47,983 nucleotides of DNA, from positions 1-47,983 of IMG/VR virus record IMGVR_UViG_3300037502_001252; one strand, written 5' to 3'. The position numbers and the translations under genes are program-made. Position 1 is the first letter of the stretch; the number at the start of each line of letters is the position of its first letter. Below, piece after piece: positions 1-47,983 of this stretch. Source of the DNA: a virus. Its lineage: Duplodnaviria > Caudoviricetes. The notes beneath the pieces were generated by a model that worked only from the letters and a program-made list of their open reading frames with translations, was not told where the DNA came from and searched no databases.

Positions 1-1
1 C

Positions 2-223
2 TGTCCCGTTAAGCTCACTCAAGGTCAGTTCGATGCTCTTGTTAGCTTTAGCTTTAACGTTGGGCTTGGAACACTACAGCGCTCAACCCTCCGTCAGAAG
101 GTTCTGCGTGGGGATATGGAAGGTGCTGCGGAAGAGTTCTTGAAATATACACTGGCTGGGGGTAAAGTACTGAAAGGTCTAGTAACCCGCAGGAACGATG
201 AACGTGCCTTATTTTTAAGCTAA
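2..223 (+). CDS. Endolysin, GH24 phage lysozyme, C-terminal part (5' truncated by window)
   Basis: Manual translation: ...LTQGQFDALVSFSFNVGLGTLQRSTLRQK...AAEEFLKY..AGGKVLKGLVTRRNDERALFLS*; GH24 motifs FDALVSF.FN.G and L.GLV.RR..E. Confidence 0.92.
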   Translation, partial: CPVKLTQGQFDALVSFSFNVGLGTLQRSTLRQKVLRGDMEGAAEEFLKYTLAGGKVLKGLVTRRNDERALFLS

Positions 224-224
224 T

Positions 225-2072
225 ATGCCACTACAAAAACTACAGTTCAAACCAGGGGTCAACCGAGACCAAACCAACTATACCAACGAGGGTGGTTTCT
301 ACGAGTGCGACAAAATTCGCTTTCGTTCTGGCTATCCTCAAAAACTAGGTGGCTGGCTACGCTACGGTGATATTACCCTCAAGGGTATCTGTCGGCAGAT
401 GTTTAATTGGATCACGAGCTTCTCCGATAACCTATTAGCGCTTGGCACCAGCAAGAAAGTCTATTTAGAAGGCGGTGGCTTTTTAACGGATATTACCCCT
501 CTTCGGGCGACTTTTAACACCCCAGTAACCGATAACTGCTTTGACACCACGATTGGCTTAAATCTGGTCAATGTCAATATTGTTGGACATGGTGCTACGG
601 CTGGTAGCTTTGTCACATTTAGTGGGGTAGTAGGTCCCATTGGGGGTATCCCACAGGCGGAGTTTAACGCTGAGTTTGAGATCACCAGCATTACGGATGC
701 CGACAACTTTAAGATTACGACCACCACGGCAGCTACGTCTACGGCTACTGGGGGTGGCACAGCTATTACGGCAGCCTTCCAAATCAACATTGGTAACGAC
801 ATATCCGCCATTGGTTATGGCTGGGGTGCTGGTGGCTGGAGTCGACTAGGATGGGGTTCTGGTGCTTTGACCCCTGTGGTTGATATTCAGCGGGATTGGT
901 TCTTCGGTAATTTTGACAACGACTTGGCGATGAACATCCGCAACGGTGCGATCTATTACTGGACATATAACAGTTCGTTTAATACAAGAGCGACTCTCTT
1001 ATCGGCTACTACCATCAATGGCGTTGCGCCGTCTGATGTGCCAGATGAGGCGACACAGATTTTGGTCTCTCAAAACGACAAGCACTTGTTGGCTTTTGGA
1101 TGCACCCCCTATGGTGGTGGGCAGTTTGACCCCTTGTTAATCCGCTGGGCGACTCAGGATCAACCTAATGTCTGGACACCGCTAGTCACTAATTCAGCAG
1201 GATTCTTGCGGGTTTCTCGTGGTTCTCAGATTGTTTGTGCCGTGGCAACCCGTCAAGAGGTGCTGGTCTACACCGAGGGAACCCTTAGTTCTTTACAGTA
1301 TCTAGGCACGGCAGATGTGTTTGGTATCCAAGAACTTGCGGACAATATCTCAATCCTTAGCCCACGTTGCGTTGCGGTAGTTAATAACACGGCTTACTGG
1401 ATGGGGCATGATAAGTTCTATGCCTACTCTGGACGGGTAGAAACGCTTCCATCTACCCTAAGAAACCATGTGTTTACGAACCTGAATTACGAGCAAGCCG
1501 ACCAGATTGTGTGCGGCACGAACGAAGGCTGGAATGAGATTTGGTGGTTCTATCCAACCGCAGGAAGTACAGTCAATAATGCCTATGTGGTTTACAACCA
1601 CCTAGAGAGAATCTGGTACTACGGTACTATCTCCCGTACAGCATGGAACGACTCCTCACTAAGGGAATACCCTCAGGCTATCGGTGGCTACTATATTTAT
1701 GACCACGAGCGTGGCACAAACGATGACTTGTTGCCGATGACTTCCTTTATTGCGTCTTCGGACTTCGACCTTGTGGATGGGGATCAACTTATTTTGACCA
1801 AGCGGATAATTCCTGATGTCAGCTTTACTGGCTCTACGGCTAATAACCCAGCCGTGACAATGTATATCAAACCCCGCAATTTCCCTGGAAGTGCTTATAC
1901 CAACACGGAATCCCAGCAGGTTATTGAAACCTCGGTAGACATCTATACCGAGCAGATCTTTATGCGGGCTAGGGCTAGGCAGATGGCGATTGAGATTGAG
2001 TCCACGGACTTAGATGTCCAGTGGCAGTTAGGTAGTCCTCGTTTAGACGGTAGACCAGATGGAAGACGTTAA
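225..2072 (+). CDS. Virion structural protein, probable tail tubular/head-stabilization (P22 gp10/T7 gp12-like)
   Basis: 615 aa beta-rich; MPLQKLQFKPG start, LLIRWATQD, C-terminal RLDGRPDGRR; lies just before the ejection-protein genes. Confidence 0.65.
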   Translation: MPLQKLQFKPGVNRDQTNYTNEGGFYECDKIRFRSGYPQKLGGWLRYGDITLKGICRQMFNWITSFSDNLLALGTSKKVYLEGGGFLTDITPLRATFNTPVTDNCFDTTIGLNLVNVNIVGHGATAGSFVTFSGVVGPIGGIPQAEFNAEFEITSITDADNFKITTTTAATSTATGGGTAITAAFQINIGNDISAIGYGWGAGGWSRLGWGSGALTPVVDIQRDWFFGNFDNDLAMNIRNGAIYYWTYNSSFNTRATLLSATTINGVAPSDVPDEATQILVSQNDKHLLAFGCTPYGGGQFDPLLIRWATQDQPNVWTPLVTNSAGFLRVSRGSQIVCAVATRQEVLVYTEGTLSSLQYLGTADVFGIQELADNISILSPRCVAVVNNTAYWMGHDKFYAYSGRVETLPSTLRNHVFTNLNYEQADQIVCGTNEGWNEIWWFYPTAGSTVNNAYVVYNHLERIWYYGTISRTAWNDSSLREYPQAIGGYYIYDHERGTNDDLLPMTSFIASSDFDLVDGDQLILTKRIIPDVSFTGSTANNPAVTMYIKPRNFPGSAYTNTESQQVIETSVDIYTEQIFMRARARQMAIEIESTDLDVQWQLGSPRLDGRPDGRR

Positions 2073-3457
2073 TGGATTGCGTACCATACAACATAAAGGC
2101 GCCCGCACTACCTTTAGCGCCACCAGACTATGACCAACGACAACAAGACCAATTTCAGTATGCCCTGCGCCTCTACTTTAATCGGCTTGATAACTATTTG
2201 GCGGAACTAAGTAACTGTATAAACATGAGTGGAACAATAACTGACCCAACCTACGTCACTTTCCCGCCTACTAACGTAGATGCTTTTAATCGTCTAGTGG
2301 TAGCGTCTCCCTATACGCTATTTGACAGTCAGAACCGTTTTGCGATTGACAATCAGTTTGACACCAGCACGGCTACTGGGGGGTCTACTACCTATTTGCC
2401 TAACGAGTCCAGCGTTCAATTAAGCGTTACAACGAGCAGTGGCTCTGAGGTAGTTCGCCAGACTTATCGAACCATGCCATACCAGCCAGGTAAGGGTCTT
2501 GGACTATTGGCTACATTTGCTATGAACGCTGGTAAGACTGGATTGCGTCAGCGGGTAGGTTACTTTAATACCCAAAACGGTGTGTTCTTCCAGCAAAACG
2601 ATACGACTTTAGCTTTTGTTCTGAGGACTTATACCAGCGGTGCGCCTGTAGACACGGTGATTACCCAAGCCAACTGGAACGGGGATAAGTTAGACGGTAC
2701 TGGACCGACTGGTCGGGTGCTTGATGTAACTAAAACCCAGATTCTAGCGATTGATTTTGAGTGGCTAGGGGTAGGGGATGTGCGATGTGGGTTCTTTGAA
2801 GATGGCAAGTTTGTTATCTGCCATACCTTCCATAATGACAACGTAAACACTTCGGTCTATATGACCACGGCTATCTTGCCTGTCCGCTATGAGATTAGCA
2901 ATACGGCTGGTACGGCTTCAAGCTCGTCTATGAAACAGATCTGCTCTAGTGTTTACTCCTCTGGAGGTTATGAACAGACCTCGATTGACCATGTGGCTAG
3001 ACGCACAACGGTACTTGGCACTATTAATACGGCAGCAAACTTCCTTCCAGTGGTTTCTATCAGGCTGGCTTCAAGCGCTTTAGGTGCTGTGGTGATACCT
3101 AATCGGGTTCAATTTCAACCCACAACCCTACAGAACTATGAGATTGCGTTAATTAAAAACCCTGTCTTGACGGGCGCTTCATGGAGTGCTGTGTCTTCGG
3201 ATGCGAATGTGGAGTTTGACGTTGCAGCTACGGCTATTGCTACGGCAGGGACAATTGTGCAGACTGGCTATATTTCTAGTTCAGGTGGTGGTGGGCAGTC
3301 TTCTACTTTAGCCCCAACAGGATTTAACTGGGATACCCAACTTGGTGCTTCTTTGGCAGGGGTCAGTGATATTTACACTTTGGGTGTCAGAACCATATCT
3401 GGAGCCACTACTGGAGACGGTGTTGGATCCATTTCTTTCTATGACTTAACGCAATAA
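2072..3457 (+). CDS. Putative virion protein: short helical N-terminal module fused to ~400-aa beta-rich domain
   Basis: 461-aa ORF overlapping upstream stop (TAATG); S/T/G-rich. Confidence 0.55.
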   Translation: MDCVPYNIKAPALPLAPPDYDQRQQDQFQYALRLYFNRLDNYLAELSNCINMSGTITDPTYVTFPPTNVDAFNRLVVASPYTLFDSQNRFAIDNQFDTSTATGGSTTYLPNESSVQLSVTTSSGSEVVRQTYRTMPYQPGKGLGLLATFAMNAGKTGLRQRVGYFNTQNGVFFQQNDTTLAFVLRTYTSGAPVDTVITQANWNGDKLDGTGPTGRVLDVTKTQILAIDFEWLGVGDVRCGFFEDGKFVICHTFHNDNVNTSVYMTTAILPVRYEISNTAGTASSSSMKQICSSVYSSGGYEQTSIDHVARRTTVLGTINTAANFLPVVSIRLASSALGAVVIPNRVQFQPTTLQNYEIALIKNPVLTGASWSAVSSDANVEFDVAATAIATAGTIVQTGYISSSGGGGQSSTLAPTGFNWDTQLGASLAGVSDIYTLGVRTISGATTGDGVGSISFYDLTQ

Positions 3458-3458
3458 A

Positions 3459-3881
3459 ATGATAAACTTGACCTCAAATTCAGCGAAAATGGTTATGCAA
3501 CAGATGACTCCTACGCAGATTATTATGAACGACCCTACTTCGCTGGAAGACGGGTACGAAAACGTAATTGCTGCGCTAGAGCAACGTCTTGATGAAGGTA
3601 ATTCTTTACTAATTCAAAAAGACAATTCTTTGTTGTTTTTAACCAAGATTGATGATGGTGCGGTAGAAGCGCATTTTTATACTGTTGAAGAAGCGCACAA
3701 AGTAGTTAGTGCAGTGCAGCATTTTATTAATGAAATGATTAAAAGCGGGATCAGGGTGATGTACATATATGACTTTGGTGACGCTAATATGGAACGTATT
3801 CTTGGAATGATTGGACTAGATGTGCTTCCTTCTGATAAAGAGCAATACCAATTTATGGTTAACTTGCAAGGAGTAATGTAA
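3459..3881 (+). CDS. Hypothetical protein (start uncertain)
   Basis: 140-aa ORF filling the gap; TAATG overlap with next gene. Confidence 0.6.
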   Translation: MINLTSNSAKMVMQQMTPTQIIMNDPTSLEDGYENVIAALEQRLDEGNSLLIQKDNSLLFLTKIDDGAVEAHFYTVEEAHKVVSAVQHFINEMIKSGIRVMYIYDFGDANMERILGMIGLDVLPSDKEQYQFMVNLQGVM

Positions 3882-5416
3882 TGGGCAAGGTTGTAAGATC
3901 AATTACTCAGCCAATACAAAGAGGTATTGGTCAATTAAACCCATTAAATCCAGGCAGTGCCGTTGGTAAAATAACCCAACAAATTCCTGGGGTTAAAGAA
4001 GCCCAGAACATTGGCACCCAAATATTTCAGCCTTTAGAAAAAGCAGTTGTTCAGCCTGTTAGTCGTGGTTTAGCTAGTCTAGATAAAGCCGTAGGAAATG
4101 CCATCCCAGGGGGGTGGGGTACTATAGGTACTATTGCTGCTTCTATGATTCCAGGTGGACAGTTCGCCGCTTTAGGTCTTAGCAAAACAGCAGCTATGAC
4201 AGGTCTAGGAGCCTTAACAGGTTCTGGTGTGTTACGCCCAGGTCGTAGTTTCAACTTGCAAGGTGCTGTGATGGGCGGCGCTATGGCTTATGGTGCGTCT
4301 AAATTTGCTGATTACGCAGCGGCTGCAGGTGGGGCGGATACAAGCACAATGGCTAAGTTACCTACTTCGGAAGCAGCACCTGAAGTTTTACAACAATTAG
4401 CAGGTCCAGGAGCGCCTGTTGCATCTAATATACCTAGTGCGGCGCCTGAAGTGTTACAGCAGTTAGGTGGCCCAGGAGCATCTAGTTTCCCATCGGTGGG
4501 TCAGCAAGTGATGAGTGGTAATTTTGCAGATGCGGCGCGCCAAATTGGGTCGAGGATAAGTGACATCCCAAGCAATATTTATGATGCAGGGGTAAGCGCA
4601 AAAGACGGTATTGTTAACCTAGTTGATAAAGCCACTACACCTTCTACCTATACTGACTTCGGTAGTAGCTATGCAAAGAATGTTTCGGATATTGGTTCTG
4701 GGATTAAAAACCTCTTAACTGACCCTGCTGCTGCTAAAGCTGCTACTACGGCGACAGGCATTAATCCTATAACAGCAGCTGGTGCTACTCTCTACGGCGC
4801 TACAGGTTTGATGGCTCTTGACGAACAAGAGAAATACCTTAAAGAACAATTAGCTGCCCAACAGATTGCTCAGGCAGATTATGACCAAGCATTGGCAGAT
4901 ATTAACCGCCAGCGGGACTATGCGGCAGATGTCGTAAGACAAAGCCCATTTAATCCTAACCCAGACCGCAGTACCACTGTGGGTGAAACATATTACGGAA
5001 GAACTCCTGAAGAGTCGAACTTATATGCCCGCACCCCGACGAATTTATATGCATATGGTGGATCAGTAGATGACGAATTAGGTGGAGACTATACCGCTAT
5101 GGGTATGGACCAAGGCAATCTACAAAAAGGTTTGTTTGGTTTAGGTTATGCAGCGGGGGGACAACCACGCTTCTTGTCTGGCGGCGGTGATGGTATGAGC
5201 GACTCTATTGTCGCCACAATTAATAATAAACAACCAGCCCGTCTAGCAGATGGAGAGTTCGTCATTCCTGCTGATGTAGTTAGTCATTTAGGTAACGGCT
5301 CTTCCAAGGCTGGTGCAAAACAGTTATATTCCATGATGGACAGAATACGTACAGCTCGGACTGGTACTAAAAAGCAGGGCAAACAAGTTAACCCACGCAA
5401 ATTCATGCCTGCGTAA
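3881..5416 (+). CDS. Putative internal virion (ejection) protein
   Basis: Gly/Ala-rich, hydrophobic stretches; C-terminal GDGMSDSI..RLADGEFVIPADVVSHLGNGSS block; position in tail module. Confidence 0.65.
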   Translation: MGKVVRSITQPIQRGIGQLNPLNPGSAVGKITQQIPGVKEAQNIGTQIFQPLEKAVVQPVSRGLASLDKAVGNAIPGGWGTIGTIAASMIPGGQFAALGLSKTAAMTGLGALTGSGVLRPGRSFNLQGAVMGGAMAYGASKFADYAAAAGGADTSTMAKLPTSEAAPEVLQQLAGPGAPVASNIPSAAPEVLQQLGGPGASSFPSVGQQVMSGNFADAARQIGSRISDIPSNIYDAGVSAKDGIVNLVDKATTPSTYTDFGSSYAKNVSDIGSGIKNLLTDPAAAKAATTATGINPITAAGATLYGATGLMALDEQEKYLKEQLAAQQIAQADYDQALADINRQRDYAADVVRQSPFNPNPDRSTTVGETYYGRTPEESNLYARTPTNLYAYGGSVDDELGGDYTAMGMDQGNLQKGLFGLGYAAGGQPRFLSGGGDGMSDSIVATINNKQPARLADGEFVIPADVVSHLGNGSSKAGAKQLYSMMDRIRTARTGTKKQGKQVNPRKFMPA

Positions 5417-5425
5417 AGGATCAAT

Positions 5426-6364
5426 ATGCCAACATCTACCTCAATATCAACAGCCCTAACAGACGTCCCAGAGGTCTTGCGCCCGTATATTACGGGACCT
5501 GGCGGGGTGCTTCCTACTGCGCAGACTATATTATCTAAAGACTACGCTACTACTTACGGCACTCCACTACAACAAGCAGGTTTAGCAGGGGCAGGGCGCG
5601 TTGCAGGTTTAGCCCCAATGCAGCAGCAAGTAGGTCAGCAGTTAGGAGCGATGGCTACTCCTACACAGTTTGGTGCTGGTACAAGTGCGGCTCAGTTAGG
5701 TGTAGGTTCTACGGCTTTAGGACTTGGCGCTTTGGGTTCTTTGCTTAGCCCTGAGCAGACTCAAGCCTATATGTCGCCGTACGTACAGAATGTTATTGAC
5801 GTTAATAAAGCAGAAGCTCTGCGTGATGCGCAGAAAGGTTTGTTGGCTGGTAATCTTGCTGCGGCGCGTCAAGGCACTTATGGTGGTGCTAGACAGTTAC
5901 TATCTCAGACTGAGCAAGAGCGTAACCTCCAGACTAAGCTAGGTAACATCCAAGCTACGGGTATGCAGAATGCCTTTGATGCGGCACAAAAAGCACAGTT
6001 GGCTGCGGCTCAGGGTTATGGTGCTTTGGGACAGACTTACGGCGCTTTGGGTCAAACTTATGGTCAGTTAGGTACTGCCCAGCAAGCCTCTGATATTGAC
6101 CGCTTGAAGACTCAGGGTGCATATGGTGATCTACAGCGTGGTATCCAGCAACAGCAGTTAGATGCCCAGTATCAAGATTTGATGGCTAAACTTAACTATC
6201 CATTAACCAGCATTGAGACCATGAGCAACTTGGCTCGTGGTGTACCGCTTACACAGACCGCAACTTCTGGCGCTCAGACTACACCTCCGCCAAGCTTTGC
6301 AAGTCAATTAGCTGGTATGGGATTAACGGGTCTTGGTCTTTACAATATGTTTGGGAATCGATAA
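5426..6364 (+). CDS. Putative internal virion (ejection/pilot) protein
   Basis: Q/G/A-rich, YMSPY.QNVID motif, hydrophobic C-terminus LAGMGLTGLGLY. Confidence 0.65.
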   Translation: MPTSTSISTALTDVPEVLRPYITGPGGVLPTAQTILSKDYATTYGTPLQQAGLAGAGRVAGLAPMQQQVGQQLGAMATPTQFGAGTSAAQLGVGSTALGLGALGSLLSPEQTQAYMSPYVQNVIDVNKAEALRDAQKGLLAGNLAAARQGTYGGARQLLSQTEQERNLQTKLGNIQATGMQNAFDAAQKAQLAAAQGYGALGQTYGALGQTYGQLGTAQQASDIDRLKTQGAYGDLQRGIQQQQLDAQYQDLMAKLNYPLTSIETMSNLARGVPLTQTATSGAQTTPPPSFASQLAGMGLTGLGLYNMFGNR

Positions 6365-8070
6365 TGAGCATATTAGGCGCACTTAAACAGCAGACTGAGT
6401 CGATTGACGACTTAGCAAAACTCCCACAAGTCATGATTATGCAGATGGCTCAGAGGGGTCAGATCCGTGAAGATATGCTTGCACCCATCCTTGGGCGTAA
6501 GGCAGAAATGGCTGATGCGGTAGCCCGTATGCAGGCTTTACAGACCGCAGGACAGACACCCCCTACGGTGATGGAGCAGTTGATGACCGCCAATGCGATG
6601 GCTGAACAACCAGAAATGGAAAATATGGGTGTGGCTCAACTACCAGTACCAGAGCGTGAATATGCTGGTGGTGGAATTATTGCGTTTGACGAAGGTGGCG
6701 ATGTAGAAGATGACGACACCGAAGAGCGTATCCGTAAATCTCGTATGGCATCGTTTGGTATGCCCGTGGATCAGTTGTACGCCATGCTTTCTAAAATCCC
6801 AAGTATTCCTAGCCAAGTGGCATCCATGATTCCACAGTCTTATGAGCGTGCCAAGGCTGCCACACAGCCAGCTACCGTATCAGAGACCGCTGAGATTCAA
6901 AGAAGGGGTAACCATAAATACGAAGACATGGTGATTAAAGAGGCTACTCGTCAAGGAGTTGATCCTAATTTAGCCGTCCATGTACTGTACAAAGAAACAG
7001 GGAACTTAAAAGACCCTGAGAATGCTCGATCGAAGGCTGGTGCGTTAGGCGTTATGCAACTAATGCCTAAGACAGCCAAAGAATTAGGCGTAGATCCTTT
7101 AGATCCTATGCAGAATATCCAAGGTGGTATTTCGTATTTGAAGAAGATGTATGCCAAATACCAAGATCCCGTATTAGCCGCCGCAGCGTACAACGCAGGC
7201 CCAGGCAGAGTAGACCGCGCCCTCAAATCTGAAGGTGGTCTTGGTACGCTCCCACGGGAAACTAGAAACTACATGGTTGGATTAGCATCTGGAGGAGAAG
7301 TAAAGCACTTCCAGTATGGCGGTAGCACTATGGGTGGATTTGATGACCCTTATACCGACATTGGTGTTCCAATCGTTCCAGATCTCAGCGATGTCATTGA
7401 TCCAGCTACTGGTCAAACATTATTTAGTGGATATAGTCGACCCTCAAAGAAAACTGAATCCGCTAAAAAAGAACCTGCTAAACCAGCGGCTCCAGCTGCT
7501 CCTGCGTTAACCGAGGAAGAAATAGCTCGATTTACTAGAGAACCCGCACAACCTGAGCGAGACATTTTCGCTGAACTATTGGCCCAACGAGCCGCAGATA
7601 GAGAGGCCATTAAAAAGAGTGCAGCCGAAGATCGTAATTTGGCGTTACTAGCCGCTGGATTGGGAATGATGGGAGGCACATCGCCCTATGCGTTTGCCAA
7701 TATTGGTGCTGGTGGTGCTAAGGGCGTAGAGGCTCTGGCCGCATCTAAAGCCAGAAGAGCCGCTGAATTGAATGCCCTGAATAAATCTGAAACTGAAGCT
7801 CTGTATTATGGAGAAGAGATTAGAAGGCGCAATCAAGTCCAAAGAGCATTAGAGTCAGAGCGGGCGATTGATAATTTATCGGCTTACGATACCAAGTTGC
7901 GTAAAGGCTTCTTTATGGAAGGTGTTACCCCAACGCCTAAACAAATTGAAGCATACGAAAATGCAAAAAGGAATGATCCTATCTATCAAAGACTGGCTAG
8001 AGATGCTAATATTTCAGCAAATCAAGCCCGTCAACCAAATAGAATTAGCTTCTCATCAATCCCAAGGTAA
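6364..8070 (+). CDS. Internal virion protein with soluble lytic transglycosylase (SLT, GH23) domain
   Basis: ET (catalytic Glu), SKAGALGVMQLMPKTA, NIQGG..YL, AAAAYNAGPGRV, PRETRNY. Confidence 0.9.
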   Translation: MSILGALKQQTESIDDLAKLPQVMIMQMAQRGQIREDMLAPILGRKAEMADAVARMQALQTAGQTPPTVMEQLMTANAMAEQPEMENMGVAQLPVPEREYAGGGIIAFDEGGDVEDDDTEERIRKSRMASFGMPVDQLYAMLSKIPSIPSQVASMIPQSYERAKAATQPATVSETAEIQRRGNHKYEDMVIKEATRQGVDPNLAVHVLYKETGNLKDPENARSKAGALGVMQLMPKTAKELGVDPLDPMQNIQGGISYLKKMYAKYQDPVLAAAAYNAGPGRVDRALKSEGGLGTLPRETRNYMVGLASGGEVKHFQYGGSTMGGFDDPYTDIGVPIVPDLSDVIDPATGQTLFSGYSRPSKKTESAKKEPAKPAAPAAPALTEEEIARFTREPAQPERDIFAELLAQRAADREAIKKSAAEDRNLALLAAGLGMMGGTSPYAFANIGAGGAKGVEALAASKARRAAELNALNKSETEALYYGEEIRRRNQVQRALESERAIDNLSAYDTKLRKGFFMEGVTPTPKQIEAYENAKRNDPIYQRLARDANISANQARQPNRISFSSIPR

Positions 8071-8073
8071 TCA

Positions 8074-11000
8074 ATGCCTTACGAAATTCAGTTACCAGAT
8101 GGTACGATAGTTGGTGACATCCCAGATGATTTAGATCCATCTGCGGCTAAGGCACAAATATTAAAAGCGTACCCTGAGTTAGCGTTAGGAGAGAAAAGAA
8201 CATGGGGCGAGGCAGCCAAAGATGTAGCAGCCAGTCTTGGCGTGGGCGTTGGTTCTTTGCTTCAGGTTCCGGGGCAGGTAGCGGGACTGGTTACAAGAAA
8301 AGTAGACGAAACCACTGGTTTACAAGGGGCGGGCAAACGACTCGAAACATTTGCCGAGCAAGCAAAGTCCCCAGTTCTACGAGCTAAAGAAGCCGCGCGC
8401 AGTCAGCAGATTGCACAAGCAGAAGGTCTTTTAGACGAAGCAGGGACAGCCATTGGAGCGACCCTCAAAGATCCATCGTTGCTTGGATCATTTATTTTTG
8501 AACAAGTCCCCAACCTAATCGGTACGATGGGTGGTGGTTTACTGACTCGTGGCGTAGTCAAAGTAGCCATGAAAAACGCCACCGATGACGTATTTGCTAA
8601 AGCGGGTGTTCGTGGAGCAATCGGCACTGGTGCTACCATGCAAGGTGCTGACATTGGTACAGCCACCTACGAGAATGTTTATAACGAGTTAATCAGTCAG
8701 GGTGTGGATGAGCAAACCGCCACTAGAGAGGCTTTGTCTCGTGGTCGTATGGCAGCCGTTCAAGCCGCCGCGATTACGCTTGGAACATCTTATGGAGCTG
8801 GTGCTACGATAGAACGGGCGTTAACCCGTGGTATGGCTGGAGTTCCCAAGACAGGGATTATCCGTGGAACCTTGGGCGAGACCCTTAGCGAAGCCGTAGA
8901 AGAGGGTGGCGGTCAATTAGTCTCCAACATTCAATTACAGGGCGTAGCACCCGAAACGGATGTCTTTAAGGGTGTAGGAGCAGCAGCAGGTCTTGGAGCG
9001 GTTGGCGGTGCTTTATTTGGTCTTCCAGCCAGCTTCGTAAATAAGGCGAATGCGGTTGAATTAGAGAAAGCCAAAGCTCAACTAGAAGAAGCCAAGCGGA
9101 AGGCAGCTGAAACCCTACAGCCTCAGACAGTCAATCTGGCGATTGGCTATGACCCCACCGTAGAGGGTAGCGGAGTCTATACCCCGATTATTGTCAATCC
9201 TGACGGCACTACGATATTCCCAAGTGAGCGTAATCAATTCGCTCCTACGGCTACTTCTGAGCTATCCGAAAAAGGTTTTAGAGAGAAATACGGCATTCGC
9301 AGTCCAGAGCAAATTAAGGACATGACCTTTGATGCGGATCGCATCCGTTCTTTTGGCATCTCCCCCAAAGCTAATCTGTATAAAAACAAAGATGTATTGG
9401 GCGCGGATATTGCAAAACCAGAGGAAGCAGCCAAGGTTAAGGAAGCCCTTGAAGATTATCTAAAGAAGTATCCAAAAGCCAACCCCACCATCCGTAAGAA
9501 TATAGAAGACTATCTGGCAAGACCTGAGTTCCAGCCATTGCCTGTATCGGAAACGGCTACTGAGATTACTGAGGCAACGACCACCCCGGAGGCGGACGCT
9601 AAGGCTATTCGTGACCGTATGGTTGAGGGCTTTAAGAATCGCCCAGAGATCAAAAAGATCTACGATGAGTACGATCAATTCATGCAGGCCAGAGATGTGG
9701 ATAAGGCCGCCTTGTCTGCGTTCAATACTGTGGTCTCTCCTGAAGTCTTAAAGAACCTTGGAATTAACCCAGTAGCGTCTATTTATCAAGATGCCGAAGT
9801 TGTTAATGCCGACTTATCCGTTCCTGAGAATGCAGACCGAGTCCGTGCCAAATTAATGGCGTTTAAAGAACAGTCTAAAAGCCAGCGTGTTAAAGACAAT
9901 ATCGATACTTATCTAAACCGTGCTGAGTTCTTAACGCCTCAGTATGTATACGACATCCTCAACCCACCGATTGAAGAGGGCAAAGAGGCTGGGCAAGAAC
10001 AGTTTGTGTTTATTGATCCAGCAGGAAACATTCAATCCCACTACGGCAATATCGTTAAGCGAGGTAATAAACGCTTTGCCAAATACAAAGGTGGCGAGCG
10101 TGAGCTGACCGAAGATGTTCTGGTAAACCCTAATCCTACCCAAGTAGAGATCTTGGATCTTTACAAGCGTAAAGAAAAGCTCATGAAAGAACCTGATGAG
10201 TTCAAGAAATGGCTCATGGGCTTTGGTATTGATCCTTCTGAGAGGGCAGACATTGGTGTTGATAAGCGAGTGCCTAATCGTTTATTTAGGCGTGGTGGCT
10301 TCTATCTTGATGACTTACTGAAGATTGCCCTCGAGCAAGACATCCTAAGCGTAGCAGATATTGACATTACACAACCAGACGGTGGTGTTCAGGACTTTAG
10401 AGATCTGATTCGTACATCGTTAGATGGTGGATTTGTACCTACGCCAAATAATGTCCGTGTAATGGCTGATTTGGAGTCCATTCAAAACAACATTGAATAT
10501 CTAGAAAATGAATTAAAGGGCGCTCCAGAAGAGGCGATAGCGGAAGAGTTTCGTGGTGAAAAAACAACAGAAGAGAAACCGCCAGCACCTCCTAAAGAAG
10601 TAGAGGAAGAAGCTCCATCAGAAGAAGTAAAGCCACCAACAGCTACCACTACAACAGAAGAAATACCGTTGTATGAATACAGCGAAGGTATTAATACTGC
10701 GATGATGGATGCGATACCAAATTTAAATATTACTTCACAAGCAGCCATTGATACATTAATTGCTAATGATTTAGTAAAACAGGATCCAGATGGCAGACTG
10801 CATTTATTGCCCAAAGGAAATGCGTTACTTGCTGAAATTCGTGCATTTAGCAAACTAAGCGATAAAGCAAAAACAATCGAAGCTCAAAAAGCTTTATTTG
10901 CAAAATATATCCCTCCTGAAGGCAAAGGGACTTTAGAGTCTCGTGAAGGTGGCAAACCATCTAAGATTTCTAAAGCAGAACAAAAACTTGAACAAGAATT

Positions 11001-14000
11001 AACTGGCAAAACAATTGCCGAGGTATCCGACTGGTCTGTCACAAACGCGCCTAATAGGTTTGCCAAAGCAATTGCCAAAATGGTTAACAAACGTATCAAA
11101 GAGCTTGAAGCCCGTGGCATTAAGTTAAGTTTTGTCATTCACTCTGGCAATACTAGAAAAGTCTGGATGCAAAACGCTAAGGGTTCTGTAAATTTTGATT
11201 ATTCTGCCAACACGCCAGCCAACATAGAGTTAAATCTAAATGGTGCGGCTGTATTAGATAATCAACTTGGCTATCCGTCTGGCATGAACTACACAACCAT
11301 CTTGCATGAGTTGTTACACGTAGCCACCAGTGGCCAACTATTTATGGAGTCTAAGAACGATCCATTAGTTGTTGAATTAAATAATTTACGAAATCAAGTT
11401 GTCAAATATTACAACGAAAGAGCCGCAAAAAAAGACCTTACTCCGTTTATGCAACGGATATATAACCAAGAAATCAATGCCTTACGCAATATTGATGAGT
11501 TAGTTTCTTGGGGATTAACCGATAAAGATATGCAGGAATTCTTGAGCCAAATTAAAGTTGGCGAAAAGACCGCATTTACTAAGTTAGTGCAACTAATTAG
11601 AGAAATTCTTGGCATCAATAAAGAGTATGAAACCGCCCTAGATCGCCTGATCAGGACTTCTGAGTCTGTTCTTAGCGAAGATATCGATGTGATTGGTGAT
11701 CGGATTATATCTAGAGGATATAGTTTTGGTCAGAAACCTACTGGTAAACAGGGGGCATCTGGTCAAGGAACATTGTTCCAAAAGGAAATGAAAGGTACTT
11801 TTGAAGGACTGAGTGACGATGAAAAGAATTTATTGCGTAAACAGTTTGTTCAAGAAGAAGCTACCGTATCTCAGAAGTTTGAGAACCTAAAAGACAACTT
11901 CTTTGAGCGGTTTATTACGGGTGTCTTTGACGAATTCCGGGCAATTAAGAAATACACCACCGAAGGCTATATGATGGCTCGTCTATCGAAGTCCATCGAT
12001 GGCGGATTACAGGGTCTCCTAGAACACGGTCAGGTCTATTTGAAAGACGGAGCTTTAGACATTCGCCCTGGAACGAAGGGATTGTTAGAGATCCTTGAGC
12101 CATTAGGCACTGAGGTGGATCAATATCAGATGTGGAAGGCTCTGAACCGTGATGCACGGATGCCTCCTGATAAGCGGTCATTTGATGACGCTACCATTCA
12201 GTTAAGAGATAAGCTAATCCAAGGCAAGTTAAACGGTAAATCCCGTAAAGAAGTCTATGAGAAGGCTTTACAGGAGGAGAACGAGCTGAACAAGTCCGTC
12301 TTGGATGTGGCGCGGGAGACAGGCTTAATTGATAACGCCGCCTATCAGGTGTTCTCAAACGACATTTACTACATCCCATTCTATAAACAGATGGAAGACG
12401 GTAGCGTAGATGCGGTCAACGCCTCATCTAAGCTAACTGGTCAGTACTTCTCCAAAGCCCTAAAGGGTGGGGAGAAGAAGGTTAATGACCTCATGGAGAA
12501 TGTGCTTCTGAACTGGTCGCACATCTTGTCCGCCTCGATGAAGAATCAGGCAACGACTAAGACGATTGAGTCAGCGGAATCCATGGGAGCCGCGGAGAAG
12601 GTTAAGCCTGTTGATGGCAAGTATCCTCCGAATACTGTTAAGTTTATGGAGAATGGCAAGACCGTTCACTATGCTCTTTCAGACCCAGATCTGGTGGATG
12701 CTATCTCCACAATCTCTTATCTAGGCCCAAAGAGTGCGTTCTTGGATATCGCTAAAGGATTTACCAACGCTCTGCGGTATGGTGTCACCCTATCCCCAGC
12801 CTATAAGATCCGCAACTTAATCCGTGATTCGATGTCCTCTGCCGCGGTGTCAGAGCTAGGCCCGAATATGTTTGAGAATGTCTATAACGGCTTACGGATG
12901 TCCAGCAAAGGCGATCCAACCTTTATGGCAGCATTGGCTGGTGGCGGTATCTTTGAAATGGGAACAGCCCATGAGGGAGATCAGGCTCGTTTAATTAAGC
13001 GTTTAATTGATAAAGGTATTAAAGAGGCTACCATTCTCGACACCCCAGAGAAGATTAAAGGAAAGCTCCAAGACCTCTTAAATTCCTATAATGAATTGGG
13101 TAATCGATTTGAGAACGCCAACCGTCTAGCCCTCTACAAGAAGCTACGGGAGAGCGGTAAATCCCACCTAGAGGCTTCCTTTGCAGCCAGAGATCTCATG
13201 GACTTCTCGATGCAAGGTCAGTTTAGAACGGTCAAAATTATCGCTTCTTTGGTTCCGTTCTTTAACGCCCGTTTACAGGGTCTCTATAAACTTGGCAGAG
13301 ACGGTATCACCCCAACCTATCGTTTAATCTATAACGCCACCACTGGTAAAGAAACCAGCCTGTCTGACAAGCAAAAGGCTCAACGCTTTATGACGATGTC
13401 CAGTGCCATTATGCTGGCTTCCATCCTCCTCTATGGAATCTACAAGGACGATGAAGACTTCCAGAGACGAGAGGGCTGGGATCGGGATAACTTCTGGTGG
13501 TTCAAGATTGGCGATGTGGCATTCCGCATTCCTAAGCCATTTGAGATTGGTGCGTTGGGAACGATTGCCGAGAGAACCTATGAGCAGTTGGCTGACGAAG
13601 GCGTAGAGGGTAAGGTCTTTGCAGAACGCTTAAATCATATCCTGATGGATACCTTCTCGCTGAACCCAATGCCACAGATGATTAAGCCTCTGATTGACAT
13701 CTATGCCAATAAAGACAGCTTTACCGGGGCGCCGATTGAGTCCGCTGGTATGGAAAGACTGTCTAAGCAAGAGCGTATGACCAATAAGACTAGCGGTGTA
13801 GCCGTTGCTTTAGGTGGCATATCCGAAGGAGCCGCTAAGATCTTGACCTTTAATCCAGACGCTCAAGGTATTTCGCCAATCCAGATGGATTACTTTATTA
13901 AGGCATACCTTGGCTGGATGGGTGCTACGGCAGTATCCACCGCAGACTTGGCGGTAGAGCCATTCAAAGAAGGCACACGGGTTCGTAAACCTGTGATTGA

Positions 14001-14355
14001 TACCTTGGCTATGGGATTCATTAAGACCGAGCCAGAGCTTCAATCTAAGTATATGACTCAGTTCTACGAGAATAACGCCAAACTACAGTCTGCCTTAGCA
14101 GATATGCGCCATTATGCCGAGTTGGGCGATATGGAGAAGGTGACCAAGATTCTAGAAGAGAAGGGCGATAAGATTGCCCTATCCAAGGTCTACGATAAAG
14201 CCACCAAACAGTTGGCTGAGTTACGGAAACAAAGCCGTATTATTGAGAACAGTAAAGACCTTAGCACTGAAGACAAACGAGCTGAGATGAATCGTCTAAA
14301 GATCCTAATGTCAGATATTGCTAGACAGATGGAAGAGATTCGGAAGTCTAGGTAA
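8074..14355 (+). CDS. Large polyvalent/ejection protein with zincin-like HExxH module and LPD38-like C-terminal domain
   Basis: 2093 aa; ILHELLH followed by DELVSWGLT; C-terminal WDRDNFWW..IPKPFEIG..NKDSFTGAPIE typical of LPD38. Confidence 0.75.
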   Translation: MPYEIQLPDGTIVGDIPDDLDPSAAKAQILKAYPELALGEKRTWGEAAKDVAASLGVGVGSLLQVPGQVAGLVTRKVDETTGLQGAGKRLETFAEQAKSPVLRAKEAARSQQIAQAEGLLDEAGTAIGATLKDPSLLGSFIFEQVPNLIGTMGGGLLTRGVVKVAMKNATDDVFAKAGVRGAIGTGATMQGADIGTATYENVYNELISQGVDEQTATREALSRGRMAAVQAAAITLGTSYGAGATIERALTRGMAGVPKTGIIRGTLGETLSEAVEEGGGQLVSNIQLQGVAPETDVFKGVGAAAGLGAVGGALFGLPASFVNKANAVELEKAKAQLEEAKRKAAETLQPQTVNLAIGYDPTVEGSGVYTPIIVNPDGTTIFPSERNQFAPTATSELSEKGFREKYGIRSPEQIKDMTFDADRIRSFGISPKANLYKNKDVLGADIAKPEEAAKVKEALEDYLKKYPKANPTIRKNIEDYLARPEFQPLPVSETATEITEATTTPEADAKAIRDRMVEGFKNRPEIKKIYDEYDQFMQARDVDKAALSAFNTVVSPEVLKNLGINPVASIYQDAEVVNADLSVPENADRVRAKLMAFKEQSKSQRVKDNIDTYLNRAEFLTPQYVYDILNPPIEEGKEAGQEQFVFIDPAGNIQSHYGNIVKRGNKRFAKYKGGERELTEDVLVNPNPTQVEILDLYKRKEKLMKEPDEFKKWLMGFGIDPSERADIGVDKRVPNRLFRRGGFYLDDLLKIALEQDILSVADIDITQPDGGVQDFRDLIRTSLDGGFVPTPNNVRVMADLESIQNNIEYLENELKGAPEEAIAEEFRGEKTTEEKPPAPPKEVEEEAPSEEVKPPTATTTTEEIPLYEYSEGINTAMMDAIPNLNITSQAAIDTLIANDLVKQDPDGRLHLLPKGNALLAEIRAFSKLSDKAKTIEAQKALFAKYIPPEGKGTLESREGGKPSKISKAEQKLEQELTGKTIAEVSDWSVTNAPNRFAKAIAKMVNKRIKELEARGIKLSFVIHSGNTRKVWMQNAKGSVNFDYSANTPANIELNLNGAAVLDNQLGYPSGMNYTTILHELLHVATSGQLFMESKNDPLVVELNNLRNQVVKYYNERAAKKDLTPFMQRIYNQEINALRNIDELVSWGLTDKDMQEFLSQIKVGEKTAFTKLVQLIREILGINKEYETALDRLIRTSESVLSEDIDVIGDRIISRGYSFGQKPTGKQGASGQGTLFQKEMKGTFEGLSDDEKNLLRKQFVQEEATVSQKFENLKDNFFERFITGVFDEFRAIKKYTTEGYMMARLSKSIDGGLQGLLEHGQVYLKDGALDIRPGTKGLLEILEPLGTEVDQYQMWKALNRDARMPPDKRSFDDATIQLRDKLIQGKLNGKSRKEVYEKALQEENELNKSVLDVARETGLIDNAAYQVFSNDIYYIPFYKQMEDGSVDAVNASSKLTGQYFSKALKGGEKKVNDLMENVLLNWSHILSASMKNQATTKTIESAESMGAAEKVKPVDGKYPPNTVKFMENGKTVHYALSDPDLVDAISTISYLGPKSAFLDIAKGFTNALRYGVTLSPAYKIRNLIRDSMSSAAVSELGPNMFENVYNGLRMSSKGDPTFMAALAGGGIFEMGTAHEGDQARLIKRLIDKGIKEATILDTPEKIKGKLQDLLNSYNELGNRFENANRLALYKKLRESGKSHLEASFAARDLMDFSMQGQFRTVKIIASLVPFFNARLQGLYKLGRDGITPTYRLIYNATTGKETSLSDKQKAQRFMTMSSAIMLASILLYGIYKDDEDFQRREGWDRDNFWWFKIGDVAFRIPKPFEIGALGTIAERTYEQLADEGVEGKVFAERLNHILMDTFSLNPMPQMIKPLIDIYANKDSFTGAPIESAGMERLSKQERMTNKTSGVAVALGGISEGAAKILTFNPDAQGISPIQMDYFIKAYLGWMGATAVSTADLAVEPFKEGTRVRKPVIDTLAMGFIKTEPELQSKYMTQFYENNAKLQSALADMRHYAELGDMEKVTKILEEKGDKIALSKVYDKATKQLAELRKQSRIIENSKDLSTEDKRAEMNRLKILMSDIARQMEEIRKSR

Positions 14356-14635
14356 CGGTTAGGTGGTCGTTCTCAAATAGCCAGGCAATCGTTTTGCGGT
14401 GGGCAGATTCCCACAGCTCTACCCGTTCTTCCTTGCTCATCTGGTAGCCTTGATCTAATTGGCTATGGCATCGGAAACACAACGCAGCAATCCTGTAATC
14501 GTGAGCCTTGAGTGATCGACCCTTGCCATCACGGAGTTGATTTGAGTGCGCCGCACAAATAGTGCCGTCTTGTTTCCCACAATTCTGGCAGGGAGAGCGT
14601 CTTACTATTTCTAGTAATTGTTTATTTCTATACAT
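14348..14635 (-). CDS. DUF1364-like Zn-binding putative nuclease
   Basis: CQNC...AAHSN..GKG...D..IAALCFRCH pattern. Confidence 0.7.
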   Translation of the reverse strand: MYRNKQLLEIVRRSPCQNCGKQDGTICAAHSNQLRDGKGRSLKAHDYRIAALCFRCHSQLDQGYQMSKEERVELWESAHRKTIAWLFENDHLTVT

Positions 14636-14638
14636 GGG

Positions 14639-14833
14639 TCAACATCTGCCGTCCATGAGATTATCAATTTCTCGTTTAAGTCTCTTATTTTCTTCCTGAA
14701 GTTTTCGTATTTCTTCAGCCGCCAGTTCTAGTTGTTGCAGTAACTTTGTCTCACGAGACTCCTGCTCGATGTAGTCACCCAAAGTTTTAACACTAGATCC
14801 GCTATCTACAATATGTGGGGGTGATGCGTTCAT
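14639..14833 (-). CDS. Hypothetical coiled-coil protein
   Basis: 64 aa, ATGA overlap with upstream gene. Confidence 0.6.
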   Translation of the reverse strand: MNASPPHIVDSGSSVKTLGDYIEQESRETKLLQQLELAAEEIRKLQEENKRLKREIDNLMDGRC

Positions 14834-15039
14834 TTCTCACTCGCTTTCTTTAATTTTCTTCTTCGTTGTGCCGTAGCCCTGTTGTTTCTTTGCACAGCCA
14901 TAGCAAGTTCATTAGTTTTTTTATCGTAAACCCAAACAACATCGTGGACTAATCCACAATCACAACAAGCCAGTCGATACAGTTCTTCCAAAGGCACAAC
15001 AAATCCTTCTCCGTCAGTTCTTTGAATATATCGAGTCAT
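14830..15039 (-). CDS. Hypothetical protein with CCDCGLVH motif, ends in shared KKASEK block
   Basis: 69 aa, ATGA overlaps on both sides. Confidence 0.7.
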   Translation of the reverse strand: MTRYIQRTDGEGFVVPLEELYRLACCDCGLVHDVVWVYDKKTNELAMAVQRNNRATAQRRRKLKKASEK

Positions 15040-15389
15040 TTCTCACTCGCTTTCCTTAGTATTGCTCTGCCAAAATCCACTACATCCAAACCATCAGCAC
15101 CAGTAAATTCTTCGGCAATTAGACTAATTTCAACATCACTTAACTCTTTTATTTGTGGTGTTTTTAGCAATTCTTCTTCCAGTTCATCAACATTTTTTGA
15201 CAACTCCGCTATGCGGTTGTTTTGTTTGACAAGTAAAGCGGTCTGTTCTCTTATCAACTCTTGTTTTCTTTCTATGCGGTCTGCTTGTTGACGTAGCATA
15301 TCTTTAACTTCCTTGCAGTAATCACGATTGTTATTTGGGTTCATCCAAACATAGTTTTCTAATTCATCTGCTAATTCGTATGCGTTCAT
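15036..15389 (-). CDS. Hypothetical protein, MNAYELADEL...KASEK family, copy 1
   Basis: 117 aa; paralog at 19462..19770. Confidence 0.8.
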   Translation of the reverse strand: MNAYELADELENYVWMNPNNNRDYCKEVKDMLRQQADRIERKQELIREQTALLVKQNNRIAELSKNVDELEEELLKTPQIKELSDVEISLIAEEFTGADGLDVVDFGRAILRKASEK

Positions 15390-15559
15390 TTCTTAATCTT
15401 CTCCCATATAGCGGGTATCGGCATACCTTTAATATGCTCCCACCCAATATAGACACAGGCAAACATAATGAACAAGAAGAACCCAAACACCGCCATGAAT
15501 ATGATGATGGCGAACGTAGCCACAAATAAAATTAGTAAGTTAATAATTGTTCCAAACAC
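15386..15559 (-). CDS. Small membrane protein (57 aa, not in ORF track)
   Basis: Manual translation from GTG: MFGTIINLLILFVATFAIIIFMAVFGFFLFIMFACVYIGWEHIKGMPIPAIWEKIKK; overlaps both neighbours. Confidence 0.65.
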   Translation of the reverse strand: MFGTIINLLILFVATFAIIIFMAVFGFFLFIMFACVYIGWEHIKGMPIPAIWEKIKK

Positions 15560-15852
15560 TATCTTCTCCTAATGTCAAAGTTGGTCGCTGGATAACGCTT
15601 TGTATCCCCAGTATCGTGCCATATAACGGTGACAGTTTCACTCCCATCCTCGATAGCCCAGCACCCATCACCAGTAATTCCAGTAGTGGTATAGAAGTAA
15701 GACTTGTATAAGTTCGTATAGTTTTTACCTCGGTATACACAAGCCTCATCAGTCAAAACAATCTTACCGCCAGCCTGGTTGGGCATAGAGGCAACTACCC
15801 CACCCAGTGCGATGGTCGGGCAAAGCAAAAGTAATGCAACAAGGTTCTTCAC
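15559..15852 (-). CDS. Hypothetical exported protein
   Basis: Signal-peptide-like N-terminus; GAGGAG RBS. Confidence 0.7.
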   Translation of the reverse strand: MKNLVALLLLCPTIALGGVVASMPNQAGGKIVLTDEACVYRGKNYTNLYKSYFYTTTGITGDGCWAIEDGSETVTVIWHDTGDTKRYPATNFDIRRR

Positions 15853-15870
15853 AGTAATTTTCTCCTCAAA

Positions 15871-16299
15871 TTATTTAACAACTGTCCATTGATTATTGCG
15901 GTTTAAACTCTTCTCTCGATCATCTGACCAATTTTTTTGGGTTGCTCTTCGATCTGCAATTCTGTGTGCATTTCTAGCGTGGTCGTAATATTTGTGCGAT
16001 CGAGACCCTTTGGAAGTCAGCGAATCTTCTTTGCTCTTAGCTAACCAATCTAACAGCTCAACATGGCGTTCTTTCGGTAATGCGAATAACTTATCACTTA
16101 GGATTGGCATATAAGTAGCCACCCAGACCCGAACACCCTCTTTATTCCACATATTTTTAGTTCTTTTTAATCCAAGCTCAAGTGGTGGTTTGCCAAACTC
16201 GTCAATGCTCCAATAATATAAATGCCCACAATTTTTAAAGTCTTGCCAAGCTTTAATAATCATTGCATCCCAAAATCGTTGGCTAATTTCCCTCATCAT
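15871..16299 (-). CDS. Hypothetical protein
   Basis: 142-aa ORF, coupled to upstream gene. Confidence 0.65.
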   Translation of the reverse strand: MMREISQRFWDAMIIKAWQDFKNCGHLYYWSIDEFGKPPLELGLKRTKNMWNKEGVRVWVATYMPILSDKLFALPKERHVELLDWLAKSKEDSLTSKGSRSHKYYDHARNAHRIADRRATQKNWSDDREKSLNRNNQWTVVK

Positions 16300-16643
16300 T
16301 CGTCTCCACTGGACGCATAACCTTTAACCTTCATCAGTCTATTTTCAAGGTTATCAGGCTTGGCAAATCGTTTTAAATGGAGTTGATCCGAAGTCAGGCA
16401 TTTACCTCCCTGAATCTTAAATAAAGTACCCGTAATAGCGTCCATTAAAAAGACTCGTTTATACATATCCGTATCAATAATGACTGGCGTTAGCACCCTC
16501 TCAACCCCGCTCACATCACCAAGGTAGAGTTCTTTGTCCTTCAACCAATCCCGCTTGGATGATGCCTTAGGCCCGATTGGAAAGCATTCATTAGCCTTTG
16601 CCATCATGCCATCTATTGATTTAGAGATAAAAGTAGGGTTCAT
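16296..16643 (-). CDS. Hypothetical protein
   Basis: 115-aa ORF in operon; MDAITGTLF motif. Confidence 0.65.
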   Translation of the reverse strand: MNPTFISKSIDGMMAKANECFPIGPKASSKRDWLKDKELYLGDVSGVERVLTPVIIDTDMYKRVFLMDAITGTLFKIQGGKCLTSDQLHLKRFAKPDNLENRLMKVKGYASSGDE

Positions 16644-16644
16644 A

Positions 16645-16845
16645 TCAGTTCTTTCTTGAGCTTGCGTATTTACGGGTACTGGCTTTTTCTAAACACTCAA
16701 AGCATTTAAATCTTTTAATTTTTCTATTGGCGGTCTGAACAATCTTGCCTTTCTCAAAAGACTTATAGTTCATACAAGAAGAGCAATACTTCTTTTCTGC
16801 CTCATCGACTTCTACATATCCCGCAAACGGAATGGGTTCTTTCAT
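16645..16845 (-). CDS. Small Zn-ribbon protein
   Basis: CSSC...CFEC. Confidence 0.65.
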   Translation of the reverse strand: MKEPIPFAGYVEVDEAEKKYCSSCMNYKSFEKGKIVQTANRKIKRFKCFECLEKASTRKYASSRKN

Positions 16846-17027
16846 TTTCTAGTTTTCCTTTTAATTGCAACAATTCCACCCTCCAATGGCTCCTGCATCA
16901 TCTGTTTAGCTATGGCTTTAGAACGGCTTGGGATCTCTTCTGGAGAATAATCTCCGTTTACGATGAAACCAATCATTGCAAACCCAGCATATAACGCCTC
17001 TAGATATTCCTTATCCTGATCGGTCAT
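16842..17027 (-). CDS. Hypothetical protein
   Basis: 61 aa, ATGA overlaps. Confidence 0.65.
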   Translation of the reverse strand: MTDQDKEYLEALYAGFAMIGFIVNGDYSPEEIPSRSKAIAKQMMQEPLEGGIVAIKRKTRK

Positions 17028-17242
17028 TGGAGTTCTTTCATTTGTTCTTTTTTGTCATGGTCAAATAAGGTTTCGCAATTAGCTAAAAAGATCTTCTTGC
17101 TCATACCCATGTTATTGGCTGATACACAGGCTACATATAACGCAGCCGCAAAGGAGTTGACATACTCAGCCTCCTCCTCAACCAATACTTTCTCAATTTC
17201 ACGGACGAGCCGTAGAACGGTTTCTTGGTTCATTTTTGGCAT
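17024..17242 (-). CDS. Hypothetical protein (start may be 17233)
   Basis: Operon position. Confidence 0.6.
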   Translation of the reverse strand: MPKMNQETVLRLVREIEKVLVEEEAEYVNSFAAALYVACVSANNMGMSKKIFLANCETLFDHDKKEQMKELQ

Positions 17243-17520
17243 TTTGGTTCGTGTCTCAAGATTTCAATCTGTTTGGTCAAAATATCGGACAATGTTTTGC
17301 CACGGATAGATATCAAACCAGCCTCTGGATTGTCTTTAATAATCCCGCAGGCATCCTTTAAGCCCTTGTTATAACCGCTGGAATACTCATCGGTCTTATC
17401 CAATGCCATGATCAACGCATCACGAATAAAGCTAGATGCTTTGCGTTGCTTCGCCATCGACTTGAGCTTCTTGATGTGTGCCTCTGGAAGATACAGCGAA
17501 TAGGGTATTAGTTTTTCCAT
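17230..17520 (-). CDS. Putative ribbon-helix-helix DNA-binding protein
   Basis: YSLYLPEAHIKKLKSMAKQRKASSFIRDAL fits a strand-helix-helix RHH pattern. Confidence 0.55.
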   Translation of the reverse strand: MEKLIPYSLYLPEAHIKKLKSMAKQRKASSFIRDALIMALDKTDEYSSGYNKGLKDACGIIKDNPEAGLISIRGKTLSDILTKQIEILRHEPKCQK

Positions 17521-17924
17521 TTTTTATACTCTTCAGTTAATTGTTCAAAAAGATATTGCGCCTTTTCGTTTGTCTTGAGTTCAGCTCTGGACGCAACATT
17601 TAGATAACTACATAGCCAATCCACTGCAACCTCTTCTTTACGCTCAAAAATGTAGCTTTGATCGTGTAAAAAATCCCAGAACTTAGCATCCCGGCATAAC
17701 ATACCAGCCTGTTTGACTAGCCTGGCACCAGCGTATTCCTCAGCCCTGACCATAGGGACTTCGGTATCAGCTAGTCTAACCATGACCACCATATACCGCG
17801 CCCCTACAAAGTCTCTGAGAATCTCCTCTGGGATCTCGTCTGGATGGATGGCAAGGTTTAACACATGACCATCTTTCGTCTGCTTCAAGGCTATTTTCTT
17901 AGCTTCAAATTGACTGGTTTCCAT
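17508..17924 (-). CDS. Hypothetical phage protein
   Basis: Start reassigned to ATG overlapping upstream TGA; AGMLCRD..F and SRAELK motifs. Confidence 0.65.
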   Translation of the reverse strand: METSQFEAKKIALKQTKDGHVLNLAIHPDEIPEEILRDFVGARYMVVMVRLADTEVPMVRAEEYAGARLVKQAGMLCRDAKFWDFLHDQSYIFERKEEVAVDWLCSYLNVASRAELKTNEKAQYLFEQLTEEYKKWKN

Positions 17925-18196
17925 CAGATTTCCCACTCGTCCTTATCGTTAGGAGCTGGCTTAGATTCTTCTTTCTTGACATAGGTATCCACCGCTAAAG
18001 AGATAAACCGATTGCCAGTCTTAGGAGATTCCTTTTTCCAGCCACCCAACTTAATCTCAATGCCGTCCCCATCGTGTTGCTCCATTAGGAACTTGAGGTA
18101 GGAGCGATCCACCTTGATAGAGCCAAAGTAGTCAGGGGATTTGTCTGTCTTACGAACAGGAGAGACGAATAAACCACCAGTATTTAAATATTCCAT
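17924..18196 (-). CDS. Small putative ssDNA-binding protein
   Basis: G.LF...K...SPDY.G.I...GW.K...G.RFISL, acidic tail; directly downstream of ERF. Confidence 0.6.
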   Translation of the reverse strand: MEYLNTGGLFVSPVRKTDKSPDYFGSIKVDRSYLKFLMEQHDGDGIEIKLGGWKKESPKTGNRFISLAVDTYVKKEESKPAPNDKDEWEI

Positions 18197-18197
18197 G

Positions 18198-18878
18198 CTA
18201 TGCCTTTATTAATGATTTTTTGGTTGAAGAAAACTTTTCCATGATCTTTGAGTAAGCGGTCTCATCAAGAGACTTTGCCTTGTCAAATATGGATCGATTG
18301 GTTTTGAAGATAGTGGCGACATCGTCCACGCTGGTTGCCAACTGTAAGAGAGCATCGCATCCAGCTCCAAGAGTATCCATCCACGCCCCGATATCTTCGT
18401 TGTCGGCTAAGGAAATCTGCCATGGGCCATTGGTTGGCTTGGGCTTGGCTACTGGTTTAGCCTCAACGATTGGCTTTGGCTCAGGCTTCCTAGTTGGTTC
18501 GTCTTTACCCAAAGTGGCATCCAATGCGTCATGCTCTACGATCTCAAAGGCATTAGTCCATAGATACCTACGCAGGTAGGTCTGCACCGCACCCAAGTTT
18601 TGAACATCATGGCAACCTTTTAAGGCAGCCGAACTCATCGGTGAGGTAAACATAATGGATGTACCGTCCTCGACATCGTTGATCTGCAAGAAAGCCATTT
18701 CGTGGTTAAACGATACAACCCCACACAAACCAACATCGTTACAGATCGTTTGGATGGTTGGCAGAAAGTCTCCCAGCTCAAAGTAATCGTATCCAGCAAA
18801 CTTATTCTTACCAGACTTGGTGAGTTTCTTTCCTTGTAGGGCAATACGGGCTTGTTGTAGTTTTTTATATACGCTCAT
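18198..18878 (-). CDS. erf: ERF-family single-strand annealing recombinase
   Basis: KSGKNKFAGYDYFELGDFLP and Q.LGAVQTYLRRY.W..AFEIVE.D; start reassigned to MSVYKKL. Confidence 0.85.
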   Translation of the reverse strand: MSVYKKLQQARIALQGKKLTKSGKNKFAGYDYFELGDFLPTIQTICNDVGLCGVVSFNHEMAFLQINDVEDGTSIMFTSPMSSAALKGCHDVQNLGAVQTYLRRYLWTNAFEIVEHDALDATLGKDEPTRKPEPKPIVEAKPVAKPKPTNGPWQISLADNEDIGAWMDTLGAGCDALLQLATSVDDVATIFKTNRSIFDKAKSLDETAYSKIMEKFSSTKKSLIKA

Positions 18879-19030
18879 GCTATTTTCTCTAAATAAAGGT
18901 GAGTTAAAGTTTTTGCCATTGTGTAAATCTTCCAAGCTTCTTCAGAAATATCTTTCTGAGGGTCGGCATATGATGGGTTGGATGACAAAGCCAACATAAA
19001 TTTCAAGGTCAATTCCTGTGATGTTTCCAT
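18875..19030 (-). CDS. Hypothetical protein (51 aa, not in ORF track)
   Basis: Manual translation METSQELTLKFMLALSSNP...LYLEKIA; AAGGA RBS, ATGA overlap with erf. Confidence 0.6.
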   Translation of the reverse strand: METSQELTLKFMLALSSNPSYADPQKDISEEAWKIYTMAKTLTHLYLEKIA

Positions 19031-19031
19031 G

Positions 19032-19241
19032 CTATTCCTTTATATTTAGTTCAATTAATTTACTAAGGTAGTGCTGTGCTTTCCGTAGATCCTCTATGCC
19101 ACCTTTTTGCTTCCACCGTGATACATACTTAATTACATTACCTTCAAAATAACCAATTTCATTGGCCGCAATATAGTCCCAAGTCTGGATTCCCTGCTTG
19201 GTGTAATGGCTACCGCCAACTTGTATATCGTTTGCACTCAT
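19032..19241 (-). CDS. DUF3310 (SaV-like) protein
   Basis: QVGGSHY..IQ.WDYI..GYFEGNVIKYVSRW..KGG.EDL.KA.HYL. Confidence 0.88.
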   Translation of the reverse strand: MSANDIQVGGSHYTKQGIQTWDYIAANEIGYFEGNVIKYVSRWKQKGGIEDLRKAQHYLSKLIELNIKE

Positions 19242-19465
19242 GACATCCCCTTGATACAGACGATTAATAAGACAAAAAAACTAAACGACAATAGAATCTT
19301 TTGAATCCAATACTGTCGGTTCAATACAGATGGATCGTGAATTAAATACTTCTGAATCTCCAACATATCGGGATCCTCTTCGATGTATTTTTTCCTGAGC
19401 GGATTTAAATAATGCTCAGATCCAATCTTGATTTTTCCGTTGTTGTAGTAGTTAGCATCTATCAT
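19238..19465 (-). CDS. Hypothetical protein with C-terminal TM helix
   Basis: Hydrophobic ILLSFSFFVLLIVCI. Confidence 0.65.
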   Translation of the reverse strand: MIDANYYNNGKIKIGSEHYLNPLRKKYIEEDPDMLEIQKYLIHDPSVLNRQYWIQKILLSFSFFVLLIVCIKGMS

Positions 19466-19770
19466 TTCTCACTCGCTTTCTTTAATATTGCTTTAGCAAA
19501 ATCAGGAACACTTGTTTCATATAGCCAATCATTTAGTCCATGATATTCCGCTAATTTGTATATTTCCTCATCACTTAACTCTTTTATTTGTGGTGTTTTA
19601 TAAAACAACTCAACATGAGTTTCACAGTTAGGGCAAGTGTAGTTAATTGAATGAGTTTCTTTTTCCAACTCCGATATGCGGTCTGCTTGTTGGCGAAGCA
19701 TATTAGCGGCATCTTCACAATAAAGACCATGTAAGTCTTGCAATTCATCTGCTAATTCGTATGCGTTCAT
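19462..19770 (-). CDS. Hypothetical protein, MNAYELADEL...KASEK family, copy 2 (CPNC insert)
   Basis: Start reassigned to ATGA overlap; paralog at 15036..15389. Confidence 0.8.
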   Translation of the reverse strand: MNAYELADELQDLHGLYCEDAANMLRQQADRISELEKETHSINYTCPNCETHVELFYKTPQIKELSDEEIYKLAEYHGLNDWLYETSVPDFAKAILKKASEK

Positions 19771-20645
19771 TTTGCTTGCCCATCCAAATAATCTTTGTAC
19801 TGTTTGCACCACGGAGCCACCTGACAGAACTTGGCACAGCGAGTTCTTTCGCCAGCCCGAACCTCCAATAGGTATCCCTTACCAGCACTTTCTAGTGCCA
19901 ATTCAGCATCCTCTTTCGTGGTATGTACGGACTTCGCACGGACACCGCCCTCTTTCTTGACCGCATAAGTCGTAGGCTTCTCCCAGCACTCCTCTGGCGT
20001 ACAGGGTGGTAGGTCTTCATTCGTATCATTCGCAAACAGGGCTTCGCTATGGAGGTGAATACGCTCCTTAATAAAGGCTTCCCGCTCTTCCATAGACCAG
20101 AGCTTGATGTCCAAGGTGGCTACCTGTTTCTCAGGATATCCTTCCCGTGTCTCAGCGTCTCTAGCACTCCAGTCTCTGATAATGGCAATAATCTTGAGCT
20201 TATTCACAGGGATCTTTTTGACCGTCTCCACAAGCCATGCGTAAATGTTGAGCTGTTGCTCCCATTCTTTCTTCTCATTCATGACCGCCCAAGCTCCGAC
20301 CGTCTTGTAGTCATTGACCTCGATGCCGTCTTCGTGGACGATCTGAAGATCAATCGCTCCTGAGATATGCCAGCCATCCATATCCGCATGAAGCCGTTGC
20401 TCTACGATATGGTTAGGGTCTTTGCCTTGTTCCAAGACATGGTGGACTGCCGTGCCAAATACTGCCCAAATCATATCGGTTACATCAACCTCAATCTTGT
20501 CGGAATACTTAGCCTTTAACTGTACGATCTGAGGGCTGTTTAACAGCTCCGTAACCGACATATGAGCTTTTCCCTTGGTATAGGTAGGGCGTTCTACGAC
20601 ATTCACAAATGTCTGTGGAAGCCCATATTTATTGGTAATAATCAT
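19767..20645 (-). CDS. PD-(D/E)XK (Cas4/RecB-like) exonuclease
   Basis: GTAVH..LE, E, ISGAIDL..DYKT, QQLNIY, C-terminal C..FC..C cluster. Confidence 0.85.
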   Translation of the reverse strand: MIITNKYGLPQTFVNVVERPTYTKGKAHMSVTELLNSPQIVQLKAKYSDKIEVDVTDMIWAVFGTAVHHVLEQGKDPNHIVEQRLHADMDGWHISGAIDLQIVHEDGIEVNDYKTVGAWAVMNEKKEWEQQLNIYAWLVETVKKIPVNKLKIIAIIRDWSARDAETREGYPEKQVATLDIKLWSMEEREAFIKERIHLHSEALFANDTNEDLPPCTPEECWEKPTTYAVKKEGGVRAKSVHTTKEDAELALESAGKGYLLEVRAGERTRCAKFCQVAPWCKQYKDYLDGQAK

Positions 20646-20920
20646 CTGTATCCCCTACGATTACCTTCGTTGTCATAGAAGTTACGAACAGCTCCTCTGG
20701 TTTCGTAGCCGATGCGATCACCACGCTCGTTATAGATTCCGTTATTTGAGTAGTAATTCTGAGAGCTGTTTTCCCAATTCTGTGGGCTATTTCGCCAGTT
20801 CTGAGACGAGTTCTCCCAGTTCTGAGGGCTATTTTTCCAATTGTTGGGGTCATTTTCCCAGCGTTGTTGCGCAAGAACTATTCCAGGCATTACACTGAGC
20901 AGTAGCAATAAATGTTTCAT
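20642..20920 (-). CDS. Exported small protein with 7-aa W-x-N-S-x-Q-N repeats
   Basis: Signal peptide MKHLLLLLSVMPGIVLA; GGAGG RBS upstream of 20920. Confidence 0.75.
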   Translation of the reverse strand: MKHLLLLLSVMPGIVLAQQRWENDPNNWKNSPQNWENSSQNWRNSPQNWENSSQNYYSNNGIYNERGDRIGYETRGAVRNFYDNEGNRRGYR

Positions 20921-21007
20921 CGAGATCCTCCTTTTTTTATTACTATACAATAGATTGTACACATTGTCTTTCAAGTGTTGCAAAATATTTTTTAATAGGA
21001 AACCCTA

Positions 21008-21337
21008 ATGCTTATATTCCCTTGGCCGCCAGCCCCTCTAAAGCCTAATGTCAAATCCCACTGGGCGACTAAGGCTAAAGCCACCAAAGAATATAAGGAG
21101 ATGTGTTTCTATCTAACCAAGGAGCAAAAGATCCCGACCAATGAATACACTGAATTGCACCTAATCTTTTACCCACCCAGCAAACGACATTACGATCTTG
21201 ATAACCTTCTAGCCAGTATGAAGGCTGGGTTAGATGGGATGTCTCTAGCCTTAGGAGTCAATGATCGGTGCTTCAAAAAGATTACCGTAGAACGGGCAGA
21301 TGAGACAGGAGGGATGGTCAAAATAGTATTAGGGTAA
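21008..21337 (+). CDS. RusA-like endodeoxyribonuclease/Holliday junction resolvase
   Basis: FYPP.KR..DLDNL...K..LDG...D. Confidence 0.8.
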   Translation: MLIFPWPPAPLKPNVKSHWATKAKATKEYKEMCFYLTKEQKIPTNEYTELHLIFYPPSKRHYDLDNLLASMKAGLDGMSLALGVNDRCFKKITVERADETGGMVKIVLG

Positions 21338-21390
21338 ACCCTAGTCTATCCCCAAACGTTTGAGGATGTGCTTAAAAAATAGGCAACTCA

Positions 21391-21414
21391 TGCTGTTAAT
21401 TTATACAGTATAAT
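21391..21414 (+). promoter_or_regulatory. SOS (LexA) box abutting a perfect -10 TATAAT
   Basis: TGCTGTTAATTTATACAGTA (CTGT-N8-ACAG) followed by TATAAT at 21409-21414; Fis-like G-N13-C site at 21370-21384. Confidence 0.65.
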
Positions 21415-21449
21415 TTTCCTGTTTCATTGATGTTTCCTTGGTTGGGTTT

Positions 21450-21489
21450 TGGGCGGTTTATCCTCCTCACGTGGCCGCCCACTTTTTTT
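21450..21489 (+). terminator. Rho-independent terminator ending a candidate ~70-nt sRNA
   Basis: TGGGCGGTT/GGCCGCCCA stem followed by T7. Confidence 0.75.
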
Positions 21490-21510
21490 ATTTTGTGGTA
21501 TATTTTGTTT

Positions 21511-21643
21511 TATCGGAGTGAAGTCCGAGCAGTAAATTGATTTCGACCAGACCCCTTCGGGTTGTTCTGAGTGTTTAGTAAATGTCCGAGATCCATTTAT
21601 TAAACAACTTCACCTTAGAACAACTCCAAGGGGTTTTTCTTTT
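21511..21643 (+). ncRNA. Candidate structured RNA (short hairpin + long bulged hairpin + U tract)
   Basis: Extended -10 TGgTATATT at 21496-21504; >30-bp interrupted stem 21550-21635; loop/bulge complementarity. Confidence 0.6.
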
Positions 21644-21691
21644 GTAGGTTTATCCTGGACGGATTCAATTACACCAGCGGGATAAATACAA

Positions 21692-21830
21692 GCACTACTG
21701 GGGGTAAGTAGATGTAATAGTGCAAATGTCGGTGGCGAAGATAGTGCCGACTCTACGAACGACTGTCGGGTGCTGTGGCTCCAATGGAGGAAGCAGTTGA
21801 AGGACGCACTAGGTAGGCGAGGTGCGTCCA
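21692..21830 (+). ncRNA. Candidate structured RNA or origin element (four consecutive stems)
   Basis: GCACTA/TAGTGC, GTCGGTG/TGCCGAC, CGACTGT/GCAGTTG, GGACGCACT/GGTGCGTCC; no credible ORF. Confidence 0.45.
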
Positions 21831-21900
21831 CCAAAAGAGGAAGGGTAATAACTAGTATTAAGTAGTAATCAATCAATTGAAAATAGAAAGTGAGGAAACA

Positions 21901-22737
21901 ATGAAAATAGAAAAAATTAGATTAGAAAAAATTAAGGTAGATGGCGATTTACAGGTTCGTGACAAGATCAACGAAGATGCCGTCCGAGAGTATGCCGAAG
22001 TAATCCGTGAAGGTGGCAAGATGCCTCCAGTTACGGTGTTCTTTGATGGCAAAACCTACCACCTAGCAGACGGCTGGCATCGTTTCTTTGCCCACAAACA
22101 AGCCGCCTTTCCAGAAATTGAAGCCGAAATTCATGATGGCACACGCAGAGATGCAATTTTATTTGCCCTTAGTGCCAACGATAAGCATGGATTACGCAGA
22201 ACCAATGCCGATAAACGCAGATCTGTTCTCGTTCTTTTGGAAGACTTTGAATGGAGCGAGTGGAACAATACCAAGATCGCAGAAGTCTGTGGCGTATCAG
22301 CGACATTCGTAGATAAGATCCGTAAGGAAATGAATACTCCATCACCAACGACTCGTAAAGTAACTCGTGGCGGTGTTGAGTATGAAATGGACACATCAAA
22401 GATGGGTCGTATGTTTGGGTCTGCCGATAGAATGCCAGCAGAGATTCCGCCTGTGGACGAGAAAGAACAAAAGATTGAAGAAATGGCAACCGAGTTCAAA
22501 GCCATTGCGGAGGAGAACGAAGAACTCAAAGCGAAGTTAGCAGTCAAAGCGATGGATGCGTCAGAAGAAGAAAAGCAATCTGCACAAGAATTAATTGATG
22601 AATTGCGTGCCACCATCAAGAGCCAAGAAGCACAGATAAAAGGCTTGACCGCATCGAGAGATGCTTATCAGCTCAAGAATGCCGAGTTGTTAAAGCAAGT
22701 CAATTACTGGAAGAAACAAGCCCAAAAAGCTGCATAA
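21901..22737 (+). CDS. ParB/Srx-like N-terminal domain protein with HTH and coiled coil
   Basis: PPVTVFFDG..YHLADGWHR, N..HG, IAEVCGVS HTH; GAGGA RBS before ATG 21901. Confidence 0.8.
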   Translation: MKIEKIRLEKIKVDGDLQVRDKINEDAVREYAEVIREGGKMPPVTVFFDGKTYHLADGWHRFFAHKQAAFPEIEAEIHDGTRRDAILFALSANDKHGLRRTNADKRRSVLVLLEDFEWSEWNNTKIAEVCGVSATFVDKIRKEMNTPSPTTRKVTRGGVEYEMDTSKMGRMFGSADRMPAEIPPVDEKEQKIEEMATEFKAIAEENEELKAKLAVKAMDASEEEKQSAQELIDELRATIKSQEAQIKGLTASRDAYQLKNAELLKQVNYWKKQAQKAA

Positions 22738-22741
22738 GTTA

Positions 22742-22843
22742 TGGGGAAAGCGGATGCTGTACCTAAATGGCGAATATCGGTCGATTAGCGATATATCTGA
22801 CAGACGTAGCGAGTACCCACCCGACATCAGGCGGTTTCCTGAT
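22742..22843 (+). ncRNA. Candidate structured leader RNA upstream of the helicase
   Basis: TGGG/CCCA stem, GAAA/GAGTA internal loop, CTGT/ACAG, ATATCG/CGATAT, then ATCAGG/CCTGAT hairpin next to RBS. Confidence 0.5.
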
Positions 22844-22859
22844 AGTAAAGGAGAACAAG

Positions 22860-24341
22860 TTGTTAGAGTTAAGACCACACCAACAAGAAGTGGTGGAGCA
22901 ATTAAAGCAAGGCTTTAAACAAGGACACATTAGACAACTGTTATACGCATCGACAGGCTTTGGAAAGACCGAAGTTGCGATGGAGATCATGAGGCGAGTA
23001 TCTGAGGGATACAAAAGAGCCGCCATGATTGTTGATCGGATTGTCTTGGTTGATCAGACCAGTGCCAGACTCTCTAAATATGGCATCGAGCATGGAGTTA
23101 TGCAGGCTGGTCATTGGCGTGAGCGTCCTGCCGAACGCATCCAAGTTTGTTCTGCTCAAACACTAGAACGCAGAGATTCATTCCCAGATATCGACCTTAT
23201 CATTTTGGATGAGTGTCATATCGTCCGCAAGAAAACCGTTGAGTTCCTCAACCGTAACCCACACATCCGTGTCATTGGATTGACCGCCACCCCCTTCACA
23301 AAAGGCTTGGGGGACATTTATACCCATGTGGTCGGTGCTACGCCTACTGGAGACTTAGTCGAAAAGGGCTGGTTAGTTCCTCTCAAAGTCTTTGTGGCTA
23401 AAGAAATTGACATGACTGGAGCTGAGAAGAATTCATTTGGCGAATGGAAAGAAGCTGAAGTAACCAAGCGTGGTATGGCAATTACTGGCGATGTCGTAAA
23501 TGAATGGATCAAGAAAACCCATGAGATCTTTGGTGGCCCACGCAAAACAATCGTATTCTGTTCGGGCGTGGATCACGGTAGAGATTTGGTTAGAGGGTTT
23601 GCCGAAGCTGGCTATCGATTTGAGTCTATCTCTTATAAAGAAGACGATGACTACAAGCGTTTGATCATCGAAGAGTTTGCCAAACCTGATACGGAGATTC
23701 ACGGTTTAATTGCTACGGATATCCTGACCAGAGGATTTGATGTAACCGATGTCATGATCGGTGTATCTGCCAGACCATTTTCTAAGTCATTCTCATCCCA
23801 TGTGCAACAGATGGGGCGCGTTATGCGTCCTCACGAAGGCAAGGAGTTTGGGGTATGGCTTGACCACTCAGGCAACTTCCTACGATTTCGTCCAGACTGG
23901 GATCGGATTTATACCGAAGGCGTTAAGACTTTGGACAGCTCCGTTGAGAAGGCTAAGAAAGAACCAACCGAGCGAGAGAAGAAAGAAGCTGTATGCCCAC
24001 GGTGCAAGGCGTTATGGGTGCTTGGTCATCAATCTTGTGTTGAATGCGGTTACGAAAGACCGCTCAAGCAAATCCTTACATTGCCGGGCGAACTCCAAGA
24101 ACTTGCAGAAGCCAATCGCAAGCTCCAGATTGACAACCGCCAGTTCTATGCCGAGTTGATGTATTACGGAAAGCTCAAAGGTTATAAAGATGGTTGGGCT
24201 GCCATGAAATATAAAGAGAAGTTTGCAGTCTATCCAAATGGAATTCGGGTAGAACCGCAACCAACCTCTAAGAAAACCATGCAGTGGATCAAAAGTCGAA
24301 TCATTGCATACACTAAATCTAAAGCGAGGATTCAAGCATGA
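22860..24341 (+). CDS. SF2 DExH helicase with C-terminal Zn ribbon
   Basis: LRPHQ, STGFGKT, DECH, TATP, QQMGRVMR, CPRC..CVEC; TTG start after AAGGAG. Confidence 0.92.
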   Translation: MLELRPHQQEVVEQLKQGFKQGHIRQLLYASTGFGKTEVAMEIMRRVSEGYKRAAMIVDRIVLVDQTSARLSKYGIEHGVMQAGHWRERPAERIQVCSAQTLERRDSFPDIDLIILDECHIVRKKTVEFLNRNPHIRVIGLTATPFTKGLGDIYTHVVGATPTGDLVEKGWLVPLKVFVAKEIDMTGAEKNSFGEWKEAEVTKRGMAITGDVVNEWIKKTHEIFGGPRKTIVFCSGVDHGRDLVRGFAEAGYRFESISYKEDDDYKRLIIEEFAKPDTEIHGLIATDILTRGFDVTDVMIGVSARPFSKSFSSHVQQMGRVMRPHEGKEFGVWLDHSGNFLRFRPDWDRIYTEGVKTLDSSVEKAKKEPTEREKKEAVCPRCKALWVLGHQSCVECGYERPLKQILTLPGELQELAEANRKLQIDNRQFYAELMYYGKLKGYKDGWAAMKYKEKFAVYPNGIRVEPQPTSKKTMQWIKSRIIAYTKSKARIQA

Positions 24342-24514
24342 AGAAAGATCCTTGGGCAAAGTTCAGAGTCAACACGCCAGAGGAAAGAGTTACGTATTTG
24401 GCTGGTTGGTATTTAGGTGTAGGCAGGAGAAGAGGTTGGAAGTTCATTATTGAGAAGTTCAATGCAGAACCAGATGTAGCACAAATAAAAGAAAAAATGA
24501 GGAAATTACGATGA
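24338..24514 (+). CDS. Hypothetical protein (58 aa, not in ORF track)
   Basis: MKKDPWAKFRVNTPEERVTYLAGWYLG...; ATGA overlaps both sides. Confidence 0.65.
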   Translation: MKKDPWAKFRVNTPEERVTYLAGWYLGVGRRRGWKFIIEKFNAEPDVAQIKEKMRKLR

Positions 24515-25962
24515 AATATTTATCCGTTTGTTCGGGAGTGGAGGCGGCCACGGTCGCTTGGCATCCCTTGGGCTGGGATCCGATTGGTTATGCCGAGATC
24601 GAGACCTTCCCATCCGCAGTTTTAAGTCATCATTATCCAACCGTCCCTAATTTTGGGGACATCACAAAATATAAGGAGTGGAATCTAAATGGAACAGTTG
24701 AACTTTTGGTCGGAGGAACCCCATGCCAAGCCTTCTCAGTCGCAGGACTTAGGAAAGGACTTGAAGACCCAAGAGGAAACCTCACCCTTGTCTATACTGG
24801 AATTCTTGATCGATTTAAACCCAAATGGTTTGTTTGGGAAAACGTCCCAGGTGTCCTCAGTTCAAACGGTGGACGGGATTTTGGTTCCTTCCTCGGGGCG
24901 GTGGCTGAACTCGGGTATGGGTTCGCATACCGAGTGCTTGACGCTCAATATTTCGGAGTCCCCCAAAGACGCAGAAGAGTCTTTGTTGTCGGATGTCTTG
25001 GAGACTGGGTCTCTCCATCCAAGGTTCTTTTTGAGCAAGATTGCCTGTCAGGGAATACTGAGGAGGGCAGAAAAAAGAGGGAAAGAGTTGCCCACGCTTC
25101 TTCGTCAAGCGTTGGAGGCAACGTAGAGACTTTCAATCGCCAAAGTCATTCTCAATTTGGATCCGATCCGTTAGCCAGCACCGTCAAAGCTCGAGACCAT
25201 AAACAGTTCACGGATTTAGTGGTGTATGAAACCCACCCAGCCGACTCACGAGTCAAAGAGATGGGCGATGTGTGCCAGACTGTAACTTCTCGCTGGGGGA
25301 CTGGTGGTGGGAATGTGCCGATTGCTTTACAGGACGTTTCAGGCAGAGATAAGGCCCAGAATGGGCGCGGGTGGAGCGAGGAGAATGTGATGTATACCTT
25401 GGATGCAGCCGCAACTCAAGGCGTAGCTTATGGCTTCGAACCCGGCATTGCCAAGCGTGAGGGTAATCCCAACCGTTTTAGTGAAGAACTATGCCCCACT
25501 CTGAGGGCGGAGATGGGCGATAACCAAGCATCGGTTGCGTATTCGATTCGAGAGGATGCCAAGGCAAATAACTTTAGTGCCACTCCGTTACAAGTAACGC
25601 CAGCTCTTCAAGCACTCCGACCCTCTGTTCAAAGCCATCACGCTCAAACATTTATTGCTCAAGCCGTGGATGTTTACAACCAATCTATTGATGGGGACAT
25701 AACGGCAACCATTACTCATGCGGTTGGCGGATCAAACACTTCAGGCCCAAAGATTATGCAACAGATGGCGGTCAGGAGGCTCACGCCAGTCGAATGCGAA
25801 AGACTCCAAGGATTCCCCGATAACTATACAAATATCCCATGGAGAGGGAAGCCCGAATCTCCTGACAGTCTTCGGTATAAAGCGATGGGTAACTCAATGG
25901 CAGTTCCATGTATGCAATGGCTCGGTAAACGGATTGAAATGGTAACAAGGGGGATTTTGTGA
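24511..25962 (+). CDS. DNA (cytosine-5) methyltransferase with long modular variable region
   Basis: SVCSGVEA (I), GGTPCQAFS (IV), ENVPG (VI), PQRRRRVF (VIII), RRLTPVECERLQGFPD (IX), GNSMAVP (X). Confidence 0.95.
   Translation: MKYLSVCSGVEAATVAWHPLGWDPIGYAEIETFPSAVLSHHYPTVPNFGDITKYKEWNLNGTVELLVGGTPCQAFSVAGLRKGLEDPRGNLTLVYTGILDRFKPKWFVWENVPGVLSSNGGRDFGSFLGAVAELGYGFAYRVLDAQYFGVPQRRRRVFVVGCLGDWVSPSKVLFEQDCLSGNTEEGRKKRERVAHASSSSVGGNVETFNRQSHSQFGSDPLASTVKARDHKQFTDLVVYETHPADSRVKEMGDVCQTVTSRWGTGGGNVPIALQDVSGRDKAQNGRGWSEENVMYTLDAAATQGVAYGFEPGIAKREGNPNRFSEELCPTLRAEMGDNQASVAYSIREDAKANNFSATPLQVTPALQALRPSVQSHHAQTFIAQAVDVYNQSIDGDITATITHAVGGSNTSGPKIMQQMAVRRLTPVECERLQGFPDNYTNIPWRGKPESPDSLRYKAMGNSMAVPCMQWLGKRIEMVTRGIL
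24689..25126 (+). CDS. Nested alternative-frame protein resembling the M.EcoHK31I beta polypeptide N-terminal part
   Basis: ATG with AAGGAG upstream; 145 aa; RW.NSGM, LSDVLET, L..RA..RG..LP..L..A blocks recalled from EcoHK31I beta. Confidence 0.6.
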   Translation: MEQLNFWSEEPHAKPSQSQDLGKDLKTQEETSPLSILEFLIDLNPNGLFGKTSQVSSVQTVDGILVPSSGRWLNSGMGSHTECLTLNISESPKDAEESLLSDVLETGSLHPRFFLSKIACQGILRRAEKRGKELPTLLRQALEAT

Positions 25963-26696
25963 TTCATTATCATGGTTTACCAATTACGCCAAACACGGTA
26001 GCAACTCAAGCCATCCAAGCTGGTCATGCGTTTGTTTCATTTGCCCACCATTCTCAATTAGGGGTTGCTTTGGAGGTATCTCAATCGTTTGCATTGGACA
26101 ATGGTGCTTTTAGTGCTTGGAAGCAAGGCAGTCCTGTGAAGGATTGGACTCAATTTTATGATTGGGCATTGGATTTAAAAAAATTCCCAGCTTGCGATTT
26201 TGCAGTCATCCCCGATGTCATTGATGGCACAGAAGAAGACAACGATGCTTTACTAAAAGACTGCCCATTCCCTTTATGGTTTGGAAGCCCAGTATGGCAT
26301 ATGCACGAGTCGTTGGAACGCTTAGAACGTCTAGCAAATACATATGTTCGTGTCTGCATTGGTAGCTCTGGAGAGTATGCAAACATAGGGACAACCGCAT
26401 GGTGGTCAAGAATTGGGTCAGCTATGCGAATCCTATGCGATGAAATGGGTAGACCAGTTTGCAAACTGCATGGATTACGGATGCTAGATCCTGACATTTT
26501 TACAAAAATCCCATTTAGTTCTACGGATAGCACCAATATCGGTAGGAATGTAAACATTGATAACAATTGGAAAAACGGTAATTATTTGCCACCAACAAAA
26601 GAGTCAAGAGCTTACATTATGAGATCTAGGATTGAGTCCTACAACTCTCCAAGCACATGGAACTTTATACAAATTGAACAGGAAAAATTATTTTGA
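25959..26696 (+). CDS. TGT-fold (DpdA-like) putative base-exchange protein
   Basis: LDNGAFS, IPDVIDG, PVWH, IGSSG, LHGL, STDSTN in TGT order; coupled to queD-like gene. Confidence 0.6.
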   Translation: MIHYHGLPITPNTVATQAIQAGHAFVSFAHHSQLGVALEVSQSFALDNGAFSAWKQGSPVKDWTQFYDWALDLKKFPACDFAVIPDVIDGTEEDNDALLKDCPFPLWFGSPVWHMHESLERLERLANTYVRVCIGSSGEYANIGTTAWWSRIGSAMRILCDEMGRPVCKLHGLRMLDPDIFTKIPFSSTDSTNIGRNVNIDNNWKNGNYLPPTKESRAYIMRSRIESYNSPSTWNFIQIEQEKLF

Positions 26697-27064
26697 AACT
26701 AACGCAAACCTTTTACTTTGATGCAGCCCACACTTTAGATCGAGCTGTTAATGTTTACGACCAGTTGCGGTCAAAGAATATTCATGGCCATACATATCAT
26801 GTAAGTATTTCCATAGAAGGAGAGCCTGAAGAAAATGGAATGGTCAAAGATTTTGGTCACATCAAAAACATTACCGATGAGTTGCACTTGATCCTTGATC
26901 ATCAGTTTTTAAATGAAATACCTGATTTAGGAATCCCTACCCTTGAAAACCTTTGTTTATTCATAGCAAACAAACTAAAAAATATAAAAGGTTTGTGCGA
27001 AGTAATCGTTGAACGCAAAGCGTCTGGTGATAAATGCACACTTGCAATTAAGGAAATGAAATGA
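26693..27064 (+). CDS. queD: QueD/6-pyruvoyl-tetrahydropterin synthase-like T-fold protein
   Basis: FDAAH, HGHTY, GMVKDF, LDHQFLN, PTLEN. Confidence 0.85.
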   Translation: MKLTQTFYFDAAHTLDRAVNVYDQLRSKNIHGHTYHVSISIEGEPEENGMVKDFGHIKNITDELHLILDHQFLNEIPDLGIPTLENLCLFIANKLKNIKGLCEVIVERKASGDKCTLAIKEMK

Positions 27065-27855
27065 ACTTTGAAGCATTTGCAGAGAAACACGGCTTAATCA
27101 TTGATCGCTTGGTTCACGATAAATGGACTCGTTGTAGGACGGTGGACAAGCCCAATAAAAAGAATGGCTCGTATATATTTGATGGGATAACGGGTGCGGT
27201 GCAGAATTGGGCGATCCATGAGAAACCAATTAGTTTCCGGGGCAAGCATGACCCTTCACAAGTAATTCGTAAACCAAAAATTACGATCGATTTATCTAAA
27301 CAATATTCCAGGGCAAGTGGTAAGGCAGCCTACATTCTGAATAATGCCGTCAAGAAGCCCCACCCTTATTTGGCGAAGAAAGGTTTCCCCGAAGAAAAAG
27401 GATGGGTTTGGGGAGAGCTTTTGGTAATCCCTATGCGGATTGATGGGGATCTGGTTGGATGTCAATTGATCGATCCAGAGGGCAATAAGAAGTTTTTAAG
27501 CGGACAGAAAACCAAGAACGCATCTGCGATCTTTGATAACAAGGGGCAAGTAATCCTGTGCGAAGGATACGCCACGGCTTTATCCATCCGTAGGGCCTTG
27601 AAAACGATTAAAACACGCTACAAGATCGTAGTGTGCTTTTCAGCATCCAACCTTACCGCTTTGGCAAAGACTTACTCTGACTCGCTCATTGTGGCTGACC
27701 ACGATCCTGTGGGGATCAAGGTATCAAAACAGTCATCCCGCCCCTATTGGGTATCGCCCAATGAGGGGGAAGATTTCAATGACTACGAGCTTCGGGTCGG
27801 TGCGGAAAGGGCTGGTAAATCGTTATCCAGCCTTATACAAAGCAAAAAGCAATAA
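27061..27855 (+). CDS. Toprim-domain primase
   Basis: HPYL..KG, Q.I..G.KKF, CEGYATALS, VADHD, GEDFND. Confidence 0.85.
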   Translation: MNFEAFAEKHGLIIDRLVHDKWTRCRTVDKPNKKNGSYIFDGITGAVQNWAIHEKPISFRGKHDPSQVIRKPKITIDLSKQYSRASGKAAYILNNAVKKPHPYLAKKGFPEEKGWVWGELLVIPMRIDGDLVGCQLIDPEGNKKFLSGQKTKNASAIFDNKGQVILCEGYATALSIRRALKTIKTRYKIVVCFSASNLTALAKTYSDSLIVADHDPVGIKVSKQSSRPYWVSPNEGEDFNDYELRVGAERAGKSLSSLIQSKKQ

Positions 27856-27910
27856 TAAAAATACCGAATAGAAAGGTGCAAATGATATCTTCCGCTTTTA
27901 ATTCGTCCAT
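27833..27910 (-). CDS. Possible 25-aa membrane peptide
   Basis: MDELKAEDIICTFLFGIFIIAFCFV; GGAG RBS. Confidence 0.45.
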   Translation of the reverse strand: MDELKAEDIICTFLFGIFIIAFCFV

Positions 27911-27911
27911 T

Positions 27912-28100
27912 TCATTCTCCCGTATAGCCTTCCAAAATCATCTGATTTAGGATATTTTTGGCTTGTTGTTTGCATTGGTCAATATTTTTCTGTAACACGG
28001 CTTTTACGGCATCGGATGCGTTTTGCATCATGCCCTCCATATAATCAATGGAGTCATTGAGCTGGTTAAGCCGTGTTTTTTCTTTGTAGAACATCTTCAT
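27912..28100 (-). CDS. Hypothetical protein
   Basis: 62-aa helical ORF in minus operon. Confidence 0.6.
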   Translation of the reverse strand: MKMFYKEKTRLNQLNDSIDYMEGMMQNASDAVKAVLQKNIDQCKQQAKNILNQMILEGYTGE

Positions 28101-28103
28101 AGA

Positions 28104-28556
28104 TCACCATGAAGAAGCGTAATAGAACTCCCACTCTGGGGACACTCCAGAGTCCGCTAAAAGCCTTTCCAAGCCCCCAATCGTCTCTTTGAGATCGTTC
28201 CAATACCAATCATCTACATCGGCTGACCCAAAAAAGAACCCAGCCATCGGAGGTAACAATTTCTCAGCCTTGGATGGGTCGGAAAGCACTTCCTTGCATA
28301 TATCTAATAGATCTTCAAGCTGGGAGCGATCAACATAATATTCCCGACAGTCATCATGACCCTCTTGAACATTCCGCACAAACCAATTATGGATAGCGTT
28401 TGCTTTTCGCCAATACATGGCTTCGCAACAAATCTCTTTGACTCGCATACCGTTATGGTTGATATTTAATGACCCAATCGCCTCAGCTATGGCTTTGTCT
28501 TCGGGGCGAACTTTGAATAAATACCGTTTGGCATTTAGATACATATCTAAGCCCAT
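28104..28556 (-). CDS. Conserved phage hypothetical protein
   Basis: MGLDMYL...YWRKANAIHNWFV...LLP..GFFFGS...YYASSW pattern; AAGGAG RBS. Confidence 0.8.
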   Translation of the reverse strand: MGLDMYLNAKRYLFKVRPEDKAIAEAIGSLNINHNGMRVKEICCEAMYWRKANAIHNWFVRNVQEGHDDCREYYVDRSQLEDLLDICKEVLSDPSKAEKLLPPMAGFFFGSADVDDWYWNDLKETIGGLERLLADSGVSPEWEFYYASSW

Positions 28557-28566
28557 GTGTTTCTCC

Positions 28567-29040
28567 TTATGTGTTGGCTAGGTCAACTTTGTGGAATATA
28601 TCCACCAAAGCTAAAGCCTGATCCGTATCGATAAAAATATCGGTTTTGTTATAGACTTGGTTGATGATCTGGACGGCAGTTTTGTAATTTACTACCCAGC
28701 CATCAGGGGTTTTTAGATCGGTTGGCAGAACCCCTACGAATAGATCGGTGCAACAAATTCTATTGCCCCATACATCGGTATCGCCATCTTCCTTGCCATC
28801 GTAGAAGCACATTACGAAGCCATCCCCAACCTTTCCAAGATTGTGGCTTAAATGACCATTGGTAAGGACTACGATACCGTTATCGAACTTCTTGACCCAT
28901 GCGGTGCATCCACCTCCTGTGCCTTCAATTTCAAAGCCGTAAGTCTCAGGGGATACCGACCATCTTCCGCATTCGCTGACCGTAGGGTTTTGGATAGCCA
29001 TGTGATTATCAGTAAAGCTCATGTTTTCAAAGTCAATCAT
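28567..29040 (-). CDS. Hypothetical protein
   Basis: 157 aa, TGGGCTAW motif, GGAGG RBS. Confidence 0.7.
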   Translation of the reverse strand: MIDFENMSFTDNHMAIQNPTVSECGRWSVSPETYGFEIEGTGGGCTAWVKKFDNGIVVLTNGHLSHNLGKVGDGFVMCFYDGKEDGDTDVWGNRICCTDLFVGVLPTDLKTPDGWVVNYKTAVQIINQVYNKTDIFIDTDQALALVDIFHKVDLANT

Positions 29041-29207
29041 TTCCCCTCCAAGGTTTTATCCATGTTGCACTCAGTCCATACAGATCGAGCAAACCATGCC
29101 AACTTTTGCGACATTGGCAAATCACAAACATTTGCAAAATGTTGGATTACATCCATTGGCAACTCTTTATCGCTGGGAGCAAAATCGCCCCATTCAATAT
29201 TTTTCAT
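29037..29207 (-). CDS. Hypothetical protein (56 aa, not in ORF track)
   Basis: MKNIEWGDFAPSDKELPMDV...TLEGK; GGAGG RBS, ATGA overlaps. Confidence 0.65.
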   Translation of the reverse strand: MKNIEWGDFAPSDKELPMDVIQHFANVCDLPMSQKLAWFARSVWTECNMDKTLEGK

Positions 29208-29665
29208 TTTTCCTCCGTATCAAAACATTCATCGATAAAGCCGTCTTTTTTACTGTTCTCGGTAAAGCCCTCGAACATCATGCCCTCTTCGTCATACTCG
29301 TTTCGAAAGTAGGCATCGGGGTATTGGCTTACAAACCATTTCATAAACTCAACAGGCGGACTCCAAGCCGTTTCAAAATAAACATAGGTTTGCTTGGGAT
29401 CGCTATCGTCAAAGTCTTCGACTCTGGCATCCCATTTAGTCCCCCAATGAGCTATTCGCCATGTATACCAATCGGCATACCCATACTTTTCTTTATTTTC
29501 TAATTGTTGCTTGGTGGTATCAAAACTCGCTGGAGTGTTTAGAAGCTCCTCTGGGCAAGGCATTAAATGTTGAAATGGATTTTTAAGTGTGAAAGCTTTC
29601 GCCAACTTTTTACCGCTCTCGTTGGTTGTGTCAATCGTCAATCTGTTATAGCACCAATTAGGCAT
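29204..29665 (-). CDS. DUF1281/YubB-like ferredoxin-fold protein
   Basis: MPNWC.N, WY.W...WGTKWD, FETAWSPP, Y.E.G. Confidence 0.8.
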   Translation of the reverse strand: MPNWCYNRLTIDTTNESGKKLAKAFTLKNPFQHLMPCPEELLNTPASFDTTKQQLENKEKYGYADWYTWRIAHWGTKWDARVEDFDDSDPKQTYVYFETAWSPPVEFMKWFVSQYPDAYFRNEYDEEGMMFEGFTENSKKDGFIDECFDTEEK

Positions 29666-29828
29666 TTTTAATCCTTTCAATTTCAGTAATTTCAGCACCA
29701 CGACCATCTACAATGTCGTTGTTTTCAATTTGATTCATAAAAATCTTTTTTGCTTCGGACTGATTCTTGGCTTCAACATCTCTCATGTAAAGCACTTCTT
29801 CTGTCGCATAGACTCTGTATTTAGGCAT
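29658..29828 (-). CDS. Small protein, tandem paralog B (56 aa, not in ORF track)
   Basis: MPKYRVYATEEVLYMRDVEAKNQSEAKKIF...KNA; AAGGAG RBS. Confidence 0.7.
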   Translation of the reverse strand: MPKYRVYATEEVLYMRDVEAKNQSEAKKIFMNQIENNDIVDGRGAEITEIERIKNA

Positions 29829-30003
29829 TTTTTCTCTCCTTTACTTCACGAACTTCCAATACATCAAAATTTTGTTTTGTTTGAAATGGATGGCATTCAC
29901 CAAGATCCTCGCAAAACTTTTCTTCAGCTTCGTCCTGATCATCAGCTTCAATTACAGCTTCGTAATAAACTTCTTCGTAAGCCTTGACTTTGAATTTAGG
30001 CAT
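29821..30003 (-). CDS. Small acidic protein, tandem paralog A
   Basis: MPKFKVKAYEEVYYEAVIEADDQDEAEEKF...KNA; start reassigned. Confidence 0.7.
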   Translation of the reverse strand: MPKFKVKAYEEVYYEAVIEADDQDEAEEKFCEDLGECHPFQTKQNFDVLEVREVKERKNA

Positions 30004-30175
30004 GATCAGAATCCTGTTCTTCCATGTAAGCCAACACATCATTACGAAATACGCTAATGTGATAATCGCCATTAGCAATTTCAGCTAATAAATCCAAGAA
30101 ATGATCTACGCTCAGATTGTCTGAACCAATCCATGTTTCGATCATGCTGGGGGTAATTTCTTTTTTGGTAATCAT
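29996..30175 (-). CDS. Hypothetical acidic protein
   Basis: MITKKEITPSMIETWIG...; AAGGAGG RBS. Confidence 0.65.
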   Translation of the reverse strand: MITKKEITPSMIETWIGSDNLSVDHFLDLLAEIANGDYHISVFRNDVLAYMEEQDSDHA

Positions 30176-30513
30176 GACATCCTCCTTACCCAATGCACCG
30201 AGAATGGATCGCCCAGATCAATCTGATGACCAACTTCAAGGGCATCGATCGATTTAATGTGATCGTATTCGTAGCCACGATCTTCGGTAAAGAATTCAAT
30301 CGTGTGATATTCAAGAATGGATTTCTCGCCATCGGCTCGATAATTCGCACCCCAAAAGCATTCAAACTGTCGGGGTGATTTGGGCTTCTTTTCGCCCTCT
30401 AGAATGCGTAAAGCTTCATCGATGTAACTCATGGCATCCCTGACATCAAGCCGATCCTGATGGGGTTCTAACAGGCTAAAAGCCTTTACTAATGGATCAA
30501 TAAGCATTTTCAT
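30172..30513 (-). CDS. Hypothetical protein
   Basis: Start reassigned to MKMLID after GGAG. Confidence 0.65.
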   Translation of the reverse strand: MKMLIDPLVKAFSLLEPHQDRLDVRDAMSYIDEALRILEGEKKPKSPRQFECFWGANYRADGEKSILEYHTIEFFTEDRGYEYDHIKSIDALEVGHQIDLGDPFSVHWVRRMS

Positions 30514-30514
30514 A

Positions 30515-30862
30515 TCAATACTCCGAAGGAAGCATAAGCACACTACCCGTTAACCAAAAACGGTAAGCACCATTTGGGCAGTCGGTGTAGGAAATATTCT
30601 TTTGGAAGATACGGTGATCGTTGCCATCATTAGCCGTAATCTTGGCTTTACCGTTATTCACATCCAAATCAATAGCGATGAAATCGTGCTTGGCTGATAG
30701 GGGATAAATCTCGGTAGCGATGATATCCAAAAACCAAAATGCTCCAGCCGTATCAGCGAAGTATTGCACCCCGTCCGTGTGCTTTAGGTTTGGATTAAAC
30801 AGAAAGGTTTTGTAATAGTTTTCTGTGCCGTAAAACTGCGATAAGTTTTCTGATAAGTTCAT
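30515..30862 (-). CDS. DUF6876-like protein
   Basis: L.QF.GTE.YY, TDGV.Y.A...A.W..D.I, YTD.P, LMLPSEY C-terminus. Confidence 0.75.
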   Translation of the reverse strand: MNLSENLSQFYGTENYYKTFLFNPNLKHTDGVQYFADTAGAFWFLDIIATEIYPLSAKHDFIAIDLDVNNGKAKITANDGNDHRIFQKNISYTDCPNGAYRFWLTGSVLMLPSEY

Positions 30863-30869
30863 GATGCCC

Positions 30870-31109
30870 TCAAATAACAGGTAATACAGGTTGATCGGAA
30901 TTATTGGTAAACAACGCCCCAGCACGGTTACCTTCATCGTCTGAGCTGGGGAAAATCATATTGCCATCGTCAAGGATTAAGACTACGCAACGCTCATCCC
31001 AGCCGAGCATTTCCATCTCTTCATCCAATAGATAGCGGACTCCTACAATCTTTCGATTCAGGAGCATTTTTTTGGCAATATCGCACCAAATATCGTTTGT
31101 GTTTTTCAT
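30870..31109 (-). CDS. Conserved phage hypothetical protein
   Basis: LDDG..IFPSSDDEGN.AGALFT motif. Confidence 0.7.
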   Translation of the reverse strand: MKNTNDIWCDIAKKMLLNRKIVGVRYLLDEEMEMLGWDERCVVLILDDGNMIFPSSDDEGNRAGALFTNNSDQPVLPVI

Positions 31110-31315
31110 TTCGAGATCCTTAATAATTTATTGCAAACATTTTCATAAATTGCCCTACCATTTTCGGAAAGTGTTTCCACTTCCAATAATGGGCTGGGCT
31201 TGAACTTCCTACTTAACTTGCAAAGCCGAGCGTATTCTTTTGACCATTGCCCACTATGACAATGGGATAGTGCCAAGTAATACGCTTCTGCTATGTCATA
31301 TCGATCAAAATACAT
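31106..31315 (-). CDS. Hypothetical protein, first gene of the minus-strand operon
   Basis: MYFDRYDIAEAYY..HSGQWS.EY; GGAGGT RBS. Confidence 0.75.
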   Translation of the reverse strand: MYFDRYDIAEAYYLALSHCHSGQWSKEYARLCKLSRKFKPSPLLEVETLSENGRAIYENVCNKLLRISK

Positions 31316-31337
31316 AAACCACCTCCAAATTAAAAAT

Positions 31338-31440
31338 AAGCCTGACTCTTCACAAGCCTGACCCTCCTAAGCCTGACCCAACTACAAGCCCGACCCTCCT
31401 ACAAGCCCTACCCACTACTTGGGCCTTAAAGCCTGACCCA
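31338..31440. repeat. Six imperfect AAGCCTGACCC direct repeats
   Basis: Copies start at 31338, 31354, 31369, 31386, 31403, 31429. Confidence 0.85.
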
Positions 31441-31681
31441 ATCGCAATACATTTCTGATTGTGCCATATTGCATTGATAAAAGTAAATTGTTGAGTAAAT
31501 TAGTATGGTATTTTTTTCTCCTGTAAAAGATCGTTTATAAACCCTATTCCTGATTGAAGTAATAACCCTCAATGGTATAAGGTTATTGATTTGTCAAGGG
31601 GGTTTTATGGTCTAATGCAATAGGGCAATTTTGCCCGTTGCAATATATGTTTAATTCAATTTTTTATAGGGAGTTTTAAGC

Positions 31682-32944
31682 ATGAATCTAGTCGAAATGT
31701 GGCGTAGTCATCGGGCTGACAATCGTGTCCGCTCAGTCAAAAATCACATCCAGCACAATCTGCTGGGCAGTCGGTTTGATCGGTATCAGTATTTCAATTT
31801 AAGCAATTACAAGGGCATTAAAAGGAATTTTCAAAACTTTGGAGCTTCAGTAGGTGAAGCGATCCGTAATGATGATATCGATGCCATTATTGAATTAGCT
31901 AATGATTCGGTAAGGGTTCGCTTTGATTGGATCGATTTTATTAGTGATCATTTTCATACTGATGTTTTCCGTTGCTACGATTGCGAGTGCATCGAACATG
32001 ACGATAATCGCACTACTTGCTATGACGATTACTCGGTTTGTAGTAATTGTGCGGACGATTATGTATATGACGATGAGCGGGACACTTATGTCCGTGAAGA
32101 GGATTTGAGCTGTAATCGGATTATCGGAGACTATCACTCGTCCAGAGGGCAATTAGGTCATATACCCTCGCTTTATGATGATCGAAAGCCTAGAGTTTTA
32201 TTAGGGCTGGAGCTGGAGCTGGAGATCGATGGGGATATTGAAAATCGTGCCGAGCAGTTGCTAAACGGTGTCGGGAAATATGGCGATTATCAATACGCTC
32301 TATGTGAGCATGATGGATCGCTGGATCACGGTTTTGAAATGGTTACGGCTTACACGGGTTTGGATGTTCATCAAAAGCAATTACGCTTTTTTGAAGATAA
32401 AACCCTAAGGGGTGCGAAGTCTCACGATACCTCGACTTGTGGGCTTCATGTTCACATCTGTAAAGCTGATATGACCACGCTCCACGGTGCGAAAATGATC
32501 CTCTTCATCAATGATCAAGCCAATCAAAAACTAATCCGCTCAATAGCTCGTAGAGATAGCACCTATGGAGCGATTAAGAATAAAAAAGATGAAAAGGATT
32601 GGCTCTCGACTGCGTTGGATCACGAGCAGAAAAAATACCAGCTTATGAGCTTGAATGCGGATCGATACGAAGCCTTGAATTTTAAGAATCCTAAAACGGT
32701 CGAGTTTAGATTGTTTAAGGGTTCGCTCAAGTATGGGACGATCATGGCGTGTTTGGAGTTCACTTACGCAACATGGTTTTTTTGTCGGGATGCGTCCACA
32801 AAAAACCTGACTATCGAGCATTTTCTAAAGTTCATCTGTGCGGATCAAAACCGAAAAGATACGAAGTTTTTACGCTCATTCTTAAAACATAAAGGCTTTA
32901 CTCTTCCCCAATCCAATGTTCATTTATTTAAAAAGGTTGCTTAA
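31682..32944 (+). CDS. Putative amidoligase (COOH-NH2 ligase, Amidoligase_2-like) with Cys-rich N-terminal region
   Basis: GLELELE, HDGSL..GFEMVT, TCGLHVHI, RY.ALN, TVEFRLF. Confidence 0.85.
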   Translation: MNLVEMWRSHRADNRVRSVKNHIQHNLLGSRFDRYQYFNLSNYKGIKRNFQNFGASVGEAIRNDDIDAIIELANDSVRVRFDWIDFISDHFHTDVFRCYDCECIEHDDNRTTCYDDYSVCSNCADDYVYDDERDTYVREEDLSCNRIIGDYHSSRGQLGHIPSLYDDRKPRVLLGLELELEIDGDIENRAEQLLNGVGKYGDYQYALCEHDGSLDHGFEMVTAYTGLDVHQKQLRFFEDKTLRGAKSHDTSTCGLHVHICKADMTTLHGAKMILFINDQANQKLIRSIARRDSTYGAIKNKKDEKDWLSTALDHEQKKYQLMSLNADRYEALNFKNPKTVEFRLFKGSLKYGTIMACLEFTYATWFFCRDASTKNLTIEHFLKFICADQNRKDTKFLRSFLKHKGFTLPQSNVHLFKKVA

Positions 32945-32946
32945 TT

Positions 32947-33885
32947 ATGTGTTTACTCGTTACTCAAAATAAAACCTCTCCGATCCTCTCGGATGCATGG
33001 CTCTCGGATTTCTACTCGTTTAATGGTGATGGTGTCGGGGTTATGTTCGCTCACCATGGGGAGCTGGTGATTAAGAAAATTATCCCGAATACTGCTCAGG
33101 AATTTATCAATTTTTACCGTGAGAATATTCAAGGTCGGGATTGTGCGTTTCATCTGCGGATGCGGACTCACGGGGATATCGATCTTCTGAATTGCCATCC
33201 TTACGAAGTCTTGAATAAAGCCGAGCATGGGATCGATTTGTGGCTTATGCATAATGGCGTTTTATCCACGGGAAATAAAGCGGATACCACGAAATCCGAT
33301 ACTTGGCACTATATCCAAAACTACCTAAAACCCATGCTCTCAGGTAATCCCGATTTTGCGTTTCATCCAGCTTTTAAGGCGTTAATTGAGGATCATATCG
33401 GGGTTAGTAATAAGTTCGTCCTGATGGATAATGAAGGGCGTCAAGTGGTCATCAATCAATCGGCTGGGGTTTATTGGGGTGGCTTGTGGTTGTCGAATAC
33501 TTACGCTTGGAGTGCTAGTAAGTCGGCTAAAAACCATCCTGTAAACCTTAAAAAGGCTAAGAAACAAGTTGCCGAAACCCCAGCTCCAAAGTATGCCTAT
33601 GCTCCCAGCTACGCTCCCAGCTATTACTCAAGCTGGAGCGATCCCGTTGGGGATTACTACAATTATCAGAGCGAGGTGGAAGTCAATCTCGATGATTTGG
33701 AATACATCATCGGGAAGCATACCGTCTCAGTTGATCAGGGATTAAATTTCGTTGCTGAGTTCGGGATCGAGTGTTTCCTAGATTTGGTGGATTATGCGAT
33801 CTCAGGGCAGTTGTCGCTGGATCACTTTCAGCGTGTTATGACTGACTTTAAACTAGCTAGAGAATCATTCCCAGCACTAACTTAA
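32947..33885 (+). CDS. Class II (Ntn) glutamine amidotransferase
   Basis: Cys2 (MCLL), NGDGVG, HLRMRTHG, NCHPY, MHNGVL, SDT. Confidence 0.9.
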   Translation: MCLLVTQNKTSPILSDAWLSDFYSFNGDGVGVMFAHHGELVIKKIIPNTAQEFINFYRENIQGRDCAFHLRMRTHGDIDLLNCHPYEVLNKAEHGIDLWLMHNGVLSTGNKADTTKSDTWHYIQNYLKPMLSGNPDFAFHPAFKALIEDHIGVSNKFVLMDNEGRQVVINQSAGVYWGGLWLSNTYAWSASKSAKNHPVNLKKAKKQVAETPAPKYAYAPSYAPSYYSSWSDPVGDYYNYQSEVEVNLDDLEYIIGKHTVSVDQGLNFVAEFGIECFLDLVDYAISGQLSLDHFQRVMTDFKLARESFPALT

Positions 33886-33934
33886 AAACCCGTTCCCTAT
33901 CGGGTTTTGACCCAGCTACGGCTGGGTTTTTTTT
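33885..33934 (+). terminator. Tandem hairpins; second is a Rho-independent terminator
   Basis: AAAACCCG/CGGGTTTT, then ACCCAGC-TACG-GCTGGGT with T8. Confidence 0.85.
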
Positions 33935-34112
33935 CGTCTATTTTTTTAGGAATCGTGCCAGGCACTCGGGCCGGAAGTTGCCGGGATCGTGGCCGTTTTC
34001 GGGCCAGGTGGTCAAGCTGCATTGAGCGTTTTGGAGCTGGTCGGGCTGGAGTTGCGGTTTTTGGGCGTTGCCCTATACTCGGTTCGTGTTTTGTTCACAT
34101 GGATATATCAGA

Positions 34113-34991
34113 ATGAAAATGCCGAGATTAACTAGGAAGCAGATCAGAGAGCAGATAGCCAATACTCCAATCGAAGAGATACTACACATTCCGAGTAGAG
34201 CATTAACTACGAAACAAAAAAACTATTGTCGTAAAGTTGCCGAGGGAAAGCCATTCAATCAGGCATATAGAGAAGCGTATAACAGCAAGGGAAACCCGAA
34301 AACAATCAGCGTTGAGGTCAATCACATGAATAAAAAGCCTAGCATCAGCCTAGAGATAGAAGCCCAAAAGAGGGCTATTGAGTTTGAGAAGGCATATTCT
34401 GCCCGACAGTTGAAGAGCATTGTGATCTCTCAGCTCACAAAGGAAGCTCTCAGCCCTACAAGTAAACCCTCGGAGCGGATATCAGCTCTCAAGGCGTTGG
34501 GAAATGTCGCAGAGCTGGGCGTATTCGTTGAGCGTAAAGAAGTTAGGACGATCAGGGATAGCACCACGGCTAAAGCGGATCTACTAGCTAAGTTGCAACA
34601 GGCTATTAAAGATCAGAAGCGAACCGTTGATAGCGATGCGATGAGTTTATTGGAAGAGATCAGCTCTAATAGTATTGATGCAATGCAACATGAAAAAGAT
34701 TTCGAGGACGAGGCCCTGGCCGCAGACCCACTCCCTGGTGACCCCCCAAACGAGCGTTCGGATGAGCGTCATATACTGCATAGTATTCCACTCAAACAAT
34801 CCCTAGATGAGAATGATTCTCAACAGACCCCCCCTAAAAAGAGTGAAAAGTCAACAAAATCAAAGACTTCGCTATCCTCCAACCGTTTGAGGATAGAAAA
34901 AGAAGGGGGTGGGGGTACAAAAAATGGCAAAAACGACACGATGTCGCATTTGGAAACACCCCCCCTTATGGATTCTGTAGAAAAGGGGTAG
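34113..34991 (+). CDS. terS: Terminase small subunit
   Basis: LT.KQ..YC....G....QAYREAY HTH-like N-terminus, RISALKALG; upstream of terL. Confidence 0.7.
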   Translation: MKMPRLTRKQIREQIANTPIEEILHIPSRALTTKQKNYCRKVAEGKPFNQAYREAYNSKGNPKTISVEVNHMNKKPSISLEIEAQKRAIEFEKAYSARQLKSIVISQLTKEALSPTSKPSERISALKALGNVAELGVFVERKEVRTIRDSTTAKADLLAKLQQAIKDQKRTVDSDAMSLLEEISSNSIDAMQHEKDFEDEALAADPLPGDPPNERSDERHILHSIPLKQSLDENDSQQTPPKKSEKSTKSKTSLSSNRLRIEKEGGGGTKNGKNDTMSHLETPPLMDSVEKG

Positions 34992-34999
34992 GGGGGTAT

Positions 35000-35215
35000 A
35001 TGTTTAATAAGAGAGAAGTCTTCTTTGGGTATAAGTGGTACTACGGGTGGAATCTCTTTTGGTGGAAGATTGAAGGGTATGACCCCCTTAATGGGATTAA
35101 TGTATATCCTCCTTCGGATCCGAATAGTCTTGGGTTTGTATTGAAGGCTGGAAGAATCCTGTTCCGTATCCGTTGGTCAAAGCGGGCGAAGAAGTTTTTC
35201 TGGGGATTTAAATGA
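35000..35215 (+). CDS. Hypothetical aromatic-rich protein
   Basis: 71 aa, coupled to next gene. Confidence 0.55.
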   Translation: MFNKREVFFGYKWYYGWNLFWWKIEGYDPLNGINVYPPSDPNSLGFVLKAGRILFRIRWSKRAKKFFWGFK

Positions 35216-35352
35216 AACATACGGAGAAGTCTGAAGAGAATAGGCGCAACTGGGAGAAGCTCATGAAGAAGATCAAGCGGGAAATGAAAGAACCTCTTGA
35301 GAAAAAGTTAGCCGACTTGGAGAAGACCGAAAAGCCTTCCTATATACGATGA
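35212..35352 (+). CDS. Hypothetical protein (46 aa, not in ORF track)
   Basis: MKHTEKSEENRRNWEKLMKK...; ATGA overlaps. Confidence 0.5.
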   Translation: MKHTEKSEENRRNWEKLMKKIKREMKEPLEKKLADLEKTEKPSYIR

Positions 35353-35528
35353 GAACAGTAGAAGATATTGATCGAGACATTACGAAGGTGGTGGAGTGCC
35401 TTACTGCCCTGTTGATGGAACGAAAACTGACCGAGAAGATTGAAGCGGGGATGCGGGCGAGTGCTGAGATTATTTCGGAAAAACTCATCGCCAGAACAAA
35501 AGATAAAGGCTGGGAGCCTGGACTATGA
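35349..35528 (+). CDS. Hypothetical protein (59 aa, not in ORF track)
   Basis: MRTVEDIDRDITKVVECL...; ATGA overlaps both sides. Confidence 0.55.
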   Translation: MRTVEDIDRDITKVVECLTALLMERKLTEKIEAGMRASAEIISEKLIARTKDKGWEPGL

Positions 35529-35749
35529 CAGAGAAACAGGCGATTGTGTATAAGATCATTGACGAATGGTGGAAGATGTACGGTTTCGCGCCCTCGATGG
35601 ATGATGTGATGAAACACACGGGTGACCAGAGTAAAGCGAATATCCACCGAATTTATAAAGTCCTCTGTGAGTTAGGGCATTGCAAGATGATCCCCCGAAA
35701 AGCCAGAAGTATCCGTCCTTCTTACCTCAGGGTGAGAGATATCGAATGA
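35525..35749 (+). CDS. LexA-type winged-helix DNA-binding protein (no peptidase domain)
   Basis: MTEKQ..VY..I......GFAPS...L...G.......ARSI matches the LexA N-domain pattern. Confidence 0.8.
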   Translation: MTEKQAIVYKIIDEWWKMYGFAPSMDDVMKHTGDQSKANIHRIYKVLCELGHCKMIPRKARSIRPSYLRVRDIE

Positions 35750-35803
35750 CCTTTGCTATCGTAATCGCCCTTGGGATGTTAATTAAAGAATATATTGGGA
35801 AAT

Positions 35804-37291
35804 ATGGATCTCGAAAAAATCATTGAGTCGCTAGACCCCGTAGATCAAGACGCTTTCTTGGAGGTGGCGCAGGAGTATTTGACCTCTCTGACACGGGAAG
35901 TAGCCCAAAATGACTTCATTAAGTTCGCCCATGAGATGTGGCCCGGGTTTATTGACGGTAGACACCACAAGATTATGGCGAAAAAGTTCGAAGAAATCGC
36001 CTCTGGGGAGTGTAAGAGACTGATTATCAATATGCCACCTAGACATACGAAGTCCGAGTTCGCTTCTTACCTCCTACCCGCTTGGTTTTTGGGGAAATTC
36101 CCTGATAAAAAGATCATCCAGACCTCAAATACTGCGGAATTAGCAGTCGGTTTTGGTCGAAAAGTGCGAAATCTGGTGGGGTCGGAACAGTATTCACGGA
36201 TCTTTCCCGATGTCACCCTAAGATCGGACTCCAAAGCCGCGGGGCGGTGGTCGACTAATGCCAATGGCGAGTATTTCGCTATCGGTGTAGGGGGTACGGT
36301 GACAGGTAAAGGTGCGGATCTCCTGATTATTGATGACCCCCACTCCGAACAAGAGGCGGCAATCGCGGCTACGAACCCCGAAGTCTACGATAAAGTCTTT
36401 GAATGGTACTCTTCGGGTCCTCGTCAGCGTCTCCAGCCTGGCGGTGCGATCGTAGTCATTATGACTCGGTGGTCTAAGCGAGACTTAGTGGGGAAAATCT
36501 TAAAAAGCTCCTTCGAGCGAGACGGAGATGAGTGGGAAATCATCGAATTTCCTGCGATTTTGCCTTCGGGAAATTCCCTCTGGCCCGAATTCTGGCCGAT
36601 TAAGGAATTACTGGCTCTCAAGACCGAACTTCCTGTCTCTAAGTGGAATGCCCAGTATATGCAGTCCCCCACTTCGGAAGAAGGGGCGATGGTCAAACGG
36701 GAATGGTGGAGGATTTGGGAGAAAGAGAACCCACCCCCCTGTGAATTTATCATTCAGTCTTGGGATACCGCCTTTACGAAGAATGAACGGTCAGACTACT
36801 CTGCGTGTACGACTTGGGGAGTCTTTTATTTGAACGAAAACCCAGATGACCCCCACATTATTCTTCTGGATGCTTTTAAAGATAGGATGGAATTCCCAGA
36901 ATTAAAGGCCAAGGCATTAGAAATGTATAAAGAGTGGGAACCTGATGCTTTCGTGGTTGAAGCCAAAGCCGCGGGAAGTCCTTTGATCTACGAATTAAGA
37001 CGCATGGGAATCCCTGTCTCAGAGTTTACTCCCACAAGGGGTAATGATAAGATAGCCCGTATGAATTCGGTGACAGACTTATTCTCGTCAGGGAAGGTCT
37101 GGGCGCCTGAGAGAAGATGGGCGGAAGAAGTCATGGAAGAGATGGCCGCCTTTCCCAATTCAGAACACGATGACTTGGTGGACTCCTCCACCCAAGCTTT
37201 AATTAGATACAGAAAGGGCGGGTTTGTTAGTTTACCAAGTGATGAACCAGATGAACCGCTCCAATTTAGACGCAAAGCCGCTTACTACTAG
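35804..37291 (+). CDS. terL: Terminase large subunit
   Basis: INMPPRHTKS, LLIIDDPH, IMTRW, QSWDTA, HDDLVDS. Confidence 0.95.
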   Translation: MDLEKIIESLDPVDQDAFLEVAQEYLTSLTREVAQNDFIKFAHEMWPGFIDGRHHKIMAKKFEEIASGECKRLIINMPPRHTKSEFASYLLPAWFLGKFPDKKIIQTSNTAELAVGFGRKVRNLVGSEQYSRIFPDVTLRSDSKAAGRWSTNANGEYFAIGVGGTVTGKGADLLIIDDPHSEQEAAIAATNPEVYDKVFEWYSSGPRQRLQPGGAIVVIMTRWSKRDLVGKILKSSFERDGDEWEIIEFPAILPSGNSLWPEFWPIKELLALKTELPVSKWNAQYMQSPTSEEGAMVKREWWRIWEKENPPPCEFIIQSWDTAFTKNERSDYSACTTWGVFYLNENPDDPHIILLDAFKDRMEFPELKAKALEMYKEWEPDAFVVEAKAAGSPLIYELRRMGIPVSEFTPTRGNDKIARMNSVTDLFSSGKVWAPERRWAEEVMEEMAAFPNSEHDDLVDSSTQALIRYRKGGFVSLPSDEPDEPLQFRRKAAYY

Positions 37292-37299
37292 GAACTACT

Positions 37300-39774
37300 A
37301 TGATTGAGAAAAGTCTATACCAAGCCCCCGTAGGACTCGATGCCATTGAGCCGATTGAAATTGAAATCGAGGATCCTAAATCCGTCTCCATTGAGATGGG
37401 CGGGATGGAAATCGAGATTGAACCCGCGCCCGAAACAGCCGATGATTTCGATGCCAACCTTGCGGAATATATGTCCGAAGGGGAGCTGACCGAACTCGCA
37501 GGGGATTTATTGGGCGATTTTGAAGATGACATCTCTGCCCGTAAAGACTGGATCCAGACCTATGTAGACGGACTAGAGCTTCTAGGAATGAAGATCGAAG
37601 AGAGAACTGAGCCATGGGAAGGAGCCTGTGGAGTCTATCACCCCCTCCTCTCCGAAGCTCTCGTGAAGTTCCAATCCGAGACCATTATGGAGACTTTCCC
37701 TGCCGCAGGTCCTGTGAAGACCGTGATTATTGGTAAGGAAACCCCAGAGAAAAAAGACGCTGCCCAGCGAGTTCAAGATGACATGAATTATCAGTTAACT
37801 GATGTAATGACCGAGTTCCGCCCAGAACACGAGCGCATGATCTGGGGTCTAGGTCTAGCGGGTAACGCCTTTAAGAAAGTCTACTTCGATCCAGGCTTAA
37901 ACCGCCAAGCGTCTATGTTTATTCCTGCCGAAGACATCGTAGTTCCTTACGGAGCTTCCAGTTTAGAGTCCGCGCCCAGAGTCACTCATGTGATGAGAAA
38001 GACCGAAAACGAAGTTAAGCGACTCCAATATGCAGGCTTTTACCGTGATGTAGACTTAGAGACTCCAAGCGGAGCATTAGACGAAGTCGAAAAGAAAATC
38101 GCTGAAAAGATGGGTTTTCGGGCGACCACGGATGACCGCTATAAACTGTTAGAGATGCACGTAGACCTAGACCTTCCAGGCTACGAAGATAAGGAAGACG
38201 GCAAAGAAACAGGGATTGCCCTCCCTTATGTTGTGACGATTGAAAAGGGTACGCAGACTATTCTGTCTATCCGTAGAAATTGGAGACCCGAAGATGAAAC
38301 CAAACAAAAACGGAATCATTTCGTCCATTATGGCTATGTTCCAGGCTTTGGCTTTTACTGCTTTGGCCTTATTCACCTCGTGGGTGCTTTTGCTAAGTCT
38401 GGCACTTCTCTTATCCGACAACTTGTCGATGCTGGTACATTATCGAATCTGCCAGGCGGTTTCAAAACCAGAGGTCTGCGAGTTAAGGGAGACGATACCC
38501 CAATCGCCCCTGGTGAGTTTAGAGACGTAGACGTTCCTTCGGGAGCCATTAAGGACAACTTAATGACGCTTCCCTACAAGGAACCCAGTCAGGTTCTTTA
38601 TTCCTTACTCGGTACGATTGTCGAAGAAGGTCGCAGATTCGCCTCCGCTGGAGATATGAAGATTGCGGATATGTCGGCTAACGCTCCCGTGGGCACGACT
38701 TTGGCGATCCTAGAGAGAACTCTAAAAGTCATGTCTGCGGTTCAGTCCCGTATTCATTACTCCATGAAGCAGGAGCTAAAACTCTTAAAAGACATCATCC
38801 GTGACTACACCCCAGAGGAGTATGACTATGAACCTGAAGAGGGTAGCCCTCGTGCGAAACAGTCGGACTACGACTTGGTTACCGTCATACCTGTTAGTGA
38901 TCCTAATGCGGCAACGATGGCGCAAAAGATCGTACAGTACCAAGCAGTTCTCCAACTGGCTCAGGGGGCGCCACAGATTTACAACCTCCCGCAATTACAT
39001 CGGCAGATGCTCGATGTCTTGGGGATCAGAAACCCGCAAAAACTCATCCCGCTTCAAGATGACCAAAAGCCGCGTGATCCGATTGCGGAGAACATGGATG
39101 CATTAATGGGCAAGCCGTTAAAAGCCTTTATCTACCAAGATCAAGACGCTCACATTACCGCCCATACGAACTTCCTACAGGATCCAACTACGGCAGCGAT
39201 TATTGGTCAAAACCCGATGGCAAACCAAATCACCGCGGCTCTCCAAGCCCATATTGCTGAACACTTTGGATTTAAGTATCGCCAACAGATTGAGCAACAA
39301 CTTGGCGCACCTCTACCCTATCTCAAGGATGAGGAAGACGCTATCCCAGAGGATTATGAAGTTCAGATTTCACGCCTCGTGGCTCAGGCTTCGACTCAGC
39401 TCCTTCAGCAGAATCAGGCTCAGGCGGCTCAAGCTCAAGCCCAACAGCAAATGCAAGACCCAATCATCCAGATGCAGATGCAAGAACTCCAGATTAAGCA
39501 ACAGGAAGTTCAACGCAAGATTCAGAAGGATCAAGCCGATATCGCGCTCCGACAGGAGCAGCTCGATATTGACCGTGAGCGGGTTGAAATCCAAGGCGAA
39601 CTCGAAGGCACTAAGCTAGGCGCCAAGATCGCTAAGGAAAAAGACGAAATGGATCGGAAAGAGCAGATCGAGGGAACCAAAATGGGCATTGAAATGGCCG
39701 CCAAAAAAGACCAGATCGATACCCAAAAAGCCCAAATTATTGCTCAATTAATTGGCAGGAAAGGTAAACAATGA
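37300..39774 (+). CDS. Portal protein (P22-like with long Q-rich C-terminal barrel)
   Basis: 824 aa directly after terL; GNAFKKVYFD, FGFY.FGLIH. Confidence 0.88.
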   Translation: MIEKSLYQAPVGLDAIEPIEIEIEDPKSVSIEMGGMEIEIEPAPETADDFDANLAEYMSEGELTELAGDLLGDFEDDISARKDWIQTYVDGLELLGMKIEERTEPWEGACGVYHPLLSEALVKFQSETIMETFPAAGPVKTVIIGKETPEKKDAAQRVQDDMNYQLTDVMTEFRPEHERMIWGLGLAGNAFKKVYFDPGLNRQASMFIPAEDIVVPYGASSLESAPRVTHVMRKTENEVKRLQYAGFYRDVDLETPSGALDEVEKKIAEKMGFRATTDDRYKLLEMHVDLDLPGYEDKEDGKETGIALPYVVTIEKGTQTILSIRRNWRPEDETKQKRNHFVHYGYVPGFGFYCFGLIHLVGAFAKSGTSLIRQLVDAGTLSNLPGGFKTRGLRVKGDDTPIAPGEFRDVDVPSGAIKDNLMTLPYKEPSQVLYSLLGTIVEEGRRFASAGDMKIADMSANAPVGTTLAILERTLKVMSAVQSRIHYSMKQELKLLKDIIRDYTPEEYDYEPEEGSPRAKQSDYDLVTVIPVSDPNAATMAQKIVQYQAVLQLAQGAPQIYNLPQLHRQMLDVLGIRNPQKLIPLQDDQKPRDPIAENMDALMGKPLKAFIYQDQDAHITAHTNFLQDPTTAAIIGQNPMANQITAALQAHIAEHFGFKYRQQIEQQLGAPLPYLKDEEDAIPEDYEVQISRLVAQASTQLLQQNQAQAAQAQAQQQMQDPIIQMQMQELQIKQQEVQRKIQKDQADIALRQEQLDIDRERVEIQGELEGTKLGAKIAKEKDEMDRKEQIEGTKMGIEMAAKKDQIDTQKAQIIAQLIGRKGKQ

Positions 39775-39956
39775 CCGAATTTGAAATCCTAGTAAAACAA
39801 TTAGACGATAAGGCTGAACAATTAAAGAGTGCTGTGGTGGTGGGGAATATGGACCACATCCAGTACCAAAGGGTTTGCGGTGAGATCCGAGGTCTGCTCA
39901 TTGCAAAGGGTTACATATTAGACCTCAAAGATAGATTGGAGAAATCTGATGAGTGA
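39771..39956 (+). CDS. Small conserved head-module protein
   Basis: YQRVCGEIRGL motif. Confidence 0.7.
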   Translation: MTEFEILVKQLDDKAEQLKSAVVVGNMDHIQYQRVCGEIRGLLIAKGYILDLKDRLEKSDE

Positions 39957-40359
39957 ATTACTAATCGGGACGAACCCCGATGATGTAAGTGAAGTAACTG
40001 TGTTGCCAGAATCCAGCGAGGACAAGGCAAAACAGCTCCCCAAGCCATCTGGATACCGCATTTTATGTGCGATTCCTGATGTTGAAAGGGAATATGAAAG
40101 CGGAATTGTAAAGGCAGACGAAACTGTCCGATACGATGAATTACTAACTACAGTCCTATTCGTTATCGATTTAGGCCCTGATTGTTATAAGGATTCAACC
40201 CGTTTTCCCAGCGGTCCGTGGTGTAAAAAAGGTGACTTTATCTTGGTTAGACCCAACGCTGGAACCCGTTTAGTCATACATGGTCGAGAATTTAGGATCA
40301 TCAATGATGATTCTGTCGAAGGCGTAGTAGACGATCCCCGTGGTATTAAACGTAAATAG
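39949..40359 (+). CDS. GroES-like co-chaperonin
   Basis: P.GYRIL, ESGIV mobile loop, LGPDCY, PWCKKGDFIL, RIINDDSVEGVV. Confidence 0.8.
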   Translation: MSELLIGTNPDDVSEVTVLPESSEDKAKQLPKPSGYRILCAIPDVEREYESGIVKADETVRYDELLTTVLFVIDLGPDCYKDSTRFPSGPWCKKGDFILVRPNAGTRLVIHGREFRIINDDSVEGVVDDPRGIKRK

Positions 40360-40367
40360 GAGAGATT

Positions 40368-41315
40368 ATGGAAAACTATAAATTTCCAGATGAAGTCGAA
40401 GAGAAAGTGGACGAAACCACTGACAAATCGGATGACATCGAAATTGAAGTGGAGGACGACACCCCACCTCAAGATAGAAACAGAACTCCTTCCGAGCCTG
40501 AGTTTGTAGAAAAGCTCGAAAAGGATGAATTAGCCCAGTATTCCAAAGAGGTTCGAGACAAAATCGATGCCTTTCGGAAGATTTATCACGATGAACGCAG
40601 ACGTGCAGACGCTGCCGATCGTGAGCGCCAAGAAGCTCTGGCTATAACCAAAAAGTTATACGAAGAGAATAAGGCTCTTAAAGGAAAGGTCACTTCCACC
40701 GAAGCCGTTGCTGTTGATTCGTTCAAAAACAGCGCCGAGCAGGAATTGGCTATGGCTAAAAAAGAGTATCGGGATGCTTATGAGTCTGGCGATGCTGAAA
40801 AATTAGTCGAAGCTCAAGAGAAAATGACCGCCGCCAAGATCAAATTGGATCGTGCATTTGACGCTACGGAAAACCTAAACCGTAGAAAAGCTTTACAAGA
40901 GCAAGAAAATGAAGTAAAAATACCTCAGCAGTCGGAACAACCCGTTGTTCGAGACCAAAAAGCCGCAGCTTGGCAGGAACGAAATCCTTGGTTTGGTCAG
41001 GACGATGAAATGACAAGTCTAGCTCTAGGGCTACACGAAAAGCTTGTTAAGGAAAATGGCATGGCGTATGCCACGACTGACGAGTATTACAAACGTATAG
41101 ACGAAACTATGCGTAAGAGGTTTCCTGAGAATTTTGAGGAGACCATCGAAGAAAAAGCCAAGGTTCGGACGAAACCGAGTACCGTAGTTGCCCCGGCAAA
41201 CCGTAGCACCTCTTCGAAAAAGGTAAAGCTAAACACTTCCCAGCTTGCGATAGCGAAGAAGTTAGGTTTGACACCAGAGCAGTACGCCCTTGAACTTTTA
41301 AAAATGGAGGCCTAA
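40368..41315 (+). CDS. Putative capsid scaffolding protein
   Basis: Acidic coiled coil; W.ERNPWFG; C-terminal AKKLGLTPEQYA; between portal and capsid genes. Confidence 0.75.
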   Translation: MENYKFPDEVEEKVDETTDKSDDIEIEVEDDTPPQDRNRTPSEPEFVEKLEKDELAQYSKEVRDKIDAFRKIYHDERRRADAADRERQEALAITKKLYEENKALKGKVTSTEAVAVDSFKNSAEQELAMAKKEYRDAYESGDAEKLVEAQEKMTAAKIKLDRAFDATENLNRRKALQEQENEVKIPQQSEQPVVRDQKAAAWQERNPWFGQDDEMTSLALGLHEKLVKENGMAYATTDEYYKRIDETMRKRFPENFEETIEEKAKVRTKPSTVVAPANRSTSSKKVKLNTSQLAIAKKLGLTPEQYALELLKMEA

Positions 41316-41316
41316 C

Positions 41317-41766
41317 ATGGCTGAAAAGAGAATTAACCGTGATGCCGATACACGCGCAACAAGCGAGCGTCCTATGCAGTGGGCGCCAGCAGAATTGCTA
41401 CCTGAGCCAGTAAAACAGCCTGGGTATGCGTATCGTTGGATTCGTACTTCAACCTTGGGTACTATGGATCCTCGCAATCTCTCAGCAAAAATGAGAGAAG
41501 GTTGGGAGCCAGTCCGAGTTGAGGAACAACCAGAAATGCAACTGCTAATCGATCCAAATAGTCGCTTTAAGGACAATATTGAGATCGGTGGGTTATTGCT
41601 TTGCAAGACTCCAGAAGAACTCGTTGACCAGCGTAATGCACATTATGTGAAGCAAAGTGAGTCTCAGACGGAAGCTGTGGACAATAACTTTATGCGCCAA
41701 AGTGACGCAAGGATGCCACTCTTTAAAGAGCGGAAATCTTCGACTAGCTTTGGAAAAGGTAACTAA
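41317..41766 (+). CDS. Conserved head-module protein
   Basis: YRWIR..REGWEPV..GGLLLCK pattern. Confidence 0.7.
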   Translation: MAEKRINRDADTRATSERPMQWAPAELLPEPVKQPGYAYRWIRTSTLGTMDPRNLSAKMREGWEPVRVEEQPEMQLLIDPNSRFKDNIEIGGLLLCKTPEELVDQRNAHYVKQSESQTEAVDNNFMRQSDARMPLFKERKSSTSFGKGN

Positions 41767-41785
41767 ACTTAATTAGGAGTTCTAA

Positions 41786-42400
41786 ATGGCTTATCCTACC
41801 GTAGACGGACCTTATGGGTTCAGACCGATCAACTTGATCGGTGGTCAGGTATTTGCTGGTGCAACTCGTCAAATTCCCATCGCTTCAGGTTCTGGCACTT
41901 CCATTTTTTATGGTGATGTCGTGCGCCTGAATACTGGTGGTACTTTGAGCCGTGTTTCTACCACTGATTCTGCGACCGATGCTGTTGGTATTTTCTTGGG
42001 CTGTGCTTTCACAAACCCAACTACCAAACAGTTCCTTCAACAGCAATACTATCCTGCTGGCACTGTTGCCTCGGATATCGTTGCTTATGTTTGTGACGAT
42101 CCTGACACTCTCTTTAAAGTGGCAGTTCTTTCGTCTAGCACCGCTATTGGTGGCTTGACCCAGACTGATGTAGGCAACAACGTTGCTATTTACACCACCG
42201 CTGGCTCGACCACTTCTGGCGATTCAAACGAAGGTGTACGTAACAGCACCAGCGATTCAACAACTACTCTTCCATTCCGTATTATTGCGGGTGTGCCAGA
42301 GACTGTTAATGCGTCTGGATCTTTCACTGAGGTAATCGTCAAGTTTAACTTTGGCGTACATACCTATTACAGTGCAACCCCTGTAGCAACCGCAGCATAA
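41786..42400 (+). CDS. Putative capsid decoration/cement protein
   Basis: PYGFRP, IFYGDVV, DDPD motifs; directly before MCP; strong RBS. Confidence 0.65.
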   Translation: MAYPTVDGPYGFRPINLIGGQVFAGATRQIPIASGSGTSIFYGDVVRLNTGGTLSRVSTTDSATDAVGIFLGCAFTNPTTKQFLQQQYYPAGTVASDIVAYVCDDPDTLFKVAVLSSSTAIGGLTQTDVGNNVAIYTTAGSTTSGDSNEGVRNSTSDSTTTLPFRIIAGVPETVNASGSFTEVIVKFNFGVHTYYSATPVATAA

Positions 42401-42411
42401 GGAGCATATAA

Positions 42412-43326
42412 ATGGCTATTTCACGCGCACAACTACTGAAAGAGCTGCTCCCAGGCTTGAACGCTTTGTTCGGTCTTGAGTATGCTCGCTATGGTGAAGA
42501 ACACAAAGAGATCTATGAAACTGAGACCTCTGAGCGTTCCTTCGAAGAAGAAACCAAACTGTCTGGCTTCTCAGCTGCACCAGTCAAAAACGAAGGCTCT
42601 GCCATCGCTTATGACAATGCACAAGAAGCATTCACAGCACGTTATAACCATGAGACCATCGCTCTCGGCTTCTCCCTAACGGAAGAGGCAATCGAGGACA
42701 ACTTGTATGACAGCTTATCCGCTCGTTATACCAAGGCTTTGGCTCGTGCTATGGCTTACACCAAACAGGTTAAAGCTGCTGCTGTGTTGAACAACGGTTT
42801 CACCAACTCTGCCGCTTATTACGGTGGTGACGGTGTACCTTTGTTTGCGACTAACCATCCCTTGGTTTCTGGTGGCACTAACAGCAACACTCAGTCTACC
42901 GCTGCTGATTTGAACGAGACTTCCTTGGAAGCCGCCGTTATTCAAATCGCTGCTTGGACAGACGAGCGTGGTCTGTTGATCGCTGCCCGTCCTAAGAAAT
43001 TGATCGTTCCTCCATCACTCCAGTTCGTGGCTACTCGTTTGCTCGAGACACAACTTCGTGTTGGTACGACCGACAACGATATCAACGCTTTGGTAAACAA
43101 TGGTTCGATTCCAGAAGGTTATGCAATTAACCACTTCTTGACCGATCCTAATGCTTACTTCCTCACCACCGATGTTCCAAACGGTATGAAGCACTTTATT
43201 CGTACCCCATTGGCACAATCGATGGATGGCGATTTCGATACTGGTAACGTACGTTACAAGGCTCGTGAGCGTTATTCGTTTGGCTGGTCTGATCCCCTCG
43301 GTATGTGGGGTTCACAAGGCGCTTAA
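42412..43326 (+). CDS. Major capsid protein
   Basis: MAISRAQLLKELLPGLNALFGLEY; PKKLIVPP.L; RYKARERYSFGWSD; followed by terminator. Confidence 0.9.
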   Translation: MAISRAQLLKELLPGLNALFGLEYARYGEEHKEIYETETSERSFEEETKLSGFSAAPVKNEGSAIAYDNAQEAFTARYNHETIALGFSLTEEAIEDNLYDSLSARYTKALARAMAYTKQVKAAAVLNNGFTNSAAYYGGDGVPLFATNHPLVSGGTNSNTQSTAADLNETSLEAAVIQIAAWTDERGLLIAARPKKLIVPPSLQFVATRLLETQLRVGTTDNDINALVNNGSIPEGYAINHFLTDPNAYFLTTDVPNGMKHFIRTPLAQSMDGDFDTGNVRYKARERYSFGWSDPLGMWGSQGA

Positions 43327-43334
43327 TGTGTCTA

Positions 43335-43363
43335 AAAAAGGGGAGCCAAAAACTCCCCTTTTT
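43335..43363 (+). terminator. Rho-independent (possibly bidirectional) terminator after MCP
   Basis: AAAAAGGGGAG/CTCCCCTTTTT. Confidence 0.85.
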
Positions 43364-43392
43364 GTTTTATTTGTAGTAAGATTCTTTTTAAG

Positions 43393-43460
43393 TCTAGGAC
43401 TAATTTGTCCATATCAGCCCGCCTAGGGGACGATGCACCGATGATATGGTTTATGTGCAT
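43393..43460 (+). ncRNA. Candidate pseudoknotted leader RNA
   Basis: Three interlocking pairings ending 2 nt before the AAGGAG RBS. Confidence 0.55.
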
Positions 43461-43474
43461 ATAAGGAGAACCTC

Positions 43475-43963
43475 ATGGGTTTCGCTACACACCTAGGTCC
43501 TTGGTTATTAGGGACTGTTAAAAACACCACTGGCACTACTGTTGGTACTATCCGCAATACTGGCTGCACCGTTGTTGCCCAATCTGGCACTACTGGAGTT
43601 GCAGACACGACTGCTAAAAATCTATTTGTTATACCAGCTGGATCACAAATTCTTAATGTAACCGTAGATATTACGACTGCTTATGCTGGTACTACTGGAA
43701 ACACCATCACTATCCGTGCTGGATCTACCATTTTGGGTACTGTTGGTGGCGCTACTACTACACCATTGTCAGTAGGACGTGCAACCTTCACCATTACTGG
43801 CGCAAATATTGGCACTTTTGTAAACGTAGGTACTTCTGATGTAATCATCACTGCTACTTATGCTTGTGCTGGTGTTGCTTCTGGTGGTGCAGCTACTGTG
43901 ACTTGCGATTATGTTGTTCGCAATTCTGATGGCGGTCAGTTCCAAACAACATTTAATAACTAA
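43475..43963 (+). CDS. Thr/Gly-rich putative virion protein
   Basis: IPAGSQI..V.VD..TAY beta-sandwich pattern; AAGGAG RBS. Confidence 0.7.
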   Translation: MGFATHLGPWLLGTVKNTTGTTVGTIRNTGCTVVAQSGTTGVADTTAKNLFVIPAGSQILNVTVDITTAYAGTTGNTITIRAGSTILGTVGGATTTPLSVGRATFTITGANIGTFVNVGTSDVIITATYACAGVASGGAATVTCDYVVRNSDGGQFQTTFNN

Positions 43964-44014
43964 TCTCATGGGCTAGGGTTTTCCCTAGTCCATCTTAACT
44001 TTTGGAGATTAATT

Positions 44015-44500
44015 ATGACGATGCAATCGGATGTAAGCTCAGAGCATATGACCACCACTGGGGTGGCTGTTAGCTACAGAACTCGTCTAAAGGGTGCTGT
44101 AATTTCAGCTAATACGACCGCAGCCACACGGAATGTGATATTTGCAAACAACTCTACTTTAACTGGAACGTATAACATTCCAGGGTCAACCACTTGTACC
44201 GTAACCATTACCAATCATGGTTTGGCTACTGGCGACCGTGTTTATTTAGACTTTACGACTGGCACTGCTACTGACAATATTTATGCTGTAACTGTTACTG
44301 GAGATAATACTTTTACCGTAACTACAGCATCTTTAACGACCAGCGGTAATGTGACAATGTACAAAAAGATTTTGATGGAAGCGGATGCTTATAACCCAAC
44401 AGCGTTTTCTATAAACGTTCCAGGTCAGGGCATTCTTGCAACGGATGGTATTTATGTAGCATTACCAGCCAACGTAACCGCAACCGTATTCTTTGGATAA
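44015..44500 (+). CDS. Thr-rich putative virion protein with inserted beta module
   Basis: VPGQGILATDGIYV C-terminus; HGL..GD.V insert. Confidence 0.7.
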   Translation: MTMQSDVSSEHMTTTGVAVSYRTRLKGAVISANTTAATRNVIFANNSTLTGTYNIPGSTTCTVTITNHGLATGDRVYLDFTTGTATDNIYAVTVTGDNTFTVTTASLTTSGNVTMYKKILMEADAYNPTAFSINVPGQGILATDGIYVALPANVTATVFFG

Positions 44501-44503
44501 AAA

Positions 44504-45274
44504 ATGTCAGAACCACTACAAGCACAGGGTTCGTTTAATCTAGCTGGCAGGAGGATCATGCTTGGTCTTCCTGCTTATGACTTTAAAGTCTCTATCAAAT
44601 TAGCTATTTCACTGGCTCAGTTTTGCGTAGAAGCTCCTAAGCACGGAGTCGAGATTCAGATCTGCAATATTTCTGGATGCTCGGTTGTTTCCCGTGTGCG
44701 CAATCTAATTGCTAAAGACTTCTTGGCCTCAGAATGCACGGATCTAATGTTTATTGACTCGGATATTAACTTTAATCCGCAAGACATTTTCCGCTTGATG
44801 GCTTGGAATATGGACCCCAAGAAAGGGATTGTAGGTGGTGTGCCTGTTGCCCGTAAGAAAGGTCAGGTCTATATCTCTACCTTAGATCAAGATGAAGAAG
44901 GCGGTATCTATATGAACGCCTACGGTCTAGTTAAGGCTAAACGCCTAGCAACCGCATTTATGTTGATCCGTAGAGAAGTATTTGAAACTCTCAGAGATAA
45001 TCATCCTGAGTGGAAATACCACGATGACCGAGTTGTAGACGGACATCCAGACAAATTCTGTTATTCGTTCTTTGACTTCAAATCCACCCCAGAAGGCTAT
45101 GTAGGGGAAGACTATACATTCTGCGACCGTGCTAGAGAGCATGGCTACGAAGTATGGATTGACCCCACGATTAAGCTCAATCACATGGGTATTACCGAGT
45201 TTGAAGGATCTTTTGGAGAAGAATATCTGTACCCATTATTACGTCCAGTAGACGCTAATAAAGGAGCTGCATAA
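44504..45274 (+). CDS. GT-A fold (GT2-like) glycosyltransferase
   Basis: RN.I...FL...LMFIDSDI (DxD), FMLIRREVFE, GEDYTFC.RA...G..VWIDP...H.G. Confidence 0.8.
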   Translation: MSEPLQAQGSFNLAGRRIMLGLPAYDFKVSIKLAISLAQFCVEAPKHGVEIQICNISGCSVVSRVRNLIAKDFLASECTDLMFIDSDINFNPQDIFRLMAWNMDPKKGIVGGVPVARKKGQVYISTLDQDEEGGIYMNAYGLVKAKRLATAFMLIRREVFETLRDNHPEWKYHDDRVVDGHPDKFCYSFFDFKSTPEGYVGEDYTFCDRAREHGYEVWIDPTIKLNHMGITEFEGSFGEEYLYPLLRPVDANKGAA

Positions 45275-45594
45275 TGGCTAAGACTCCCGCATGGCAACGC
45301 AAAGAAGGAAAGAATCCTAGTGGCGGTCTAAACGCAAAAGGTCGTGCTTCCTATAATGCAGCCAATCCTGGGAAGCCTGGACTCAAGCGTCCACAGCCAG
45401 AAGGTGGCTCAAGACGAGATTCCTTCTGCGCCCGCATGAAGGGCATGAAGAAAAAACTTACCAGCGCCAAAACAGCCAACGATCCAAACTCACGGATTAA
45501 TAAGTCCTTACGGGCTTGGAACTGTAAAGAAGGCGGTTCTGTTCGTGGTGGAGGGTGTGAGATACGTGGAAAGACTAAAGGAAGGATAGTGTAA
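45274..45594 (+). CDS. Small basic protein with GG tag and RGKTKGRIV tail
   Basis: AWQRKEGK..GGLN.KGR; RRDSFCARM; SLRAWNC. Confidence 0.8.
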   Translation: MAKTPAWQRKEGKNPSGGLNAKGRASYNAANPGKPGLKRPQPEGGSRRDSFCARMKGMKKKLTSAKTANDPNSRINKSLRAWNCKEGGSVRGGGCEIRGKTKGRIV

Positions 45595-45965
45595 TGTTAG
45601 GAATAGCCGCACGTATGGCAGCAAAAATGGCTGCTAAAAAAATGGGCAAACAGGCTTCAAAAGAAGCAGACGAAATCCCACGCTATACACAATCTAAGGG
45701 TTTTAAGGATCTTGAGAAGGCTCAAAAAAATAGTGGACCAGAAGCCGTTATTAGAGATATGGAAAAAGGCATCGCTGCTGTTTCAATCCCTACCGCTATT
45801 CAGTACGCTGCTAATAAACCATCGCCTGAAGTAAAAGAAGAAGCACCCCCACCTAAAGAAGAATCAAGCGAAAATAGTTATAAACGTGGAGGCAAAGTAT
45901 CCTCTGCTTCTAAACGCGCCGATGGTTGTTGTATCAAAGGTAAAACTAAAGGGCGGATTGTTTGA
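45594..45965 (+). CDS. Small protein with YKRGGKV...KGKTKGRIV tail
   Basis: ORF, TAATG overlap. Confidence 0.75.
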   Translation: MLGIAARMAAKMAAKKMGKQASKEADEIPRYTQSKGFKDLEKAQKNSGPEAVIRDMEKGIAAVSIPTAIQYAANKPSPEVKEEAPPPKEESSENSYKRGGKVSSASKRADGCCIKGKTKGRIV

Positions 45966-46210
45966 TGGAGATGATGATATGGAACATAGTCCTAACTGTA
46001 CTCGTGGCAATTATGGGATTTGTTCTTAAAGAAAAGTTTGCCGAGATTAATCGGCTTGGTATCTTGTTGAATAGAACTAGAGAGGAGGTCGCTCGTGACC
46101 ACATCACTCGTGCAGAAGTCCATAGAGATATGGAAAAAATTATGGAACGCTTTGACGCAGGCATTAATCGCCTTGAGGCTAAGATTGACGAACTTGGTAA
46201 ACGGAATTAA
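45962..46210 (+). CDS. Small membrane-anchored coiled-coil protein
   Basis: N-terminal TM helix, then RLEAKIDEL; ATG at 45965 is an alternative start. Confidence 0.7.
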   Translation: MMEMMIWNIVLTVLVAIMGFVLKEKFAEINRLGILLNRTREEVARDHITRAEVHRDMEKIMERFDAGINRLEAKIDELGKRN

Positions 46211-46212
46211 AA

Positions 46213-46743
46213 ATGCCTTCCGTAAGTAAAAAACAACACAATTTCATGGCGGCTGTGGCTAATAACCCTAAGTTTGCTAAAAAAGTTGGAGTTAAATCAT
46301 CTATTGGAGAAGAGTTTATGAAAGCAGACAAAGGACGTAAATTCAAGGCTGGTGGCTTAAAAGAAGTTGATTCTGATAGCAATCCAGGTTTAGCTAAATT
46401 ACCAACTGAAGTGAGGAACAAAATGGGTTACATGAAAAAAGGTGGCGAAGCAAAGGCTATGGTTAAAAAAGAAGTCGAGTTCATGAAGAAAAAGGGCGCT
46501 CCAAAGTCCATGATTAAGCATGAAATGGCTGAAGCCAAAGGCATGAAAAAAGGCGGTTACGCTAAAGGCGGTATGTCGGAGTGCAAAACGATTGCCAAGA
46601 AAGAAGTAAAGTCCCACGAAAAGCGTATGCACAAGATGGCCAGCGGTGGCAAGGTAGCCCAATTATCTAAGGCAAATGGCGTTGCCACTAAAGGCAAAAC
46701 CAAAGGCAAAATGGTCAAAATGGCTTATGGCGGAAAGTGCTAA
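46213..46743 (+). CDS. Lys/Met-rich basic protein with six xxGG motifs
   Basis: MPSVSKKQHNFMAAVANNPKFAKKVG start; repeated MKKGG. Confidence 0.8.
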   Translation: MPSVSKKQHNFMAAVANNPKFAKKVGVKSSIGEEFMKADKGRKFKAGGLKEVDSDSNPGLAKLPTEVRNKMGYMKKGGEAKAMVKKEVEFMKKKGAPKSMIKHEMAEAKGMKKGGYAKGGMSECKTIAKKEVKSHEKRMHKMASGGKVAQLSKANGVATKGKTKGKMVKMAYGGKC

Positions 46744-46744
46744 T

Positions 46745-47356
46745 ATGAAAAAGAAAGTCCGCAAATTCCAAGAAGGCGGCTTTAGTAAAGAGCAAGAAGA
46801 GTGGTTGGGTGGTGCTGATCGCACCGATCCATACATTCTGGCTCGTATGCGTAGAGCTGTTCCTGATAAAGTCACGACTACCACGACTGAAGTGGGCGAT
46901 GATTCCCCAGCTGGTAAATCTGGTTATGGCGAACAAAATGAATTGCCACAGTTTGCAGAAGTTAAAAAGACTGTAACTCGTGTGTCTGCTCCTAAACCAG
47001 CCGTAAAACCGTCAGCTCCACAGACTATCCCTCAGGAAGAAAAAGATCGCAGAGCCGAGTTAGAGAAAAAACAGGCTTTAATTAATGTTAGCCCAGAGGA
47101 CTACCTTCCGGGCGTTGGTATGGTTAAAGGTCTCTTAAAGAAGGGTCTGACCCGTTTAATGAAGCCAGGCATGAAGACATACACCCCTGCCGAGTTTGAA
47201 GCGATGACCCCTAAATTGGGTCGTGAGAATCTTAAATTGGGTATGAAAAAAGGCGGGTCTGTTAAAAAGATGGCTAGTGGTGGAAAGGTATCATCCGCAT
47301 CTAAACGTGCCGATGGTTGTGCTATTAAGGGTAAAACCCGTGGAAGGATTGTGTGA
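46745..47356 (+). CDS. Protein with FQEGG N-terminus and MKKGG...KGKTRGRIV tail
   Basis: Start reassigned to ATG 46745. Confidence 0.75.
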   Translation: MKKKVRKFQEGGFSKEQEEWLGGADRTDPYILARMRRAVPDKVTTTTTEVGDDSPAGKSGYGEQNELPQFAEVKKTVTRVSAPKPAVKPSAPQTIPQEEKDRRAELEKKQALINVSPEDYLPGVGMVKGLLKKGLTRLMKPGMKTYTPAEFEAMTPKLGRENLKLGMKKGGSVKKMASGGKVSSASKRADGCAIKGKTRGRIV

Positions 47357-47983
47357 TGCCTAATTACCGTAAACCTACTGAAAAAGAAACTGAAAAGCTC
47401 AATAAATCCCGCAAGATGATGGTTGAGGGTATTGAGGGAGAAAAAGACCTTCTTTCCAAAATTTCGACAACGATGGCTAAAGATGCACGTGATCAAATTC
47501 GTGCTGGCAAAGCCTTACGGGAAACTGTACCTTCTGTTGCCAGAGAAGGCGAGGCATACGAATATGCTGGTTACAAAAAAGGTGGCAAAGTGAAAAAAAT
47601 GCGTAAGTTTGAAGAAGGCGGTTTATCATCGTCTGGGTTTGGAGCTGGTCTTAGTTCAATGCGAGATTCAAGCAATAAAAAAACTTCGGGTTTTTCAGAG
47701 GCACACGATAAAGCGCAAAGACTTGGTCTTGAACCTGGATCAGAAGATTATCGTAAGGTTGTTGATCAACAAATGCGTAATCCATCAGAAAGAAGTCGCA
47801 ATCAGGCGCTTGAAAAAGTAAAAGATACTGCCGTAAGAATGGCTGGTCGATTAGCAGATATGACACCTCAGGGTCGTTTGACTAGAGGTGCTGTAGAAAT
47901 GGCAAGAAGACCATCTAGAGCCTTAGAAGGCGAATCTTCTTTTGAGCAAGAAATGGGTATGAAAAAAGGCGGTAAGGTTAAAT
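47356..47983 (+). CDS. Basic protein with YKKGGKV, FEEGG, MKKGGKV motifs (3' truncated, not in ORF track)
   Basis: Manual translation MPNYRKPTEKE..., open to window end; TGATG overlap. Confidence 0.75.
   Translation, partial: MPNYRKPTEKETEKLNKSRKMMVEGIEGEKDLLSKISTTMAKDARDQIRAGKALRETVPSVAREGEAYEYAGYKKGGKVKKMRKFEEGGLSSSGFGAGLSSMRDSSNKKTSGFSEAHDKAQRLGLEPGSEDYRKVVDQQMRNPSERSRNQALEKVKDTAVRMAGRLADMTPQGRLTRGAVEMARRPSRALEGESSFEQEMGMKKGGKVK

Follow-up and report, generated by a model that had tools for sequence, protein, structure and literature searches.

Why would a tailed phage (Duplodnaviria; Caudoviricetes) encode, near its capsid gene, a series of small basic proteins with unrelated bodies and shared short peptides? 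We examined this in a 47,983-nt stretch of viral DNA (IMG/VR record IMGVR_UViG_3300037502_001252, the window throughout; completeness 76%), at the end of which the following ORFs form an array. We use joint for the motif [FYM]xxGG, whose aromatic or Met residue stands three positions before the first Gly, and tail for a conserved C-terminal peptide.

45274..45594, + strand: 106-aa basic ORF with a DUF6321 body (PF19846, E 1e-18) and net charge +20; C-variant joint at 45523 and short tail variant at 45544-45591
45594..45965, + strand: 123-aa ORF; joint at 45879, full tail at 45900-45962
45962..46210, + strand: 82-aa untagged ORF within the array; hydrophobic N-terminus, weak PHROG hits
46213..46743, + strand: 176-aa ORF; six joints at 46342, 46432, 46543, 46558, 46636, and 46720; internal tail at 46669-46716
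46745..47356, + strand: 203-aa ORF; joints at 46766, 47243, and 47270, full tail at 47291-47353
47356..47982, + strand: 209-aa ORF truncated by the contig end; joints at 47572, 47608, and 47959

The motifs and tails that an earlier note had quoted for this array were all present where it placed them, with the tail on four ORFs; its description needs amending in that the tail of ORF 46213 is internal, with one more motif after it, and in that the C variant at 45523 is minor. The 82-aa ORF is outside the tag system. The N-terminal module of ORF 46213 resembles two PHROG "virion structural protein" families (phrog_22033, E 3e-7; phrog_25121, E 2.8e-6), and ORF 46745 has an alternative upstream ATG at 46676, overlapping the preceding gene. 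For the truncated ORF 47356, a homologue in a related locus (L254) has the same first 73 residues, passes directly into the tail at the first joint and ends in it; a search of metagenomes for contig extension beyond 47983 gave no match.

The five array ORFs carry 13 joints, against a mean of 0.84 and a maximum of 6 in 2000 shuffles that kept each protein's composition, which excludes the Lys/Gly-rich composition that the earlier note had named as a possible explanation. The motif is not limited to the array, since ORFs 3881 and 6364 have more of it than expected as well (7 vs 1.0 from shuffles); the 13 other virion-module ORFs are at chance level (4 motifs vs 4.0 expected), and the 13 non-virion ORFs hold none (1.7 expected), with none above chance. 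Among relatives, joints are enriched in the capsid-to-adaptor zone (175 vs 32 expected, 244 ORFs), whereas the terminase-to-capsid zone shows no enrichment (45 found, 56 expected). Relatives also show the motif in the terminase C-terminus and in one tail protein.

The tail core occurs in four array ORFs, and at least two such ORFs arose in only 4 of 20,000 shuffles. Of the 20 codons for residues shared by the two long tails, 10 show synonymous differences, bearing out the codon differences reported earlier, and tails within one genome show 48% synonymous differences. All 26 related loci spanning the capsid to the adaptor gene have 1-5 tail-tagged ORFs each, 104 of 105 tail matches lie in capsid-side loci, and the nine genomes of the window's clade, chosen independently via the GE-FV domain (below), all have 2-5 copies, most copies ending at or close to the C-terminus. 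The tail is dispensable family-wide, because the sister clade (0 of 9 genomes), CRP-901, and Caulobacter RW are without it. The tail is clade-specific and the joint is an old motif; these are two signals, not one. An apparent co-evolution of tails with their own genome (0.21 vs 0.32) is explained by kinship, the comparison giving 0.199 within genomes, 0.162 where capsid proteins are at least 97% alike, and 0.303 where they are less than 89% alike. The head genes of the window relevant here are as follows.

37300..39774, + strand: portal protein, which the GE-FV domain may bind, judging from crAss001 gp45 as an analogue
40368..41315, + strand: scaffold-like protein, by position and composition
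42412..43326, + strand: major capsid protein, which the tail may bind

The tail as a copy of the scaffold C-terminus was rejected, as ORF 40368 has neither tail core nor motif and its C-terminus is unlike the tail, and the scaffold-like ORFs of 80 capsid loci gave no tail-core match. No solved structure related to the capsid protein or to the tail was found.

On a point raised in the earlier note, the bodies vary while the tail is kept. One hundred tagged bodies fall into 54 clusters (that of ORF 45594 has no like among them), 0 of 94 within-locus body pairs are alike, and one N-terminal segment (82 ORFs) leads into at least four different modules right past the joint. The module swaps fall exactly at the motif.

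Outside the array, the joint marks the ejection module.

3881..5416, + strand: first ejection-module protein, 511 aa; joints at 5048, 5147, and 5171
5144..5413, + strand: conserved GE-FV domain, C-terminal in ORF 3881, starting with the joint motif
6364..8070, + strand: 568-aa ejection-module protein with an SLT domain (PF01464, E 1.7e-22)

The lytic transglycosylase domain of ORF 6364 is flanked by paired joints (6661, 6685 and 7282, 7309), and the GE-FV domain invariably begins with the joint. Across relatives, the GE-FV gene has 309 joints against 45 expected (131 proteins) and the second gene past it is likewise enriched (82 vs 10). The GE-FV domain is homologous to a tape-measure-protein domain (gp16, 8zdo, E 4.3e-11), 35 of 40 phage matches among those listed are annotated as tape measure protein, and the C-terminal domain of ORF 3881 matches phrog_3547 at E 0.027. 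The domain is present in 9612 clusters (50% identity) at E≤0.001 and has no invariant Ser/Cys/His set. A fold search with its model (pLDDT 64) gave no match in PDB and, in BFVD, eight matches at E≤0.001, all to uncharacterised or unnamed proteins. Siphophage tape measure proteins (Douge gp16, lambda gpH/gpHC) have a homologous joint and GE-FV domain in their C-terminal region; in the present phage, of podovirus type, the domain forms the end of an ejection-module protein. In a literature search, mostly without subscription journals, motif, tail, and domain were nowhere described.

Two characterised proteins bear on what the joint does. Lambda gpH, whose match to the GE-FV domain is weak, has a GEFV word with a motif on either side (733 and 778), near its maturation cut, estimated at ~710 (range tried 691-730); a 2025 paper calls the site and catalyst unknown in the text available (PMC12617516). 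The crAss001 gp45 (cargo protein C1, PF25725) was shown by mass spectrometry and cryo-EM to be cargo of the virion, with a domain that binds the portal, and in the main text, where "cleav" and "proteol" occur 0 times, is treated as a single uncut chain (PMC10172136). In the present analysis (the observation is ours, not that of the crAss001 paper), gp45 has nine x[AKR]xGG motifs against 3.2 expected, its modules are separated by x-A-x-G-G, and the resolved pieces 214-245 and 425-552 both lie between such motifs. Because the second, portal-bound piece begins at the motif's Ala, it keeps its GG. Both systems string small modules between such joints, with a Gly-Glu-containing domain directly past one, whereas here the modules are split over separate genes, each with its own tail. 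The resemblance is an analogy only: sequence comparisons detected no gp45 homology for the GE-FV domain or array modules (for the latter, among the 22 largest of 189 clusters), PF25725 had no window match and an hhalign probability of 0.1%, searches for a gp45-type fold with the pLDDT-64 GE-FV model gave no hit, and an Atlas score of 0.84 is a lead only. Because of the statistics, the relatives, and the same joint in ejection-module proteins, tape measure proteins, and gp45, a portable protein-level signal is supported; of the earlier proposal, the portable signal on interchangeable bodies is thus supported, but as a pair of signals.

We tentatively favor, at less than even confidence, the reading that the array is internal virion cargo, the tail its loading label, and the joint cut after its aromatic residue, not after GG. 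We infer presence in the virion, a receptor for the tail, a cut, its position, and an enzyme as follows. Each small basic protein would consist of body, joint, and conserved tail; the tail would dock the cargo on the assembling procapsid, at the capsid inner face or the portal vertex; and a cut right after the aromatic residue of the joint, common to the predicted ejection proteins, would free the body, with a host protease or the GE-FV domain itself as candidate enzymes. From their codon pattern (below), the last four tail codons also appear to double as the ribosome-binding site of the next gene, which would make new bodies insertable into the operon with translation unbroken. A literature search turned up virion proteomics for none of the relatives. 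T4 sets the example of a label that can be removed from small, basic, divergent proteins: a capsid targeting sequence on its internal proteins IPI-III is taken off by gp21 (PMC9026906). As far as that account goes, both systems have a short common peptide on unrelated small basic proteins that vary between relatives, and a putative junction between label and body; the T4 label, however, is an N-terminal propeptide, whereas the present one is C-terminal, ~20 residues long, and unrelated in sequence, its joint also recurs within proteins and in ejection proteins, and no gp21-like protease was found here by Pfam/PHROG or by fold search of ORF 41317. Encapsulins offer a second likeness, as their cargo-loading peptides are short, C-terminal, and placed on unrelated cargo of an HK97-type shell, but the present system belongs to a tailed phage that has portal and terminase, and the tail sequence is, as far as we are aware, unrelated.

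A docking joint that stays uncut comes close to the cut one in likelihood, though by itself it is somewhat improbable. The proteins would have the same cargo role, with [FYM]xxGG serving as a docking site or turn that binds the GE-FV domain, the portal, or the neck and strings the cargo together, and the tail as second anchor. The protease searches favor it, and they agree with the earlier statement that no obvious prohead protease is present: none was found by Pfam/PHROG among the 24 window ORFs (many unannotated), none in 56 ORFs mostly from two cultured relatives, and none in one complete relative (58 ORFs) except a SprT-like gene, which was rejected as the enzyme for occurring in one genome only among 176 sequences. 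The fold search of head ORFs for a protease covered ORF 41317 alone, a conserved ORF whose model (pLDDT 77) matched nothing at E≤0.001; it was rejected as a hidden protease. Some joints also lie at the very N- or C-terminus of a protein, or 5 residues from one another, where a cut would free little, and the motif is both the invariant GE-FV start and ordered in portal-bound gp45. However, the joint lies exactly between body and tail, like a propeptide junction, lambda gpH is cut near such motifs, and in the AlphaFold GE-FV model most of residues 1-16 are below pLDDT 50, with the motif not confidently packed on the domain. If there is a cut, one after GG, as on adenovirus and ASFV core proteins and as suggested in the earlier note, is not supported, although Gly-Gly recurs here too in a motif on basic core-like proteins. 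The adenoviral protease consensus has a hydrophobic residue two positions ahead of GG, one position closer than here, no cysteine protease of that clan was found among the ORFs scanned, and the gp45 piece retains its GG.

We rate as quite unlikely that the tail serves as a basic peptide for DNA binding or condensation and also carries the next ribosome-binding site, the proteins entering with the DNA or acting in the cell with no capsid receptor. The array has net charges of +10 to +29, 74 of 103 representative ORFs have no PHROG family match, and the PHROG matches of array modules include no named enzyme activity. The tail's last Gly is GGA/GGG in 103 of 140 copies, whereas these codons serve the Gly four positions before it in 6 of 140; in 114 of 138 tails no more than 3 nt separate the stop from the next start (the last tail codons of ORF 46745, ribosome-binding-site-like, sit before the next start). 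The ribosome-binding-site effect, however, is confined to the last four codons, and invariant tail positions that include Ala, Ser, Asp, Gly, and Thr suggest a shaped binding groove, not charge.

Less likely still, the tail might bind the neck or outer surface, making the proteins head-tail junction cement or decoration, not ejected cargo. The array adjoins an SU10-type adaptor gene, and two conserved small genes between the adaptors have tail-like words at the N- or C-terminus; against this, the joint is common to ejection-module proteins and depleted in the upstream tail genes (14 vs 39), and basic bodies of low complexity are what internal proteins typically have. That the motif is a DNA-level recombination site or an artefact of composition is hardly credible and already largely refuted, for although modules swap at the motif, its 515 copies comprise 363 distinct 15-mers with GG codon pairs near background, the motif acts at the protein level, not as a DNA site, and the synonymous differences of tails within one genome and the shuffles speak against an artefact.

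More broadly, we regard as speculative and rather unlikely, though worth stating, that [FYM]-A-x-G-G and the GE-FV domain form one ancient maturation system for the ejected proteins of tailed phages, cut after the aromatic residue with no prohead protease, possibly self-cut by GE-FV, to which a 20-residue plug-in head-loading label with its ribosome-binding site has here been added. If true, it would span siphophage tape measure proteins, crassvirus cargo, and podophage ejection proteins, and would add a portable capsid-loading tag; the tape measure link would give the lambda gpH cut discussed in PMC12617516 a precise position, at Phe733. The family is very abundant, with ~13,000 IMG/VR stretches matching the capsid protein, and cultured relatives exist, among them HTVC023P and Pag-Yong1, which has the full cassette (ORF UMO75986.1) and to which the isolates MinM2 and Pra-JY27 are nearly identical. 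If the cargo role holds, each genome would pack its own 1-5 unknown small proteins, like the anti-restriction internal proteins of T4, and the tag would reveal such cargo proteins straight from sequence.

Five ORFs at the window's end (45274, 45594, 46213, 46745, and 47356, named by start coordinate; the array) hold 13 copies of [FYM]xxGG, here called the joint, where composition alone predicts 0.84, and four of the five carry the core of the tail, a basic conserved peptide of ~20 residues found mostly at the C-terminus behind a joint; the motifs and tails listed in the earlier note proved correct when checked against these ORFs. ORF 47356 is truncated by the contig end, and an attempted extension found nothing. 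By the same composition test, ORFs 3881 and 6364 hold 7 motifs (1.0 expected), while the excess is absent from 13 other virion-module ORFs and 13 non-virion ORFs. Separately, a conserved motif look-alike lies close to the C-terminus of the large terminase in the window's family (window 37208) and may be an unrelated structure. The landmarks of this 48-kb virus record (completeness 76%) are:

35795, terminase
37300, portal
39949-40359, GroES-like co-chaperonin, within the head module and kept in cultured relatives
40368, scaffold-like protein
42412, major capsid protein
44504, glycosyltransferase
3881, first ejection-type gene, GE-FV domain at its end
5426, 'DNA ejection protein'
6364, ejection-type gene with SLT
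8074, ejection-type gene with LPD38

The four ejection-type genes (3881, 5426, 6364, and 8074) close the virion block at the end opposite the array, and the stretch from the array to the tail genes is absent from the window. Cultured relatives, compared by capsid protein (22 records), include MinM2, Pag-Yong1, and Pra-JY27 (71%), HTVC027P (66%), HTVC023P (65%), CRP-901/902 (56%), and Caulobacter RW (40%); HTVC023P-type phages are podoviruses, according to PMC9599517. Elsewhere in the window, 41317-41766 encodes a conserved 149-aa protein, flanked by the scaffold-like and capsid genes, with a confident modeled core fold (pLDDT about 90) and no PDB match. By eye, 24511-27064 holds a long ORF resembling a DNA methyltransferase and overlapped by a 145-aa frame, then a QueD-like ORF, possibly a DNA modification block, and 31682-33885 an amidoligase-like and glutamine-amidotransferase-like gene pair.

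Counting tails per relative and comparing the bodies, as the earlier note had outlined, bore out a kept tail on varying bodies. Among 80 capsid loci of relatives, 26 extend as far as an SU10-type adaptor, the conserved gene that comes next, and all 26 have one to five tail-bearing ORFs between capsid and adaptor; the tagged bodies (n = 100) form 54 clusters, with 0/94 same-locus pairs alike. Motifs number 175 in this zone (244 ORFs; 32 expected) versus 45 in the terminase-to-capsid zone upstream (56 expected), and the tail consensus (47 copies) is invariant behind GG at Ala, Ser, Arg, Asp, Gly, Gly, Lys, Thr, and Gly. The joint is where modules are swapped: a single N-terminal segment, present in 82 ORFs, continues directly after the motif with any of four or more distinct modules (42, 16, 4, and 4 ORFs; 16 unassigned), and a homologue of ORF 47356 in locus L254 has the tail where 47356 runs into a second body. 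Of 103 representative ORFs scanned against PHROG (107 cluster representatives of 168, minus four tail-gene ORFs), 74 lack a family match, and 13 hit 'virion structural protein' families via one N-terminal module, that of ORF 46213. Two conserved small genes between both adaptor genes (L254:7459-7931, with counterparts in many loci) bear tail-like words, N-terminal in one and C-terminal in the other, and may be the tail's source. In one relative only, SprT-like and metallophosphoesterase genes directly follow the capsid gene (L343:13245-14551).

The motif and tail signal resides in the protein, because 515 motifs comprise 363 distinct 15-mers, GG codon pairs are close to background, and codons of residues shared by tails within one genome differ at 212/445 positions. 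One feature does belong to the nucleotide level: of 140 tails, 103 encode the final Gly as GGA or GGG, and the distance between tail stop and next start is at most 3 nt in 114 of 138, so that the tail's end likely doubles as the ribosome-binding site of the next gene.

Of 27 window-clade records, 26 gave one to five matches to a tail profile (the sole miss being a contig 65% complete). Eighteen of the 27 were chosen through capsid or array genes, some of them in the profile's input; the other nine, chosen independently, all have two to five. Pag-Yong1 has one copy, and the profile gave zero matches in nine sister-clade genomes, HTVC023P, CRP-901, and RW; a pattern search found looser tail-like ends on two HTVC023P ORFs. 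Three sister-clade regions (L339:10552-12315, L340:11757-13961, and L341:7350-8623) encode joint-punctuated basic proteins at the same place, sharing some array modules but with different C-termini, possibly a second tag type. Since the sister clade has the joint and no tail, the joint predates the tail. Tail likeness within genomes tracks kinship, with no special co-evolution of tail and genome.

The joint also marks ejection proteins. The 90-residue end domain of ORF 3881 (GE-FV; 5144..5413) has a joint at its start and an invariant Gly-Glu, with homologues in 7999 of 8000 scored candidates and in 9612 clusters at 50% identity. It occurs in 36/40 records, 18 of them chosen via the domain itself (16 of 18 chosen otherwise have it), and in 27/27 virus records at least 90% complete; HTVC023P gp79 aligns with it, though the record-wide search missed HTVC023P. 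Joints exceed expectation in the GE-FV gene (309 vs 45 expected) and the second gene after it (82 vs 10), and the tail genes upstream hold fewer than expected (14 vs 39). A DUF6321-like module behind a joint, fused C-terminally to an ejection-block protein (L172:9020-10306), connects array modules with ejection genes. The GE-FV profile has two matches (E 4.3e-11) in gp16, the mycobacteriophage Douge tape measure protein, and the RW copy matches 209 phage records, with tape measure proteins making up 35/40 among the matches listed.

In the mechanism we propose, a C-terminal label on the protein would be paired with a joint that likely releases the body, the cut falling just after its Phe, Tyr, or Met. 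These residues fit one hydrophobic pocket, Ala comes next in 366/639 joints of ejection proteins, and an ordered piece of crAss001 gp45 starts there, which is why the cut is placed at this point. We hold cutting to be possible at somewhat below even chances, and an uncut docking element to be almost as likely, because no conserved protease was found among the ORFs scanned, joints lie at extreme termini and in places five residues apart, and weaker look-alikes occur in terminase and a tail protein. Cleavage after GG, one of two readings that the earlier note offered for the array proteins, is excluded at the Ala425 site of gp45, where the portal-bound piece begins at the motif's Ala425, allowing either no cut or one after the motif's first residue. 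This proven cargo protein (C1; PMC10172136) has nine x[AKR]xGG (3.2 expected), its two resolved pieces fall between motifs, and, as no sequence homology was detected, its likeness to joint-bearing proteins is one of analogy. For a cut after Phe, Tyr, or Met, lambda gpH, a tape measure protein matched weakly by the GE-FV profile, offers a comparison, with motifs at 733 and 778 and a GEFV word between. It is cleaved near residue 710, site and catalyst being given as unknown in PMC12617516, and a hypothetical cut at 733 would yield 79.6 and 12.7 kDa versus the 78 and 14 reported there, compatible but not exact.

Within the partial literature coverage searched, the motif, tail, and GE-FV domain are undescribed. 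The precedent is the internal proteins and capsid targeting sequence of T4 (PMC9026906): the array tag would work alike, but it is no member of the T4 system and its label is C-terminal. Overall, the array proteins are probably virion cargo and most likely internal proteins in the T4 sense, with the logic mirrored.
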